Both the position numbers and the translations under genes were made by a program. 64,000 nucleotides of DNA from Dehalococcoidia bacterium. Its GTDB lineage: Bacteria; Chloroflexota; Dehalococcoidia; Bin125. The stretch spans positions 1,043,729 to 1,107,728 of the forward strand of contig OZ251529.1 in NCBI GenBank assembly GCA_965243125.1, written 5' to 3'. The stretch's first letter is position 1; each line of letters opens with the position of its first letter. The notes beneath the pieces are model-generated. The model was not told where the DNA came from. It saw nothing but the letters and a program-made list of their open reading frames with translations, and searched no databases. Shown here one piece after another: positions 1-64,000 of this stretch.

Positions 1-338
1 CTCTCGCCATTCCCGCCCCCTTCTCTCGTCATTCCCGCCCCCGAGCGGGAATCGGCCCCGAGCCGCCCCCAACGCCGCATCCCATCCACCCCACGCCGTG
101 ATACCGTCGTCCCCCGCAACAGAACAACAGACCAACCAATGCCCGCCTCCACCCCTCTCCCCGCAGCCGAACACCCCCGACCAAATCCGAACAAACCCGA
201 ACAACCCCGACCACAAGCTGAACATCAAGGACAAGCCGATCCCACTTCCCAGAGCCAACCCTCGCCCCGAACAGGACCCTCCCGCCGCGATCAGCGCCAA
301 CGTCGCACCCATCCCCTAAGCTGGCGCAGGAGGCCCCG

Positions 339-2417
339 ATGCTCGCTCGCCTCGGACTGACAGCGCTCACCGTGGGAGCCGCCATCGCGCTCGCGCTGCT
401 GATCGTGGATACCGCCCCGGCGCGCGCGGTCGTGTATCACGAAGACACAAGAGGCCTCAACCTCCTCGCGCGCCTCACGCCCGACGGTCGCGTTGAGTTT
501 GCGATGTCGAGACACGACCTGCGGACATTTCCCCAGCGCCGGTTCGTCGATGCCTCGGTCCGGCACGGCCGCTGGCTGCGCAGTTCGGTGATCGATCTCC
601 GCGGAGGTCCGTCCGGCCGGATTATGACCCGCCGGCTGCCGAACGGCCAGTTTGAAGTCGGCCTCCAGCTGACGGCCTCCGAGGAGATTCTGATGCCGGA
701 GGACGCCCGCTTTCCCGCCGATGATCCGGGCGGTGATTGGTGGTCCGGCTGGGTTGCCCTTCCCCACGACGCCTTCGAGGTGCGGGGCGGCTTCGAACGA
801 ATCAGCGCCGGCTACGACCACACATGCATCGAGCTGAGGGGCGTCGGATATGGCGGCGAGGTTCAGTGCTGGGGCTCCAACGAGTTCGGTCAGAGCGCTG
901 CGCCCGACGGCCGGTTTGTCTCCGTCGGCGCCGGCCGGCAGCACAGCTGCGCACTTAACACGAAGTCCGAGGTTGTCTGCTGGGGCTCCAACGAAGACGG
1001 GCGCAGCGATCCGCCCCCTGGCGGCGCATTCCTCTCACTGAGTGTGGGCTACGACCACGCCTGCGGCGTGAACTTGGACTGGGAACGCGATGTTCTCAGC
1101 GTCCACTGTTGGGGTCGAAACGTCTACGGCCAGACCGACGTGCCGCCAGGAACGTTCACCGCCGTATCCGCCGGGCATCGCCACACCTGCGCAATTGATG
1201 AAGCCAGCGCGCTGCACTGCTGGGGCGACAACCGCTGGGGCCAGTCCGACCCACCCTCCGGACGCTTCGCCGCCGTCAGCGTCGGCAACTCTCACTCCTG
1301 CGCGCTCAGCATCGATGGCATCCTCGACTGCTGGGGCTACACCGACGAGGCCCACCCCATCGAAGACCTCGACGGCAACCGCTACGAATTCCTCAGCGCC
1401 GGCGGCTGGCATGTCTGTGGCATCGCCCAGGGCGGACGCATGGATTGTGTCGGCTGGAACGGTTACGGACACGCCGTCTCCCCGCCCGGCCGCTACGCCC
1501 TGGTCAGCGGCGCCGAAGAGCACACCTGCGCCGTCACCCTTAAAGGTGCGGTGACCTGCTGGGGACGCAACGGCTTCGGCCAGACCGACTCGCCCGGCGG
1601 CGCGTTCGCCTCGCTCGCCGCCGGCTACGACCACACCTGCGCTATCGATCCGGGCGGCGTGTTGTCCTGTTGGGGCGCCAACGGCGACGGCCAGATCGAA
1701 GCGCCGAGCGGCGAATACATCGCCGTCGCCCCCGGCGACTGGCACACCTGCGCCGTCCGCGCCGATGGCCAAATCGCCTGCTGGGGCTTCGACGGCTACG
1801 GCCAGATCGCCGACGCGCCCGCCGGCGGCGGTTACACCAACATCGTCGCCGGGCGTTCCTCCGCCTGCGCCCTGCATGAGTCCGGCCGCGTCGACTGCTG
1901 GGGACGCAACGACCACGGCCAGGCCGAGCCGCCCGATGCGCAGTTCACCGCAATCAGCGTGTCCTCCCTGCACGTTTGCGGCGTCGCAGCCGACGCGCAA
2001 ATCCACTGCTGGGGGCGTAACCTCGAAGGCCAGTCCGACGCCCCGCCCGGCCGCTACACCGCCGTCGCCGCCGCCGACTTCCACACCTGCGCTCTGCGCG
2101 AATCCGGCGAGATCGCCTGCTGGGGCCAACCAGACGACGACCGCACCAACGCCCCCGCCGGACGCTACACCGCCATCGGCGCCGGCCTCGCCCACACCTG
2201 CGCCGTGAGCGAATCCGGCCAACTCGCCTGCTGGGGCGTCAACTTCTGGGGGCAGGTGGATCCGCCGGAAGGCGAGTACACCGCAGTGGTCGCCGGCAAC
2301 TCCCACAGCTGCGCCCTGCGCACCAACGGCGAAATCGCCTGCTGGGGCATCACCGTCTACGGCCAAACCGACGTGCCGGAGAGTTGGCGGGACGACGGGT
2401 CGATTAGCTGGGAGTGA
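339..2417 (+). CDS. RCC1/BLIP-II-like beta-propeller repeat protein with N-terminal signal/TM segment
   Basis: More than 10 tandem repeats of about 50 aa with the motif C-W-G-x-N-x-x-G-Q (regulator-of-chromosome-condensation-type blades). Hydrophobic N-terminus MLARLGLTALTVGAAIALALLIV. Confidence 0.7.
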   Translation: MLARLGLTALTVGAAIALALLIVDTAPARAVVYHEDTRGLNLLARLTPDGRVEFAMSRHDLRTFPQRRFVDASVRHGRWLRSSVIDLRGGPSGRIMTRRLPNGQFEVGLQLTASEEILMPEDARFPADDPGGDWWSGWVALPHDAFEVRGGFERISAGYDHTCIELRGVGYGGEVQCWGSNEFGQSAAPDGRFVSVGAGRQHSCALNTKSEVVCWGSNEDGRSDPPPGGAFLSLSVGYDHACGVNLDWERDVLSVHCWGRNVYGQTDVPPGTFTAVSAGHRHTCAIDEASALHCWGDNRWGQSDPPSGRFAAVSVGNSHSCALSIDGILDCWGYTDEAHPIEDLDGNRYEFLSAGGWHVCGIAQGGRMDCVGWNGYGHAVSPPGRYALVSGAEEHTCAVTLKGAVTCWGRNGFGQTDSPGGAFASLAAGYDHTCAIDPGGVLSCWGANGDGQIEAPSGEYIAVAPGDWHTCAVRADGQIACWGFDGYGQIADAPAGGGYTNIVAGRSSACALHESGRVDCWGRNDHGQAEPPDAQFTAISVSSLHVCGVAADAQIHCWGRNLEGQSDAPPGRYTAVAAADFHTCALRESGEIACWGQPDDDRTNAPAGRYTAIGAGLAHTCAVSESGQLACWGVNFWGQVDPPEGEYTAVVAGNSHSCALRTNGEIACWGITVYGQTDVPESWRDDGSISWE

Positions 2418-2472
2418 CGACTTCTGACCCCTGAAGCGCTGGCGCCGCCTCGGTGTGGTAGGTGCGAGTGGG

Positions 2473-4932
2473 TCACTCCGCGTGGACTCCGTTTGCCCTG
2501 CCCTCGGACCCTTCCGGCATCGCGCCCGATGCCGGGATTTCCCAACCGACAAGGAGCATGCGGTGCCAGCGCAGTACCGAACCGTCGCGCACCTCAAATG
2601 CCAGATAGGTTGCGTTTGAGGAACCTTCGAGCGGCTGGGGGCAGATCGCTGTGAACGAGTTCGCAGACAACGAACTGCGCGACGGAGACTCCAAATCGCG
2701 CGCCGTATATGGCGGTAGACCGCCGAGCGCACTCCAGAGCACTTCGACTTCCTCCCCGGGCGTGCAATTGGACGCTGCGGTTGCCGCGGAGGCGAGGAAT
2801 GTATTCGGAAATGGAGGATCTTCGGTGATGGTGAGAAGCACCGGAACAGCGGCCGAGCGCCGAGGATCGCCGCTATCGGCTGCTAGAACCCAGACGGTCT
2901 GCTGCCCTGCCTCTGGCTGACACGTTACCCAAGCCGCGCCTTTGCGCGGCAGCAGGCCGTCGACTCCTTGCACTGCAACGAGATAAGGCGCTGTCGCGTC
3001 TTCTTGGATGCCCCAGGCGATCATCGCTCGCCCTCCCGGTTTGCAGAAACCCGACGGTTGTGGCACTGCCCACAGGTCGAGGCGCTCTTCGCCGCCGAAT
3101 GCAGAAAGCACAGCAAAAGAAACATCTCCGCTGGCCTCTTGAGGCGGATCACTGTTGTCCTGGGCGCTGAGGTGGATGGTCCTGTCCCCAACCTCGTCGT
3201 CGCCGCACTCTACTGGGAACAGGCGATCCTCTGCCTCCATGCGTCCGTAACTCCGCGGCCCGTGGAGCCCTCCCATCCAGTGCCATCCGTCGCCGTAGAG
3301 GTTGGTGCCATCAGCAGTCACAGTAATTGGCGCCCAGAAACCGCCGCTGATGCTCAGGCGCAAGTTGACCGCACCGCCTGCCATAGTGCCGAGCAGCCTG
3401 CCGTCGTATAAGTCCATCGTGTTGTGAACGACTGGCGAACCAGCAACACAGCTTGGAGGATCTGCGTAGCCCGCGATTGTCAAAGGCGCGATCTGATCGC
3501 GATGCTCCGGCGGCAGTTCAGGAGGACGCCCGATGGAAGCAAGGAGCGCGTCGATTTGGGCGTGAATTGGATGTGACGGCGGCAGGTCCTCTGTGCAGTC
3601 GGACTCGTATACCTTCGCACAGTCGAGGCCGCCGGTGCGACGCCAGCCCTCAGTGCCGGTTTCGATCCCGATCGAGACAAATGCTCCCGCCACACCTTCC
3701 CTGAGGCTGAAGTGCTGTTGATCTTCGCAGTGCCCGCTGCCATCGCAGGCGATACCTCCCAGTCCCTCATCCCGCACAGCCGCAGTGGGTGGAATGGTAA
3801 TCAGAAGACCTGCTGAGTCGTAGAGGTAGAGGCGATAGGTCTCGCCGTTCGTAAGTTGGCGGGCTGCGTGTGCGTCTGCGATGGAGTAGATGTACGCCAT
3901 GTCCGACGCGACATTGCCCTCAGCGTCGATTACTGTGCCATGGACGATTTGCAGGCCTGAGTCCGCGTATCGGCCTGTCAGCTCGCCGCATTGCACGTCG
4001 ACACTACCGTTTGTGGCCTCGAACTCGCGACCGTTGATGATAACGCGATACGGCCCTGAAGCGCCCGATATCAACCATGCCACCGGAACGTCGCGAGTGG
4101 CAGCGCCACCCTGAGGCTCTGGATCTGTAGGTTGATCGCAGATCGCCGGCGCAACCAGTTTGAGTGTCAACTTTGGATCGTCGGTGTTGGCGATTCCGGG
4201 CGGCAAGGCGGCCAGTTCGGGCAGGCGACCAACGGACGCGACCAAGTCGTCAAGCGCGGCGTTGTACAGTGTCGCAATGCTGTGCGGGAGATGTTTGGCG
4301 ACCTGCCGTCGCGCCTCGCGGCCGTCTGCCCGAGAGAACCAGATCACCGTTCCACCACTGATGGCTTGGTCTGTCCAAGATCCGGTGTGCAAGACAGTCG
4401 CTACGTTATCGGGCCCTGTAGGGCTGGAGAGGTGCCGTCGCCGGTCGCCCAGGTACAGCTCTGGATCGTCGGGCATCGTCATGAGGACGCCGTAAACGCG
4501 ATATGTGCGCCCTCTAGTCAAGCGTTGGTCGCGACGATTGTGAAATCGCTCAGCTGTCACAACGCGCACAGCGTACACAGGCTTGATTGCCGTCGCAGTA
4601 CGCCCTTGCGCGTCAATCACACGCGCTTGAATCGTCATTACGCCAGAATCGACTTCATCGCCCCACCAGACGCCGCAGAGCAGATCGGCTACCCCTTCGG
4701 CCTCGTCCGAGAGCGTGTTGCCGACAGCGACGCGGTAAGGCGGAGTTCCGCCAGTGACTTCCCACGCCACATCAAGCGTCGGCATCACTTCACCGTCGTC
4801 GAAATCAGCCTCGCACATCATGGGCGCGGTGAGCTCGATGCGAAGCGGCGCCGCCGCGCTCGCGGTGGCCCAGCCCACCACCGCCGCCAAACCGAGGACG
4901 CACAGCAGAGCAGCGATCACCGCGCGCTTCAT
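2473..4932 (-). CDS. Large secreted hypothetical protein (819 aa) with cleavable signal peptide
   Basis: N-terminus MKRAVIAALLCVLGLAAVVGWATASAAAP is signal-peptide-like. Long ORF with coding-like composition. No family recognised. Confidence 0.5.
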   Translation of the reverse strand: MKRAVIAALLCVLGLAAVVGWATASAAAPLRIELTAPMMCEADFDDGEVMPTLDVAWEVTGGTPPYRVAVGNTLSDEAEGVADLLCGVWWGDEVDSGVMTIQARVIDAQGRTATAIKPVYAVRVVTAERFHNRRDQRLTRGRTYRVYGVLMTMPDDPELYLGDRRRHLSSPTGPDNVATVLHTGSWTDQAISGGTVIWFSRADGREARRQVAKHLPHSIATLYNAALDDLVASVGRLPELAALPPGIANTDDPKLTLKLVAPAICDQPTDPEPQGGAATRDVPVAWLISGASGPYRVIINGREFEATNGSVDVQCGELTGRYADSGLQIVHGTVIDAEGNVASDMAYIYSIADAHAARQLTNGETYRLYLYDSAGLLITIPPTAAVRDEGLGGIACDGSGHCEDQQHFSLREGVAGAFVSIGIETGTEGWRRTGGLDCAKVYESDCTEDLPPSHPIHAQIDALLASIGRPPELPPEHRDQIAPLTIAGYADPPSCVAGSPVVHNTMDLYDGRLLGTMAGGAVNLRLSISGGFWAPITVTADGTNLYGDGWHWMGGLHGPRSYGRMEAEDRLFPVECGDDEVGDRTIHLSAQDNSDPPQEASGDVSFAVLSAFGGEERLDLWAVPQPSGFCKPGGRAMIAWGIQEDATAPYLVAVQGVDGLLPRKGAAWVTCQPEAGQQTVWVLAADSGDPRRSAAVPVLLTITEDPPFPNTFLASAATAASNCTPGEEVEVLWSALGGLPPYTARDLESPSRSSLSANSFTAICPQPLEGSSNATYLAFEVRDGSVLRWHRMLLVGWEIPASGAMPEGSEGRANGVHAE

Positions 4933-4968
4933 TCCGCACCTCCCCGCCTTTCTGCGATGACCGGCAGT

Positions 4969-6042
4969 CTACTGATTGAGCGCCGGCGCCACCCGCTCCA
5001 TCAGCAGCCGCATCGAGCGCAGCACCTGCTCGTGCGGAATCATCCCGCCCGCGTTGCACCAGGTCAGAAAATGCCCCACCCCGTAGCGCTCCCGCAGCGA
5101 CGCCAGCTTCGCCGCCACCTCCTCCACGCTCCCGATCGCGCACACCTCCTCGACCAACTCCTCGTAGCTCATCGACCGGTTCCGCTCCATCAGCGGCGGC
5201 AGATCGTTCGGATCGCCGCCCCGCGCCACGATGCTCCGAAGCCCCGTCGCCGTCACCACGCCCATGTAGCTCATCAGGCTCGCCCGCGCCTCCTCGCGCG
5301 CCTGCTCGCCCGTCTCCGCCACATGCACCGGCAGCAGCAGTCCCGCGTCCGTCGCCGGCGGACGCGCCCCCTCGCCCGCCGTCCGCGCCCGCCAGTACTC
5401 CGCGTAGCGCCGGTCCAGATCTTCCAGGAACGCCGTGATCGGCGAGGCGAACACCCGCCAGCCCTCGCGCGCCGCCCGCTCGAACGACTCGTCGCTGTTC
5501 GCCGCCATCCGCAGCGGCGGATGCGGACGCTGCAACGGCTTCGGCACCACCTGCACATCCGCGTAGTCGAAAAAGCGCCCGTGGAAGTTGACCGGCTCGT
5601 CCGACCACGCCTGCGCAATCACTGCGAGCGCCTCGTCGAAGCGCTCCGCCCGCTCCCGCACCGGCACCCCGAAGCCCGCGAAATGCTCCGCAATCGAGCC
5701 GCGCCCCACCCCGTACTCCAGCCGCCCGCCGGAGATGATGTCCAGCGTCGCCGCATCCTCCGCCGCCCGAATCGGCTCGACCAGCGGCAGCAGCGCCACC
5801 CCCGTGCCCAGCCGAATGCGCGAAGTCCGCGCCGCCGCCGCCGCCATCGCCACCATCGGCGAGGGCAGCACCGAAAACTCCCGCACAAAGTGCATCTCCG
5901 CCAGCCACGCCGCGTCGAACCCCAACCGGTCCGCCTCCACAATCTGCGCGATCGTGTCGCGGTAGCGCGAGGCCGCATCCTGCCCCTCCGCCTGAGGCAG
6001 CTGAAAGAACAGCCCAAACTCCAGCGCCCCTGCGTCGCTCAT
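4969..6042 (-). CDS. LLM-class (luciferase-like) flavin/F420-dependent oxidoreductase
   Basis: N-terminus EFGLFFQLPQ...ADRLGFDAAWLAEMHF is typical of the bacterial luciferase-like monooxygenase TIM barrel. Confidence 0.8.
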   Translation of the reverse strand: MSDAGALEFGLFFQLPQAEGQDAASRYRDTIAQIVEADRLGFDAAWLAEMHFVREFSVLPSPMVAMAAAAARTSRIRLGTGVALLPLVEPIRAAEDAATLDIISGGRLEYGVGRGSIAEHFAGFGVPVRERAERFDEALAVIAQAWSDEPVNFHGRFFDYADVQVVPKPLQRPHPPLRMAANSDESFERAAREGWRVFASPITAFLEDLDRRYAEYWRARTAGEGARPPATDAGLLLPVHVAETGEQAREEARASLMSYMGVVTATGLRSIVARGGDPNDLPPLMERNRSMSYEELVEEVCAIGSVEEVAAKLASLRERYGVGHFLTWCNAGGMIPHEQVLRSMRLLMERVAPALNQ

Positions 6043-6149
6043 GGCCGCATCCCTCCCGCCCCCGCAGGCTACCCGACAGCCGCCGCCCGGCGCAGGGGTA
6101 GAATGGCGGGACGCGGCGCGGCAAGGCTGCGGGACGGGTTCTGAGGGCG

Positions 6150-9100
6150 ATGGCCATCAACCACCAGGCGATCAGCGAGGACAACACGGGCCGATACGGG
6201 ACCGACATCGCGGACTACGGCCCGGTGCTGCTCACGAATCCCTACGCTAAGCGAACTCACTTCGTCTTTGAGCTGATGCAGAACACGGAAGACGCCCTCC
6301 GCCGCTGCGCGAACCCCAAGTCGCGCGCCGTGAGGTTCGAGATCGGCGAATCCTCGCTGGTCGTGCGGCATTTTGGCGAGCCGTTCACAGAGGACGATGT
6401 GCGGAGCATCTGCGCGCTCGCCAAGAGCACCAAAAAGACGACGGACATCGGCCGCTTCGGCATCGGCTTCAAATCCGTCTATGCCTGGACCAACCGCCCC
6501 GAGATCCACTCCGGCGGCGAGCACTTCGCCATCGAGAACTATGTTCACCCGACACCGACAGCCGAGATCGTCAGCGAACCTGACGAGACGGTGATCGTCA
6601 TCCCCTTCAAGGACAAGATGGCCGGCTCCCGCGGTGAGATCGTCAAAGCCTTGCTAAGCGACAGCGGCAGCGCCCTGCTGTTTCTCCGCGAGATCGAGGA
6701 GATCGAGTGGGGCACCGACGGCGAGTCATCGGGCCACTATCTGCGCGAGCGAAAGCCGCTCGACAACGATGTGCATGTCGTGACAATCGTCGGCAAGGAC
6801 GGCTCGGCGGAAACGGAGTCATCGTGGCTCGTGTTTTCCGAGCCGGTGGAGCACGACGGAACGCGCGTAGGGCATGTGGAGATCGCGTTCAACCATGTCG
6901 CCGCGTCCGGCGACGATCCGGCCCGCATCAAGCCGGTGCCCTCGTCGCCCTTGAGCGCCTACTTCCCTACCGCGCTGGAAACCCATTTGGGCTTCCTCAT
7001 GCAAGGCCCCTACCGCACAACGCCCGCCAGGAACTACGTGCTGCCCAATGACGAGTGGAACATTGACCTCGTGACGCAGACCGCAGCGCTGCTCAAGCGG
7101 ACGCTGCCGTGGCTGCGCGACCACGGCTATCTCACCCCAGCCGGGCTCGAGTGCCTGCCGTTCGACCCGATCAGGTTCGACGACGCGAACATGTTCGCGC
7201 CATTGTTCAATGCGACGAAGGAAGCTCTCACGTCGGAGCCGTTGCTGCCGGCAGCCCTGCCTACCCATATCTCCGCGCGAGAAAGCGTGCTTGGTGGAAC
7301 TACCACCCTGCGCGAGTTGTTCAGCGCCGAGCAGGTCACCGAGCTGCTGGGGTCGACGGAAAGACTCGCATGGCTCGACGCACAGATCACGCGAGCTCGG
7401 ACTCCGAACCTGTACAACTATCTTCATGGCGTACTTGACGTGCATGAGGTTGATGGCGTCGGCACGATCGTGCGGAGGCTGGACCGATCATTTCTGGAGC
7501 AGCAAACGGACGAGTGGATGCGTGCGCTGTACACGGCGCTCAAGGACCAAACGACGATGCAGAGGCAGGAGTGGTTCGCCGCAATTCCGGTCGTTCGCTT
7601 GGAGGACGGGACCCATGTCCGGGCGCACGCAGGAGAAGCACCCGCAGCATACCTGCCCACATCGGCGGAAACAGGCTATCCCACAGTGCGGCGGGCAGTT
7701 TGCGACACGGATGACGCTCGCGGGTTCTTGGAGGAGATCGGCCTCCGCGAGCCCGATCCAATCGACGACGTGATCGACAATGTCTTGCCAGCCTATGCGG
7801 ACGGAACGGCGCCCGTCGATGACGAAGGACGATACGCTAATGACCTCCAGCGCCTCGTGGCTGCTTATCAGGCAGGGTCGACAAATCGGCGGCAGGACCT
7901 GGCGAGAAAATTGCGTCGCACGCCGTTCGTGAAGGCTACTGACGCTGAGACTGGTGGGGTCGCATACGTCAGGCCGACAACGGCGTATGCCCCAACCAGG
8001 GAGTTGCGAGCACTGTTCAACGGTGTTCTCGGCGTGTCGTTTCTCGATCCTTCGATGCGGTATTTCGACGATGCCGACGTCAAGGCAATGCTCGAAGCGT
8101 GCGGCGTATCGGCGAGGCTGCGAGCCAGGCGCGTCGTCTACGATAACAATACGCCGCCTGATCAATGGAAGAAGCTGGCGAACGACGTGCAACTACCGTA
8201 CTCGACTCGAGAACGTCGAGTAGAAGATCGGGACCTTCGGGGGCTTTCAGCACTGCTTAAGACGCTCCCGAATCTCAACCAAGAGCGTCAAAACGAAATT
8301 GCACCAACGCTATGGGCATGCCTCGGCGATCTCGCCGCACACACCAACAACGCATCATTCGACGGTATAGACCGCTACTTCTACCGTACAGCACAAGTCA
8401 AGCGGTTCCCTGCACAGTTCATCAGGGCATTGAATGCCGAGCATTGGGTGCCGACTGATGACGGCCGACTGGCAAAGCCTGAAGAGGTCGTGTTCGAGTC
8501 GCTCGGATGGGTACCCAATCCATTCCTGGAAGAGCGGATTCAGTTCAAGGAGATCGCTGCACCTCCGATCGTTACACTGGCCGAACAGGCCGATGTCGAT
8601 GTGGGGGCGCTCGCGCTGCTCAAGGAACATGGGGTTACCCAGGACGACCTGAAAGAGATGCTGGACCGAAGGCGAGATGTCGAGCGAGAAGCTCAGACGG
8701 AGCCGGAGCGTCAGACGCCCGCTCGCACTGGCGGCTCACGCAGGGAATTCCGTTCCTACGTGGCTGCTGAGCGCACGCGCGAGATCGCCGACGGGAGCGT
8801 CGAACAGGAGAGGCGGCTGCAGCTCGAGGAGCTTGCCATCCAGCACATTGAGGCTCACGAGTCGGAGTGGACTCGAACGGAGCAGAACAACCCCGGCTTT
8901 GACCTCTACCAAACCAACGCCGACGGGGGGACCGTGAAGTGGTGCGAGGTCAAGTCGCTCAGCGGCGCGTGGGGAGATCGTCCCGTCACGATGTCGCACA
9001 CACAGTTCGAGCTCGCACAAGACAAGGGCGACGCCTATTGGCTCTACGTCGTGGAGCATGCGGGCGACCCGGAACGGATCCGGCTCCTGCGCATCCAGGA

Positions 9101-9173
9101 CCCCGCCGGGCAGGCGCGAACGTTCACCTTCGATCAGGGCTGGGCGGAAGTCGCGGTCGGTGAGGCCGAGTGA
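6150..9173 (+). CDS. NO VEIN-like protein: N-terminal sacsin/HSP90-like GHKL ATPase domain plus C-terminal DUF3883 (PD-(D/E)xK-like) domain
   Basis: N-terminal motifs FVFELMQNTEDA ... IGRFGIGFKSVYAWT match the sacsin-type HATPase_c_3 Bergerat fold. The C-terminus ...WCEVKSL...GDAYWLYVVEH fits DUF3883 (NOV C-terminal domain). Confidence 0.65.
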   Translation: MAINHQAISEDNTGRYGTDIADYGPVLLTNPYAKRTHFVFELMQNTEDALRRCANPKSRAVRFEIGESSLVVRHFGEPFTEDDVRSICALAKSTKKTTDIGRFGIGFKSVYAWTNRPEIHSGGEHFAIENYVHPTPTAEIVSEPDETVIVIPFKDKMAGSRGEIVKALLSDSGSALLFLREIEEIEWGTDGESSGHYLRERKPLDNDVHVVTIVGKDGSAETESSWLVFSEPVEHDGTRVGHVEIAFNHVAASGDDPARIKPVPSSPLSAYFPTALETHLGFLMQGPYRTTPARNYVLPNDEWNIDLVTQTAALLKRTLPWLRDHGYLTPAGLECLPFDPIRFDDANMFAPLFNATKEALTSEPLLPAALPTHISARESVLGGTTTLRELFSAEQVTELLGSTERLAWLDAQITRARTPNLYNYLHGVLDVHEVDGVGTIVRRLDRSFLEQQTDEWMRALYTALKDQTTMQRQEWFAAIPVVRLEDGTHVRAHAGEAPAAYLPTSAETGYPTVRRAVCDTDDARGFLEEIGLREPDPIDDVIDNVLPAYADGTAPVDDEGRYANDLQRLVAAYQAGSTNRRQDLARKLRRTPFVKATDAETGGVAYVRPTTAYAPTRELRALFNGVLGVSFLDPSMRYFDDADVKAMLEACGVSARLRARRVVYDNNTPPDQWKKLANDVQLPYSTRERRVEDRDLRGLSALLKTLPNLNQERQNEIAPTLWACLGDLAAHTNNASFDGIDRYFYRTAQVKRFPAQFIRALNAEHWVPTDDGRLAKPEEVVFESLGWVPNPFLEERIQFKEIAAPPIVTLAEQADVDVGALALLKEHGVTQDDLKEMLDRRRDVEREAQTEPERQTPARTGGSRREFRSYVAAERTREIADGSVEQERRLQLEELAIQHIEAHESEWTRTEQNNPGFDLYQTNADGGTVKWCEVKSLSGAWGDRPVTMSHTQFELAQDKGDAYWLYVVEHAGDPERIRLLRIQDPAGQARTFTFDQGWAEVAVGEAE

Positions 9174-9240
9174 GGGCGGCCGCGCTGACCTATAATGAGC
9201 GCGACGGCACGGACGCGGGCACGCGGGACGGAGGGCTGCC

Positions 9241-9795
9241 ATGACCTACACGCTGATGGACTTTGCGCAGGAGGCGCAGCGCATCGTCGATCGCGGCGAC
9301 GGCGCGGAGCGCACGATCGCCGCCATCGCCGGGCCGCTCGAGCGGATCATCTCGCGCCCCGACTGCCTCACCGACCTGCCCGACCGCGACGATCCCAGCC
9401 TCGACGAGGGCTTCATGATCCACCGCTCCGACAACCTCACGATTAACGCCGTCGTCTGGGCGCCCGACAGCGGCGCGCCGATCCACAATCACAACGGCTG
9501 GGCCATGGAAGGCGTCATCTCCGGCGTCGAACTCAACCGCAACTTCGACCGCACCGACGACGGCTCGCAGCCCTGGTTCGCCACGCTTGAAGAGCGCGAC
9601 CCCACCCGCGTTGAGGCCGGCCAGACCACCTACCTGCCCGAGCCGCCCTCCGACATCCACGCCGTCGAAATCGCGCACGGCAAGACCGTCGCCATCCATG
9701 TCTACGGACTCGACCTGTTCAAGCAGTGGCGCTACCGCTTCGACCTGGAGACGGGCAAGGTGACGCCGTTCGGCATGCGCACCCGCGCCCGGTAG
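9241..9795 (+). CDS. Cupin-fold protein, cysteine dioxygenase type I-like
   Basis: 184 aa; contains a histidine-rich cupin-like stretch (PIHNHNGWAMEGV). Confidence 0.5.
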   Translation: MTYTLMDFAQEAQRIVDRGDGAERTIAAIAGPLERIISRPDCLTDLPDRDDPSLDEGFMIHRSDNLTINAVVWAPDSGAPIHNHNGWAMEGVISGVELNRNFDRTDDGSQPWFATLEERDPTRVEAGQTTYLPEPPSDIHAVEIAHGKTVAIHVYGLDLFKQWRYRFDLETGKVTPFGMRTRAR

Positions 9796-9846
9796 CGGAC
9801 AGCAGCGGGCGCGGAACCTCAGACGACAACACGGAAGGAACGGATC

Positions 9847-10623
9847 ATGGGCAAGCTCGATGGCAAAGTGGCGCTGATCTCCGGCGGTTCGCGCGGGCAA
9901 GGCGAGTCGCAGGCGCGGCTCTTCGCGCAGGAGGGTGCCTCCGTCGCCCTCGCCGATGTGCTCGACGCCGAGGGCCAGCTGGTCGCCGCCAGCATCAACG
10001 ACACCGGCGGCGACGCCGTCTACCACCACCTCGACGTCTCCGAGCAGAGCCAGTGGGCCGAGGTCGTCGACGCCGTGGTCGAGCAGTACGGACGGCTCGA
10101 CATCCTGATCAACAACGCCGGCATCGCCCGCATGAAGCTGATCGAGGACTCCTCGCTGCAGGAATACCTGGAGGTGATCCGCATCAACCAGGTCGGCGTC
10201 TGGCTCGGCATGCGCGCCGCGATCAAGGCGATGAAGGACGCCGGCGGCGGCTGCATCATCAACACCTCGTCAACCGCGGGGTTGGAGGGCTACCCCGGCC
10301 TCTCCGCCTACGTCTCCTCCAAGTTCGCGGTGCGCGGCATGACCAAAGTCGCCGCGCTCGAGCTGGGCCGCCACAACATCCGCGTCAACTCCGTACACCC
10401 CGGCCCGATCGACACGCCGATGATCCGCGACCCGCAGCTGGCGGCGCAGGCGCAGGGCGGCGAGATCGGCATCACCGCGCCGATCCCGCGCGTCGGCGAG
10501 GCCGACGAGGTCGCCAAGATGATGCTCTTCATCGCCGCCGATGCCACCTACAGCACCGGCGCCGAATTCGTCATCGACGGCGGCATCACCGCCGGCACGG
10601 CCCTCACCGCGCCGCCCGAGTAG
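9847..10623 (+). CDS. SDR family NAD(P)-dependent oxidoreductase (3-alpha/20-beta-hydroxysteroid dehydrogenase-like)
   Basis: GKVALISGGSRGQG Rossmann motif; catalytic YxxxK (YVSSKFAVRG); NNAG motif. Confidence 0.85.
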   Translation: MGKLDGKVALISGGSRGQGESQARLFAQEGASVALADVLDAEGQLVAASINDTGGDAVYHHLDVSEQSQWAEVVDAVVEQYGRLDILINNAGIARMKLIEDSSLQEYLEVIRINQVGVWLGMRAAIKAMKDAGGGCIINTSSTAGLEGYPGLSAYVSSKFAVRGMTKVAALELGRHNIRVNSVHPGPIDTPMIRDPQLAAQAQGGEIGITAPIPRVGEADEVAKMMLFIAADATYSTGAEFVIDGGITAGTALTAPPE

Positions 10624-10726
10624 CCGCCCCCTCCGTCACGCCCGCGCCCTCCACCGTCTCGTCAGCACGCGCCCCACATCTCCCGTCACACCCACGCCCA
10701 TCTCCGCCACACCCGCGCCCCATCAC

Positions 10727-10758
10727 CCGTCATACCCGCGCTTGCCGCGGGTATCTCG
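10727..10758. repeat. Solo copy of the palindromic repeat CCGTCATACCCGCGCTTGCCGCGGGTATCTCG, preceded by degenerate half-site tandem repeats
   Basis: Identical to the TIR of the MITE-like elements at 48661 and 54740. The upstream region 10636..10726 has repeated CCGTCACACCCACGCCC / CCGCCACACCCGCGCCC units. Confidence 0.5.
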
Positions 10759-10779
10759 TCGCGCCCAGCACCCAACCCC

Positions 10780-11550
10780 CTACCCGTTGACGTCGCAGCC
10801 CAGAAAAACCCGCCCGCGCCGTCGGCACGCCTCCAGCACCGAAAACGTGCCGGCCGCCGGGTCCACCACCAGGTCGCCCGGATTGGTCACCGCCTCAATC
10901 AGCGCCGCCTGCAGCTCCACCGGCTTTGGGTGAACGCCCCCCTGTTTCTGGACCCGCTCGGTCCACACATCAGGGATCGTGTGAACCTTCCAGACGCCTT
11001 TCGCCTTGCGGGGCGACTTTTGCAGCACCACGAGGTGCTCCGACTTGCGGCGTGAGCGGTAGCCCATCCCAATCCTGTCCTTGTCCCACGTGATCATGTC
11101 GACGGTTTCCAGCGAAGTGTCGCTGAGCCAGTCCTGAAAGCCGGTGCAGAGGTGAAATTTGTCCATCCAGAGGAACAGGTGCCCGCTGGGGATCAGGACG
11201 CGATCCAGCTCGCCGATGAACCCGGCGATGGCGTCGCCATCCATCTGTCGCAGCCCGGCGCGCCCCTGACCGCGGTTCTCGCCCTCGTTGCCGTACGCAA
11301 GATGATCGAGCACCCCCCGATATTGCGGGTCGAAGAACGCCGCCGGTACCGCGCTCTCCGGCAATTGCGCGAGCAGCTCGCGCCCATCCATCCGCAGCCG
11401 CGTATTGGGCGCCAGCTCCGCCGGCAGCGCCAACGCCGGCTGCTCAAGCGCGCGCTCACTGGAGAAGACGGATGCGGAATTCGCCTCAGCGTCGTCGAAC
11501 AGCGGAGCCGAAGCTTCGCCGAGCGCGGCTGTTGAACGGCGTGCCATCGG
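10780..11550 (-). CDS. DNA methyltransferase (beta-class N4-C/N6-A, DPPY-type), apparently orphan
   Basis: FFDPQY motif (the DPPY catalytic motif IV) lies N-terminal to the C-terminal SAM-binding region (DLVVDPAAGTFSV). The first ~70 codons of the listed ORF look out-of-frame, so the start was moved to the internal Met (MARRSTAAL). Confidence 0.65.
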   Translation of the reverse strand, partial: PMARRSTAALGEASAPLFDDAEANSASVFSSERALEQPALALPAELAPNTRLRMDGRELLAQLPESAVPAAFFDPQYRGVLDHLAYGNEGENRGQGRAGLRQMDGDAIAGFIGELDRVLIPSGHLFLWMDKFHLCTGFQDWLSDTSLETVDMITWDKDRIGMGYRSRRKSEHLVVLQKSPRKAKGVWKVHTIPDVWTERVQKQGGVHPKPVELQAALIEAVTNPGDLVVDPAAGTFSVLEACRRRGRVFLGCDVNG

Positions 11551-11608
11551 CAGATCCTCTCTGGCTGAGCCAACATACCGGAAGCGCTGACCAAACGTTC
11601 TAGACTGG

Positions 11609-11965
11609 TTATTGAGCCAGCGGCTTGGCGAACGAGAGCTCGTGCCCGTCGGGATCCAGGATGTGGAAATACCGCTCGCGCCACGGCGCGTCGCGCGGGG
11701 CGAACTCCGGGCGCAGGCCGGCCGCCAGCGCCGAGGCGTGGAACGCATCCACATCCTGCACATAAAAGATCGCCCGCCCCCAGAAGCCCGGCGCGCCCTC
11801 CGCCCCGATCAGGTTCAGATAGCTCTCGCCCGCCCGGTACGACGTAAAGCCCGCCTGCGGGCCGCCGTAGATCCGCTCAAAGCCCAGCGCCTCGTAGAAC
11901 GCGACGCTGCGCCCCATCTCGCTTACCGCCAGCGTGACCGCGCTCAGCGCCGTGACCCTGCTCAT
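11609..11965 (-). CDS. VOC/glyoxalase family protein
   Basis: 118 aa; N-terminal VTLAVSEMGRSVAFYEALGFE pattern. Confidence 0.7.
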   Translation of the reverse strand: MSRVTALSAVTLAVSEMGRSVAFYEALGFERIYGGPQAGFTSYRAGESYLNLIGAEGAPGFWGRAIFYVQDVDAFHASALAAGLRPEFAPRDAPWRERYFHILDPDGHELSFAKPLAQ

Positions 11966-11978
11966 GCTCCGCTCACGC

Positions 11979-12383
11979 TCACGTCAGATCGGTGAACGGG
12001 TTGTGCGCGACCTCCCACATGTAGCCGTCGGGATCGCTGAAATAGCCTGAATAGCCGCCCCAGAACGTTGACTCGGCCGCCTTGACGATCTCCGCGCCCG
12101 CCCGCTCTGCCTCCGCCAGGGTCGCGTCCACCTCGGCCGGCGAGCCGACGTTGCGCGCCAGCGTGATCGTCTGCGTCCCGCCGCCGCTCCACGCGACCTC
12201 CGCCTCCTCGCGCAGCTTCTCCAGCGGGTAGAGCGCCAGCCAGGTCCCCTCCAGCTCGAAGAAGGCGATGTTCGCGCCGTCCTCGTAGTCGTGTGTGGGC
12301 AGACCGAGACCGTCGCGGTAGAAACGCAGCGACGCCGCCAGGTCCGCAACGCCGAGCGTGATGATGCTGATCTTGGGCTTCAT
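11979..12383 (-). CDS. VOC/glyoxalase family protein
   Basis: 134 aa; ITLGVADLAASLRFYRDGLGL pattern. Confidence 0.7.
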   Translation of the reverse strand: MKPKISIITLGVADLAASLRFYRDGLGLPTHDYEDGANIAFFELEGTWLALYPLEKLREEAEVAWSGGGTQTITLARNVGSPAEVDATLAEAERAGAEIVKAAESTFWGGYSGYFSDPDGYMWEVAHNPFTDLT

Positions 12384-12473
12384 GACGGCTCGTTGGGGCT
12401 GGCGCCGGATACGGCGACGGGGACGAAGCGAGGGCTCCGTCCCCGTCGGTTGGGTGCGGGCTGTCGGCCTGGG

Positions 12474-13766
12474 CTAGAAGGCCAGCGGAGCCGGCTCGGC
12501 CTGGCCGCCTTCCAGACCCTGCGGCCACCAGTGGTCCTCCCAGCCTTCCTCGTCCCAGATGTGCTTGAGGTTGGGCAGCACCTCGCGGGCCGTCAGCTGG
12601 ATGTTCGGGATCGCCAGTTCCTTGGGGATCGAGCCGAACTGGTTGAGGATCATCAGGTGCCCCACATGGAGCGTCTTGATCACTTCCTCGAGCTGCTCGG
12701 TGACCTGCTTGGGCGTGCCGGCGACGATGTTGCCCTCGCGGATCAGGTCGGCCCAGGTGATCTCGGAGTTGGCCTTGGAGGCCAGCATCTTCTCCTGGGT
12801 CTTCTCACCCTTGAACTTGTCGGTGTCGCCGAAGACGGGCTTGAGGCCCTGGCTGCGGGTGAAGCCCTGCTCGATGGTGCGCACCGTGCGGTAGCCGGGC
12901 GGATCCGCGTAGCGCGGGTCGATGTGGAGCATCTTGTTGTAGAAGTACTCCGCGTGCGGCCCGAACTTGTCGGCCACTTCCTGCTCGCTCTCGCCGGTGG
13001 CGACCAGCTGGAGGAAGCCGGCCTGGTAGGGGTTCAGCGGCTTCTCGCGCTGCTGCATCGTCCGCCAGAACCCGTCCACGTTCTTCTGCCCGGCCTTGTA
13101 GCCCCCGTAGGAGAGGTAGCAGTAGACGTAGTTGTGCTCTGCGCACCACTCCCACGTCTCGACCGAGCCGCCGCCGGGGATCCAGACCGGCGGGTGCGGC
13201 TGCTGGATCGGGCGCGGCCAGATGTTGATGTAGCGCAGCTGGTTGTAGCGCCCGTTGTAGGAGAACATCTCGGGCCGCGTCCAGGCCTGCGTGATCACGT
13301 CGGCCGCCTCGTAGTACTTGTCGCGCAGGTGCGAGGGGTTCGCGCCGTAGCAGAAGCAGTCGTCCATCGGCGTGCCGACCGGGAAGCCGGCGACCAGCCG
13401 CCCGCCCGAGATGCAGTCGAGCATGGCGAACTCTTCGGCCACCCGCGTCGGCGGGTTGTAGAGCGCGATCGAGTTGCCCAGCACGACGATCGCCACATCC
13501 TTGGTGCGGCGGCAGAGGTTGGCCGCCATCAGGTTGGGCGAGGGCATCAGCCCGTAGGCGTTCTGGTGGTGCTCATTGATGCAGATGCCGTCGTAGCCCG
13601 CCTCGGCGGCGGCCTCGAGCTCGTCCAGCCCGTCGTTGTACATCTGGTGCGCCTTGGCCGGATCGAACAGATCCGAGGGCACATCCACCCAGACCGAGTT
13701 GTGCTGCTCGGCGAAGTCGGGGGGCAGGTCCCGGTAGGGCATCAGGTGAAAGAATTCGAACTTCAC
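12474..13766 (-). CDS. LLM-class flavin-dependent oxidoreductase
   Basis: MKFEFFHLMPYRDLP...GYDGICINEHHQNAYG is a luciferase-like monooxygenase signature. Confidence 0.8.
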   Translation of the reverse strand: MKFEFFHLMPYRDLPPDFAEQHNSVWVDVPSDLFDPAKAHQMYNDGLDELEAAAEAGYDGICINEHHQNAYGLMPSPNLMAANLCRRTKDVAIVVLGNSIALYNPPTRVAEEFAMLDCISGGRLVAGFPVGTPMDDCFCYGANPSHLRDKYYEAADVITQAWTRPEMFSYNGRYNQLRYINIWPRPIQQPHPPVWIPGGGSVETWEWCAEHNYVYCYLSYGGYKAGQKNVDGFWRTMQQREKPLNPYQAGFLQLVATGESEQEVADKFGPHAEYFYNKMLHIDPRYADPPGYRTVRTIEQGFTRSQGLKPVFGDTDKFKGEKTQEKMLASKANSEITWADLIREGNIVAGTPKQVTEQLEEVIKTLHVGHLMILNQFGSIPKELAIPNIQLTAREVLPNLKHIWDEEGWEDHWWPQGLEGGQAEPAPLAF

Positions 13767-14173
13767 GTGGGTCCTCCGCTCAGTCAGAGCCGTGTGCGGC
13801 CGCCGTCAGGCAGTCGGCGCGTTGCGCGCAAGCTAGCGCCTGCAACCCCAGCCTGTCAAACAGCCCCGGTGGACGCTGTCCGTGCTCACCTCACGTCACT
13901 CCCCGTCATGTCATCTCCGCCGGGCGGCCGCGGGCCTTTGGGGGCAGCCGTGATCGGGCGAGCGGAGCGGAGCAGGGAGGAGGGGCAACTTGGCAGTCTC
14001 GTGTAGCGCGTGCCCCCCTCTGCCTACGGCCTCTCCCCCCAGAGGGGTTCTGTGCAAAATGCGGGATTCGGGCGAAATCGCAGTCGCGCCCTATCTGGTC
14101 GGCGGACGCGGATTCTCAGAAATTCGCCATTTTGCGCAGAACTCCAGAGGGGGGAGAAAATTGCGGTGGGTGC

Positions 14174-14250
14174 CAGCTCCTCGGGAGGGGAGAGAGCATT
14201 GGGGGTGGGCGGCAGCAGCTCGGAGGGGGGAGAGCGTTGGGGGCGGGCGG
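14174..14250. repeat. Imperfect tandem direct repeat (2 copies of about 38 bp, G-rich)
   Basis: CAGCTCCTCGGGAGGGGAGAGAGCATTGGGGGTGGGCGG / CAGCAGCTCGGAGGGGGGAGAGCGTTGGGGGCGGGCGG. Confidence 0.4.
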
Positions 14251-14272
14251 CTGAGGTGGCGTGAGCAACGCT

Positions 14273-16246
14273 CTAGGCATAGTCCGGGTGCGTCGTGTCC
14301 AGCCAGCTGTCGTCGTAGCGGTGGCTGGCGTGGGCGAACTGGTAGACATCCGGCGAGTTGTTCACGTAGGGCCACTCCACCTGCGGCGAGATCGCGTTCA
14401 TCACCGAGGGCTGGCCGGTCATCCCGTCCACGCCGTGGTCGGGATGCACGCCGAGGAAGATGCGCAGCAGCTCGCTTGCCGTCTCCTTGCGCTTCTCCAC
14501 ATCCAGCTCGCTCTTCATGCCGACGATCAGCTCTTCCGCCGGCGGGTAGTTGTACTGCGAGAAGTTCGAGCTGCCGCCCACCACGTGCGTGATGTTCCAC
14601 TCGCCGGTCGGATCCAGATCCTGCGGCGGGTTCGTCCAGGCCGGCGTCTGCCCCGGATGCGTGCCCTCCAGCAGCCGCTGGAGGATCACCGTGTAGGGCT
14701 GGATGTCCATCGACAGCTCAACGTCGAGCGCCTGCTCGTACATCGCCTTCACCGTCTCGGTGATGCCGGGGTAGGTCTGTTCCCAGACATCGGGCGTGAT
14801 CCAGAAGAACGTGCGGCTGCCCGGCTCCACGCCCGCCGCGCTCATCAGATCGCGCGCCATCTTGATGTCCGCGTCCCGATCCACCCGGTAGCCCGGCCAG
14901 GTCGCCAGCTCGTCCTCCGGCACGGTCCAGGCCTGGTTGAACCACGGCGCCTGGGCGATCGCCGAGATTTTCGCCGAGCCGAGGTAGACCGTGTCGATCA
15001 GCGCGTACCGATCGGTCGCCACGTGGAAGGCGTAGGCCAGCCGCCGATCGGCCCAGGGGTTGCCCAGACCGTCTTCGCCTTCCCAGTCGGCGTTGAAGTT
15101 GTAGCGAATCTGGATCGTGAAGCCGAACGGCACATCGAACGACTGGTGATCCGGGAAGTCGGCCAGGATGCCTTCGACCTGGAGGCTGGAAAGCGGGAAG
15201 CCGCCGATGTCGATCCCGCGCCCCCGGTAGGCGGCGTCGACCGTCGTCGCATCGAGCAGGTTGGTGAACTCCACCCGATCCAGGTACGGCAGCGGCCCGC
15301 CGTCGTCGCCCAGCTTCCAGTAGTTCGGGTTGGGGTTGAGGTGTATTCCGATGTCGGGGTCGTAGAGCTCTGGGATGTACGGGCCGGTGCCCGACGAGAG
15401 CTCGACATTGGTCTGCTCGTCGCGCCAGCGGTTGCCGAACTCCTCGATCGCCTCGGGCGACGTCATCCACGAGAACGGCCCCAGATGCACGCCCAGATAC
15501 GTCGCGTCGGCCTGCGCGGTGGTGAACTTGATCGTGACGTCGTCGAGCACCTCGATCGTGTCCGTCTGCTGGTACTTGCTGGCCGAGAGGAACGAGGTGT
15601 CCTCCACGCCGTCCGCGTCGACCGAGTCGATCTGGCGCTGCGCGTTGTAGCGGATGTCCTCGGCGGTGACCGCGCGCCCGCCCTCGGTCGGAAACTGGTC
15701 CCAGAAGCGCGCGCCCTGATCGACGCTGAAGATGTAGGTGGTGTCGTCGGGAATCTCCGGCAGCGAGGCGATGTCCGGTTCCATCACTCCCTGCTCCTTG
15801 TTGCGCCAGCGGATCAGGTAGTTCATGTAGAACCCCATCCAGAACTGGGTGGGGCCGAAGACGCCGCGGTGCGGGTCGAAGTAGTCGTGCGTCGCCGCCG
15901 GGGTGGAAAACCGCAGCGTGCCCCCGCGCACGATGTTCGAGGTTTCGGCGACGGTCTGTTCCTGCTGCTGTTGATCGTCGGCCGGAGCGTCCTGTCGGTC
16001 CGCCTGCTGCGCCTGCCGATCGGCGGCCGCTTGCTGGTCCTGCTGCATCGCCGCGGGCTGCGCCTGCTGCTGTTGCCGCGCGCCCGTCTGGGCGGCGGCC
16101 TGTTGGTCGTCGTCGTCATCGTCGCCGCAGCCGACCAGCGCCAGCCCCGCCGCGCCCACGCCGGCCCGCCCCGAGGCGCGCAGCAGCGCGCGCCTGCTCA
16201 TCCGCGACCTGCGCATCCGCTGCCAGTAGTTCGGTTGTTCGTTCAT
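14273..16246 (-). CDS. ABC transporter substrate-binding lipoprotein, family 5 (peptide/nickel type), Tat signal
   Basis: RRALLRASGRAGVGAAGLALVGCG twin-arginine plus lipobox motif; overall SBP_bac_5-like. No permease genes adjacent. Confidence 0.75.
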   Translation of the reverse strand: MNEQPNYWQRMRRSRMSRRALLRASGRAGVGAAGLALVGCGDDDDDDQQAAAQTGARQQQQAQPAAMQQDQQAAADRQAQQADRQDAPADDQQQQEQTVAETSNIVRGGTLRFSTPAATHDYFDPHRGVFGPTQFWMGFYMNYLIRWRNKEQGVMEPDIASLPEIPDDTTYIFSVDQGARFWDQFPTEGGRAVTAEDIRYNAQRQIDSVDADGVEDTSFLSASKYQQTDTIEVLDDVTIKFTTAQADATYLGVHLGPFSWMTSPEAIEEFGNRWRDEQTNVELSSGTGPYIPELYDPDIGIHLNPNPNYWKLGDDGGPLPYLDRVEFTNLLDATTVDAAYRGRGIDIGGFPLSSLQVEGILADFPDHQSFDVPFGFTIQIRYNFNADWEGEDGLGNPWADRRLAYAFHVATDRYALIDTVYLGSAKISAIAQAPWFNQAWTVPEDELATWPGYRVDRDADIKMARDLMSAAGVEPGSRTFFWITPDVWEQTYPGITETVKAMYEQALDVELSMDIQPYTVILQRLLEGTHPGQTPAWTNPPQDLDPTGEWNITHVVGGSSNFSQYNYPPAEELIVGMKSELDVEKRKETASELLRIFLGVHPDHGVDGMTGQPSVMNAISPQVEWPYVNNSPDVYQFAHASHRYDDSWLDTTHPDYA

Positions 16247-16324
16247 GATCGTCTCCTCCGCGCCGCCGCCCGCAGCGGCATTTCACCGCGCAGCGTAATG
16301 ATTTCCGAGCGGCTTCGTGGGGAG

Positions 16325-16813
16325 TCAGAGCGAGTGGAAGCTCAGTTGCGCATCGCCTACTGCGCCGAAACGTTCTCGCAGACGCCGTGCGCGGAAGCGG
16401 AAGATCTCGCGCAGGCGCGGCACGACGAGGTAGTGGGCGACGGGCGTGCTGAGCGGCTCCAGCGGCAGCGCCCAATGCACGATGTCGCTCGCCTCCACGC
16501 CGCGCTCCACCTCGCGGAAGAGGTGCTCGTGATGCCACAGCGCGTAGGGGCCGAGCCGCTGCTCGTCGGCGAAATACTCGCGCTCGCGCACCTGCGTGAT
16601 CTCCGTCGCCCAGGGCACTTCCAGCCCCAGCAGCGGGGTCAGACGGTAGGTGACCATCATCCCCGCATACGCCGCCCGCGCCGGCTCGCAGGTCAGCCGG
16701 AAGCGCATGTCCGGCGGCGTGATCTCGACCAGATTGCGCGGATCCGAGAAGAACGTCCACGCGGTATCCAGATCCGTCGTCAGCGTTTGGCGGGCTTCGA
16801 GACGAAACGGCAT
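16325..16813 (-). CDS. SRPBCC (polyketide cyclase/dehydrase-like) family protein
   Basis: 162 aa; composition consistent with an SRPBCC ligand-binding fold. Confidence 0.5.
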   Translation of the reverse strand: MPFRLEARQTLTTDLDTAWTFFSDPRNLVEITPPDMRFRLTCEPARAAYAGMMVTYRLTPLLGLEVPWATEITQVREREYFADEQRLGPYALWHHEHLFREVERGVEASDIVHWALPLEPLSTPVAHYLVVPRLREIFRFRARRLRERFGAVGDAQLSFHSL

Positions 16814-16816
16814 CGC

Positions 16817-17728
16817 TCACGCTCCTCCGATCAGCGCGCCCAGCGCCAGCAGCGCGCCCGCGATCAGGTGCAGCATCGCAGTTCGCTTCAGCACCGTGAT
16901 CAGCGCCGCGCCGGTTGCACCTCCCGCCACGGCGCGGCAGAGCGGCACCGCCAGCGGCGCGGCGGCCAGCCCCAGCGCCGTCCAGGCCGGCAGCACGCCC
17001 GTTGCGGCGAAGATCAGGATCGCCGCAAACGCCGCGCCCACCAGCAGCAGATACTCGGCGCGCGTGCCCCGCTCGCCCAGCATCACCGCCAGCGTGCGCT
17101 TGCCTGCCGCCCGATCGGTCTCAATGTCGCGCAGGTTGTTGGCGACGAGGATCGCCGTCACGAGGCAGCCCACGGGAACGGAGGCCGCCGCCAACTCCCA
17201 GGTCAACTCGCCGCTCTGCACGTAGCCGCTGCCCATCACCGCGACCACGCCGAAAAAGGCGAAGCAGATCACGTCGCCCAGTCCGTGGTAGCCGTACGGC
17301 CAGGGACCGCCCGTGTAGGCCACCGCCGCGACGCACGACGCCGCGCCCGCCGCCAGAATCGGCCAGCCCGCGGCGATCGTCAGAAAGACGCCGATCGCAA
17401 TCGCGCCGCCGAAGACGGTGATCGCCCCCGCCAGCATCTCCCGCTCCGACAGCCATCCCATCGCTACCGCGCGCGGCGGACCAAGCCGCTCCGGCGTGTC
17501 CGCGCCGCGTCGAAAGTCCGACAGATCGTTGGCGAAGTTGACGCCGATCTGGATCAGAATCGCCGCCGCCAGGACCTGGAAAAACAGCGCCGCGTCGAAC
17601 GGTCCCTTGATCGTCGCCACCGCCGTCCCGACCAGCACCGGCGCGACCGCCGCCGGCAGCGTCGGCGGACGCGCCGCCAACAGCCAGATTCGCCACAACG
17701 GCGGGGCGGGCGCGATCTGCGAGCTCAT
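16817..17728 (-). CDS. menA: 1,4-dihydroxy-2-naphthoate polyprenyltransferase (UbiA superfamily)
   Basis: Polytopic membrane protein with UbiA-type Asp-rich motifs (NDLSDFRRGAD; NNLRDIETDRAAGKRT). Sits next to menB and ubiE/menG. Confidence 0.8.
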   Translation of the reverse strand: MSSQIAPAPPLWRIWLLAARPPTLPAAVAPVLVGTAVATIKGPFDAALFFQVLAAAILIQIGVNFANDLSDFRRGADTPERLGPPRAVAMGWLSEREMLAGAITVFGGAIAIGVFLTIAAGWPILAAGAASCVAAVAYTGGPWPYGYHGLGDVICFAFFGVVAVMGSGYVQSGELTWELAAASVPVGCLVTAILVANNLRDIETDRAAGKRTLAVMLGERGTRAEYLLLVGAAFAAILIFAATGVLPAWTALGLAAAPLAVPLCRAVAGGATGAALITVLKRTAMLHLIAGALLALGALIGGA

Positions 17729-17754
17729 CCGATCTCCGTTGCCCGCACGCCGGC

Positions 17755-17955
17755 CTACACCGTCTCGAATTGCAGCGACGAGAGGTCGAGCCGGGCCGAG
17801 CGCTTCGAGAGGTGCAGAATCTCAACACCGACGACTTGCCGCGCCTCGTTGAAGTCGAGCACTACGCCCGACGAGACCTCCTCCGACTCCACGATGGCGG
17901 AGTCGTCAAGACGCAGATAGAGCGCGTCTGCTTCCCGGTCCACGCGCAGTTTCAT
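17755..17955 (-). CDS. DUF2283 family small protein (orphan antitoxin-like)
   Basis: MKLRVDREADALYLRL...GVEILHLSKR matches the DUF2283 consensus. Confidence 0.5.
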   Translation of the reverse strand: MKLRVDREADALYLRLDDSAIVESEEVSSGVVLDFNEARQVVGVEILHLSKRSARLDLSSLQFETV

Positions 17956-18001
17956 CGTTTTCCTCGCATCGCGCGATCCCCGCGTGCGTCTGCTCGCCGG
18001 C

Positions 18002-18853
18002 CTACGGGAAACGCTCGTAGCGGCTGAAGTCGGGCCGGCGCTTCTCCAGGAACGCGTTCTTTCCCTCTTTTGCCTCCTCGGACAGGTAGTAGAGCAGCGT
18101 CGAATCGCCTGCGAACATCTGCATCCCCGCCAGACCGTCCGTGTCCGCCACCAGCGCGCGCTTGATGAAGCGCAGCGCGGTCGGCGACATGCACAGAATC
18201 TCGCGGCAGTAGTTGACCGTCTCTTCCTCCAGACGCTCCACCGGGAAGACCGCGTTGGCCAACCCCATCTCCCGCGCTTCCTCTGCGTCGTACTGACGGC
18301 ACATGAACCAGATCTCGCCCGCCTTTTTGTGACCCACGATCCGCGCCAGCAGCATCGTGCCGTAGCCCGCGTCGAACGAGCCCACCTTGGGCCCCGTCTG
18401 GCCGAAGCGCGCGTTGTCGCCGGCGATGGTCATGTCGCAGACCGTCGCCAGCACGTTGCCGCCGCCGATCGCGTAGCCCGCCACCATCGCGATTACTGGC
18501 TTCGGAATCGCCCGAATCTGCCGGTGCAGATCCAGCACGTTCAGCCGCGGCACGCCGTCGTCGCCCACATACCCGCCGTCGCCGCGGATGCGCTGATCGC
18601 CGCCCGAGCAGAACGCCTCCTTGCCTTCGCCGGTCAGGATGATCACCCCCACCGACTGATCCTCGTGCGCCGCGTGGAAGGCGTGCTGCAGCTCGAACAG
18701 CGTCTGCGGGCGAAAGGCATTGCGCACCTCGGGGCGGGCGATCGTGATCTTGGCGATCCCCTCCGCCACGTCGTAGCGGATATCGCCGTAATCCCCGCGC
18801 CGTTCCCAGGCGGGCAACCCGCTGCGTTCCACCGTCACCGTCGGATACGACAT
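18002..18853 (-). CDS. menB: 1,4-dihydroxy-2-naphthoyl-CoA synthase (crotonase fold)
   Basis: [12 protein letters not shown]...[14 protein letters not shown]...[10 protein letters not shown] are canonical MenB motifs; the length of 283 aa also fits. Confidence 0.9.
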
Positions 18854-19512
18854 CAGCTCTGCTCCTCTGCGTGCTCCCGGTTCAGCTCGATTCCGTCCTC
18901 AATGCCCGCGCCACGCAGCGCCAGGCGTCGGATTTCCGCTTGCATGCGCTGGGGCTGGGCCCGAATCCGACCGTCAGCCCACGCGCCGATCATGCCCTGC
19001 GCCATCGCCACCCAGGCCCGCGCCGCCAGCTCCGGATCCAGCGGCGCGATCCGGCCCAGCGCCAGCGCGCGCTCCAGCTCGGGGCGCAGCAGCGCGGCGA
19101 ACTCATCCTCGATCTGCGCCGCCTGCGCGCGAATTTCCGGCCCCGCCGCCAGCGCCTCGTTCAGCACCCGCGCCAGCGCCCGCCGGCCCGAGAGCCCCGC
19201 GAACAGCGCCGAAAGCGCCGCGTCGGCGCGCGCCAGCGGATCGTCGCCCGCCTGCTCCATCGCCGCCCGCACCCGCCGCTGCAGCAGCGCGCCTGCGCGC
19301 GACACGACCGCCGCCAGCAGCGCCTGCTTCGTGGGGAAGTGGAAGTACAGCCCGCCCTTCGAGGTCTCCGCCGCCCGCGCCACATCGTCCATTCCGGCCC
19401 GCCCGAAGCCGCGCTCGGCGAACACCCGCGTCGCCGCGCGGAGCAGCAGCTCGCGCCGCTCCACCGCCCGCGCCTGCTGCGGCGCCCGTGTCTCCGACTC
19501 CGCAACGACCAC
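18853..19512 (-). CDS. TetR/AcrR family transcriptional regulator
   Basis: N-terminal HTH: [46 protein letters not shown]. Confidence 0.8.
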
Positions 19513-19565
19513 GCCCGCTCCTCCGCAAAACCGACTCCCGCGTCGGTTTCCCTACCCTATCACCC

Positions 19566-20267
19566 GTGAGCTCCCCCGACGACCAACGCGCCCGCACCAT
19601 TCAGTCCATGTTCGAGCGGCTCGTGCCCCAATACGACCGCATGAACCGCGTGATGACGGCCGGCCTTGACGGACGCTGGCGGCGCCTCGCCGTGCAGGCC
19701 GCCGCGCCGCGCGGCGCGGCCGTGCTCGACCTCGGCGCGGGCACCGGCGACCTCTCGCGCGAGTTCCGCCGCGCCGGCGCGGGCCGCGTCGTCGGCGCGG
19801 ACTTTTCCGCGCAGATGCTTCACCGCGCCCATCGCAAATTCGGCCCGCGCACCGCTGACTGGCTCCAGGCCGACGCGCTGCGGCTGCCCTTTCCCGACGC
19901 CGCGTTCGACATCGCCGCCAGCGCCTTCGTCCTGCGCAACCTGGTCGACCTGCCCCGCGCTTTTGAGGAGATGCTGCGCGTGCTGCGCCCCGGCGGGCGG
20001 CTCGTCGCGCTCGACATCACCCACCCGCCCGACGACCTGCGCGGCCGCATCCTGCGCCTCGGCTTCGAGCGGATCGTCACGCCCGCCGCCGGCCTGCTCA
20101 GCGGCGACCGCGACGCCTATCGCTATCTGCCCAACTCGCTCGCCAACTACCCCACCGCCGACGAACTGGCCGAAATGCTCCGCGCCGCCGGCGCAGAAGA
20201 AGCGTCCTACCGCCGCCTCGCCGCCGGCGCCGTAGCCCTCCACACCGCCCGCAAACCCTCTCGCTGA
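19566..20267 (+). CDS. ubiE: Demethylmenaquinone / ubiquinone C-methyltransferase
   Basis: FERLVPQYDRMNRVMTAGLDGRWRR and the SAM motif VLDLGAGTGD. The start was chosen at GTG 19566 to avoid overlap with the divergent TetR start; ATG 19608 is an alternative. Confidence 0.75.
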   Translation: MSSPDDQRARTIQSMFERLVPQYDRMNRVMTAGLDGRWRRLAVQAAAPRGAAVLDLGAGTGDLSREFRRAGAGRVVGADFSAQMLHRAHRKFGPRTADWLQADALRLPFPDAAFDIAASAFVLRNLVDLPRAFEEMLRVLRPGGRLVALDITHPPDDLRGRILRLGFERIVTPAAGLLSGDRDAYRYLPNSLANYPTADELAEMLRAAGAEEASYRRLAAGAVALHTARKPSR

Positions 20268-20414
20268 CGAGCGATTCCTATCGCTCTCTGGATAACGGCT
20301 TCAGTGAGTGTTTTGAGACAGCATGAGCGAGGAGGGCAGTCAGCGATAGAAGTGAGACGATTAGCTGCAATGGCAATGTGCGTCGCCATCCGATGGATTG
20401 ACAACGAAATCTCC

Positions 20415-23021
20415 TCAGGCGAGTTCTTTGTCAGAGTACCTTCGCACGCGGTTATGCCATTCCCGCAGCGTCTGAAGCGCTTCGTCGAGCTCCCTCGGAT
20501 CGGGTGAGCCATAGTTGGTGGTGACGATCTTGTCATGTCGCCGTGCCCAGATCGACACCTTGCTGTAGGAGGTTTGGAGTACCCGATTGTCCTTTTCCGA
20601 AACGTGTACGAGTAGGCGGAACATTTTTGGGTGGACTGCCATATCCGTCGGAGAAACGACTTTCTCAACGACAAGCTCGCGAACAGCTCGCTCCCAGGCT
20701 TCCGACAGTCTGCCGGCCCATTCCGCAGCTCGTTGCTCATACTCTTCCCCAGTGAGGCGGCCTCGAGTATTTTTGAGCTGAGCAAGGTCTTGTTCCAGTT
20801 GCCCTAGCCGTGTTTTCGTGTCCTTGGTTGGCCACGGGTGCCCATCTGAACATGCACCGGGAGTCACGCCACCTTTACGTTCCACAGTCCGTTTCGTGAT
20901 CTCAACTCCGCGTTGGCCGGCTTCTAGAGCGAGGGCGCTAACGAAGGTGTGATCGTGCGTGAAGATGATCACTTGGCGGTCGACGGCGAAATCCGCGAGT
21001 CGTGCAGCAACGCGAGCCCTGCGGTGGTGATCGAGCGATGACACGGGATCGTCCAACACGATCGCCGAGTACGACCTGTCGAGAGTCGTGTCCGTGAAGA
21101 AGCTGGCCAGGCCCAACGCAGTCTGTTCGCCTTCGCTGAGCACGTTGTCCATCTGGTACGAGCGCTTGGCACCGTCAAGCGCGGGCTTGTTGGTGAGCTG
21201 TCCTTTCTGGCCGCCTGTGTCTTCGAGAATGACTCGCTCCAGGAGCAGGTTGTCCGCTTCTTTCGCGAAGCAACGCTGCACCTTGGGTGTGACGTACTCA
21301 CGGGTGAGTCGTGTCGCCTCGGCCGTGATGGCATTCGTGCGCGTTTGCCGCCTTTTAGCCGCCTCTAGACGGTCGCGTTCGGCCAGGCGAGCGACTTCGC
21401 CCAAAATTGCCGCGCGTGCGTCGGCCATGAGCCGGCTGTCTTGATTCTCCTTGATCCGGGTCTCGATGCCGCGAAGCTGCCGCTCATACGCGGTCTCATC
21501 GAGCTGCGCTGCCGATGCGCGCACGCGATCGGCTTCCGCGCGGAGTACGTTGGTTTGAGAATCGCTCGGAACGCCATCCAACGCGTCTGTCAGATTGCCA
21601 TCTTCGATCGCGTGGACAACGTTCTGAAACGCTGTGATTTGTTCGCGGAATTGGAGAGCGAGCCCTTGATCGATCCTTTGGACGCGATCGAGAGCGACGG
21701 CCACATTGGTTGGTTCGATTGCCGCGGATCGCACTTGAGTTTCGGCAGCGGTCGCATCGCTCTCGGCGGCTTGCGCCTGTCGCTCTGTGCGATCTTGTAC
21801 GGCTGTCTCGAAGCGGCGCAGGCGTGCTTGGGCCTCATCAGATAGATCCTGATGGCAGAGCACACACTTCGAGTCTGCGCCGAGGCGCGGGAACGTATCG
21901 CCCGGATAAGCGTCCGTTTCCGAGAAGCTGCGAGCAGCTTCCCAGAGCGCGCGCCACGTTTCGGAGCCGACTCCGGCTACTGGCTGATCGCCTGAGGATT
22001 CTTGCGCGGCGATCGTGGCAGCTGCTCGCAATTGCTCTGCTTTCACCTTCTTTTCGGCGAGCGCGGTGATCGCGTCGCGGCTGAGGTCTTTGTCGAGAGA
22101 CGTCAGGTGATTCGCGAGTACGTTGAGGGCGCTCGCAAAATCCTCCAAGCGTTCGCGTTCGTGCGCAGAGCCCGAAGCTTGCAGGGTGTGAGCTTGCCGT
22201 TCTAGCGCCTCGATCTCAGCGTCAACATCGGCGGCAACCCGACAAGCGCGTGCTATCTCGTCGTCCGTCGTCGACAGCGAAAGTTCGCGTAGAAAGCGGG
22301 CTGCTTGGCCGTCTGGTGAAACGCTTGGCAGCGTTGTTGCTCTGTTCTCGTTTTCGCCGAGCAGCCGATCGAGCTCGGCCCTGACTCCGTCGCATGCGCG
22401 ACTGAGGCCGTCGAACAAGTTGAGCTCTGCCGGTCGGTACGTGACCTCCGACTCTTTCGTCAAGAACGCTTCGCCGCAGCTCTCGTCAAAGAAGCCGATC
22501 CGGCTTGCTGCTGGCGGGACATCTGTCCACTGACGCCGGATGTCTTCTTGACCACGAAGCGAAATGACAATCTCAGCTCGGGGCGAGGAATCCGTGCTGG
22601 CCGCGAAGATGTCCGGCAGAACCTGTTCAGTGACTCGAGCCTGTGAGATCTGCTTGATCAACCGGGCATACCCGGATTTGCCACTTCCGTTGTCTCCGTA
22701 GACGACCGTCAGGCCCGTCGGCGCGAATGTGAGCGTCTCGCCGGCTGCGAGCGCGTTCACGTTGGCCGTCTGGGCTATCTCGACCAAACCAACGGCATCG
22801 CTGGTCTCGCGCCCTGCGGCGGCGGCGAGCGTGAACGTAGCTTGTGGGTCATCGTCGCCCGCAGCGAGCCGTTCAGCGATTGCTCGATGATCAGCCGCGC
22901 CGAGGGTTTCGCCCTGCGCGAGTCTGCTCAGGACGCGACGCTGCCATCCCGGGCGGCCTTCAGCCCATTTGACGAGGTCCGACGCGATCGAAGACATGCA
23001 GGTAGGGTACCACGCCGACAC
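20415..23021 (-). CDS. RloC/PrrC-like ABC-type ATPase (AAA_13) with coiled-coil CxxC zinc hook; candidate anticodon-nuclease-type abortive-infection protein
   Basis: Walker A (VYGDNGSGKSGYARL), ABC signature (LSEGEQTALGLASFF), Walker B/D-loop (AIVLDDPVSSLD) and H-loop (IIFTHD). A roughly 400-aa coiled-coil insertion between the ATPase halves contains SKCVLCHQD (a CxxC hook). About 170 aa of C-terminal domain follow the H-loop. Confidence 0.6.
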   Translation of the reverse strand: MSAWYPTCMSSIASDLVKWAEGRPGWQRRVLSRLAQGETLGAADHRAIAERLAAGDDDPQATFTLAAAAGRETSDAVGLVEIAQTANVNALAAGETLTFAPTGLTVVYGDNGSGKSGYARLIKQISQARVTEQVLPDIFAASTDSSPRAEIVISLRGQEDIRRQWTDVPPAASRIGFFDESCGEAFLTKESEVTYRPAELNLFDGLSRACDGVRAELDRLLGENENRATTLPSVSPDGQAARFLRELSLSTTDDEIARACRVAADVDAEIEALERQAHTLQASGSAHERERLEDFASALNVLANHLTSLDKDLSRDAITALAEKKVKAEQLRAAATIAAQESSGDQPVAGVGSETWRALWEAARSFSETDAYPGDTFPRLGADSKCVLCHQDLSDEAQARLRRFETAVQDRTERQAQAAESDATAAETQVRSAAIEPTNVAVALDRVQRIDQGLALQFREQITAFQNVVHAIEDGNLTDALDGVPSDSQTNVLRAEADRVRASAAQLDETAYERQLRGIETRIKENQDSRLMADARAAILGEVARLAERDRLEAAKRRQTRTNAITAEATRLTREYVTPKVQRCFAKEADNLLLERVILEDTGGQKGQLTNKPALDGAKRSYQMDNVLSEGEQTALGLASFFTDTTLDRSYSAIVLDDPVSSLDHHRRARVAARLADFAVDRQVIIFTHDHTFVSALALEAGQRGVEITKRTVERKGGVTPGACSDGHPWPTKDTKTRLGQLEQDLAQLKNTRGRLTGEEYEQRAAEWAGRLSEAWERAVRELVVEKVVSPTDMAVHPKMFRLLVHVSEKDNRVLQTSYSKVSIWARRHDKIVTTNYGSPDPRELDEALQTLREWHNRVRRYSDKELA

Positions 23022-23106
23022 CGGATCTGATCACTCAGCCATCAACGTTTCGAGACTGGCCAAGACGAGAGGTGATGGGACGGAACGCTTTGGGCTGATC
23101 CGTGGG

Positions 23107-25953
23107 CTAGAGGCGCCGGTTGGAGACGACAGGTTCGGAGGCGAGCAGGCGGCGCAGCGGCTCCAGGTTGGGGAGGTCGAGGATCTCAGCGAGACCGTCG
23201 TCGAGCTTTGCTCGGGCGGGGTCGTCGGCCATTTGGGGGAGGGGCAGGAATTCGTCCTCGGCGAGCTCGTTGAAGAGGGCGTGGAGGGCGTCGAGCTGGT
23301 CCTGCGTGAGTTGTCGGACGTCGAGGATCGGCATTTCGGCGAGGTCGGCTTTCTTGAGTTTGACCCACGGACCTTCGGTTGTGTTCCGCGTGGCGAGCAG
23401 GGATAGCAGTCCCAGGCTGCTGTTGAGCCAGAGCACCAACGGCCGTTCGCGTCCCGTATCACCGACATTGACCGGCCAGAACACATTCGACAGCACCTGC
23501 CGCTCCGTGCAGATTGCGATGGTGCGGCAAGTGTTCAGCCGCAAGCGCTCGCCGATCAGAAGTTTGCCCGCCTTCGGCCAGAGCAGGTCGAGCGGCTTGA
23601 GCTTTCGGCGCGGTCTGGGCGTCGTCAAGGGCGAGAGGTAATTGTCCGGTTCGGCGAGCAGCCTGGTGCGTTTGTCGGTGTCGTGGCCGTCGATCATCTC
23701 GTAGGCGGTGACGCTTTGCGTTCGCTCGAAGCCGTCCCACACATCGCGCACATCGGGCCCGATCTGCCCGAGTTCGGTCAGGGAGGTGAGCGGTATCGAA
23801 CCGACCTCTCTCGCACCGGGCATTCGCACGCTTCCGTCGCGCAGTAGTCGCGACGCGATGCGCGTCACGTCCGCTCGCGCGAACTGCACGCCCAGCCACC
23901 GCTCGCCCAGGATCTGGTCCGACGGCATCAGCAGCACTTCGCCCATGTGCCGATCATCGACTGACAGGAGCGATGTGCCGTCTTCGTCAATGCGCGCCGG
24001 AGCGATCGTCTCAACGGCTTGCGCGATCTTCTGGGCGTCGATGACGCCTCGGGGATTGCGCCAGAGGCTGACGAAGCGCGTCTCGTAGTCGGGCGGGTCG
24101 CCGTTTTCGCGGCGGCGGGTGGCGATCAGCAGGGCCTCGGAGAGATCGGTGCTGTCGGAGAAGTTCCAACGTTCTGGGTCGTGGGACGCGATCACGGTGT
24201 CAATCGTGAAATCGCGCTCGATCAGGGAGCGGGTCTGCTGCCAGGAGGGGCCGGTGCAGACCGTCAGCGGCAGCACGAGGGCGAGCCGGCCTTCGCCGGG
24301 GCGCAGTTTCGGCGCGGCGGCGGCGACGAACGCGGAGCCGAGGCCGGCGGTGACAGCGCCGTTGCGGGTCTTGAGTCGGCGTTTGAGCTCGGCCTGGAGT
24401 TTGCTTCGCTCCGGCTGGGGGAGGCTGCCAAAGAGCAGGTTGCCGCCGACGGAGCGGGTGAACGGGGGGTTCATGATCACGAGGTCGAGGTCGGGCAGTC
24501 TGACGGTGACGCCTTCGGCGGCGCCCTTGATGCCCTCGCCGCTGACGCGCCCCACATCCTGCGGGACGACGGCGAGATCGCCGCCGCCGCCGAGCGACAT
24601 TTGCACGGGGGCTTCGCGGCTGCCGAGGAATTCGAGCGAGCCGAGCCGGATGTTGTCGCTCTCAACGCCGAGCGGCATCGTGTAGAGGTTCATTTTGTCG
24701 AATTGGATGTCGGGGTTGAGCATCGCCAGGCTGGTGGCGGCGAAGTGGATGGCGGAGAGCTGCACATCGAAGCCGATCAGCGCCTGTTCAACGAGGTGTT
24801 TGTGCAGAGAGGGAATGTCGCGTCCGCCGGCGTCGGCATGGCGGCGTTGCGTTTCGGAGGCGACGGCCATCAACAGCGTGCCGGTGCCGCAGGCGAGGTC
24901 GGCCACGTTGAGCGAGGCGGGGAATTCGTGATCGCTCCAGTCGACGCCCTTGGGCCAGCCGTCGAAGACGAGGCGGGCGAGCATCGCGGCGGCGGGGACG
25001 GAGGTGTAGTAGGCGCCGCTGAATTTGGCGTCGGAAAGGAGCGTGTGGAAGAGCCGACCCGAGAGGTCGTATCCCTCCACATCGCGCGTCTCCCGCGCCG
25101 CCCGAATCAGCGGCGCGATCACTCCCGCCTGCAACTCCTCGTCGGTCTCGTAGAGGATGTCCAGGATCGCCGCGGCGACCTCGAACACCGGCACGTAGTC
25201 GATCTCGTTGCAAATCCTGCGCCAGCTGTCGCGCAAACGTGCTGTGCCATTCCCCAAGTCGGTGGTCATTTCGCCGACCGTCTCGACTTCGCTGTTGACG
25301 GCGGCGAGGCGGTCCTGGAAGGACAGCGCATTGAACAGCACAAGGCAGCCGATCCGCCGGGCGGCGCCGCGGTCTCTCTCTTTGTCGGTGCTGGCGATCA
25401 CGTCGGCCACGCGCCGCGCCGCGCGCGCATGGCGGCTGAGCTCCCGCGCCGACTGGTCGAGCGCATGGTTGATGGCCGCCGCCGCTGCGATCACCCGGTC
25501 GCCGTCCTCGAGCTCAAGCCGGAGCAGACGCAGATGATCGGCCAGCTCGTCGAGCGAGCCGCTGCGCACGATCGGATCCGGGTAGATCTCATCGCCCGAA
25601 CTGTGGACGTACCAAATCAGATCATCCGCCTGCTCCAGCGCCGCGCCGGTCTCCGGCTCAGCCTTCAGCCGATCGGGATAGAGCACGCCGACCCGACCCA
25701 CGGCCTCCGGAATCGCTGCCACGCGCTCGTCAAGCTGCGCCTGTAGAGCGGCTCGTCCGCTCTCCCACTTGCACTCGATCAGCACCAGATCGCCGTTCCG
25801 CAGCTCAAACCGAATGTCGGGCGCGTTGCCCTGCCGGCGGCGCTCGGCGCGCGCTGCGATCCCGCGCCGCTTCAGCCCCTCCCCTAGCAGCACGTTGACG
25901 GCTTCTTCGCGGACGGTTTCCCCGCCGCGCCGCCGTCCGGTTGCAGAGCTCAT
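23107..25953 (-). CDS. Type IIG restriction-modification enzyme (fused PD-(D/E)xK endonuclease plus gamma-class N6-adenine DNA methyltransferase plus target-recognition region)
   Basis: The N-terminus NGDLVLIECKWESGR is a D-x-ExK nuclease motif. The central region has SAM motif I (VADLACGTGTLL) and motif IV NPPF (VIMNPPFTRS). About 400 aa of C-terminal region follow. Total 948 aa. Confidence 0.7.
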   Translation of the reverse strand: MSSATGRRRGGETVREEAVNVLLGEGLKRRGIAARAERRRQGNAPDIRFELRNGDLVLIECKWESGRAALQAQLDERVAAIPEAVGRVGVLYPDRLKAEPETGAALEQADDLIWYVHSSGDEIYPDPIVRSGSLDELADHLRLLRLELEDGDRVIAAAAAINHALDQSARELSRHARAARRVADVIASTDKERDRGAARRIGCLVLFNALSFQDRLAAVNSEVETVGEMTTDLGNGTARLRDSWRRICNEIDYVPVFEVAAAILDILYETDEELQAGVIAPLIRAARETRDVEGYDLSGRLFHTLLSDAKFSGAYYTSVPAAAMLARLVFDGWPKGVDWSDHEFPASLNVADLACGTGTLLMAVASETQRRHADAGGRDIPSLHKHLVEQALIGFDVQLSAIHFAATSLAMLNPDIQFDKMNLYTMPLGVESDNIRLGSLEFLGSREAPVQMSLGGGGDLAVVPQDVGRVSGEGIKGAAEGVTVRLPDLDLVIMNPPFTRSVGGNLLFGSLPQPERSKLQAELKRRLKTRNGAVTAGLGSAFVAAAAPKLRPGEGRLALVLPLTVCTGPSWQQTRSLIERDFTIDTVIASHDPERWNFSDSTDLSEALLIATRRRENGDPPDYETRFVSLWRNPRGVIDAQKIAQAVETIAPARIDEDGTSLLSVDDRHMGEVLLMPSDQILGERWLGVQFARADVTRIASRLLRDGSVRMPGAREVGSIPLTSLTELGQIGPDVRDVWDGFERTQSVTAYEMIDGHDTDKRTRLLAEPDNYLSPLTTPRPRRKLKPLDLLWPKAGKLLIGERLRLNTCRTIAICTERQVLSNVFWPVNVGDTGRERPLVLWLNSSLGLLSLLATRNTTEGPWVKLKKADLAEMPILDVRQLTQDQLDALHALFNELAEDEFLPLPQMADDPARAKLDDGLAEILDLPNLEPLRRLLASEPVVSNRRL

Positions 25954-25983
25954 GGCGCGATTGTCGCATATGTGGGCGCGGGG

Positions 25984-26604
25984 TCAGCGCGATGCGGCCA
26001 GCGCTACCGCTGCGCGCCCGCTGCCCTTCACCAGTCGGCCGGCCCAGCGCGTCGGCGGCGCGTCGGATGCTTCCAGCCAGTCGCAGGAGTCGATCGCAAA
26101 CCCCGCCGCCGCCAGCGGCCCGCGCAGCCCCGCGTCCAATGATGTCGGCGTCGGCGGCGCGCAGCCCGGCGGGGCTGCTTCGGCATTCAGGATGAGCTCT
26201 ACGTCAGCCTGATCTGCGCAGAGGCGGTCGGCGAGCGCGGCGAACGCTGCGGCGTCCTCCAGGATCAGCCGCAACAGCGCCGCCCAGGGGAAGTGAACGG
26301 TGAGCCGCCGCGCCGCGCCCTCCAGCTCCGGCGGCGGGCGCTGGGCATCGGCGGCTGCGAAGATGGCATTCGGCGCGCCGCCGCGCTCCGGGCGGCGCGC
26401 AGCGCGTTGCGCGGCCCGCCGCAGCGCGTCGCGGTCGGTGTCCAGTCCCACTGCCAGCCAGTCGGGGTGCTCGCGCGCGAAGCGCCGCACATGCCCGCCG
26501 TCGCCGCAGCCCAGGTCGAGCAGCAGCGCCTGGTACGGGGAGCGCAGCGCCGCCCACTCCGCCGCGTCGCAGCGCCGCCCCCCGGAGCGCGTCATCAGTT
26601 CCAC
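25984..26604 (-). CDS. Class I SAM-dependent methyltransferase resembling the KamB/NpmA 16S rRNA (adenine1408-N1) aminoglycoside-resistance family
   Basis: 206 aa. LLLDLGCGDGGHVRRFAREHPDWLAVGLDTD and ...TVHFPWAALLRLIL ... RWAGRLVKGSGR resemble, from memory, the NpmA/KamB motifs HIDLGTGDG...IGIDP / ILFPWGTLL / SLWAKRLAFGRKR. This is the first gene of the operon with the Type IIG and RloC-like genes. Confidence 0.45.
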   Translation of the reverse strand: MELMTRSGGRRCDAAEWAALRSPYQALLLDLGCGDGGHVRRFAREHPDWLAVGLDTDRDALRRAAQRAARRPERGGAPNAIFAAADAQRPPPELEGAARRLTVHFPWAALLRLILEDAAAFAALADRLCADQADVELILNAEAAPPGCAPPTPTSLDAGLRGPLAAAGFAIDSCDWLEASDAPPTRWAGRLVKGSGRAAVALAASR

Positions 26605-26684
26605 GCCGCCAGCCTACGCGCGACTCTGCGGCGGTGGGCGATTAGACTTGGTCGGCAATTGCCGAACAGAGGAAGAGCCGCACC

Positions 26685-27797
26685 ATGCCTACGCCCGCCC
26701 GCGTCGTGTTTCTGCCCCAGGAAGACGCCCCGCTCGCCGTCGAACATGTCGAACTGCCCGACCCCGGGCCGCTCCAGGTCGTCGTGCGCCAGTTCGCCAG
26801 CGGCATCTGCCACTCGCAGCTGCACCAGATGCACAACCCGCGCCCCAGCGACCAGGTGCTCGGGCACGAGGCGACGGGCGAGGTGATCGCCGTGGGCTCC
26901 GAGGTGACCAACGTCGCCGTGGGCGACATCGTGTTCGTGACCTGGGTGCCGCGCGATCCGTCGGTCGCCGCCCGCGCGGTGGAGGAGATCAGCATCGAGC
27001 GCCCCAACGGTCGCCGCGCCACGACGCGCAACGTGTTCACCTGGGCCGATCACACGATCGCCGACGAGAAGTACATCGTGAAGGTGCCCCAGGACACGCG
27101 GCGCGATGTGACATCGATCATCGGCTGCGCGGTGCTGACCGGATCGGGGGCGGTTTACAACACTGCGGCGGTCCGCGAGGGCGACTCGGTCGCGATCTTC
27201 GGTGTCGGCGGCGTCGGGCTTTCCGCCGTGGTCGCGGCCTCCGTGGTCAAGGCGGACCCGATCATCGCCGTTGACCTCGACGACGAGAAGCTGGAGTTCG
27301 CCAAGCGGTTCGGCGCGACGCACGGAGTGAATGCGGGTGGGGGCGACGCGATTGAGCAGGTCAAGGCGCTCACCGCGGGCGCGGAGGGCGTCACCACCAG
27401 CTTCGGCGAGCCCGTTTCCGGGGTTGATTTCGCCTTCGACTGCATCGGGCGCGAGGTGACGATGGGCCAAATTCTCCGCGCGGTGCGGCCCGGCGTGCTG
27501 GGCGAGGAGGGCGGCGGCACCGCCGTGCTGGTCGGCGTGCCACAATCCGGCCTCCGGTTCAGCGAGGAGGACATGCGCGGCCTGCTGATCAACGAGAAGC
27601 GCTACATCGGCTCGATCGGCGGCTCCTGCCGCCCCGACCGCGATTTCCCCATGTTCCTGGCCTGGTCCGACGATGGGGCGCTGGATCTGGACGCGATGGT
27701 GACGGAGCGCTTCAAAATCAGCCAGATCAACGAGGCGACGACGGCGCTGGAGCACGGCGAGATCTTCGGCCGGGCGATCATGGAGTTCGACGACTAG
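26685..27797 (+). CDS. Zinc-dependent alcohol dehydrogenase (MDR family)
   Basis: GICHSQLH Zn-binding motif; Rossmann AIFGVGGVGLSAV; length 370 aa. Confidence 0.85.
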   Translation: MPTPARVVFLPQEDAPLAVEHVELPDPGPLQVVVRQFASGICHSQLHQMHNPRPSDQVLGHEATGEVIAVGSEVTNVAVGDIVFVTWVPRDPSVAARAVEEISIERPNGRRATTRNVFTWADHTIADEKYIVKVPQDTRRDVTSIIGCAVLTGSGAVYNTAAVREGDSVAIFGVGGVGLSAVVAASVVKADPIIAVDLDDEKLEFAKRFGATHGVNAGGGDAIEQVKALTAGAEGVTTSFGEPVSGVDFAFDCIGREVTMGQILRAVRPGVLGEEGGGTAVLVGVPQSGLRFSEEDMRGLLINEKRYIGSIGGSCRPDRDFPMFLAWSDDGALDLDAMVTERFKISQINEATTALEHGEIFGRAIMEFDD

Positions 27798-28252
27798 CCC
27801 TCAAGACGGCTCAGCTCTGCGGCGACCTCGTCGGCGGTGACGGTGCGGGTGATCGCGCCAACGGCATGGTTGAGGGTGATCTGTCGGATTTGCGAGTCCC
27901 GAGCGATGACGCGCTCAATTTCACGCTCGTGTTTGAGGATGAGTTGGAGCTGTTCGGCGGCGTCTCCGGAGCCGAGCTGTTCCTGGCGAAAGCGGAGTTG
28001 AACAATCCGCAGGCCGTCGCGCATCGCGCGGAGGGCGGGCAGGCGCGTGTCGCGCTTAGCGTAGCGGTCTTTCGTGACGATCGCGTCATAGTTGTGCGCC
28101 ACTGCAAACGCCAGCACGACCGCGTCGGGCTGATTGTCGAGTCTGAGCGGCTTGGCGTGATCGGCCTGCCAGCCGCGCTCGCGCAGCGGGGCCGCCACCG
28201 CTTCAGCGATGTTCTCATCCAGCAGCAGGCGTATGGACCTGGGCAGCGTCAT
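27794..28252 (-). CDS. DUF5615 family PIN-like putative toxin (module A)
   Basis: N-terminal ...IRLLLDENIAEAV matches the DUF5615 hallmark (xLLxDENx). The gene overlaps the stop of the upstream DUF433 gene. The canonical ATG is mutated to ATA (28232..28234), so start was set to the upstream ATG at 28252. Confidence 0.55.
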   Translation of the reverse strand: MTLPRSIRLLLDENIAEAVAAPLRERGWQADHAKPLRLDNQPDAVVLAFAVAHNYDAIVTKDRYAKRDTRLPALRAMRDGLRIVQLRFRQEQLGSGDAAEQLQLILKHEREIERVIARDSQIRQITLNHAVGAITRTVTADEVAAELSRLEG

Positions 28253-28850
28253 ACAGCGCCTGTTCAAATTCGAGAATGCGGCGCGCCTGATAGACGGTCA
28301 GCCCGTATTCGTCGACCATCTGCTCGGTGTGCGACGCGGTGGGGTAGGTGTTCGCAAGCATCGCCGTGCGCAGCCGGCGGGCGCGCACAGTCGGCTCGCC
28401 TGCGCAGAAGTTCGGGCGCATTTCCACCGCATCGGCGAAGCGGAACAGCCGCCCCAGCGGGCCTTCGTGCCGGCGTTCGCTCCAGAAGCGCTGGAGGTCC
28501 ACCTGCTTGGGCAGCGCCGCCTCAAGTACGCGCTGCGGCAGCGTCGCCGCCCACTGCGGACAAGCTGCATCAAGCCGCGTCAGCGCATCGGGCAGGTCGC
28601 CCTCCGCCAGCCCCAATTCGAGCAGCTTGGCCGCGGCGAGCACGCGGTGATGCTCGTTCCAGCTGTAGTACCACGGCGGATCGCCGAACTCCTCGCGATC
28701 CGGGTCGTCGTTGATCACCGAGGCAGGCAGCAAACCTTCCGCGCGCCAACGCTCGAGCTGCTCGGGATCCAACCCCGAAAGCCCGGCGACGATGGCCGGC
28801 GAGATCGCGCCTTCGTCGTGCAGCGGATCGGACTCTGCGTGACAGCTCAT
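28215..28850 (-). CDS. MerR-like HTH plus C-terminal DUF433 fusion protein, putative antitoxin (module A)
   Basis: N-terminal LSGLDPEQLERWRAEGLLP is a MerR-type HTH. The C-terminal about 60 aa (EPTVRARRLRTAML...LTVYQARRILEFEQAL) matches DUF433. Its stop overlaps the downstream DUF5615 gene. Confidence 0.55.
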   Translation of the reverse strand: MSCHAESDPLHDEGAISPAIVAGLSGLDPEQLERWRAEGLLPASVINDDPDREEFGDPPWYYSWNEHHRVLAAAKLLELGLAEGDLPDALTRLDAACPQWAATLPQRVLEAALPKQVDLQRFWSERRHEGPLGRLFRFADAVEMRPNFCAGEPTVRARRLRTAMLANTYPTASHTEQMVDEYGLTVYQARRILEFEQALYDAAQVHTPAAG

Positions 28851-28888
28851 TGCATTCGTCTTTCGTCGTCGCTCTCAGCGTAGACGGC

Positions 28889-29343
28889 TCAGCCACCCGC
28901 ATCACGCGGCTCCAGGCGGTGCAATGCAGCGGCGACCTCGTCGGCAGTGATGGTGCGGGTGATGCCGCCGACATCGTGGTTGATGATCAACAGGCGGATA
29001 TCCGAGTTGGGGGCGATCGCCTGCTCAATCATGGGTAGGTGGTCGAGGATCAGCTGGATCTGCGCCTCAGTCGATCCTGAGGCGGGCGCGTTCTGTCGGA
29101 AGCGGAGCTGGATGATGCGCAAGCCGCTGTTCATTGCGCGCATCGCCGCGAGGCGGTCCTCACGTTGGCTGTAACGATCCTTGGTGATGATGGCGTCGTA
29201 GCCGCGAGCGACAGCGAACGCGAGGACGACAGGGTCAAGCGCGCTGGTCAGTTCCAAGCCGTGCAGGTGGTCCACCTCGAGCCCGCGTTACCGCAGGGCC
29301 GGTTCGAGGCTGGGCGCCATGTTCTCATCCAGCAGCAAGCGCA
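28889..29343 (-). pseudogene. DUF5615 PIN-like toxin gene (module B) with in-frame TAA nonsense codon after codon 18
   Basis: Reverse strand reads ATG CGC TTG CTG CTG GAT GAG AAC ATG GCG ... CTG CGG TAA CGC GGG (M R L L L D E N M A ... L R stop R G), with the stop at plus coordinates 29287..29289. In module A the equivalent codon is Glu (RERG). Confidence 0.55.
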
Positions 29344-29960
29344 TCGGCTACTACCGCGGTGTACAGCGCTTGTTGGAATTCGACGGCGCGGCGTACTTGG
29401 AACGGCGTCAGCCAGTACGTCTGCGCAATCTCATCGACGCTCATGCCGCCTGCGTGATAGTCGGCGACCATGTCGGTCTCGATTCGGCGCCCACCGACAT
29501 TCGGGAGACCGCCCAGCTTGCCGCTCTCCATCTCCACCGCATCGGCGAAGCGGAAGAGCCGCCCGAGGGGGCCTTCGTGGCGGCGCTCGGCCCAGAACAG
29601 TTGGATGTCCACTTCAGCGGGCAGTGCTGCCTCAAGCACGCGCTGCGGGAGCGTCACCGCCCACTGCGGACATGCCGCATCGAGCCGCGCCAGCGCATCG
29701 GGCAGGTCGCCCTCCGCCAGCCCCAATTCGAGCAGCTTGGCGGCGGCGAGCACGCGGTGATGCTCGTTCCAGCTGTAGTACCAGGGCGGATCACCGAACT
29801 CCTCGCGGTTGGGGTCGTCGTTGACCACCGACGCCGGCAGCAAACCTTCCGCGCGCCAACGCTCGAGCTGCTCGGGATCCAACCCCGAAAGCTCGGCGAC
29901 GATGGCTGGCGAGATCGCCGCCGCATCTCGCAGCGGATCGGGCTCTGCGTGACAGCTCAT
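29325..29960 (-). CDS. MerR-like HTH plus DUF433 fusion protein, putative antitoxin (module B)
   Basis: Paralog of 28215..28850 (roughly 80% of residues identical by eye); same N-terminal MSCHAEPDPL and same stop/start overlap architecture. Confidence 0.55.
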   Translation of the reverse strand: MSCHAEPDPLRDAAAISPAIVAELSGLDPEQLERWRAEGLLPASVVNDDPNREEFGDPPWYYSWNEHHRVLAAAKLLELGLAEGDLPDALARLDAACPQWAVTLPQRVLEAALPAEVDIQLFWAERRHEGPLGRLFRFADAVEMESGKLGGLPNVGGRRIETDMVADYHAGGMSVDEIAQTYWLTPFQVRRAVEFQQALYTAVVADALAAG

Positions 29961-30028
29961 ACGGACTACCTCCTCGCTGCGCCTGCGGTGTCGGCTCCGT
30001 TCAGCGTAATCGGGCGGGCGGCGCTCGA

Positions 30029-31249
30029 TCAGAGCAGCAGCAGCGGGATCGACATTTCCTCGGGGCGCAGGCCGGCGTGGAAGCCTTTGAGGTCGAGCTG
30101 ACGGTTGTCGGGCTCGCCGTAGACGATGACTTCCTTGCCGGCGGAGATCGCCAGATAGCCGCCGATCCGCTCGGCGGCGAGGTCGCTGAGCCGGCCGGGA
30201 CCGAAGAGGGCGAGGTCTTCGGCGTCGGCGCGCGAGAGCAGCGCCCAGTCTGCGCCCCAGCGCTCGCGGAAGGCGCTCGCGAAGGCGTCGGCGCGGCCCT
30301 CGCGCACGCAGAACATCGGCACGCGCGGCTCGCCGTGGGGCGGGGTGTGCAGCTCGTCGAGGATGGGGTCGTCGGGCTGCACCAGCGACATCTTGTTCGA
30401 TTCGACGCTGATCGCGCCGTGGTCGGCGCTGATCACGATCCGCGCGCGTCCGTCAAGCGCGTCGGCGATCACGCCGATCGCCCGGTCCACGGCGCGCAGC
30501 GCCTGCCTGGCGTCCGCGCCCTCGGGTCCGACGCGGTGCGACGCAGCATCAAGCATCGGCAGGTAGAGGTAGTGGACGCCGGTCTCGCGCTGTTCGACGA
30601 CCCGTTGCACGACGCTGGCCACGGCATCGCGCAGATGATCGTAGGGATCGGTCGGCCAGGCGCCGCGTCCGTAGCTGGTGAACTCGCTGCGGGAGATTTT
30701 GCGGGGGTGGTAGGTGCGCAGCGGGCCGGGCATCGCCGCCAGACGCGACGGGCAGGGGAAGGCTTCGTCCGGATTCACGCCGAAGCGCTGGAGCGCGGTC
30801 TCGGAGTGGCGCTCAACGAACGGCAGGATCGTGGCGGTGATCTCGCGGTTGTGCAGGTGCGTAAACCAGGTCGGCACCGCGTGGGTAGCGGGCCACTCGC
30901 CGGTGACGATGGCGGTCAGAGCGGCGGCGGTGGTGGAAGGGAAGACGGAGCGCAGGTCGATGCGCTCGGCGCGGCCGAGCGTCGAGGTCGCGTCCAGCTG
31001 ATCCACAAACGTGTCGCCGAGACCGTCGATCAGCACGAACAGCAGCGGGCGGTCGCGCCCGATCCGCTCGGCCAGCGCGGCGGCGGCGTGATCGTCGTCG
31101 GCCAGCGGCGCGCCGCCGATGTGGGCGACGGCGCGGGCGAGATCGACGGTGTTGGGCGGACCCGCGCCGTCGGGCTCGATCGGCCGCAGCAGGCGGCCCC
31201 CCGCCAGCCAGCCTTCGACGCGGTCGCGATCGGAGACCGGCGTCGTCAT
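30029..31249 (-). CDS. Alkaline phosphatase superfamily protein (nucleotide pyrophosphatase/phosphodiesterase-like)
   Basis: LLFVLIDGLGDTF ... FPSTTAAALTAIVTG metal-site region typical of the AlkP/type I phosphodiesterase family. Confidence 0.65.
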   Translation of the reverse strand: MTTPVSDRDRVEGWLAGGRLLRPIEPDGAGPPNTVDLARAVAHIGGAPLADDDHAAAALAERIGRDRPLLFVLIDGLGDTFVDQLDATSTLGRAERIDLRSVFPSTTAAALTAIVTGEWPATHAVPTWFTHLHNREITATILPFVERHSETALQRFGVNPDEAFPCPSRLAAMPGPLRTYHPRKISRSEFTSYGRGAWPTDPYDHLRDAVASVVQRVVEQRETGVHYLYLPMLDAASHRVGPEGADARQALRAVDRAIGVIADALDGRARIVISADHGAISVESNKMSLVQPDDPILDELHTPPHGEPRVPMFCVREGRADAFASAFRERWGADWALLSRADAEDLALFGPGRLSDLAAERIGGYLAISAGKEVIVYGEPDNRQLDLKGFHAGLRPEEMSIPLLLL

Positions 31250-31263
31250 GGCTTGCCCCAGAT

Positions 31264-32121
31264 CTAGATCTGGGAGTAGCCGGAGCCGGGCGTGTCGACG
31301 CCGGTGCCCGCCGGCGTCTTGTCGCCCATGTCCCAGCCGAACTCCTTGAGGATTTCCTGGCTGTAGGTGACGCGCCCGGAGACCTTGTCAAGCGGCTCGG
31401 TGGCCAGCAGCAGCGCCGCCTGGGCCATGATCTCGACTGACTCGGCGTCGTTCGGGTCGCGCCCTTCCATCAGGCGGTGATGCACCACGCCCGGCGTAGG
31501 CACGATCTGCGAGGGGCTGTAGCAGGTGACCGAGACGCCGTACTGGTGGACCTCGGAGGCCAGCCCCTGGGTGAAGCGCTCGAGCGCCGCCTTCTCCGCC
31601 CCGTAGAGCGTCCCACCGCCGCCGTCGCCCTCGTACGGGCCGCGGCCGGGGCCGATCGCCGCGGCGCTGGAGACATTGACGATCGCCCCCGAGCCGCGCT
31701 CGATCATCCCGCCCTCGTTGAGGCAGAGCTGGCTCATGTAGAAGGGACCGTGGAAGTTCACGGCGGTGGAGCGCAGCCAGCGGTTGATCGGGAAGTCCTT
31801 GACCGGGATGAAGTAGGTCAGCGCGGCGTTGTTGACCAGCACATCGGGCGGGCCGTAGGTGTCGATGCAGGATTGCACGATGCCCGCGCACTCCTCGTAT
31901 TCGGAGACGTTGCCGGCCACCGCCGTGGCCTCGCCGCCCGCCTCCTGAATGTTCTGGATCGTCATCTCCAGCGAGCCCGGGAGCGGGTGCGTGCCCTCCT
32001 GCAGGGTGCGGGCCGTGGCGATCACTTTCGCGCCCTCAGCCGCGTAGCACTCCGCGATCGCCGCGCCGATGCCGCGGCTCGCCCCGGTCACGATCGCCAC
32101 CTTGCCGTCCAACTTGCCCAT
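31264..32121 (-). CDS. SDR family NAD(P)-dependent oxidoreductase
   Basis: MGKLDGKVAIVTGASRGIG start. The first 54 codons of the listed ORF are a GC artefact. NNAAL motif present. Confidence 0.8.
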   Translation of the reverse strand: MGKLDGKVAIVTGASRGIGAAIAECYAAEGAKVIATARTLQEGTHPLPGSLEMTIQNIQEAGGEATAVAGNVSEYEECAGIVQSCIDTYGPPDVLVNNAALTYFIPVKDFPINRWLRSTAVNFHGPFYMSQLCLNEGGMIERGSGAIVNVSSAAAIGPGRGPYEGDGGGGTLYGAEKAALERFTQGLASEVHQYGVSVTCYSPSQIVPTPGVVHHRLMEGRDPNDAESVEIMAQAALLLATEPLDKVSGRVTYSQEILKEFGWDMGDKTPAGTGVDTPGSGYSQI

Positions 32122-32248
32122 GCCGAACCTCTCAATTCCGTCTCGCGCCGTCGCGCAGTTCCCCGTAGAAGCCGCCTCAGCATACCGCCTCGCCCTCTGC
32201 CTGCGGCGTCTCCCCTGGCTGGAGGGAGAAAATTGGGGCGGGCATACA

Positions 32249-32854
32249 ATGCATTCGAGGGAGCAGGCGATGACCACGACCAATGCCGACAGCGAGTCGC
32301 TCGAATTCCACGCCGTCCACTGTCAGCGGATGCTGGACCACGCCGCGCGGATGATCGAGGATGGGGATCGCATCCAGGCGTCCGAGAAGATGTGGGGCGC
32401 GTTTGCGCACCGCGTTGAGGCGATCGCCGCGCAGCGCGGCTGGGAGTGCAAGACCCACGACGACCTCAGAGTGATCACGGAGCACATCGCCAGGCGGACC
32501 GGCAACGACAGAATCTCCGACCTGTACCACCTTGCCAACAGCGCCCACCAGAACTTTTACAAGGACAGGCTCAGCCTGCTCGATATCGTTGGGCTGCTCG
32601 AACGTATCCAGGCGCTGCTCCCGCTGCTCGATCCCGACGATCCGAATCTGCCGCGGGCCGACGACCCGCCGACGAACAACCGCTACCGCGAACGCCACAA
32701 CCTGGATGCGCTTCCCCCCGATCTCTGGCGGAAGCGCGAGCGGGCGCTGCAACGGTTCACCGAATTGCGCCGCGCCGCCGCCGTAGAGCGGCAGTGCGCC
32801 GTGCTCGAAGCCGCAATCGAATCGCTGGAGCGCGACGCGCCCGCCGCCGACTGA
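32249..32854 (+). CDS. Hypothetical protein with possible HEPN-like R-x4-H motif
   Basis: ATG at 32249 with GGAGGGAG about 20 nt upstream. Contains DLRVITEHIARR. No recognised family. Confidence 0.35.
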   Translation: MHSREQAMTTTNADSESLEFHAVHCQRMLDHAARMIEDGDRIQASEKMWGAFAHRVEAIAAQRGWECKTHDDLRVITEHIARRTGNDRISDLYHLANSAHQNFYKDRLSLLDIVGLLERIQALLPLLDPDDPNLPRADDPPTNNRYRERHNLDALPPDLWRKRERALQRFTELRRAAAVERQCAVLEAAIESLERDAPAAD

Positions 32855-32906
32855 GCGTCTACTACCACCTCCGTCATTTCCGCCCATTGGTGCGCAGCCG
32901 CCCGCC

Positions 32907-34721
32907 TCAATCGGGGCGGCGTTGGGCCAGCGCCAACAGCATCGACAACGCCAATGATGCGCCCAGCAAAGCGAGGACGATCACCCCGACCGGCAGAGCG
33001 CCGCCGCGGGTGAGCAGGCCGCCCGTGCCTGTGTTCGGGAGGCCGCCGCCGCGCAGCCAGGCGGGGACATCGGCTGCGCCGTTGTAGATCGTCCAACAGG
33101 CGACGGTCCCCTCCTCGCTCAGCGCGCAGGCGTAGTGAGCGCTGGAGCTGATCGCGGTGTACTTGTCCGCCGGCGGCTGCGCCTGGCCGTCAAACGTGTA
33201 TCCCCAGCACTCCACGGTGCCGTTCAGGCGCAGCCCGCAGGCGTGGTGCTCGCCCGCACTGACCGCGCGAAACTCCCCGCCCGGCGTATCTGTCCGGCTC
33301 GCCCCGTTCTCTCCCCAACACTCGACCGCACCGTTCAGGTGCAACCCGCAGGTGTGGTCCGTGCCCGCGCTGACTGCGCTGAACGCTCCGGCCGGCTCGT
33401 ACGTCTGGCTGTCGTTGTACCACCCCCAGCATTCGACCGCGCCGTTCGGGCGCAACCCGCAGGTGTGGTCCCGGCCTGCGCTGACTGCGCGAAACTCTCC
33501 ACCCGGCTCATCCGCCTGGCTGCTCCGGTACCTGGTCGAGCACTCGATCAATCCGTTCGGGTGCAGGCTACAGGTGTAGTACTCGCTCGCGCTGATCGCG
33601 CTGAGTGCAACCCTTGGTGCGCCTGCCCAGCCCCAGTACCATCCCCAGCACTCGATCGCGCCGTTCGGGCGCAACCCGCAGGTGTGGTCTCCGCCCGCGC
33701 TGACCGTGCTGAACGCCCCCTCCGGTGGGTCCGCCTGGCCTGACCGATTGCGTCCCCAGCACTCAATCGCGCCGTTCGGTCGCAGCCCGCAAGCGTGCCC
33801 CCCACCTGTGCTGACCGTGCTGAACGTTCCACCCGGCGCGTTTGTTTGGACGCTCCTCCAGTTGCGTCCCCAGCACTCGACGCCGCCGTTCGGTCGCAGC
33901 CCGCAGGTGTGGGCCGAGCCCGCGCTCACGGCGTTGAACGAGCCGTCCGGCGCGTCCGCCTGGCCGTCGCGCGTGTAGCCCCAGCACTCGACGGCGCCGT
34001 TCAGGCGCAACCCGCAGGTGTGGGCCGAGCCCGCGCTGACCGCGCTGAACGCCCCGTTCGGCGCGTCCGCCTGGCCATTTGGGTTGTGTCCCCAGCATTC
34101 GACCGCGCCGCCCGGCCGCAGTCCGCAGGTGTGCCACGCGCCCCCGCTGATCGTGCTGAAGTGCCCACTGGGTGTGTCCAACCGGTTGCTGATGTCGGCG
34201 TTGTTCCAGCATTCGACTTGGCCGCTCTCACGCAAGCCGCAGGTGCGATCCGAGCCCGCGCTCACGGCGCTGAATGCTCCGTCCGGCGCGTCCGCTTGGA
34301 GGTAGTTTTTGCGTCCCCAACACTCGACCGTGCCGCTCGGCCGCAGCCCGCAAGTGTGCCACTCGCCCGCGCTGACCGCGCTGAACGCTCCGCGCAACGT
34401 GTCCGTCTGGCCGTTGTCGTTGCGTCCCCAGCATTCGGCCGCGCCGCTCGTCCGCAACCCGCAGGTGTGGTTGACGCCCGCGCTGATTGTGCTGAATGCG
34501 CCGTTCGGTGCGTCCGTTTGGCCGTACAGGTTGCTTCCCCAGCACTCGACCGCGCCCGAGTCGAGCAGCGCGCAGGCGTGTTCATCACCGACCGTGATCG
34601 CGACCGCTCGCTCGTCGCGCTGCGCCTCCGCGCCTTCCCAACCATCGGCGATGCCGAGCGCAGCGGCCGCCAAGGCGAGCAGCACCGCGATCGCCAGTGT
34701 GGCCACTGCTGATTGGCCCAT
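32907..34721 (-). CDS. RCC1-repeat beta-propeller surface protein with signal peptide and C-terminal LPXTG sortase anchor
   Basis: Signal peptide MGQSAVATLAIAVLLALAAAALG. About 12 repeats of ECWG.N..GQ. C-terminus LPNTGTGG followed by a hydrophobic stretch and RRPD, a classic sortase substrate. Confidence 0.7.
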   Translation of the reverse strand: MGQSAVATLAIAVLLALAAAALGIADGWEGAEAQRDERAVAITVGDEHACALLDSGAVECWGSNLYGQTDAPNGAFSTISAGVNHTCGLRTSGAAECWGRNDNGQTDTLRGAFSAVSAGEWHTCGLRPSGTVECWGRKNYLQADAPDGAFSAVSAGSDRTCGLRESGQVECWNNADISNRLDTPSGHFSTISGGAWHTCGLRPGGAVECWGHNPNGQADAPNGAFSAVSAGSAHTCGLRLNGAVECWGYTRDGQADAPDGSFNAVSAGSAHTCGLRPNGGVECWGRNWRSVQTNAPGGTFSTVSTGGGHACGLRPNGAIECWGRNRSGQADPPEGAFSTVSAGGDHTCGLRPNGAIECWGWYWGWAGAPRVALSAISASEYYTCSLHPNGLIECSTRYRSSQADEPGGEFRAVSAGRDHTCGLRPNGAVECWGWYNDSQTYEPAGAFSAVSAGTDHTCGLHLNGAVECWGENGASRTDTPGGEFRAVSAGEHHACGLRLNGTVECWGYTFDGQAQPPADKYTAISSSAHYACALSEEGTVACWTIYNGAADVPAWLRGGGLPNTGTGGLLTRGGALPVGVIVLALLGASLALSMLLALAQRRPD

Positions 34722-34808
34722 GTTTTGCCCTTACGCCGCGCCGATGCTCAGGATATGGGCAAGCCCGGCGCGCGGCAGGCAGATGGCAATCGGGTTTAGC
34801 CTGTTCGC

Positions 34809-36053
34809 ATGGCGGACGGATTGCAGCGGATTGTGGTGGTCGGGGCGTCGCTGGCGGGGCTGAATGCCGCGGAGGCGCTGCGCGAGTCGGGGTTCGAGGG
34901 CGAGCTCACTTTGGTCGGCGCTGAGCCGAGCCCACCCTACGACCGCCCGCCGCTCTCCAAACAGCTGCTCACCGGCGAGTGGGGGACGGATCGCCTGCCG
35001 CTGCGCGGCCAGGCCGAGCTGGACGCGCTGCAAATCGACTGGCGGCTGGGGCGGCGTGCGGCGTCGCTCGAGCTCGCGGCGCGCGCGCTGCGGCTGGAGG
35101 ACGATGAGCCGATCTCGTTCGACGGACTGATCATCGCCACCGGCGCGTCGCCGATCACCCTGCCCGGCTCGGAGCTGGAGGGCGTCCACACACTCCGCAC
35201 TGACGCCGACGCGCTGGCGATCCGAGCCGCGTTTGAGCGCGGCGGACCTGTCGCCGTCGTAGGCGGCGGGTTTATCGGCGCGGAGGTCGCATCCTCCGCG
35301 CGGGCGCGCGGACTGGAGGTGACGCTGATCGAAGCGCTCGACGCGCCCATGCTCGCCCCGCTCGGCGAGCGGATTGCGGGCTTCATGGCCGATCTGCACC
35401 GCGATGCGGGCGTCGATCTGCGCACCGGCTGCCGTGTCGTCGAGTGGCTCGGCGACGAGCGCGTGGCGGGGTTGCGGCTGGACAGTGGAGAAGTGGTCGA
35501 AGCGTCCACCGTGATCGTCGGCGTCGGCGTGCGCCCCACGGTGGGTTGGCTGGCCGATTCCGGCCTCTCGATCGGCGACGGCGTGATCTGCGATCAGTAC
35601 CTGCGCGCCGCGCTGCGCGTCTTCGCCGCCGGGGATGTCTGCCGCTGGCCCAACGCCCTGCTGCGGCCCTTCGCCTACGCGGAGCCGCAGCCCACGATGC
35701 GCGTCGAACACTGGACCAACGCGGTGGAGCAGGGCGCGGCTGCGGCCGCCAATCTGCTCGCCGAATCGCGCGGCGAGCCGCTCACCCCGTTCGCGCCGAT
35801 TCCCTATTTCTGGTCGGACCAGCACGGCCTGACGCTGATGGCAGCGGGGATCACCAGCTCGCACGACGTAATGCAGGTAGTACACGGCAGCCTGGAGGAG
35901 CGCCGCTTCGCCGCGCTCTACGGCCGGCACGGCTATCTGAGCGGGGTGGTGGCGGTCGCCTGGCCGCGCATGCTGCGCCGTTATCAGCCGCTGATCCGTG
36001 AGCGCGCGGAGTGGAGCGACGCGCTGGCCGCCGCCCGCGAAATCGAGGGCTGA
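34809..36053 (+). CDS. FAD-dependent pyridine nucleotide-disulfide oxidoreductase (ferredoxin/putidaredoxin reductase-like)
   Basis: IVVVGASLAGLNAAEALR (FAD GxGxxG) and VAVVGGGFIGAEVA (NAD GxGxxG). Confidence 0.8.
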   Translation: MADGLQRIVVVGASLAGLNAAEALRESGFEGELTLVGAEPSPPYDRPPLSKQLLTGEWGTDRLPLRGQAELDALQIDWRLGRRAASLELAARALRLEDDEPISFDGLIIATGASPITLPGSELEGVHTLRTDADALAIRAAFERGGPVAVVGGGFIGAEVASSARARGLEVTLIEALDAPMLAPLGERIAGFMADLHRDAGVDLRTGCRVVEWLGDERVAGLRLDSGEVVEASTVIVGVGVRPTVGWLADSGLSIGDGVICDQYLRAALRVFAAGDVCRWPNALLRPFAYAEPQPTMRVEHWTNAVEQGAAAAANLLAESRGEPLTPFAPIPYFWSDQHGLTLMAAGITSSHDVMQVVHGSLEERRFAALYGRHGYLSGVVAVAWPRMLRRYQPLIRERAEWSDALAAAREIEG

Positions 36054-36091
36054 GCCGTCTAGGCTGGGATCGGCAACGAGAGGCGGATGCG

Positions 36092-36724
36092 ATGAGCTGC
36101 CACGAAGAACCCGATCCGCTGCGCGATGCGGGCGCAATCGCCCCGACCATCGTCGCCGGTCTTTCGGGGTTGGACCCTGAACGGCTAGAGCGCCGTCGCG
36201 CCGACGGCCTGTTGCCCGCCTCCGTCGTCAACGACGACCCGGACCGCGAAGAGTTCGGCGACCCGCCCTGCTACTACAGCTGGAACGACCACCACCGCGT
36301 GCTCGCCGCCGCCAAGCTGCTCGAGCTCGGCCTCGCCGAATCAGACCTTCCCGCCGCGCTCGCCCGCCTCGACGCCGCCTGCCCCCAGTGGGCCGTGACG
36401 CTGATCTCGGGTGTGCTGGAGCCTGCGCTGCCGCAGGAAATCGACGCCTCCCGCTTCATCGCCGAGCGCTGGCACGAAGGACCGCTCGGCAGGCTCTACC
36501 CGTTCGGCGACTCGATCGAAATGGTCCCTGGACGCTGCGACGCCGAGCCGACAATTCGCCGCCGCAGGATCGATACGGCCATGCTTGCCCGCGAACACCG
36601 CACGGTGAGCGTTGAGGCGCTCGCGCATTCGTATCGGCTGCCCCAATACGCGGTGCGCCGCGCCCTCGAGTTCGAGCGGGCGCTGCGCAGCTTCGAGCAG
36701 ATCCATGCGCCTGCTGCTGGATGA
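36092..36724 (+). CDS. MerR-like HTH plus DUF433 fusion protein, putative antitoxin (module C)
   Basis: MSCHEEPDPLRD... paralog of modules A and B. Its stop TGA lies inside the downstream ATGCGCCTGCTGCTGGATGA. Confidence 0.55.
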   Translation: MSCHEEPDPLRDAGAIAPTIVAGLSGLDPERLERRRADGLLPASVVNDDPDREEFGDPPCYYSWNDHHRVLAAAKLLELGLAESDLPAALARLDAACPQWAVTLISGVLEPALPQEIDASRFIAERWHEGPLGRLYPFGDSIEMVPGRCDAEPTIRRRRIDTAMLAREHRTVSVEALAHSYRLPQYAVRRALEFERALRSFEQIHAPAAG

Positions 36725-37160
36725 AAACATGGCGACCGGTCTGGCAGACGAGCTCAGCGCCCGCGGCCATCCGACCGATCATGTCCAGGGCTGGCAACTG
36801 CAAGGCGGCGCCGATGGTGTCATCCTCGCTCTCGCCCTCGCTCAGGGCTACGACGCCGTGATCACCAAAGACCGCTACCGCAAGGGCGACGCCCGCCTCG
36901 CCGCGCTCCGCGCCATGCGCGACGGACTGTGCATCATCCAACTCCGGTTTCGGCAAGACATCCCAGACGCGGATTCCGCCGCAGCGCAACTCCAACTGAT
37001 CCTCGACCACGAGCGCGAAATCGAGCGCGCCGTCGCCCCCGACTCCCCGATTCGCCAACTCATCCTCAACCACGCCGTCGGCGGCGTCACCCGCACCATC
37101 ACCGCCGACGAAGTCGCCGCAACCCTGCGCCGCCTTGAGCCGCGAGCCGCAGAGGGCTGA
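36705..37160 (+). CDS. DUF5615 family PIN-like putative toxin (module C)
   Basis: MRLLLDENMATGLADEL...; 151 aa. Confidence 0.55.
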   Translation: MRLLLDENMATGLADELSARGHPTDHVQGWQLQGGADGVILALALAQGYDAVITKDRYRKGDARLAALRAMRDGLCIIQLRFRQDIPDADSAAAQLQLILDHEREIERAVAPDSPIRQLILNHAVGGVTRTITADEVAATLRRLEPRAAEG

Positions 37161-37195
37161 GCCGTCTACGCTGAGAGCGACGAGAGGCGGATGCG

Positions 37196-37831
37196 ATGAG
37201 CTGCCACGGAGACCCCGATCCGCTGCGCGACGCCGGCGCAATCGCCCCGACCATTGTCGCCGGTCTTTCGGGCCTGAACCCCGAACAGCTTGAGCATTGG
37301 CGCGCCGACGGCCTGCTGCCCGCCGCCGTCGCCAACGACGATCCCGACCGCGAAGAGTTCGGCGACCCGCCCTGCTACTACAGCTGGAACGACCACCACC
37401 GCGTGCTCGGCGCCGCCAAGCTGCTCGAGCTCGGTCTCGCCGAATCAGACCTCCCCGCCGCGCTCGCCCGCCTCGACGCCGCCTGCCCCCAGTGGGCCGT
37501 GACGCTGATCTCGGGTGTGCTGGAGCCTGCGCTGCCGCAAGAAATCGACGCCTCCCGCTTCATTGCCGAGCGCTGGCACGAAGGACCGCTCGGCAAGCTC
37601 TACACATTCGGCGACTCGATCGAAATGGTCCCCGGACGCTGCAACGCCGAGCCGACAATTCGCCGCCGGCGCATTCGCACCGCCATGCTGGCGCACGAAC
37701 ATACGCCCGCCGCGGGTATCGAACGGCTCGCGCATTCGTATCGGCTGCCCCAATACGCGGTGCGCCGCGCCCTCGAGTTCGAGCGGGCACTGCACAGCCT
37801 CGAGCAGGTCCATGCGCCTGCTGCTGGATGA
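37196..37831 (+). CDS. MerR-like HTH plus DUF433 fusion protein, putative antitoxin (module D)
   Basis: Roughly 90% of residues identical to module C by eye. The 5' leader (…gagaggcggatgcgATGAGCTGCCAC) is conserved as well. Confidence 0.55.
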   Translation: MSCHGDPDPLRDAGAIAPTIVAGLSGLNPEQLEHWRADGLLPAAVANDDPDREEFGDPPCYYSWNDHHRVLGAAKLLELGLAESDLPAALARLDAACPQWAVTLISGVLEPALPQEIDASRFIAERWHEGPLGKLYTFGDSIEMVPGRCNAEPTIRRRRIRTAMLAHEHTPAAGIERLAHSYRLPQYAVRRALEFERALHSLEQVHAPAAG

Positions 37832-38270
37832 AAACATGGCGACCGGAGTAGCGGACGAGCTCAGCGCTCGCGGCCACCCGACCGATCATGTTGAGCTGCT
37901 GGGGCTGAAGAGTGAGCCCGACAGCACCATTCTCGCCTTCGCCGTCGCGCATGGCTATGAGGCCGTGGTCACCAAAGACCGTTACTCGGAGAGCGGCGCT
38001 CGTCTCGCCGCATTGCGCGCCATGCGCGACGGCCTGCGCATCATCCAACTCCGGTTTCGGCAAGACATTCGCGGCTCAGGGTCAGACGATCAACAACTCC
38101 AACTGATCCTCGATCACGAGCGCGAAATCGAGCGCGCCGTCGCCCCCGACTCCCCAATCCGCCAACTCATCCTCAACCACGCCGTCGGCGGCGTCACCCG
38201 CACCATCACCGCCGACCAAGTCGCCGCAACCCTGCGCCGCCTCGAATCGCGACCGGCGGCAGATCGCTAG
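37812..38270 (+). CDS. DUF5615 family PIN-like putative toxin (module D)
   Basis: MRLLLDENMATGVADEL...; 153 aa; overlaps the partner's stop. Confidence 0.55.
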   Translation: MRLLLDENMATGVADELSARGHPTDHVELLGLKSEPDSTILAFAVAHGYEAVVTKDRYSESGARLAALRAMRDGLRIIQLRFRQDIRGSGSDDQQLQLILDHEREIERAVAPDSPIRQLILNHAVGGVTRTITADQVAATLRRLESRPAADR

Positions 38271-38276
38271 CCCCGC

Positions 38277-39467
38277 TCACTGCCAGCCAGCCCGCCGTCG
38301 CTGCCCCCGCTCCGCATAGCCCGCCGCCAGCGCCAACAGCGCCTGCCCCGATCCCAACCGACGGCGCAACCCGTCATAACTGCTCTCCCCCCGCACAATC
38401 CGGCAGAACGCGCCCCAGAAACGCCCTGAACGCCGCAGCAACTGCACATACGGCCACGGACGCTGATGAAACAGCGCCTGCAACTCCCGCGCCGCCGACA
38501 ACTCCGGCTCGATCTCCGCCAGCACCCCCGCCTCATACGCGCCCAAATCCAAAGCTGCGCCGTCCAGATACCCCAGCGCCGCCTCCGCCGCCAACTGCCC
38601 CGAGCGAATCGCATTCCCGATCCCCTCACCCGAAAGCGGATCAATCAGCCCTGCCGCATCGCCCACCAGCGCCGCCGGGCCGACGGTCAGCGCCTGCCCC
38701 GCATCGCGCAGCGGCAGATGGTGCGCGCGCAGCTGCTCGAGCGCGTCGGGATCAAACCCCTCGCTGCGGGCGTAAGCGACCAACTCCCCGCGCAGCGACC
38801 GCGCGCCCGCCGGATAACCGCCCACCCCCAGATTGCAGTGCTCGCCCTTGGGGAAAACCCAGCCGTAGCCGCCGGGCATCGAGCCGAGTTCAAGGCCCAC
38901 ATGCTCCGTCCAGCGCCCGGCCGCCGCCTGCGAGCGCGGCGCGTTGCCCTCCAGCGCCACCGCCGCCCGCAGCCGTGGCAGACCCAGCGCCCGCCGACAC
39001 ACCCCGTTCACGCCGTCGGCCGCAATGACCACGCCGGCCCGGATCAGCCCGCCGCCCGCCGTGCGGACGACAGCCGCGCTGTCGGCCTCGCCGCCGATCT
39101 CGACCGCGCGCACAGCCTCGCCGTCGCGCAGTTCCGCGCCGGCGGCGCAGGCCTGTTCCGCGAGAAAGGCATCGAGCCGCGCGCGTTGTGTCATCACGGC
39201 CAACGGTTGGTCATAGCGATGGCCGAATTCGACATCGCGCCGGTAGCGGACCCGGAAGCCGCGAATTTCGCGCTCAACGATGGGTGAGATGTCGAAGGGC
39301 AGGTAGTTGAGCGCGCTCACCAGCACTCCGCCCCCGCACGGCTTGTCGCGCGGGAAGCGAGCGCGGTCGAGGACGATCACCGCCGCGCCAGCTGAGGCGA
39401 GAACCCAAGCGGCGCTCGCACCGCCCGGCCCGGCGCCGATCACGACGGCGTCGACGCGCGTCGTCAT
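38277..39467 (-). CDS. Geranylgeranyl reductase family FAD-dependent oxidoreductase
   Basis: MTTRVDAVVIGAGPGGASAAWVLASAGAAVIVLDR... with GDAAGLIDPLSGEGI. Start moved to the internal Met because the upstream 124 codons are a GC artefact. Confidence 0.7.
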   Translation of the reverse strand: MTTRVDAVVIGAGPGGASAAWVLASAGAAVIVLDRARFPRDKPCGGGVLVSALNYLPFDISPIVEREIRGFRVRYRRDVEFGHRYDQPLAVMTQRARLDAFLAEQACAAGAELRDGEAVRAVEIGGEADSAAVVRTAGGGLIRAGVVIAADGVNGVCRRALGLPRLRAAVALEGNAPRSQAAAGRWTEHVGLELGSMPGGYGWVFPKGEHCNLGVGGYPAGARSLRGELVAYARSEGFDPDALEQLRAHHLPLRDAGQALTVGPAALVGDAAGLIDPLSGEGIGNAIRSGQLAAEAALGYLDGAALDLGAYEAGVLAEIEPELSAARELQALFHQRPWPYVQLLRRSGRFWGAFCRIVRGESSYDGLRRRLGSGQALLALAAGYAERGQRRRAGWQ

Positions 39468-40060
39468 GCGCGCTCGCCCGGGGCGGCCGCTCGCGTGCCG
39501 CGGGCGCGGAGGTAGCGATCGAGCCCGGCCTTCAGTCCAGCGGCGATCGGCGCGGCAAAGCAGAAGCCGATCGCTTCGGGGCGGGCGTCGAAGGCGATCG
39601 CCAGGAAGGGGAGCGGCGCGGCGACGAGCAGAATGCCCAGTTCGGCGATGCCGGTGATCAGATAGGTGAGGCCGCCGACGACGAACGTGACGCCGAACTG
39701 CCAAGGAATGAATGCGCCCGCCGCGCCCAGCGCAGTGGCGGCGGCGCGTCCGCCGTTGAAGCGCAGAAAGACGGGGAACATGTGGCCGACCATCACCAAC
39801 GCGCCCGCCGCGACCCACCAGCCGATCTCCAGCGACCACCAGCGGGCGACGGCCACTGCGAGCAGACCTTTGCCGATGTCGGCGAGGATGATCAGCACGC
39901 CGTCAATCCGCGCCGCGCCCTCACGGACGGCGTTGGCCGCGCCGACATTGCGGTCCCCGACGCGGCGCAGGTCGCCGCCGGTGCGGTAGCGGAAGATCAG
40001 CCAGGCGGCGGGTACGGAGCCGAGCAGGTAGGCGAGAATCAGAGTGATCGCTTCGGGCAT
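39464..40060 (-). CDS. plsY: Glycerol-3-phosphate acyltransferase
   Basis: MPEAITLILAYLLGSVPAAWL...GDRNVGAANA matches the PlsY N-terminus. Confidence 0.8.
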   Translation of the reverse strand: MPEAITLILAYLLGSVPAAWLIFRYRTGGDLRRVGDRNVGAANAVREGAARIDGVLIILADIGKGLLAVAVARWWSLEIGWWVAAGALVMVGHMFPVFLRFNGGRAAATALGAAGAFIPWQFGVTFVVGGLTYLITGIAELGILLVAAPLPFLAIAFDARPEAIGFCFAAPIAAGLKAGLDRYLRARGTRAAAPGERA

Positions 40061-40113
40061 CGGGGTTCTCTGCGCGGCCGCTGAATCGCACCCGCGCGCG
40101 GCAAACGGCGGCG

Positions 40114-41043
40114 CTAGCGGCGCTCGGCGACCGGCGTCAGCCAGTGCTCGTAGCCTTCAAGCCGGCCGAGGATGGCGTCAAAGTAGAGCCGTTCGAGCTG
40201 GGCGGTGATCGGGCCGGTCTCGCCGTCGTTGATCGTGCGCCGGTCGACGGAGGCGATCGGCGTGACATGGGCGGCGGTGCCGGTCATGAAGACCTCGTCG
40301 GCGATCCAGAGCTCGGAACGGTCGATGGTGCGCTCGACGGTTTGAATGCCGAGCTCCTTTTCGGCGAGCTCCATCACCGTGTTGCGGGTGATGCCGACGA
40401 GGATGTTGTCGTTGCTCGGCGGCGTGTACAGCACCCCGTCGTTGACGATGAAGATGTTCTCTCCGCTGCCCTCGGAGACATGCCCGTCGTCGTTCAGCAT
40501 GATCGCCTCGTCGAAGCCCGCCGTCTCCGCCTCTGTCTTCGCCAGCGCCGAGTTGATGTAGACCCCCGTCACCTTCGCCCGCACCGGAATCGAGGTGTCA
40601 TCCGTGCGCCGCCAGGAGGAGGTCATCACGTGGACGCCGCCCGTCGTGTCCAGATACGCCCCCCACGGAATCAGGAAGGCCAGAAAGTCGTCTGCCACGC
40701 CGTGCATCCGCACGCCCAGCGCCTGCTCCGACTTGTAGACCATCGGGCGGATGTACAGGTCCTCGCGGAAGCCCGCGCGCTGCACCAGCTCCACCGTCAT
40801 CTCGCACAACTCGTCGTCGCTCTGCGGCAGCTCCATCAGCATCGCGTGCGCCGACTTCCGCAGCCGCTCGTAGTGCTCGCGCATGCGGAACAGGTAGAGC
40901 TGCTCCGACTCCGCGTTCCAGTTGGCGCGGATGCCCTCGAAGACGGCCGTGCCGTAGTGGAGGGCGTGGGTCATGATGCTGATCTTGGCGTCGGCGAGCG
41001 GCATGAACTCGCCCTGGAAATAGGCCATCTGCGTGGCGGACAT
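40114..41043 (-). CDS. ilvE: Branched-chain amino acid aminotransferase
   Basis: MAYFQGEFMPLADAKISIMTHALHYGTAVFEGIRA is the class IV aminotransferase signature. Confidence 0.85.
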   Translation of the reverse strand: MSATQMAYFQGEFMPLADAKISIMTHALHYGTAVFEGIRANWNAESEQLYLFRMREHYERLRKSAHAMLMELPQSDDELCEMTVELVQRAGFREDLYIRPMVYKSEQALGVRMHGVADDFLAFLIPWGAYLDTTGGVHVMTSSWRRTDDTSIPVRAKVTGVYINSALAKTEAETAGFDEAIMLNDDGHVSEGSGENIFIVNDGVLYTPPSNDNILVGITRNTVMELAEKELGIQTVERTIDRSELWIADEVFMTGTAAHVTPIASVDRRTINDGETGPITAQLERLYFDAILGRLEGYEHWLTPVAERR

Positions 41044-41200
41044 CGTGCGGCTCCCATCTCGCCGTCCGCCCGCAGGGCGGCGTCAATGTGAGGATTATAC
41101 GGGCGAACGGCTGCTGCGCTGCGATAGCTGGACGACTCCGATGGCGGGTTGCGTCGGCGGGTGCTCCTTGCCGTGCGGGGAGCGCCCGACACGGAGGGGC

Positions 41201-41632
41201 TCAGAGCACCATCTGCGTCTGCGTCACCTGCGCCACCAGCCTTCCCTCCGCGTCCGTGATCGTCGTCTGCCACACCTGCGTCCGACGCCCCCGATGCAGC
41301 GGCCGCGTCTCCCCCCGCATCGTCGTCCCCTCCCGACCACCGCGGAAGAAATTCGTCTTCGACTCGATCGTTGTCGTGCCCGACTCATCATCCAGATTCG
41401 CCATCGTCGTCAGCGCCCCCAGCGTGTCCGCGAACGCCATCACCGCCCCGCCGTGCATTAGCCCCGGCGCCGTGCAGAGCTCGCGGCGCACATCCAGCTC
41501 CCCCACCAGCACATCCCGCTCCACCGAAATCAGCCGCATCCCCAACAACTCGGGCAACAGCCCTCGCATCCGCGCCTGATAGCGCTCCAGCTCCAAATCA
41601 TCCGCCCCACCGCTCGGCCTGCCGTCCGACAT
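41201..41632 (-). CDS. PaaI/hotdog-fold thioesterase
   Basis: 143 aa; GLMHGGAVMAFADT motif. Confidence 0.7.
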   Translation of the reverse strand: MSDGRPSGGADDLELERYQARMRGLLPELLGMRLISVERDVLVGELDVRRELCTAPGLMHGGAVMAFADTLGALTTMANLDDESGTTTIESKTNFFRGGREGTTMRGETRPLHRGRRTQVWQTTITDAEGRLVAQVTQTQMVL

Positions 41633-41669
41633 GCCGAGAGCCTACCAGTGTGCGTGATACCGTCCCCCT

Positions 41670-42560
41670 GTGACCACCCCAGTCAGCCCCAGCTACCGCG
41701 TCGGCGGACGCACGATCACCGTGCTCAGCGACGGCGTGATCTGGCTCGACGCCGGCGCCGTCTTCGGCCTCGTCCCCAAAATCATGTGGTCCCGCGTCAC
41801 CGGCGAGACCAACGAGCGCAACCAAATCCCCCTCGCCCTCAACTGCCTGCTGCTCGAATCCGACGGCAAAACCGTCCTGATCGAAACCGGCCAGGGCGAC
41901 AAGGATTTCGAGCAGACCCGCAGCCGCGGCTGGGAGCCCGAGCACGGAACGCTGCTCGACGACCTCGCCCGCAACGGCGTCCAACCCGCCGACGTCGACA
42001 TCGTGATCAACACGCATCTGCACAACGATCACACGGGCTGGAACACCGTCGAGCGCGGCGGCCGGCTGCGCCCCACCTTCCCCAACGCCCGCTACTGGAT
42101 CCAACGCGGCGAGTGGGACGAAGCCATGCAGCCCAACGAGCGCACCCGCGCCACCTATCTGCCCCAAAACCTCCTGCCCGTCGCCGAGGCCGATCAGCTC
42201 GAATTCATCGAGGGCGAAACCCGCGTCACCTCCGAAATCACCGTGATCGAGACGCCCGGCCACACCGCGAACCACGCCTCGGTGGCGATCTCGAGCGGCG
42301 GCGAGACCGCCGTCTACCTCGGCGACATGATCCAGCACCAGGTGCAACTCGAGCGCGTCGCTTGGCTCAGCGCCTTCGATGTCCTCCCGCTCGTCAACCT
42401 CGAAACCAAAAAGCGCCTCGTCGCCGAGGCGATCGAGCGCCGCCACCTGCTGATCGCCGTCCACAACCCCTTCCCCGGCGCCGGGCGCCTCGCCCGCACC
42501 GACGAAGGCCGCACCCGCTGGACCCCGGAACCGCCCCACAACACGCCCCACAACCCCTGA
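41670..42560 (+). CDS. MBL-fold metallo-hydrolase
   Basis: NTHLHNDHTGWN (HxHxDH) motif. Confidence 0.7.
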   Translation: MTTPVSPSYRVGGRTITVLSDGVIWLDAGAVFGLVPKIMWSRVTGETNERNQIPLALNCLLLESDGKTVLIETGQGDKDFEQTRSRGWEPEHGTLLDDLARNGVQPADVDIVINTHLHNDHTGWNTVERGGRLRPTFPNARYWIQRGEWDEAMQPNERTRATYLPQNLLPVAEADQLEFIEGETRVTSEITVIETPGHTANHASVAISSGGETAVYLGDMIQHQVQLERVAWLSAFDVLPLVNLETKKRLVAEAIERRHLLIAVHNPFPGAGRLARTDEGRTRWTPEPPHNTPHNP

Positions 42561-42615
42561 TCCCCCCCCAACAACCACAGCAAGCAACCGCAGCACAGCA
42601 CAGGAGACCGCACCG

Positions 42616-43254
42616 ATGGCTTTCGGCGAACACCCCATGATGGACCCGATGATGAACCCCGAGGCCGCGCTCGCCTCGCTGCCCAAGCCGCGCCGCAAAA
42701 TCTGGCGCGAAGAACTGCTCGTCGACGACACTTTCCTCGCCTACAAAGATGGCACCGACATCCTCCCCGAGCCCGAACTGATCGAGCGCATCTTCCTGCT
42801 CATCCGCCGCCGCGACCGACACCTCGTCGTCCGCCTCGGCGACCGCAAGCAGCCCTGGGAACTGCCGATCCTCGAATTCGAGATCGAGCCGCGCCCCGAA
42901 GCAGGGCCGGAAGACGCCGACCAGGACGAGCGCCGCGTGCGGCTCGACGAAATGATCCGCACCGTCGTCTACGACACCTGGCAGGTTCCGCTGATCGACT
43001 GGGCGGTCCACACGCGCACGCAGATGACCGCCAAAGACAACCAGACCCAATACGAGCCGGGCGCGCGCCGCTACGAACTCGTCGTCACCGCCGCATGCGC
43101 CGAGCCCGACGACCTCGCCGACGGCACCGAGTGGGCCCGCCGCTTCTTCCCCCCGCGCGACATGAACCAGGTGCTCCGCCAGCGCTACATGGACCGCGAA
43201 GAACTCGGCCTCGCCCACGAGCAGCAGGTCATCGCAGCGGCCAGGGTAGGCTGA
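42616..43254 (+). CDS. Hypothetical protein
   Basis: 212-aa ORF with coding-like composition; no family recognised. Confidence 0.4.
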   Translation: MAFGEHPMMDPMMNPEAALASLPKPRRKIWREELLVDDTFLAYKDGTDILPEPELIERIFLLIRRRDRHLVVRLGDRKQPWELPILEFEIEPRPEAGPEDADQDERRVRLDEMIRTVVYDTWQVPLIDWAVHTRTQMTAKDNQTQYEPGARRYELVVTAACAEPDDLADGTEWARRFFPPRDMNQVLRQRYMDREELGLAHEQQVIAAARVG

Positions 43255-43369
43255 AGGCCAGGCCGAGGTTGGGGAAGGGCGCTTCCGAATCCGAATCTTC
43301 CCCGGCGCAAGGGCTACACTACCCCCAGCCCCATCTACGACGATCCGCGACGGCGAAAGGAACCCTCTG

Positions 43370-44455
43370 ATGAAAATCGAAACCGGCTTCGGCGGCGGCT
43401 GGCTGGGCGGCATTCCGGAACAGGTGCGCGCCGCGGAGGAGCGCGGCTTCGACGCCGTGGTCACGCCGGAGACGAAGCACGAATCCACGCTGGCGATGAC
43501 GCTCGCCGCCGAGCACACCGAGCGTGTCGAAATCTGCTCCAGCGTGACGATCGCCTTCCCGCGCACACCGATGATCCTCGCCCAGGCGATGTGGGACCTG
43601 CAGGAGCTCTCCGGCGGGCGGATCAACATCGGGCTCGGCAGCCAGGTCAAGGGCCACAACGTGCGCCGCTTCGGCGGCTCCTGGACCCCGCCCGCCAGGC
43701 GCATGGAGGAGTACATCGGCATGATGCGCGCCGTCTGGCACTCCTGGCAGACCGGCGAGCGCCCGGAGTACATCACCGACAACTACACCTACACCCTGAT
43801 GACGCCGATGTTCGACCCCGGCCCGATCGACTACCCGCACCCCAAGATCTCGCTGGCCAACGTGGGCCCGCTGATGGCGCAGGTGGCCGGCGCCTGCGCC
43901 GACGGTCTGCGCCCGCACGGCTTCATGACCCACAAGGTGATGCAGGAGAGCGTGATCCCGAACGTGCGCAAGGGCGCGGAGCGGGCCGGGCGCAGCCTCG
44001 ACGAGATCGAGATTTCGGTCGGCGGCTTCACCGCCTTCGGCGAAACCGAGTCGGAGGTCGAGCAGGCGATCGAAGCGCTGCGCCAGCCGATCTCGTTCTA
44101 CGGCTCCACCCGCACCTACCACCGCATCTTCGAGGCGCACGGCTTCGACTCGCTCGGCATGCAGCTGCACGAACTCTCGCTGCGCGGCGAGTGGGACAAG
44201 ATGATCGACGCCGTCAACTTCGAGGTCGCGGCCGAAATGGCGCACGCCGTCACCTGGGACGACCTGCCCAAATACACCCGCGAGCACCTGGACTACGCGG
44301 GCCGCATCAACCTCGGCCAGTACGCGCGCACCTCCGACCGCAACCGTCAGGGCAACTTCGCCTACCCCGGCAGCAGGGAAAAGGCCGCCAAGCCGACCCC
44401 ACCGCTGAGCGAAGAGCGCCTCACCTGGCTGATGGACGAGCTCGCGCCGATCTAA
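43370..44455 (+). CDS. LLM-class F420-dependent oxidoreductase
   Basis: MKIETGFGGGW...INIGLGSQVKGHNVRRFG. Confidence 0.8.
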   Translation: MKIETGFGGGWLGGIPEQVRAAEERGFDAVVTPETKHESTLAMTLAAEHTERVEICSSVTIAFPRTPMILAQAMWDLQELSGGRINIGLGSQVKGHNVRRFGGSWTPPARRMEEYIGMMRAVWHSWQTGERPEYITDNYTYTLMTPMFDPGPIDYPHPKISLANVGPLMAQVAGACADGLRPHGFMTHKVMQESVIPNVRKGAERAGRSLDEIEISVGGFTAFGETESEVEQAIEALRQPISFYGSTRTYHRIFEAHGFDSLGMQLHELSLRGEWDKMIDAVNFEVAAEMAHAVTWDDLPKYTREHLDYAGRINLGQYARTSDRNRQGNFAYPGSREKAAKPTPPLSEERLTWLMDELAPI

Positions 44456-44682
44456 ACCGCACTGCCGGACAGCAGGCTGCCGCCCCTCCGAATCGCCCCC
44501 ACGCAGCGAAGCTGTCCCCGCTGGAATCGCCCCCCTATGCAGGGGGGCTGCCGCGCAGCGGCTGGGGGGTCGGCCCCCTAGCGCGCTCACACTCCATCCA
44601 CCTTGGCCCACCGACGGCCCACATCTGAACGTGCGCGCATCGATCGGCCCGATACTGTCCTCTTATTCGGAGGACGCCAACC

Positions 44683-45009
44683 ATGCAGCCGCGAGAATTC
44701 GAGCGCAACAGCGAGATCGTCAGAGCATTCCGCTACAACCCCGGCCAAGCCGCTCACATCCTGCACCACCTGACTAACGGCGGCCTGGCCTGCGCTCACT
44801 TCCGGCCGCCGACGGAGACGATCGAAATCTTCTCCTACGGCGAGGAAATCTCGATCACCGACCTACGCCACGACTCTGATGGCGCGAACGGGGTGATTTA
44901 TCCGGGCGACTGGATCGTGCGGCGCGGTCCATGGGAGATCGAAATTGTACCGTCGACTGTGTTCGATGCTGAATATGCAGCGGTCGCTGAGCGGCGACGA
45001 GCGGACTAG
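44683..45009 (+). CDS. Hypothetical protein
   Basis: 108-aa ORF convergent with GmrSD; no family recognised. Confidence 0.3.
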   Translation: MQPREFERNSEIVRAFRYNPGQAAHILHHLTNGGLACAHFRPPTETIEIFSYGEEISITDLRHDSDGANGVIYPGDWIVRRGPWEIEIVPSTVFDAEYAAVAERRRAD

Positions 45010-46907
45010 ATCTTATCGGCCTGCGGCCAGACCTGGACAGCTGCCTGCCACAACCGCCGCGCGCGCTTCGCGATCGACTCCTCGTCCCATCCTCTGCGTG
45101 AATGCCTGAGCAGGTCTTTGTTCAGGAACAGTGTGCTGTGCTCGTCCAGCGCCTCGCGCTTCTCATCCAGCCCGGCATTCGACATTGCGGCGTTGAGCTT
45201 GCGGTGAACGAGCGTGAGGTTGCCGATCGTATGCACCATTCGCTCGCGTCGCGCGACAGGATCCTCGTCCTCGTCGCCGAGCTTTGCTTTGACATCTCCC
45301 CAGTGGTCGCGCCAGAGCTTGGGCATCACGTGCTCGATGGTGAGTTTGCCGCGTGGTGGGGCACTGTCAGCCTTATTGGTGCGCAACTCTCCCTCGATGC
45401 CCTCAAGCACCATCCGCAGGCGCCCACGCGGCAATCGCTCGTACAGCGGGTCGTGCAGAAAAGCTGCAAGCAGCCGATCATCGCCCGGCCACAGGTACCG
45501 CTCACCCTTCAGATCGACGAGGTGGCGGATGATGATCTCATCGATCTCCGTCTCGTGTCCCGCCTGATCTTGCTGCTCATCGGCGCTCTTGATCTCCTCC
45601 AGAATCGGGAACATCAAGTCGTGGTAGCCGCGCGTCGTCATCCCGCAGATCATCCGTCGCACGAGATAACTTTCGAGTGCCCGGATGCTCCGTTCGAACG
45701 CGGGGCTGGGAACAGAGACGCAGAAGAGACGCAGCAAGAGCGGCGTGATGGCGCGGACCTGCATCGTTCGCCAACGGTAGAGGAAGTCGCCATTAACGGT
45801 GCCGCTCGATTCAGTTTCCTCGATCTCGCGGAAGAGTTCGGCGGAATAACCGAGGTCGGCAGCGACGGCGCTGACGCTATCGCTTCCCTCCTCTACCCAC
45901 TCGCGGAGCTTGGAGAAGACATCTTTGGCCTCAACCGACTGCGCGGTGCGCATCATCAGCCAATGGTTGAGGAACGCATCCACGCGCGTGCGGCGTTTGG
46001 TCGCCTGCCGCACCTCCTCACTCCACCAGCCGTCGTCGAAGTCGTCGAAATGCTCATTGCGGAGCGCGTCGGCGTCTAGGCCAGCGGCGCTTGCCCTGTT
46101 CATCAGGTAGTTCTTTGTGAGGTCCCAATCGAGCAGCGGCGTGCCGCGCGCGTTGAGTGTCTCGAAGATCACGTGCGGATTTTCGCCCTCATCGAGTTCG
46201 ATCACGACCATTTTCAGGCGTTTGTTCACTACGTCTTCGAGGGCGGCGATGCGGATGTCACGGGACGAGTCGACGTCGCCGATCCACGCGATCGTCTTAT
46301 CGAGAAAGAACTTCCAAGCGTCTCCGATCCGCGCTTCTTCCGAGCGACGCGACGCGGGATCGTTGCGCATTGCGGCGCGGAAGTTGGCTTCGTCGCCGCT
46401 CGTCGGCCAAACTTTGAACGCATGATCCGGAGCGTCGTGAACAGCTGGATCGCTGTTCTCGACGAGCTTCCCCAGCCGCTCAGCGCCAGGATGGTTGAAG
46501 CCACGCAGAACCTCGCGCATCGCGCCCAGCAGCAGTTGGAGCGTGACAAGGCGTTGCTGGCCGTCGATCACCTCTCGCATCCGAATCTCGGAGACGGCGG
46601 TGCTCTTGTGCTGGATCACCACAGCGCCCAAGAAGTGCGAGTCTTCAGCCGCATCGCGGACCGGCGAGGAGGAGACGGTCGCGGCGAGGCTGCTCAGGCG
46701 GGCTTCTGCGGTGCGCTGTAGGTCATCCCAGAGCAGCTGCCATTGCTCTTCTTCAGTCCAGACATAGCGGCGCTGGAACGGCGGCACGACGTAGCGGATC
46801 GTGCGATCGAACATGTCCTCGAGACTGAGCAGGTTGACTTCCACGACGCTGCCTCGGGTTGCGCACCGCCCGACCTCAGGCGGCACCATCGCTAGACTAA
46901 GGGCCAT
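45006..46907 (-). CDS. GmrSD-family Type IV (modification-dependent) restriction endonuclease: DUF262 (ParB-like NTPase) plus DUF1524 (His-Me finger nuclease)
   Basis: N-terminal YVVPPFQRRYVWTEEEQWQLLWDDL and VIDGQQRLVTLQLLLG are DUF262 hallmarks. C-terminal TIEHVMPK...HTIGNLTLVHRKLN fits DUF1524. Start set at MALSLAM; the upstream ~264 codons of the listed ORF are an artefact. Confidence 0.75.
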   Translation of the reverse strand: MALSLAMVPPEVGRCATRGSVVEVNLLSLEDMFDRTIRYVVPPFQRRYVWTEEEQWQLLWDDLQRTAEARLSSLAATVSSSPVRDAAEDSHFLGAVVIQHKSTAVSEIRMREVIDGQQRLVTLQLLLGAMREVLRGFNHPGAERLGKLVENSDPAVHDAPDHAFKVWPTSGDEANFRAAMRNDPASRRSEEARIGDAWKFFLDKTIAWIGDVDSSRDIRIAALEDVVNKRLKMVVIELDEGENPHVIFETLNARGTPLLDWDLTKNYLMNRASAAGLDADALRNEHFDDFDDGWWSEEVRQATKRRTRVDAFLNHWLMMRTAQSVEAKDVFSKLREWVEEGSDSVSAVAADLGYSAELFREIEETESSGTVNGDFLYRWRTMQVRAITPLLLRLFCVSVPSPAFERSIRALESYLVRRMICGMTTRGYHDLMFPILEEIKSADEQQDQAGHETEIDEIIIRHLVDLKGERYLWPGDDRLLAAFLHDPLYERLPRGRLRMVLEGIEGELRTNKADSAPPRGKLTIEHVMPKLWRDHWGDVKAKLGDEDEDPVARRERMVHTIGNLTLVHRKLNAAMSNAGLDEKREALDEHSTLFLNKDLLRHSRRGWDEESIAKRARRLWQAAVQVWPQADKI

Positions 46908-46940
46908 ATCGGCGTGGGGCCACCGGGAGGGTTGCGCGAA

Positions 46941-47729
46941 ATGCCCGACGACTGGCACACCCTCCTCGACGACCTCACGGCCGAGCAGCGCTACCTCGAC
47001 GACGCGCTCGCCGGCGCTGCCGACGCTGTCTGGGAGCGCGCCACGCCCTGCGACGGCTGGCTCGTGCGCGACGTGATCGCGCACCTCGCCGAGGTCGACG
47101 ACCACGCCGCCACCGTCGCGTCGGGCGCGCCGCGCTATCCGGACGCGGGCGGGCGCTCCGCCGACGGCCTGCGCTCGCACGCGCAGGATGAGGCGCGGCA
47201 CATGACGCGCGTCCAGCTGGTCGATTGGTGGCGCGCGGCGCGGGGCAGGCTGGAGGCGGCGCTGCGCCCGCTCGACGCCAAACACCGTCTGCCCTGGGCG
47301 GGGCCGCCGATGAGCGCCCGCTCGTTCGCCACCGCCCGCCTGATGGAGTGCTGGAGCCACGGCCTCGACGCGCTCGACGGCGCGGAAATTGCGGCGGTCG
47401 ACAGCGACCGGCTCCAGCACATCGCGCACCTCGGCTGCATCACCCGCGCCTTCGCCTACCAGACGCGCGGCCTGGAGCCCAACGGCGAGCCGCTGCGCGT
47501 GGAGCTGACCCTCCCATCGGGCGCACCGTGGGCGCGCGGACCGGAGGACGCCCCCAACCGCATCGAGGGCGCGGCGGGCGATTTCTGCCGCGTCGCCACG
47601 CAGCGCATCCACTACCGCGACACGGCGCTGGCCTGGCAGGGCGCCGCCGCCGAAGAGTTCCTCCAGGTCGCCCAAGCCTTCGCCGGCCCACCAGGCCAAG
47701 GCCGCCCGCCGCGCGGCGAGTCAAGCTGA
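46941..47729 (+). CDS. Mycothiol-dependent maleylpyruvate isomerase N-terminal domain (DinB_2/TIGR03083) family protein
   Basis: CDGWLVRDVIAHLAEVDD matches the TIGR03083 signature. Confidence 0.55.
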   Translation: MPDDWHTLLDDLTAEQRYLDDALAGAADAVWERATPCDGWLVRDVIAHLAEVDDHAATVASGAPRYPDAGGRSADGLRSHAQDEARHMTRVQLVDWWRAARGRLEAALRPLDAKHRLPWAGPPMSARSFATARLMECWSHGLDALDGAEIAAVDSDRLQHIAHLGCITRAFAYQTRGLEPNGEPLRVELTLPSGAPWARGPEDAPNRIEGAAGDFCRVATQRIHYRDTALAWQGAAAEEFLQVAQAFAGPPGQGRPPRGESS

Positions 47730-47761
47730 TCGGCAGTCGAATCAAGCGATACGCTGCGCTC

Positions 47762-48430
47762 ATGCTCTCACCTGACGATGCTCGGACCAGGCTGCTCTAC
47801 ACACCGGCCGATGCGGCCCGCCTGGCCCGGACGACGCCTGCGACCGTTGCTCGTTGGTTCTGTGGGAACGACGACGCGCCGCCACTGTTCACAGATCGGC
47901 AACATCCCGCTGATGAACGCTTCCACCTCTCGTTTCTGGAGCTCGTCGAACTGATCGTCGCGCGGCGCTTTCGGCAGCACGGTGTCAGTGTCGAGCAGCT
48001 TCGCCAAAGCCGTGAATTCGCCCTTCGGCGCTGGCAAGTGGAGCACCCATTTGCAGAGCGACGCCTGAAACTGCTGGGCGGCAGAGTGTTCGACCCTGAC
48101 AGCATCGCGATCGACCTCGAGTGGCCTGCGACACAACCGGCGCTCCCGAAGTTCGCTGAGTTTGCGACGCAGGTGTTCGACTACGAGGGACTTGGCGACA
48201 ACATGGCGGCTGCCTGGGCTCAACGCTTCTTCCCAGCTGGCGACAGCGCGCCGCTGATGGTTGATCCACGCTTTGCAGGTGGATCGGTCACCTTCCTCAA
48301 CCGAGGACTCCTGCTCGACACGGTCGTCAAGCGCTGGCGCGCTGACGAGTCGATCGCCTTCATCGCCGCAGACTTCGATCTCGACGAATCCGCAGTCGAA
48401 GCAGCGCTCCGCTACGCGCTTGCAGCATGA
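47762..48430 (+). CDS. HTH plus DUF433 fusion protein, putative antitoxin (second subfamily)
   Basis: PATVARWFCGN HTH-like N-terminus. C-terminal GGSVTFLNRGLLLDTVVKRW...SIAFIAADFDLDESAVEAALRYA fits DUF433. Overlaps the downstream DUF5615 start (ATGA). Confidence 0.5.
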   Translation: MLSPDDARTRLLYTPADAARLARTTPATVARWFCGNDDAPPLFTDRQHPADERFHLSFLELVELIVARRFRQHGVSVEQLRQSREFALRRWQVEHPFAERRLKLLGGRVFDPDSIAIDLEWPATQPALPKFAEFATQVFDYEGLGDNMAAAWAQRFFPAGDSAPLMVDPRFAGGSVTFLNRGLLLDTVVKRWRADESIAFIAADFDLDESAVEAALRYALAA

Positions 48431-48660
48431 GAATCCTCTTCGACGAAAACACCGGCAGCGGGGTGCCCAAAGCGCTGCGCCTCGTTGGCTTCGACAACGT
48501 GAACTACATCACGAACATGTTCCGCGACGAATTCGACAAGGGCCAAGGCGTCGCAGACGAGCAATGGATACCGCGCGTCGGCGATCAGTGGTTGGTGATC
48601 TCGGAAGACCAGGGATTGCTCAGGAAGCCGGGGCAGCGTCGCCCAGCCGCATCCAGCACT
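48427..48660 (+). pseudogene. DUF5615 PIN-like toxin gene truncated by insertion of a palindromic MITE-like element
   Basis: MRILFDENTGSGV...LVISEDQGLLRKPGQRR; the reading frame then runs into the terminal inverted repeat at 48661. Confidence 0.5.
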
Positions 48661-48836
48661 CCGTCATACCCGCGCTTGCCGCGGGTATCTCGCCGTATCC
48701 GGCACAGACGCCTCGAACGACACACTGCATACTGACCAGCCACGATGTAGAGGCGGCTCCGAGCAACGGTTTCAGCAGGGCGCGTGAATTTGGGTGCCCA
48801 CACATCGAGATACCCGCGGCAAGCGCGGGTATGACG
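48661..48836. mobile_element. MITE-like element (176 bp) bounded by 35-bp terminal inverted repeats CCGTCATACCCGCGCTTGCCGCGGGTATCTCGCCG
   Basis: The left TIR at 48661..48695 and right TIR at 48805..48836 are reverse complements. Each TIR contains the internal palindrome ACCCGCG-CTTGC-CGCGGGT. Confidence 0.55.
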
Positions 48837-48866
48837 GAGTGAGGGGCGTGGGTATGACAGTAGGGA

Positions 48867-50057
48867 CTACAAGGAGCCAGATGGTGCTTGGGAGATACAG
48901 CGCAAGATTGCGCGATCGATCAGCGACTCAATCGTCGCGTTCGCGTTGCGGATCTCAATGCGCGTCATAAACGCGCGCGGCCCCAGCTCCGCGAACAGGC
49001 ACCCGACGGCCTCATCGGCGAAGCCGCTGGAGATGATTGGGATGTCGTCGAATTCGAGCGCGGCGCGGCCGTCCTCGCGCAGGCGCTGTTCGATCTGCTC
49101 GCGCACGCTCCGCCCCGCCGCGCGCGAGCCGACGGCCTGGAGCGGGACCATCGGCGCATCGGTTTCCGTCGGCGGGAGCGCCGCGTGGGGGCGGCTCGGG
49201 AGTGCGAGCGCGCGGGCCAGCAGCGCTGGGTCGTTGATGCCCAGCTCGCAGCGCACCGCCGCGCCGTCGTAGCGGATGCGGCGCTTGTCGGTGCGGTAGG
49301 CGTCGGGCCCGCGGCGCGACGCATGGAGCAGACCGAAGCCGGAGTTGATCTCGAACTGCCCGGCGGAGAGCTCGGCGATGCGAAACGCGCCGCGCAGCCC
49401 GCCGTCGCCGCGAACGGCGCGGGCGAGCGCCTGCTCGTGGCGGCGCACGCGGAGGCTCTGGGCGATGCCCACACCGCCGTCGGCGACGACGAGTTCGACG
49501 CGCCCGTTCTGCTCATCAAGCGCAGCCTGCACAAAGCCGCCAACCGACGACTCGGCGTGACTGAGCACATTGTCCATCAGCTCGTACAGCGTCCATTCGA
49601 GCGCCGCCGGCGCCTCGCGTGCGGCGTCGGTTTGGGAGATGACAAAGTCGACGACGCTAGCGACGATCGGCTCAATCTGATCAGCGGCGCTGAAGCGCTG
49701 CGCGGGGGTGCGCTCGGCGTCGGGCGCATCAGGCGCATTGAGCGGGTAGTGCTCGGGATCGATGAAATGCGACCAGTTGGCCTCGCTGAAGCGGCGCTTC
49801 AGGTCGTCATCGTTCGGCTCCACGAGTGAGAAGGCCGCTCCGACGGACTCGCGGTAGCCGACCACGACCGGCAACAGCGGCAACAGCGCAGCCTGCGCCG
49901 CCCCCTCGCACCCGGCGAAGTCGAGCGCGACCTCTCGCAACCCGCGCCGCTCAACGGCGTCGAACAGCGCCGCCTTGAGCACGCGCAGCTGGTCGAAGCG
50001 GCCCAGCTCGCCGCGCACAACGATGCGCTCGTCCGCCTGTTCAACCTGAAAGGGCAT
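48867..50057 (-). CDS. Fused STAS-like / GHKL (RsbW-type anti-sigma kinase-like HATPase) / DUF4325 protein
   Basis: The middle region LYELMDNVLSHAESSVGGFVQA...VELVVADGGVGI is an HATPase_c_2-like N-box/G-box. The C-terminus LEFDDIPIISSGFADEAVGCLF fits DUF4325 (STAS-like). Confidence 0.5.
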   Translation of the reverse strand: MPFQVEQADERIVVRGELGRFDQLRVLKAALFDAVERRGLREVALDFAGCEGAAQAALLPLLPVVVGYRESVGAAFSLVEPNDDDLKRRFSEANWSHFIDPEHYPLNAPDAPDAERTPAQRFSAADQIEPIVASVVDFVISQTDAAREAPAALEWTLYELMDNVLSHAESSVGGFVQAALDEQNGRVELVVADGGVGIAQSLRVRRHEQALARAVRGDGGLRGAFRIAELSAGQFEINSGFGLLHASRRGPDAYRTDKRRIRYDGAAVRCELGINDPALLARALALPSRPHAALPPTETDAPMVPLQAVGSRAAGRSVREQIEQRLREDGRAALEFDDIPIISSGFADEAVGCLFAELGPRAFMTRIEIRNANATIESLIDRAILRCISQAPSGSL

Positions 50058-50084
50058 GATCCGCTCCGCTGACGCTGTCCGCGC

Positions 50085-51341
50085 CTAAGTTGGCTCGGCC
50101 CGTGTGCGCTGGAGGATCGCGCGGTCGATCAGCCCCTCGATCGTCGGGTTCGCATTGCGAATCTGGATGCGGCTCATAAACGCGCGCGGACCCATCTGCA
50201 CGAACAGGCGCCCGAGCACCTCGTCGGCGAAGCTGCTGGAAATGACCGGGATGTCGCTGAAATCGAGCACGACTTCGTGATCCTCGCGCAGGAGATTCTC
50301 GACGATCTGCCGCGCGCGGCGCCCACCTGATCGCGAGCCGAGCTCCTGCCCCAGTTCGTCCTTCACCGAGAAGACCATCTCATCTCCCTCGCCGCCGTAG
50401 CGTCGCTCAACGTAATCATAGGGCGGTTCGTGGATTCTGCCGCCAAACACCAGCGCCCTGGCCAGCAGGTCGGGATCGTTCACGCCGACGCCGCAGCGGA
50501 CCGCGGTCCCGTCGTAGGGAATCCGTTGAAATTTCGCGGCCTGTTCAACTGCTCCGCGCTGCGAGCCGTAGAGCAGGCCGGTGCCGGAGTTGATCTCAAA
50601 TTCACCGCCCGACAGCGCAGCGATGCGGAAGCTGCCGTATAGCCCGTTGCCCATGTTGCTCGCCCTGTCTCGCGTGCCGGCCTCAGCGATCGCTTGCCGT
50701 AGAGCATCTTCGGCGTCGCGGATGCGCATACTCGCGGCGACACCGATGCCGGCGTCGGCAACGACGAATTCGACCCGCTCAGCCCGCTGGTAGGCCGTCG
50801 CCTGAACAAAGCCGCCAACCGACGACTCGGCGTGGCTCAGCACATTGTCCATGAGCTCGTTCATCGACCATTCGAGCGCTGCCAGCGTCTCGCGCTCAAT
50901 GCTCATTCGGGCGAGTAGAAGATGCATGGCCTCGGCGACAATCGGATCCATCTCGCCCTCTGCAACGAAACGCTGCGCGGGGACCTGCTCGGCGAACTGC
51001 CCGCGAAATGCGTAACGCTCGGGGTCAATGAAGTGCGCCCAGTTCGCATTGAGGAACAGCCGCCTGAGCACATCGCGTTTCGGCTCCACCAGCTCGAAGC
51101 GCACGCCGTGCGTTTCGCGGTAGTCGACCAGAACGGGCAAGAGCGGCAGCATTGCCGCCTCTGTGGCCACATCACAGCCGGCGAAGTCGAGCGTGACCTC
51201 CGCGTAGCCGCGCTGCTCAATGCGGTCGAACAGCCCCGCGCAGATTCGGCGCAGCTCGTCGAAGCGCGTGAGCCGCCCGCGCACGACGATGCGATCGGCA
51301 TCCCAACTGACTGGCATCGGCGCCGCCTTTCTTGCAGCCAA
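50085..51341 (-). CDS. Fused STAS-like / GHKL HATPase / DUF4325 protein, tandem paralog
   Basis: Same domain order as 48867..50057: MNELMDNVLSHAESSVGGFVQA, VEFVVADAGIGV, LDFSDIPVISSSFADEVLGRLF. Confidence 0.5.
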   Translation of the reverse strand: MAARKAAPMPVSWDADRIVVRGRLTRFDELRRICAGLFDRIEQRGYAEVTLDFAGCDVATEAAMLPLLPVLVDYRETHGVRFELVEPKRDVLRRLFLNANWAHFIDPERYAFRGQFAEQVPAQRFVAEGEMDPIVAEAMHLLLARMSIERETLAALEWSMNELMDNVLSHAESSVGGFVQATAYQRAERVEFVVADAGIGVAASMRIRDAEDALRQAIAEAGTRDRASNMGNGLYGSFRIAALSGGEFEINSGTGLLYGSQRGAVEQAAKFQRIPYDGTAVRCGVGVNDPDLLARALVFGGRIHEPPYDYVERRYGGEGDEMVFSVKDELGQELGSRSGGRRARQIVENLLREDHEVVLDFSDIPVISSSFADEVLGRLFVQMGPRAFMSRIQIRNANPTIEGLIDRAILQRTRAEPT

Positions 51342-51390
51342 CGATCACGATACGTCCACTCAACGCGGGAGCAGGGGTTAGCCTGCGCGG

Positions 51391-52638
51391 ATGCTGGAGC
51401 ATCTGCGGGTGGTTGATCTGTGCGACGAGCGCGGCGTGCTGGCCGGGCAGATGCTGGCTGACCTGGGCGCGGATGTGATCCAGGTGGAACCGCCGGGCGG
51501 CTCGACGGGGCGCCGCGTCGCGCCGTTTTTCGAGAGCAGCGCCGCCGAAACGGAGCGCTCGATTTTCTGGGCGGCGTACACCCGCAACAAGCGCAGCGTC
51601 ACCTGCGACCTGGTGCGCGCCGAGGGGCGGGCGCTCCTGCGCCGCCTGCTCGCGGAGGCCGACATCCTCTTCGAGTCGGGCGAGCCGGGCGCGATGGCGG
51701 CGCTGGGGCTGGGCTATGAGCAGCTGCGGGAGGAGTTTCCGCGGCTGATCTACGCATCGATCACGGCCTTTGGGCAGAGCGGACCGAAGGCGGGCTACGA
51801 AGCGACGGATCTGACGATCTGGGCGGCGGGCACGCCGCTGCTGATGACCGGCGACGACGACCGCCCGCCGGTGCGCATCTCCGTCCCGCAGGCCTGGTCG
51901 CACGCCGCCGCCGACGCGGCGGGCGGCGCGATGCTGGCGCTGCACGCGCGCCACGCGACGGGGCGCGGGCAACATGTGGATGTGTCGGCGCAGGCATCGG
52001 CGGCGCAGGCGACGCTCGGCCAGGTGTTGGCGCACTCGCTGGGCGCGGCGGAGCCGGAGCGCTACGCGGGCGGCGTGAAGATGCGCGGGGTGGGCTTTCG
52101 CGGCACGACCGAAGCGGCCGACGGCTGGATCGTCTTCGCGCTCGCGCCCGGTCCGGCGATCGGCCACTTCGTGAACCACGCGGTGCGCTGGCTGATCGAC
52201 GAGGGCGCACTGGAGCCCGAGCTGGCCGATGAAGACTTCGTGACGTTCCCCGATCGACTGCTGGCTGGCGAGGCGGATGCGGAGCTGATGCCGCGCATCC
52301 AGCAAGCGTTGCAAACGCAGGTCCGCGGCAAGACCAAACGCGAGATGCTGGACATCTCGATTGCCTACGACCTGCTGCTGGCGGCGGTGCTGGATATCGA
52401 GGACCTGGCGCAAAGCCGGCAGTTGGCGGCGCGCGATTTCTGGCGCGACTACGCGCTCGCCGACGGACACAGCCTGCGGATGCCTGCCGCGCCGCTGCAA
52501 ATCAGCATCGAGGGCGAGCGGCGGCGCTGGGACGAACGCCCGCCGCCCGCGCTCGGGCAGCACAACGACGAAGTTTGGGGATCGCTCGGCCTCAGCGCCG
52601 AAGAGCTCGCGGCGCTGCGCAGCGAGGGGGTGATCTGA
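51391..52638 (+). CDS. CoA-transferase family III (CaiB/BaiF)
   Basis: LRVVDLCDERGVLAGQMLADLGADVIQVEPPGG. Confidence 0.8.
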   Translation: MLEHLRVVDLCDERGVLAGQMLADLGADVIQVEPPGGSTGRRVAPFFESSAAETERSIFWAAYTRNKRSVTCDLVRAEGRALLRRLLAEADILFESGEPGAMAALGLGYEQLREEFPRLIYASITAFGQSGPKAGYEATDLTIWAAGTPLLMTGDDDRPPVRISVPQAWSHAAADAAGGAMLALHARHATGRGQHVDVSAQASAAQATLGQVLAHSLGAAEPERYAGGVKMRGVGFRGTTEAADGWIVFALAPGPAIGHFVNHAVRWLIDEGALEPELADEDFVTFPDRLLAGEADAELMPRIQQALQTQVRGKTKREMLDISIAYDLLLAAVLDIEDLAQSRQLAARDFWRDYALADGHSLRMPAAPLQISIEGERRRWDERPPPALGQHNDEVWGSLGLSAEELAALRSEGVI

Positions 52639-53855
52639 TGCCCGACGAACGCGGCATTCTCGACGATCTCAAAGTGGTGGACCTCTCCTGGATCGTGGCC
52701 GGGCCGACGGTGGGCCGGGCGCTGGCGGACTTCGGCGCGACGGTGATCCGCGTGGAATCGGCTGCGCGGGTCGACACGGCGCGCGTGGTGGGGCCATTTC
52801 ACGGCGACGAGCCGGGCGTGGAACATTCCGGCCTCTACGGCAACGTGAACGCCGGCAAGCTGGGCCTGGCGCTCAACCTGCGCGTGCCCGAAGCCCGCGA
52901 AGTGCTGCGCGATCTGGTGCGCTGGGCGGACATCCTCAGCGAATCGTTCACCGCCGGCGTACTGGAGAAGTGGGGGTTGCACTACGACGCGCTGCGCGAG
53001 ATCAAGCCCGATCTGATCATGCTGAGCAGCACGCTGCTGGGGCAGTACGGGCCGGAGCGTTCGGTCTCGGGTTTCGGCACGCAGGGCGCGGGCATGGCGG
53101 GCGTGCTCGATCTGACCGGCTGGCCGGATCGTCCGCCGGCCGGACCGTACGGCCCCTATACCGACTATCCGGCCCCGCGCTTTTCGCTCACCGCGCTGCT
53201 GGCGGCGCTGGAGCATCGCCGCCGCACGGGGCAGGGTGCGCACATCGATCAGGCGCAGGCCGAGGCGACGCTGCACCTGCTCGCGCCGGCGCTGATCGAC
53301 CACGTCAACGGCGGCGCGACGCTGCGGCGGCGGGGCAACGACGATCCGCAGATGTCGCCGCACGGCGTCTATCCGTCGCAACCGCCGGCGGACCGCGCTG
53401 AGGCGTGGGTCGCGATCGCGGTGCGCGACGATGACGACTGGCGGCGGTTGGCGGGCGTAATCGACGGGCTGGAAGCGACGTTCACGCTGGCGCAGCGGCG
53501 GGAGGCGGCAGAGCGGATCGACGCAGCGCTCGCGGCGTGGACGGCGGAGCGCTCGGCCGGTGAGGCCGAGCGCGCGCTGCAAGAGACGGGCGTCCCCGCG
53601 CACGCGCTCTCGGATACGGAGGACGCAGCCAACGATCCGCAGCTGGCGCACCGCGGGCACTTCCTGCGGCTGCCGCATCCGCTGCACGGCGAAACGGTGC
53701 TTGAAGCGCCGCGCTACCGGCTCTCCGAGACGCCCGGCGGGCCGACCGCGCCCGCGCCGCAGGTGGGCGAACACACGGCGCGGGTACTCAGCGAGATACT
53801 GAACTACAGCGACGCACAAATCGCCTCGCTGGCCGCCGCCGGCGCCCTGAGCTGA
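52638..53855 (+). CDS. CoA-transferase family III (CaiB/BaiF)
   Basis: LKVVDLSWIVAGPTVGRALADFGATVIRVES; start overlaps the upstream stop (TGATG). Confidence 0.8.
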   Translation: MPDERGILDDLKVVDLSWIVAGPTVGRALADFGATVIRVESAARVDTARVVGPFHGDEPGVEHSGLYGNVNAGKLGLALNLRVPEAREVLRDLVRWADILSESFTAGVLEKWGLHYDALREIKPDLIMLSSTLLGQYGPERSVSGFGTQGAGMAGVLDLTGWPDRPPAGPYGPYTDYPAPRFSLTALLAALEHRRRTGQGAHIDQAQAEATLHLLAPALIDHVNGGATLRRRGNDDPQMSPHGVYPSQPPADRAEAWVAIAVRDDDDWRRLAGVIDGLEATFTLAQRREAAERIDAALAAWTAERSAGEAERALQETGVPAHALSDTEDAANDPQLAHRGHFLRLPHPLHGETVLEAPRYRLSETPGGPTAPAPQVGEHTARVLSEILNYSDAQIASLAAAGALS

Positions 53856-53886
53856 GTACGATGATCGATAGAGGAAGAGCCGCCGC

Positions 53887-54576
53887 GTGAAGTCCGATCA
53901 CCCGTTCGAGCAGGCCGACCGCCGCTTCTGGCCCCGCTACTCGGCGAAAGAAGCCGGGCGCTTCCTCGGTATGCCGGCGGCGACGCTGCGGCGCTGGTTC
54001 TGCGAGGGCGGGGCCGGCGGGCCGGGCGAGGAATTGGCGCTGTCGTTCATGGAGCTGGTCGAAGCGCACATCGCGCGGCGCTACCGCGAGCTAGGGGTGT
54101 CGGCCGCGCGGCTGCGGGAGGTGCGCCCGTTCCTGCTGGAGCACATCGACTCCGAATATCCGCTTGCGTCGCAGAATTTTCAGTTCAACGGCGCGTACAA
54201 GCTGCACGATCTCTCACTCACACAGCCGGAGGCGTGCAACACCGACGCGATGGCCGTGTTCGAGCGGCACGAGGGCCGCAAATCAGGCTCCTGGCGGCAC
54301 TTGCCCGGGATTATCGAGGCGTTCTGCCAGATCAACTACGACCCGGTGGCGCTGCGTTCGCTAGCCTACCGGTTCTATCCCTTCGGCCGCGATGTGCCGA
54401 TCGTGATCTACCCGCCCTGCGGCAGCGGCCGCCTCACCGTCGAAGGGCACAACCTCCTCGCTGAGATCCTCGCCGGACAGCATCGCGGCGGCGATTCGAT
54501 CGCAGAACTGGCCGAGGACTTCAAGTTGTCGGAAGACACAGTGAGGCAGGTAGTGCAATCGCTGACGACGACCTGA
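53887..54576 (+). CDS. HTH plus DUF433 fusion protein, putative antitoxin (second subfamily, copy 2)
   Basis: Paralog of 47762..48430: ATLRRWFCEGG, LSFMELVEAHIARRYRELGVS; C-terminal GSGRLTVEGHNLLAEILAGQ...SIAELAEDFKLSEDTVRQVV. Confidence 0.5.
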   Translation: MKSDHPFEQADRRFWPRYSAKEAGRFLGMPAATLRRWFCEGGAGGPGEELALSFMELVEAHIARRYRELGVSAARLREVRPFLLEHIDSEYPLASQNFQFNGAYKLHDLSLTQPEACNTDAMAVFERHEGRKSGSWRHLPGIIEAFCQINYDPVALRSLAYRFYPFGRDVPIVIYPPCGSGRLTVEGHNLLAEILAGQHRGGDSIAELAEDFKLSEDTVRQVVQSLTTT

Positions 54577-54650
54577 CGCTGTTCTTCGATCAAAACATCG
54601 GTCCGAGCATTCTCACTCAAGACGAAGAATGCGCCGATCTGATCTCTCGC
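54577..54650 (+). pseudogene. Remnant of DUF5615 toxin gene (start codon lost, truncated by MITE-like element)
   Basis: The frame after the partner's stop reads LTLFFDQNIGPSIL (the DUF5615 N-terminal motif) with no ATG, then runs into the element at 54651. Confidence 0.4.
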
Positions 54651-55093
54651 CCTAGAGCGTGTTTACACTTCCGTCTCCCGCGCCGCCCCCCGCGCCCCCT
54701 CCGCCACACCCTACTCCGTCATACCCGCGCCTCTCCACTTCCGTCATACCCGCGCTTGCCGCGGGTATCTCGCCGTGGCCGGCGCGGAGCCCCGCTAACC
54801 TGCCAGGCATGCCGCTCGAACCCTGCGTCTACATCCTCGCCAGCCGACCGCACGGAGCGATCTACACCGGCGTCACCTCGGACCTTCCACACCACGTTTA
54901 ACACGCAGACGCTGGAGCAAAGCGCTTCGGCGTAGGTTGATTGATCAGTTCAATCCTGAGTGGCGGGACCTCTACGGCGAGTTGGCGTGAGGTCTGGCGC
55001 GAGTGCGGAGTTGGTGCTGCTCACGGCGAGATACCCGCGGCAAGCGCGGGTATGACGGAGTGGGTACGGGGAGACGGAAGTGTGAACACGCCC
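54651..55093. mobile_element. MITE-like element (about 440 bp) of the same palindromic family, carrying a degraded GIY-YIG nuclease gene
   Basis: The outer TIRs CTAGAGCGTGTTTACACTTCCGTCTCCC (54651..) and its reverse complement (..55093) are nearly perfect. The inner 35-bp palindromic repeats lie at 54740..54774 and 55023..55057. Confidence 0.5.
54808..54990 (+). pseudogene. GIY-YIG nuclease (YhbQ/UPF0213-like) remnant, frameshifted and internally deleted
   Basis: MPLEPCVYILASRPHGAIYTGVTSDL then a stop. The +1 frame continues ...IDQFNPEWRDLYGELA. Only about 61 codons remain against about 90 for intact family members. Confidence 0.45.
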
Positions 55094-56607
55094 TAGTACA
55101 CCGCCATCCAGTCGGCGATGCGGGCGCCGATCACCATACTGGTGAAGTTGGTGTTAGCGCGGATCAGCGTGGGCATGATCGAGGCATCGGCCACGCGCAG
55201 ACCGGTAACGCCGAACACGCGGCCCTCGGAGTCGACCACCGCGCCCTCGCCCGGATCTGTCCCCATCGCGCAGGTGCAGGTCGGGTGCGCCATGCTGGTG
55301 CAGGTGTCGTGAATCCAGGCGTCGAGCAGGTCATCGTCGTTGGCCGTCGCCTCGTCGAAATCCACCGCGCCGTCGTGATGCTGCGCCAGCTCGGGATGCT
55401 GCGACAGCCGCCAGGCGAGGCGCGCGCCCTCGCGCAGGCGACGGCGATCCTCCTCGTTATCGTCGAAGCTCACGTCGATCTGCGGGTAGTCGCGGTAGTC
55501 GGCGCTGACCAGCGTCACTTCTCCGTAGGAGTTGGGCAGCTGCACACCCGGCGCAATGCCGAACGTGCCCTCGACGTCGCGCAGCGCCGCCTGCATATGG
55601 CCGAGCAGGTAGACCTGCATATCGTTGAACTCGCCGCCTTCGGCGGTGTAGCGCAGCAGCGTTTGGGTCAGCGGTTTGTCGGGGTCGGCGACGCCGGGGC
55701 GGGCGCGGAACAGCATCGGCGTCATCGGGTGATCCATCAGCCGCTTGCCCACGCCGGGTAGATCAACGACCGACTCAATGCCCAACGCCCCCAGCTCGCC
55801 TGCGGGACCGATGCCGGAGCGCAGCAGGATCGCCGGGCTCTGGATCGCGCCGGCCGAGATCACGATCTCCTTGCCGCGCACGGTTTGCAGCTCGCCGCCG
55901 CTGTCGACGCGCAGGCCGACGGCGCGCCCGTCCTCGATCAGGATGCGGTCGACCTGGCAGCCGCTGCGCAGGGTGAGGTTGAGCCGATGCCGCGCCGCGG
56001 CCAGGTAGCCAAGATTGGCCGACCAGCGCACCATCCCCCGACGGTTCATCGCCAGCGGCGAAATCCCCGTGCTCTCCGGATCGTTCTGGTCGTTGGTCTG
56101 CTCGAAGCCGAGCGCGACGCAGGCGTCGTAGAAACCGCGCTGCACGGGTTCCATCTCGTCGCGCTTCCAGCGCAGCACCGGAATCGGCCCGCCCTGCCCG
56201 TGGAAATCGCCGCCCTCGTCCTGGTCGTCCTCCAACGCCCGGAAGTAGGGCAGGCACTCCGCCCACGACCAGCGGGTGTCGCCGGTCAGCTCCGCCCAGC
56301 GGTCGTAGTCGCCGGGCGCGCCGCGAATCGCGACGCCGGTATTGATCGCCGAGGAACCGCCGACCAGCTTGCCGCGCGGCATCGGCTGGTCGCGCCCCGG
56401 CACGTAGGTGGCGGTGAAGCCCCAGTCGTGCGCCACGACCGACGGCTCGTGGATGCTCGCCACATCCTCCGGCAGCGCATCCACATCGGCGAAGTCCGGC
56501 CCCGCCTCCAGCAGCAGCACCGAGCGCTCAGGGTCCTCGCTCAGCCGCGCGGCGAGCACCGCGCCCGCCGAGCCCGCGCCCACCACGATCACGTCGTATT
56601 CCATCAT
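55093..56607 (-). CDS. GMC family oxidoreductase (choline dehydrogenase-like)
   Basis: MMEYDVIVVGAGSAGAVLAARLSE FAD-binding N-terminus; GGGAGG immediately upstream of ATG 56607. Confidence 0.8.
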   Translation of the reverse strand: MMEYDVIVVGAGSAGAVLAARLSEDPERSVLLLEAGPDFADVDALPEDVASIHEPSVVAHDWGFTATYVPGRDQPMPRGKLVGGSSAINTGVAIRGAPGDYDRWAELTGDTRWSWAECLPYFRALEDDQDEGGDFHGQGGPIPVLRWKRDEMEPVQRGFYDACVALGFEQTNDQNDPESTGISPLAMNRRGMVRWSANLGYLAAARHRLNLTLRSGCQVDRILIEDGRAVGLRVDSGGELQTVRGKEIVISAGAIQSPAILLRSGIGPAGELGALGIESVVDLPGVGKRLMDHPMTPMLFRARPGVADPDKPLTQTLLRYTAEGGEFNDMQVYLLGHMQAALRDVEGTFGIAPGVQLPNSYGEVTLVSADYRDYPQIDVSFDDNEEDRRRLREGARLAWRLSQHPELAQHHDGAVDFDEATANDDDLLDAWIHDTCTSMAHPTCTCAMGTDPGEGAVVDSEGRVFGVTGLRVADASIMPTLIRANTNFTSMVIGARIADWMAVY

Positions 56608-56670
56608 TGCCTCCCGTCGTGCGGTTGTTCGCCGCGCGTCATACGCGGACATTATCTGTATCTGTGGACA

Positions 56671-58041
56671 TTATGCCTGCCGCTGCGACGCCCGGCGTTG
56701 CGGCGCGGCGGCGCTGATCATTCTGGCGCGGACCGCGGCCGCCCCGCCGGCCTCGTCGAGCGGGCTCGGCGGCGGCGCGCCGGGCAGACGCGGACGGTTG
56801 GCGATCAGCACCCAGAGCGCGCCCGTCAGCGCGCCCAGGCCGAGCACCGTAAAGGGAATCTCGTAGCTGCCGGTCGCGTCGTAGAGCACGGCGGAGAGGA
56901 AACCGCCGACGGTCATGAAGGTGGACATCACGACCGACGACCAACCCATGATCTGCCCGAAATGCGAAGCGCCGAAGTAGTCGGCGCGCAGCGCGGTGAT
57001 CAGCGGCGCGCGCGAGCCCCAGGCGAGACCGTTAATCACCGCGGCGAGCAGCACCGCCTCGTAGGACGCGGCGACCGCCAGCAGGATCGCCGCCACGCAG
57101 TGGCCGAACATCGCCGGAATCAGCAGCATCCGCTTCGAGAAGCGGTCGCCCAGGTAGCCCATCCCCAGCTGGCCGACCAGCTGCGCGAGGTTCATCACGG
57201 TGTAGGCGATGCCGGCGTGGGTCAGGGTCAGCCCCTCAATGTCGGTCACGAGCAGCGTGAAGTGGACGAAGACACCTGAGATCACGAGCAGCGGCGCGCC
57301 GTGCGCGAGCGCCAGCCCCCAGAACGCGCGCGTGCGCAGCGCTTCGCGGGCGGTGAAGTCGCGGTGGCGGTGCGGCACGGCGGCTTGCGGCCCTGCCTTG
57401 CCGTCGGGCGAGGTTTCGCCCTTGACGGGCGCCGGTTCGCCGTCCTTGGCCAGCCCGCGCTGCTCGGGGTAGCGCACGAACAGCGTGGCCAGCGTCTGGC
57501 CGACGACGAAGAGCACGAGCCCGGAGAGCAACGCCGCGTTGCGCCAGCCGATCTCCTGAATCATGAAGCCGACCGGCGTGGCCAGGAAACCGCCCAGCGC
57601 GAAGCCGGTCGACATGTAGCCCAGCGCCCGCGAGCGCAGCCGCTCGAACCAGGTCACGACCGCCACGGAGACGGTCATAAAGCCGCCCACCGACGCGCCG
57701 ATGGCGACGACGAAATAGAAGCCGATGAAGGTGCCCTGGCTCCAGAGCTGCGAGAAGGCGACCAGCCCGATCGCGGTGGAGAGAATGCCGATCCGCATCA
57801 TCGTCTGCGGGCCGAAGCGGTCGATCAGCCAGCCCTGAATCGGCCCCAGCACGCCCGACTCGATCCGGGTGAGCATGAAAGCCAGGCCGAAGAGGGTGGC
57901 TGGCCAGAGAAACTCGGCCTTGAGCTCGGCCACGTAGAAGTGGAAGGCGTGCATGATCAACCCGCCCATGAGCATGTTGATCACGATGCCGGCGATGACG
58001 ATGTACCAGCCGTAGAAGATCTTCGGGGCGCGGAGTGACAA
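56671..58041 (-). CDS. MFS transporter
   Basis: 12-TM-like hydrophobic profile; TTG start. Confidence 0.75.
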   Translation of the reverse strand: MSLRAPKIFYGWYIVIAGIVINMLMGGLIMHAFHFYVAELKAEFLWPATLFGLAFMLTRIESGVLGPIQGWLIDRFGPQTMMRIGILSTAIGLVAFSQLWSQGTFIGFYFVVAIGASVGGFMTVSVAVVTWFERLRSRALGYMSTGFALGGFLATPVGFMIQEIGWRNAALLSGLVLFVVGQTLATLFVRYPEQRGLAKDGEPAPVKGETSPDGKAGPQAAVPHRHRDFTAREALRTRAFWGLALAHGAPLLVISGVFVHFTLLVTDIEGLTLTHAGIAYTVMNLAQLVGQLGMGYLGDRFSKRMLLIPAMFGHCVAAILLAVAASYEAVLLAAVINGLAWGSRAPLITALRADYFGASHFGQIMGWSSVVMSTFMTVGGFLSAVLYDATGSYEIPFTVLGLGALTGALWVLIANRPRLPGAPPPSPLDEAGGAAAVRARMISAAAPQRRASQRQA

Positions 58042-58309
58042 GAGGCGTCCTCACGCTGCGGGCTGCGGCCGCGTCAGCCTGGCGACCGCATTCGCCCATC
58101 CCAGCGGGGCGAGCAGGGCGAAGGGACGCTCAACGCAGTCAGTATAGGGACGCCCCGCCTACGCTCAGCCTCCCGATTGACGCTGCGCCTGTTTGAGACA
58201 TTTCGAGACGTTGCGCCTCACGCGCGCCCGCGCTCTGGCATACTGCGCGCCACAATCGCCGCCGAGGATCGCCGTCGCTCCTCGGAGCGCGCAACGGAGA
58301 GGCCGCCTC

Positions 58310-59245
58310 ATGCCGGAATCGCAGGGAACCCGAGCCGATGTGGACGCGCTGGCGCAGCAGCTCTCGAACTGGGGACGCTGGGGGCCGGAGGACGAGCGCG
58401 GCACGCTGAACTTCATCACCCCCGACACCGCCGCCGCGGCCGCCGCCCTGGTCACCGACGGCGTGACCGTCTCCTGCGCGCTCGAGCTGGCCAAGACGCC
58501 CGCCGCCGACAACCCCACGCCCGTGATGCACATGATGACCGCCGCCGGCGACGCCACGAAGCAGGCGCGGCTGCAGGGCCTCGAATCGACCGGCGACTAC
58601 TTCGCCATCGCCCCGCACGGGATGGCCAACACCCACATCGACGCGCTCTGCCACATCCTCGACCAGGGCAAGATGTACAACGGCTTCGACGCCTCCGAGG
58701 TGCGCAGCACCGGCGCGCTGCGCAACTCAATTATGGCCGGCGAGGACGGCCTCGTCAGCCGCGGCGTGCTGCTCGACATCGCGGCGCTGAAGGGCGCCGA
58801 CTGGCTCGAGCCCGGCTACGGCATCACCGTCGCCGATCTCGAAGCGGCGGAGGCGCGACAGAACGTGCGCGTCCGCTCCGGCGACATCCTGCTGATCCGC
58901 ACGGGGCGCGACAGCCGCCGCGAGGCCGAGGGAGCCTCGCCGCCCTTCGCGGGCATGGCCGGCCTGCTGATGGAAACGCTGCCCTGGATCCGCGAGCGCG
59001 AGGTCGCCATCCTCGGCTGCGACGGAGTGTCCGACGTGATTCCCTCCAACGTCGAAGGCTCGCCGCTGCCCATTCACCACATCATCATCACCTACATGGG
59101 CGTGCATCTAATCGACAACGCGCGGCTCGGCCCGCTCGGCGCGGCCTGCGCCGCCCGCAACCGCTGGGAGTTCCTGCTCACCATCGCCCCCCTCCGCCTC
59201 GCCGGCGGCACCGCCTCCCCCATCAACCCCATCGCCCTCTTCTGA
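58310..59245 (+). CDS. Putative cyclase family protein (kynurenine formamidase-like)
   Basis: ATG at 58310 with GGAGA 10 nt upstream; cyclase-family composition; 311 aa. Confidence 0.6.
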   Translation: MPESQGTRADVDALAQQLSNWGRWGPEDERGTLNFITPDTAAAAAALVTDGVTVSCALELAKTPAADNPTPVMHMMTAAGDATKQARLQGLESTGDYFAIAPHGMANTHIDALCHILDQGKMYNGFDASEVRSTGALRNSIMAGEDGLVSRGVLLDIAALKGADWLEPGYGITVADLEAAEARQNVRVRSGDILLIRTGRDSRREAEGASPPFAGMAGLLMETLPWIREREVAILGCDGVSDVIPSNVEGSPLPIHHIIITYMGVHLIDNARLGPLGAACAARNRWEFLLTIAPLRLAGGTASPINPIALF

Positions 59246-59392
59246 CCTGTGCCGAGGCCTTGTCCACGCAAAAGGGTTGGGTCTCCTTACGGCGACCCAT
59301 AGAAGCGCTCGTCAAGCACTTCCATGTGGTGCTCCAGGAGCGAGGACCGCAAGCAGAGCGCCTTCGCGAAACTGAAAGGAGCCGCTGAAACG

Positions 59393-59434
59393 AAAAAACC
59401 CCCGCCAGTGCGGCGCAAGCGCCGGACGGCGGGG
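59393..59434 (-). terminator. Rho-independent terminator (minus strand) closing the RT transcription unit
   Basis: The minus strand reads CCCCGCC-GTCCGGCGCTTGCGCCGCACT-GGCGGGG followed by GTTTTTTCGTTT. Confidence 0.5.
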
Positions 59435-59815
59435 AAGAGTGGCGGCCGCCTCTCGGCGACGCCCTCTCACAATAGACGACTGGTGCCGGGTGTCAAACAT
59501 CTCTGTCCGCCACCTTGCATATCAGTCTGTAGGAGAAACTAGACGCCCGTTCAGTCGGCTCGGCCTCTTGGTCACCGCCACGCCACGACCCATCGATCCA
59601 GTCGTCAAACAGGTGCCAGAGAGAGTAGCGCCACTAGTCCAGCGACGAACGACGCAAGCGCTCCGAAGACAGCCCACTCACTGGACTGCCCAATGCCCCA
59701 CCCAAAAGGACTAATGCTGTCCTCAGCCGCTGCAACCGAGTCAAAGGCAAGCGCGGCAGGGCCTACCTCACCGAGCACCTCGCCGCCCTATAGACGTGAC
59801 AGGGCCACGCTGAGA

Positions 59816-61348
59816 TCAGCGGGTGTTGAGCCGCCACTCTGCCGTGATCGGCCAACGGCCGCTCTGCGTCTGCTCCTCGAGCCACCAATAGTGTCGGCGC
59901 GGATGAGCGAAGTAGATCGCGACGCGTTGCTCGAACGGATGGAGGTCGCCGAATTCGCCGGTCACGATCGTCTGGCGCTCGATGTGATGCGCATCCAGAC
60001 GCCACGCCGCGTATCGCGCACGAATACGCAACGGTACGCAGCTTGTCGCCCTTGCCAAATCCAGCAAGGCTCGCGCCAGCGGCCCGCGTCGATGATCACC
60101 GACCTGATGCGTCGCGCCTGTTGCCGCCCGACAGAGCGCAATGACTTGCTCAGACGCAACGATCCCATCCGTCGCAAGCGACAGCGCCACGGTGATCATG
60201 CGGACACATTGCTCCGCGCTCGCGTAGCGCTTCATGTAAACGACGGCACGTGGGCAACTGCACTCCCATTGCTCGGGGTGATCGAGCATGTAGTCGATAA
60301 TCGCCGACGTGAGGCGAGACCTTGGGATGCGAGCGTCGCATGACGACCCGAACAGGTGATTCAGCAGCGATGCCTTCGGGGCTTCGCGGCGGAGCTCGTC
60401 AAACAATCGCCCAGCGAGTCTTTCGCCGTCGCGTTTTCGACTCCAAGCGTTGATGTCGCCGTGCGACTCGTCGCCTTCCGCGAGCAGCTGGCCGCCGGAG
60501 ATGCCGTGTTCCCACGAGGGCTTTGTCTTGGGCACCGAAACCGTCTGGCCTCGCTTGCCGATGGCACTCTCCCAATCGCCGTGACAGCTCTCCACGGCAC
60601 TTTGTGATCCATCGAGCTGATAGAGGTCGTCCATCCATCGCAGTGATGTGACGTTGACGTGACGCTCTAATGCCCTGTCGCCATCTGCGAGGATCAGATT
60701 GGCCAGCCACGCCGACGATTCCGGGCCAATCGGGAGACCGGGCACCCCCGAATCGATGGCGTACTTTTCAAGCGCCAGACGAATGTCGGCAGCGATTGAT
60801 ACGCCGACTATGGGGCGGAGCACATCCTCGACCACTCGCGGAGCAACGGACGGGTAGAACGCCCTGATGTCAGTCTTGATGCCCACTGGCGGATCGCGAC
60901 GGATTAGATCCCGCTTGCGGCGGCGGAAGACGCGATGGGCGGAGCGATGCGGCAGCGTCGTCAACGCAGCAGGTCGGCCAGAAGCGCGTGGTTCCCAAAG
61001 CACGCGCCCAGCCAAGACGAGGCGCGACTGTTGGCCAACGATCGCATCCGCCGCTTCAGTCAGAGCGAGACGCACATGCAATTCGGCGAACTCGTTGTGC
61101 TCGACCATTCGGCGCAGCGAGCGGTCATGCTTGCGTGAACCCCATTCGATGCCCGCAGGGTTCAGGAAATAGCCGCGCTCCAGCGATGCCAGCAGCGGGT
61201 GAAGCTTTGGCGCATGATGCACCCACCAGTTGAGATCAGCGTAGCCGAGCGGATCGGGCATCTGACGATCCCGATCTGTCTCAAAGTCGTGAGAGGCTCG
61301 AATGCTTTCAAGGACGCCTTCCCGGTTGATCTCGATAGTGTTGACCAT
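59816..61348 (-). CDS. Stand-alone reverse transcriptase (Abi/UG/DRT-like, single-gene type) with C-terminal alpha-helical domain
   Basis: Motif A/RT3 IKTDIRAFYPSV, motif B'/RT4 GLPIGPESSAWLANLIL, motif C/RT5 SLRWMDDLYQLDGS (the catalytic DD). About 180 aa of C-terminal extension. ATG 61348 is preceded by GGGGAG. No maturase/X, endonuclease or nitrilase domain. Confidence 0.75.
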   Translation of the reverse strand: MVNTIEINREGVLESIRASHDFETDRDRQMPDPLGYADLNWWVHHAPKLHPLLASLERGYFLNPAGIEWGSRKHDRSLRRMVEHNEFAELHVRLALTEAADAIVGQQSRLVLAGRVLWEPRASGRPAALTTLPHRSAHRVFRRRKRDLIRRDPPVGIKTDIRAFYPSVAPRVVEDVLRPIVGVSIAADIRLALEKYAIDSGVPGLPIGPESSAWLANLILADGDRALERHVNVTSLRWMDDLYQLDGSQSAVESCHGDWESAIGKRGQTVSVPKTKPSWEHGISGGQLLAEGDESHGDINAWSRKRDGERLAGRLFDELRREAPKASLLNHLFGSSCDARIPRSRLTSAIIDYMLDHPEQWECSCPRAVVYMKRYASAEQCVRMITVALSLATDGIVASEQVIALCRAATGATHQVGDHRRGPLARALLDLARATSCVPLRIRARYAAWRLDAHHIERQTIVTGEFGDLHPFEQRVAIYFAHPRRHYWWLEEQTQSGRWPITAEWRLNTR

Positions 61349-61771
61349 ATGCTCCCCTTCACTGAAAGCGGTCGTTCGTCTGTGCTGCCCGTCGGCGACG
61401 CAGGCCTCCACAGTACCGCGCGAGCGTGAAACCAGCGGAGCGGCTGTCGTAGCGGTCTGTAGACTCCGAGGCAGATCGGGACCCAACTAGGCTCATCAGC
61501 TGGCCCGCCGTCTTCAACGAAGCCTCAGCTGCGTGCTCTCGGATCCTCTCCCCGATCCACCTGATCGCCCCTCAGCCTTCGGGCAGCATCAGCGCGAATG
61601 CCAGCCAGACGCAGCACCTGCCCTCCTCCTCCTCCGCGTCAACGCTGGCGGCGCGACCCACCGGCCGGCCGCCTCGCTGGGGCGACAGCCGCGCGCGACG
61701 GCACCCTCTGCCGTTAGGGTGAACACGCCGGGAGCGGCGCGCAGCCGCTTCGAGACGTGAATGGAGACCGC

Positions 61772-64000
61772 CATGACCGCCACCTTGCCGCTTGACGGCG
61801 CAGTTGTGCTCGACCTGGCCGACGAACCGGCGGTGGCCGCCGGGCGCTATCTCGCCGACCTCGGCGCGCGCGTGGTGCGGATCGAGTCGGCCGGCGGCGA
61901 CCGCCTGCGCCGCGTGGGGCCGTGGGTCGACGGCGAGCCGGGCCTGGAGCGCGGGCTGCGGCACCTGCTCTACAACCAGGGCAAACAGTCGCTGGCGCTG
62001 GCGCTGGACGCGCCCGAGTCGTGGGACATCGTGGAGCTGCTCGCCGAGCGCGCCGATGTCGTGATCGGCCCCGTCGAAAAATCCGAGCGCGCCCGCCGCG
62101 CCTTCGAGCGCCTGCACCGCGCCGCCGAAGCGAACGCCGAGGGCGCGCCCAGCGTGATCGACATCGTCTTCCGTCGCGGCAATCCGGAGCAGGCCGCGAC
62201 CGACCTGATCGCGATGGCCGCCGGCAGCCAGCTGGTCTGCAACGGCTTCCCGGAGATCGCGCCCGACTACCCCGCCGGCAAGCTCGGCTACAAGCAGACC
62301 TCCTACTGCGCCGTCGCGGCGGCGGTGGCCTCGCTCTGGCAGCAGCGGCGCGGCGGGCCGGCGACGAGCAGCATCGTCAGCATGCAGGAAGCCGTCGCCT
62401 CCACCATGATCCAGGCCGCCAACCAGAACCTCTACGTCTGGCACGGCATGATCGCTGAGCGCGACGGCACCGGCGGCCTCAAGTACCCGGTCGTCGGCGC
62501 GGGCTTCGGCGCATACGAGCAGGGCCGCTTCGAGGACGGCGAAATCGTCTTCATCAACACCCCCGGCTCCACCTACCAGTGCGCCGACGGCAAGTGGGTC
62601 ACCTACCTCGGCAACCCGACCAGCACGGCATGGGAGAATTTCCCCAACTGGTACGCGGAGGTGACGGGCGACGATTCGCTGCTCCAGGAGCCGTGGACAT
62701 CGCAGGACTACCGCGTCGCGCACCGCGAGCAGATGATCGAATTCACGCGCCGCTTCTGCGCCGCGCAGAACCGCGAGGAGCTCGTGCGCCGCGCCCAAGC
62801 GGAGGGCGACCTCGGCCTGCCCGTGCAAACCGCGCACGATCTGGTGGGCGACATCCACCTCCAGGAGCGCGGCTTCTTCCGGCCCGTCGAGCACCCCCAG
62901 CTGGGCCGCAGCGTCACCCTGCCGCGCTCGCCCTACCGCTCCGACGCCTACGAGTTCGCCTCGCGCCCCGCGCCGGCGCTGGGCGCGGACAGCGTCGAGG
63001 TGCTGCGCGAGCTCGGCGGCCTCAGTGCGGACGCGGTAAGCGAGCTGATCGAGCTGGGCATCGTGCGCGGCGGGCGAGCGAAACTGCGCAACCTCAACGG
63101 CGCGTCCGCCTCGCCGCAGCCGAGCGCGCCGGCCGAGCACGCGGCCGATGCGCTGCCGCTCGCCGGCGTGCGCGTGCTCGATTTCTGCTGGATGGCGGCC
63201 GGCCCGCTGATCACCGAAATGCTCGCCAACCTCGGCGCCGACGTGATCAAAATCGAGTCGGCCTCGGGACTGGACAGCGTGCGCGAGTTCTCGCACCCGC
63301 CGCGCGGCTTCAGCATCGACACCGGCGCGTTCTTCAACGACACCAATACCGACAAACGCAGTATCACGCTCAACCTGCACAAACCGCAGAGCCTCGAACT
63401 GATCCGCCGGGTGCTGCCGCAGTTCGATATCGTCACCAACAACTTCGCGCCCGGCGCGATGGAAAAGTTCGGCCTCACCTATGAGGCGCTGCGCGAGCTG
63501 AAGCCCGACCTGATCTACGCCTCGTTCCCGGTAATGGGCACCTGGGGACCCAACAACGGCTGGCGCGGCATCGGCAACGGCGTCACAGGGATCTCCGGCG
63601 TCGTCGGCCAGACCGGCCAGCCCGACCGCGCCCCGATCGGCCTCGGCTCGCTGCATACCGACTTCACGCTCGCGCCGATCGCCGCCTCCCAGATCATCGC
63701 CGCCCTGATCCACCGCGACCGTACCGGCGAGGGGCAGGAGATCGAAATCGCCCAGTACGAAGCCGCCGTCCACCTGCTCGATACCGAGCTGATGGACGCG
63801 CTAGTCAACGATGTGGATACCCCGCGGATCGGCAACCGCTCCGCCGAGTACGCCCCGCATGGCCTCTTCCCCGCCAACGGAAACGACGAGTGGCTGGCTG
63901 TCGCCGTGCGCAGTACCGGCGAGTGGCTCGAACTCTGCGCCCAAATTAACCGCCCCGACCTCGCGCAACGCGAAGACCTGCGCACGCTCGCCGGCCGTAA
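61772..64000 (+). CDS. Tandem double CoA-transferase family III protein (partial; runs off window), apparent +1 frameshift near the start
   Basis: Two CaiB/BaiF N-terminal signatures: VVLDLADEPAVAAGRYLADLGARVVRIES and VRVLDFCWMAAGPLITEMLANLGADVIKIES. The ATG 61772 frame (MTATLPLDG) joins the long frame only if one C in GGCGCC (about 61797..61802) is removed. Absent from the ORF track because it has no stop in the window. Confidence 0.55.

Follow-up and report, generated by a model that had tools for sequence, protein, structure and literature searches.

A probable strain-variable defence slot with a Type IIG-like enzyme and a PDC-S06 ATPase in a GC-rich Dehalococcoidia-like genome

Restriction-modification (R-M) enzymes of Type IIG/IIL, such as BpuSI, MmeI and DrdV, carry a nuclease, a helical connector, a methyltransferase and a recognition domain in this order and need no separate partner genes. 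RloC, for which the Geobacillus kaustophilus protein is the reference here, measures 658–897 residues and consists of an ABC ATPase split by a long insert with a CxxC motif, followed by an extra carboxyl terminus domain that bears the triad Arg-X3-Glu-X36-52-His (PMC2610378). This domain has a HEPN fold in RloC and PrrC (PMC3710099). RloC was found linked to R-M genes in 8 of 73 cases (PMC2610378), and further reports describe it as self-regulated and only rarely R-M-linked (PMC3458546, PMC3710099). The PDC-S06 ATPases are catalogued separately from RloC and no nuclease activity is known for them; in the searchable literature they figure as a predicted candidate only, with no reported test. 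In the rRNA methyltransferase KamB the two tryptophans that position A1408, W105 and W193, are essential (PMC2995053), and members of the NpmA/KamB family reportedly differ in function (PMC4705659).

Genes resembling these three groups lie side by side in a 64-kb window (the whole stretch of DNA analysed) of a GC-rich Dehalococcoidia-like genome. The locus comprises:

20268-20414, intergenic stretch, the non-coding low-GC tail of the ATPase cassette
20415-22997, minus strand, ATPase gene (860 aa; the ORF reaches an upstream GTG at 23021)
23107-25953, minus strand, fused R-M enzyme gene (948 aa; single chain of Type IIG architecture, unannotated family)
25984-26604, minus strand, homologue of the NpmA/KamB-family 16S rRNA (m1A1408) methyltransferases (206 aa)

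The ORF analysis recovered the three co-directional minus-strand genes of the first-pass annotation. Their placement between a menaquinone cluster and an alcohol dehydrogenase also stands, with MenA/UbiA, MenB, TetR and UbiE encoded on one side and the alcohol dehydrogenase, a zinc enzyme, on the opposite side. The gaps had been given as 31 and 85 nt. The first, between the 948-aa gene and the NpmA-like gene, is 30 nt; the second is 85 nt if the ATPase starts at the GTG (20415-23021, 868 aa) and 109 nt if it starts at the ATG at 22997 (860 aa), which is the start of a database protein that is 100% identical to it (P0121, 860 aa). The proposal that the trio forms one operon found no backing in a consensus scan of the locus, uninformative on operon signals, in which no promoter-like site was present and shuffled sequence gave terminator-like sites at least as often. 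The lower GC attributed to all three genes is a property of the ATPase gene only (GC 0.608, GC3 0.66, with GC3 of 0.84–0.92 in neighbour genes), and this GC3 marks it as recently acquired. The 948-aa gene (GC 0.669, window mean 0.674) has a host-like GC3 of 0.84, and the NpmA-like gene (GC 0.763) lies above the window mean. The tail at 20268-20414 has no alignment to the equivalent interval of related strains L078, L079 and L080. Mobile-element boundaries around the ATPase cassette were considered and dropped because the window holds no tRNA genes and the cassette is flanked by no repeats of note.

The assignment of the 206-residue protein to the NpmA/KamB methyltransferases holds at the family level. 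The protein scores 155.3 bits with Pfam NpmA (PF24675, cut-off 60), matches PDB 4rwz (E 6e-26) and KamB 3mq2 (E 6e-25), and aligns with KamB over its full length, including the GxGxG SAM motif. KamB W105 and W193 have their counterparts in W107 and W187. It differs from KamB and NpmA in scoring far below the NCBIfam equivalog cut-offs (119 versus 350 for the KamB model), in the position of KamB R201, which is not arginine (phmmer alignment), and in the lack of an aminoglycoside-producer context around the gene. The protein would most likely methylate 16S rRNA and take no part in defence. The gene had been counted as part of a defence island; this was rejected on the grounds of its GC content, of its 95–97% identity between conspecific strains, similar to that of the flanking genes, and of the fact that no other R-M or ATPase locus contains it. 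It is a resident backbone gene outside the variable unit.

The trio is confined to strains of one species, one of which lacks the ATPase. None of 77 loci with a homologue of the 948-aa protein carries the other two genes, and neither does any of 80 loci with an ATPase homologue. The first-pass annotation had taken the trio as a single system and had itself listed a lack of co-conservation as its refutation; by this test the claim fails. Between the conspecific strains the flanking genes are 95–100% identical. The R-M gene is a mosaic, 75–97% identical, with residues 1–300 and 700–850 replaced blockwise. The ATPase is absent, frameshifted or swapped in its carboxyl terminus domain, which is 40–50% identical between strains beside a body of ~95% identity. 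One strain has the R-M gene and no ATPase, while another has an intact ATPase beside an R-M gene with a frameshifted nuclease domain. In two strains a relic of 29–32 codons of the R-M gene 3' end is found downstream of the ATPase. The interval between ubiE and the NpmA-like gene is thus probably a strain-variable defence slot with two self-contained single-gene modules.

The first of these modules, the 948-aa protein, has the following organization:

25504-25926, minus strand, amino-terminal PD-(D/E)xK nuclease domain
25843-25845, minus strand, nuclease residue E37
25816-25821, minus strand, nuclease residues P45-D46
25768-25776, minus strand, nuclease residues E60-C-K62
24094-25056, minus strand, gamma-class N6-adenine methyltransferase core
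24880-24900, minus strand, methyltransferase motif I (DLACGTG)
24460-24471, minus strand, methyltransferase motif IV (NPPF)
23110-24093, minus strand, carboxyl-terminal target-recognition region (residues ~700–850 replaced between strains)

The earlier description of a PD-ExK nuclease fused to an NPPF N6-adenine methyltransferase and a recognition region is confirmed in both motifs and domain order. Nuclease and methyltransferase share one polypeptide, are joined by a helical linker, and gamma-class motifs I and IV are followed by an HsdS-like recognition domain. This is the domain order of BpuSI, MmeI and DrdV, and the 948-aa enzyme likewise needs no separate partner genes. In its predicted structure the best match, ranked top by two methods, is BpuSI, with the methyltransferase core modelled at low confidence (pLDDT 30–60). 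It differs from these enzymes by the ~140 residues that separate motif I from NPPF, ~75 of which (418–492) are predicted at pLDDT below 50, and by the no more than moderate variation of its recognition region within the family. Its sequence is not detectably related to any solved Type IIG enzyme, and a PDB profile search with the family found no relative of solved structure. The protein belongs to no Pfam family (N6_Mtase 12.5 bits, cut-off 20.4), and its nuclease domain, fused or split, has no Pfam match even at E<=1. The recommended search of MmeI-family and Type IIG profiles gave a weak match to PADLOC REase_MTase_IIG (E 1.3e-4, ~95 residues only) and no curated profile above threshold. An assignment to a MADS system was rejected, the matches to PADLOC mad2, mad3 and mad8 and to NCBIfam MAD2 being at domain level only (MAD2 23 bits, cut-off 720) and other mad genes being absent.

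The family to which this protein belongs consists of ~940-aa enzymes, has more than 3000 homologues, occurs fused or split and is abundant in Dehalococcoidia; the few source or record names seen go no further than "hypothetical protein" or "N-6 DNA methylase". No conserved partner gene accompanies it in the 77 loci except its own split-off nuclease domain. Neither PglZ and BrxC nor HsdS and HsdR are conserved neighbours there, and identities as a BREX PglX or as a Type I HsdM with partners elsewhere were rejected. In distant phyla the nuclease domain is coded by a separate overlapping ORF of ~200 aa, an arrangement that also sets the family apart from BpuSI, MmeI and DrdV. The E, PD, E-x-K, DLACGTG and NPPF motifs are invariant among close relatives, and 21 sequences from several phyla all share E37, P45, D46 and E60, with K or E at position 62. 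Such invariance across phyla, which extends to the split-off versions of the domain, points to selection for catalytic function. It speaks against the improbable alternative that the protein is no restriction enzyme but a methyltransferase resident in the lineage, its nuclease-like domain being degenerate or repurposed, for example an orphan or regulatory DNA methylase. That alternative draws on the host-like codon composition of the gene, on the conserved positions that the family occupies within several Dehalococcoidia clades, and on its strong conservation (mean column identity 73%). The family varies only moderately (58–69% outside the core), and such stability, greater than that of many R-M systems, tells against the R-M reading. 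The methylase alternative would also fit the frameshifted nuclease domain of one strain and the plasmid homologues, annotated only as methylases, that lie among leading-region-type and anti-restriction genes. However, allelic blocks replaced from strain to strain are what turnover of R-M specificity typically produces, and BpuSI, the nearest structural counterpart, is a genuine Type IIG endonuclease. The 948-aa protein is most likely a single-chain R-M enzyme of Type IIG architecture.

The second module, the ATPase, has these features:

22671-22697, minus strand, Walker A (GDNGSGKSG; translation checked)
21855-21866, minus strand, CVLC, putative zinc hook halfway from Walker A to the ABC signature (translation checked)
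21045-21140, minus strand, stretch from the ABC signature (LSEGEQ) to Walker B (VLDDP; translation checked)
20952-20963, minus strand, H-loop (FTHD)
20418-20915, minus strand, carboxyl-terminal helical-bundle domain (residues 695–860)
20688-20702, minus strand, conserved E766-x3-R770
20529-20549, minus strand, conserved W-A-R-R-H-D-K

All motifs previously named in the two proteins (PD, ECK, DLACGTG, NPPF, GDNGSGKSG, CVLC, LSEGEQ, VLDDP and FTHD) are present at the checked coordinates. All four ABC motifs listed above are conserved, the G, N, S, G, K, S and G of Walker A being invariant in 60 homologues. The homologue alignment also has C378, L380, C381 and Q383 invariant. By analogy with Rad50 and RloC (PMC2610378), the CxxC would act as a zinc hook, within a predicted coiled coil. 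Pfam assigns 42 bits to SMC_N, and the suggested search with AAA_13 (PF13166) gave 37.3 bits, just above the cut-off of 36.

The ATPase matches the PADLOC family PDC-S06 over its full length (E 2.4e-169, residues 12–861, profile positions 3–855 of 858), as it does a second PDC-S06 model (E 1.7e-148), and nothing structural sets it apart from this family, whose members are single genes in varied contexts. A DNA-repair or chromosome-maintenance protein of the SMC/Rad50/SbcC kind with no defence role is a very unlikely identity for it. Rad50 and SMC heads are its only relatives in a PDB profile search, the stretch from signature to Walker B being covered by matches to Rad50 heads (E 1.5e-5), and the SMC_N match agrees with this. 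Nevertheless, it has no Mre11/SbcD-type nuclease partner here or in three homologue loci with called genes, its GC is atypical, its presence varies between strains, and its full-length relatives form a defence-candidate family. Homologues are found alone among housekeeping genes, in defence islands and on 284 plasmids; their neighbours include R-M, Mrr, GmrSD, HEPN, TIR and AAA_15 genes. Its carboxyl terminus domain is family-specific and not found in Rad50 or SbcC (PMC2610378).

The RloC architecture proposed for the ATPase holds for its size (860 aa), the ABC head, the central invariant CxxC in a long insert and the extra carboxyl terminus domain, as well as for its reaching the AAA_13 threshold. 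It does not extend to the details of that last domain. The RloC/PrrC triad is not literally matched: E766-x3-R770 is followed 50 residues on by R820-H821, with E ahead of R, the reverse of the triad, and with R in place of S in front of H. The best AAA_13 stretch (residues 383–697) covers profile positions 254–577 of 713 and stops short of the domain, and the PADLOC PrrC model aligns only with residues 652–702, the Walker B region. The fold of the domain is HEPN-compatible but not diagnostic, with generic four-helix bundles scoring as well as HEPN proteins.

These differences bear on the reading in which the ATPase is a RloC/PrrC-type anticodon nuclease that is silenced by the adjacent Type IIG enzyme and freed when a phage inhibits this enzyme. 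Besides the RloC-like layout, genomic context speaks for it. About one in six ATPase homologues directly adjoins Type I or III R-M genes, a frequency comparable to that of RloC; one locus has the order hsdM-ATPase-hsdS-hsdR and others follow Type III loci. Together with the relic of the R-M gene in two strains, this suggests that the adjacency may not be pure chance. However, in most of the 80 homologue loci no R-M gene adjoins the ATPase, at variance with the obligate R-M linkage of PrrC, and the pair studied here occurs in one species only. The strain without the ATPase and the strain that keeps it beside a frameshifted nuclease domain also count against silencing by the enzyme, as does the rare linkage and self-regulation of RloC itself. 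Anticodon nuclease control by the neighbouring enzyme is therefore unlikely. A coupling of some kind between the ATPase and the R-M enzyme is possible at this locus, by analogy with RloC, because some homologues do adjoin Type I/III genes.

Under the preferred reading of two independent modules, the fused Type IIG-like enzyme would most likely methylate adenine in its own target sequence and cut incoming DNA that is unmethylated, with recombination exchanging its nuclease and recognition parts between strains. The PDC-S06 ATPase would most likely act as an independent abortive-infection switch, whose head and coiled coil may respond to an infection or DNA-damage signal and release an activity of the conserved helical carboxyl terminus domain, possibly that of a HEPN-like RNase. 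A more speculative reading, to which a low probability is given, is that PDC-S06 ATPases are modular guards able to attach to R-M enzymes whatever their architecture (Type I, Type III and, at this locus, single-chain Type IIG). Their carboxyl terminus helical domain would serve as an effector or specificity module open to exchange, the cassette would have entered by recombination at the R-M gene 3' end, and the two genes would form one two-layer defence unit in the host species.

The locus is a caution for annotation, its tight co-directional trio having looked like an operon-encoded system that strain comparison splits into a backbone gene and two independently turning-over defence genes. The family of the 948-aa enzyme, numerous and without a Pfam model, could enter R-M catalogues. 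The RloC-like behaviour of PDC-S06, with occasional embedding in Type I/III loci and carboxyl terminus domain exchange within one species, provides a handle for testing the function of this candidate.

The trio described by the first-pass annotation as a lower-GC defence operon comprises the following ORFs:

20415-23021 (-): ATPase ORF read from a GTG start, 868 aa
23107-25953 (-): restriction-modification (R-M) enzyme ORF, 948 aa
25984-26604 (-): NpmA-like ORF, 206 aa

The ATG at 22997 is the start of the database protein P0121 (860 aa), which is 100% identical to the window ATPase. The ORFs are spaced by gaps of 85 nt (109 nt if the ATPase ATG start is used) and 30 nt. The trio lies between a zinc alcohol dehydrogenase gene and genes coding MenA (UbiA family), MenB, a TetR regulator and UbiE, in agreement with the menaquinone cluster and alcohol dehydrogenase originally recognized as its neighbors. 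The attribute of lower GC applies to the ATPase gene (GC 0.608, GC3 0.66; window GC 0.674) but not to the 948-aa gene, which is host-like (GC 0.669, GC3 0.84), nor to the NpmA-like gene (GC 0.763). The nearest relatives of all three genes are found in Chloroflexota/Dehalococcoidia metagenome-assembled genomes (MAGs). No tRNA gene was detected in the 64-kb window and no repeats were found flanking the region. A consensus scan yielded no promoter-like site, and terminator-like sites were no commoner than in shuffled sequence.

The gene-level identifications of the first-pass annotation are largely right, but the proposal that the three genes form one operon or system is unsupported. Relatives of the ATPase or of the NpmA-like protein are found near a 948-aa homolog in 0 of 77 genomic loci, and relatives of the 948-aa or NpmA-like proteins beside an ATPase homolog in 0 of 80 metagenomic loci. 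The trio is confined to evident strains of one species, whose flanking genes are 95-100% identical to those of the window.

Trio proteins in same-species strain loci (identity to the window proteins)
L078: NpmA-like 95%; 948-aa enzyme 96.5%; ATPase 83.5%
L079: NpmA-like 97%; 948-aa enzyme 84.8%; ATPase absent
L080: NpmA-like 96%; 948-aa enzyme 74.9%; ATPase 88.5% over 745 aa, then a frameshift (low-coverage long-read contig, assembly error possible)
L168: NpmA-like present; 948-aa enzyme split by a short tandem duplication; ATPase (P0123) 94%, intact

The differences are distributed in blocks. The R-M enzyme of L079 differs from that of the window in residues 1-300 only and the enzyme of L080 in residues 1-300 and about 700-850. 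The ATPase is ~95% identical between strains up to residue 680 and 40-50% beyond, defining two alleles of its carboxyl terminal domain within one species (window 20418-20960 set against L078 and L080), both of which keep the W..RHDK motif. Such blockwise differences are characteristic of a defence hotspot that recombines beside a stable backbone gene. In L168 (4022-4290) the short tandem duplication (ARAERRSDGDAP repeated) shifts the R-M reading frame just before the PD motif; it may represent loss of restriction with retention of the methylase, or a switchable frameshift.

In Pfam and NCBIfam the 948-aa protein has no above-threshold match; in PADLOC it gives only weak methyltransferase matches, and it has no sequence relatives in the PDB, family profile search included. 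Its family is nevertheless very large: of the candidates that were scored, 3120 proteins reach E<=0.001, most of them with ~941 aa. Three motifs, whose coordinates were checked, are invariant among 65 homologs: the PD-(D/E)xK nuclease signature (E37, P45-D46, E60-x-K62), motif I (D352...G356-T-G358) and motif IV (N495-P-P-F498). The AlphaFold model is of medium quality (pLDDT 67.8): the amino and carboxyl terminal thirds are well predicted, the methyltransferase core poorly. Its top Foldseek match is the Type IIG endonuclease BpuSI, aligned end-to-end (E 3e-12), followed by Type I methyltransferases, M.BseCI, BREX PglX, CamA, BsaXI, DrdV and M.TaqI. The nuclease part (~200 first residues) is coded by its own ORF in KSB1, Brocadiia and Thermodesulfobacteriota/"delta-proteobacterial" MAGs and in Mesorhizobium; in these distant relatives it overlaps or directly adjoins an ORF of ~765 aa. 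The split versions maintain E37, PD and E60 invariant, while position 62 is K or E. This separate nuclease ORF is the only conserved neighbor across the 77 loci, which rules out a BREX or Type I arrangement. Based on the motifs, the fold match and the absence of conserved partners, we read the 948-aa protein as a self-contained enzyme of Type IIG architecture whose family is missing from curated libraries.

Full-length homologs are also coded by mobilizable plasmids, pUSP4 of Aminobacter (L086) and pSTJ1 of Sulfuricystis (L087), among genes for a zincin-like metallopeptidase domain, DUF5710, DUF3560 and PRTRC proteins; their annotation goes no further than "N-6 DNA methylase" or "hypothetical protein". 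One Dehalococcoidia genome (OZ219765.1) carries three copies of ~941 aa (L006, L013, L014). A neighbor family upstream is common to all three and downstream families are shared by L006 and L013, which suggests duplication of a larger unit.

The ATPase is covered end to end by PDC-S06, a PADLOC candidate single-gene defence family (E 2.4e-169) that the searchable literature names solely as a prediction; Pfam SMC_N and AAA_13 are both barely over threshold. Walker A, ABC signature, Walker B and H-loop are all intact, and a CxxC invariant in 60 homologs lies midway between the head motifs. Residues 695-860 form a helical bundle in a confident model (pLDDT 82.6) with the conserved residues E766-x3-R770 and, 50 residues on, W-x-x-R820-H821-D-K. 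RloC and PrrC anticodon nucleases are defined by Arg-X3-Glu-X36-52-His (PMC2610378) and HEPN domains by Rx4-6H, often plus Ex3[KR] (PMC3710099). The RloC motif as written is absent from the ATPase, whose carboxyl terminal domain shows a suggestive sequence resemblance to the RloC/PrrC and HEPN motifs. Alignment to the PADLOC PrrC model is limited to the Walker B region, and the best-scoring AAA_13 match ends upstream of this domain. Among 1.84 billion representative proteins searched, 606 match the domain (E<=0.001), in all cases at the carboxyl terminal end of the protein. Most of these proteins have ~850-880 aa, and those that are shorter resemble truncated gene calls. Some ATPase homologs are solitary, with transporter or glycolysis genes around them, and others lie inside unrelated defence islands; 284 plasmids carry such homologs.

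R-M domains are found in about one in six of the 65 genes immediately upstream of ATPase homologs (N6_Mtase 5, ResIII 3, Methylase_S 2, N6_N4_Mtase 1). Examples of gene order are hsdM-ATPase-hsdS-...-hsdR (L164), hsdR-ATPase (L163) and Type III mod-res-ATPase (L108). In 15 further loci (L115-L117, L119, L121, L123-L125, L127, L130, L134, L136, L140, L155, L160) the ATPase follows a common co-directional gene of 330-430 aa where complete, without Pfam match save one copy with a RhuM domain, and with TIR and SH3 genes nearby; they may constitute a two-gene variant of PDC-S06. A similar picture is published for RloC: 8 of 73 genes show linkage to Type I or III systems, and RhuM-like neighbors are mentioned (PMC2610378, PMC3710099). 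RloC is reported to be self-regulated and only rarely associated with R-M genes (PMC3458546, PMC3710099). Directly downstream of the ATPase in L078 (15530-15800) and L080 (15540-15640) lies a 29-32-codon relic of the carboxyl terminus of the 948-aa R-M enzyme (62-66% identity, E about 1e-8), absent from the window and L168. Its position suggests that recombination at the 3' terminus of the R-M gene brought in the ATPase cassette. The adjacency and the relic keep alive, as a less likely reading, the idea of an ATPase coupled to the R-M enzyme.

The NpmA-like protein scores 155 bits against Pfam NpmA (cut-off 60) and far under the NCBIfam equivalog thresholds. m1A1408 methyltransferases of solved structure match it along the entire chain (4rwz, E 6e-26; KamB 3mq2, E 6e-25), and its W107 and W187 correspond to W105 and W193 of KamB, both essential there. 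The protein is plausibly a 16S rRNA A1408 methyltransferase.

The window codes for one more defence protein, of 904 aa (45006-47720, -), whose GmrSD_N and GmrSD_C domains identify it as a Type IV (modification-dependent) restriction enzyme. Sacsin and NOV_C domains occur together in a product of 1023 aa (6102-9173, +, GC3 0.75), coded a few kilobases from an N6_N4 DNA methyltransferase gene (10780-11808, -). Tandem pairs of small genes (27794-29275, -) adjoin the alcohol dehydrogenase gene and vary in copy number among related strains. They resemble toxin-antitoxin pairs. In the window itself a single member, DUF5615/PIN-like (27794-28267), has a Pfam match, and the designation DUF433 is taken from gene calls of the syntenic loci L078-L080. 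Two large RCC1-repeat proteins (222-2417, +; 32907-34730, -) with 9-10 repeats each are unusual for bacteria. Two more long ORFs of low GC3 (0.67-0.69; 2473-4968, - and 59816-61486, -) may be additional horizontally acquired genes.

We infer the enzymatic functions of all three trio proteins, and the best reading of the locus is that of two independent single-gene defence modules, an uncatalogued Type IIG-like enzyme and a recently acquired RloC-like ATPase of PDC-S06, occupying a site that varies among strains and adjoins a resident rRNA methyltransferase gene. Both modules are of known kinds; two points stand out, an R-M family absent from the catalogues and an ATPase carboxyl terminal domain that is exchanged between strains.
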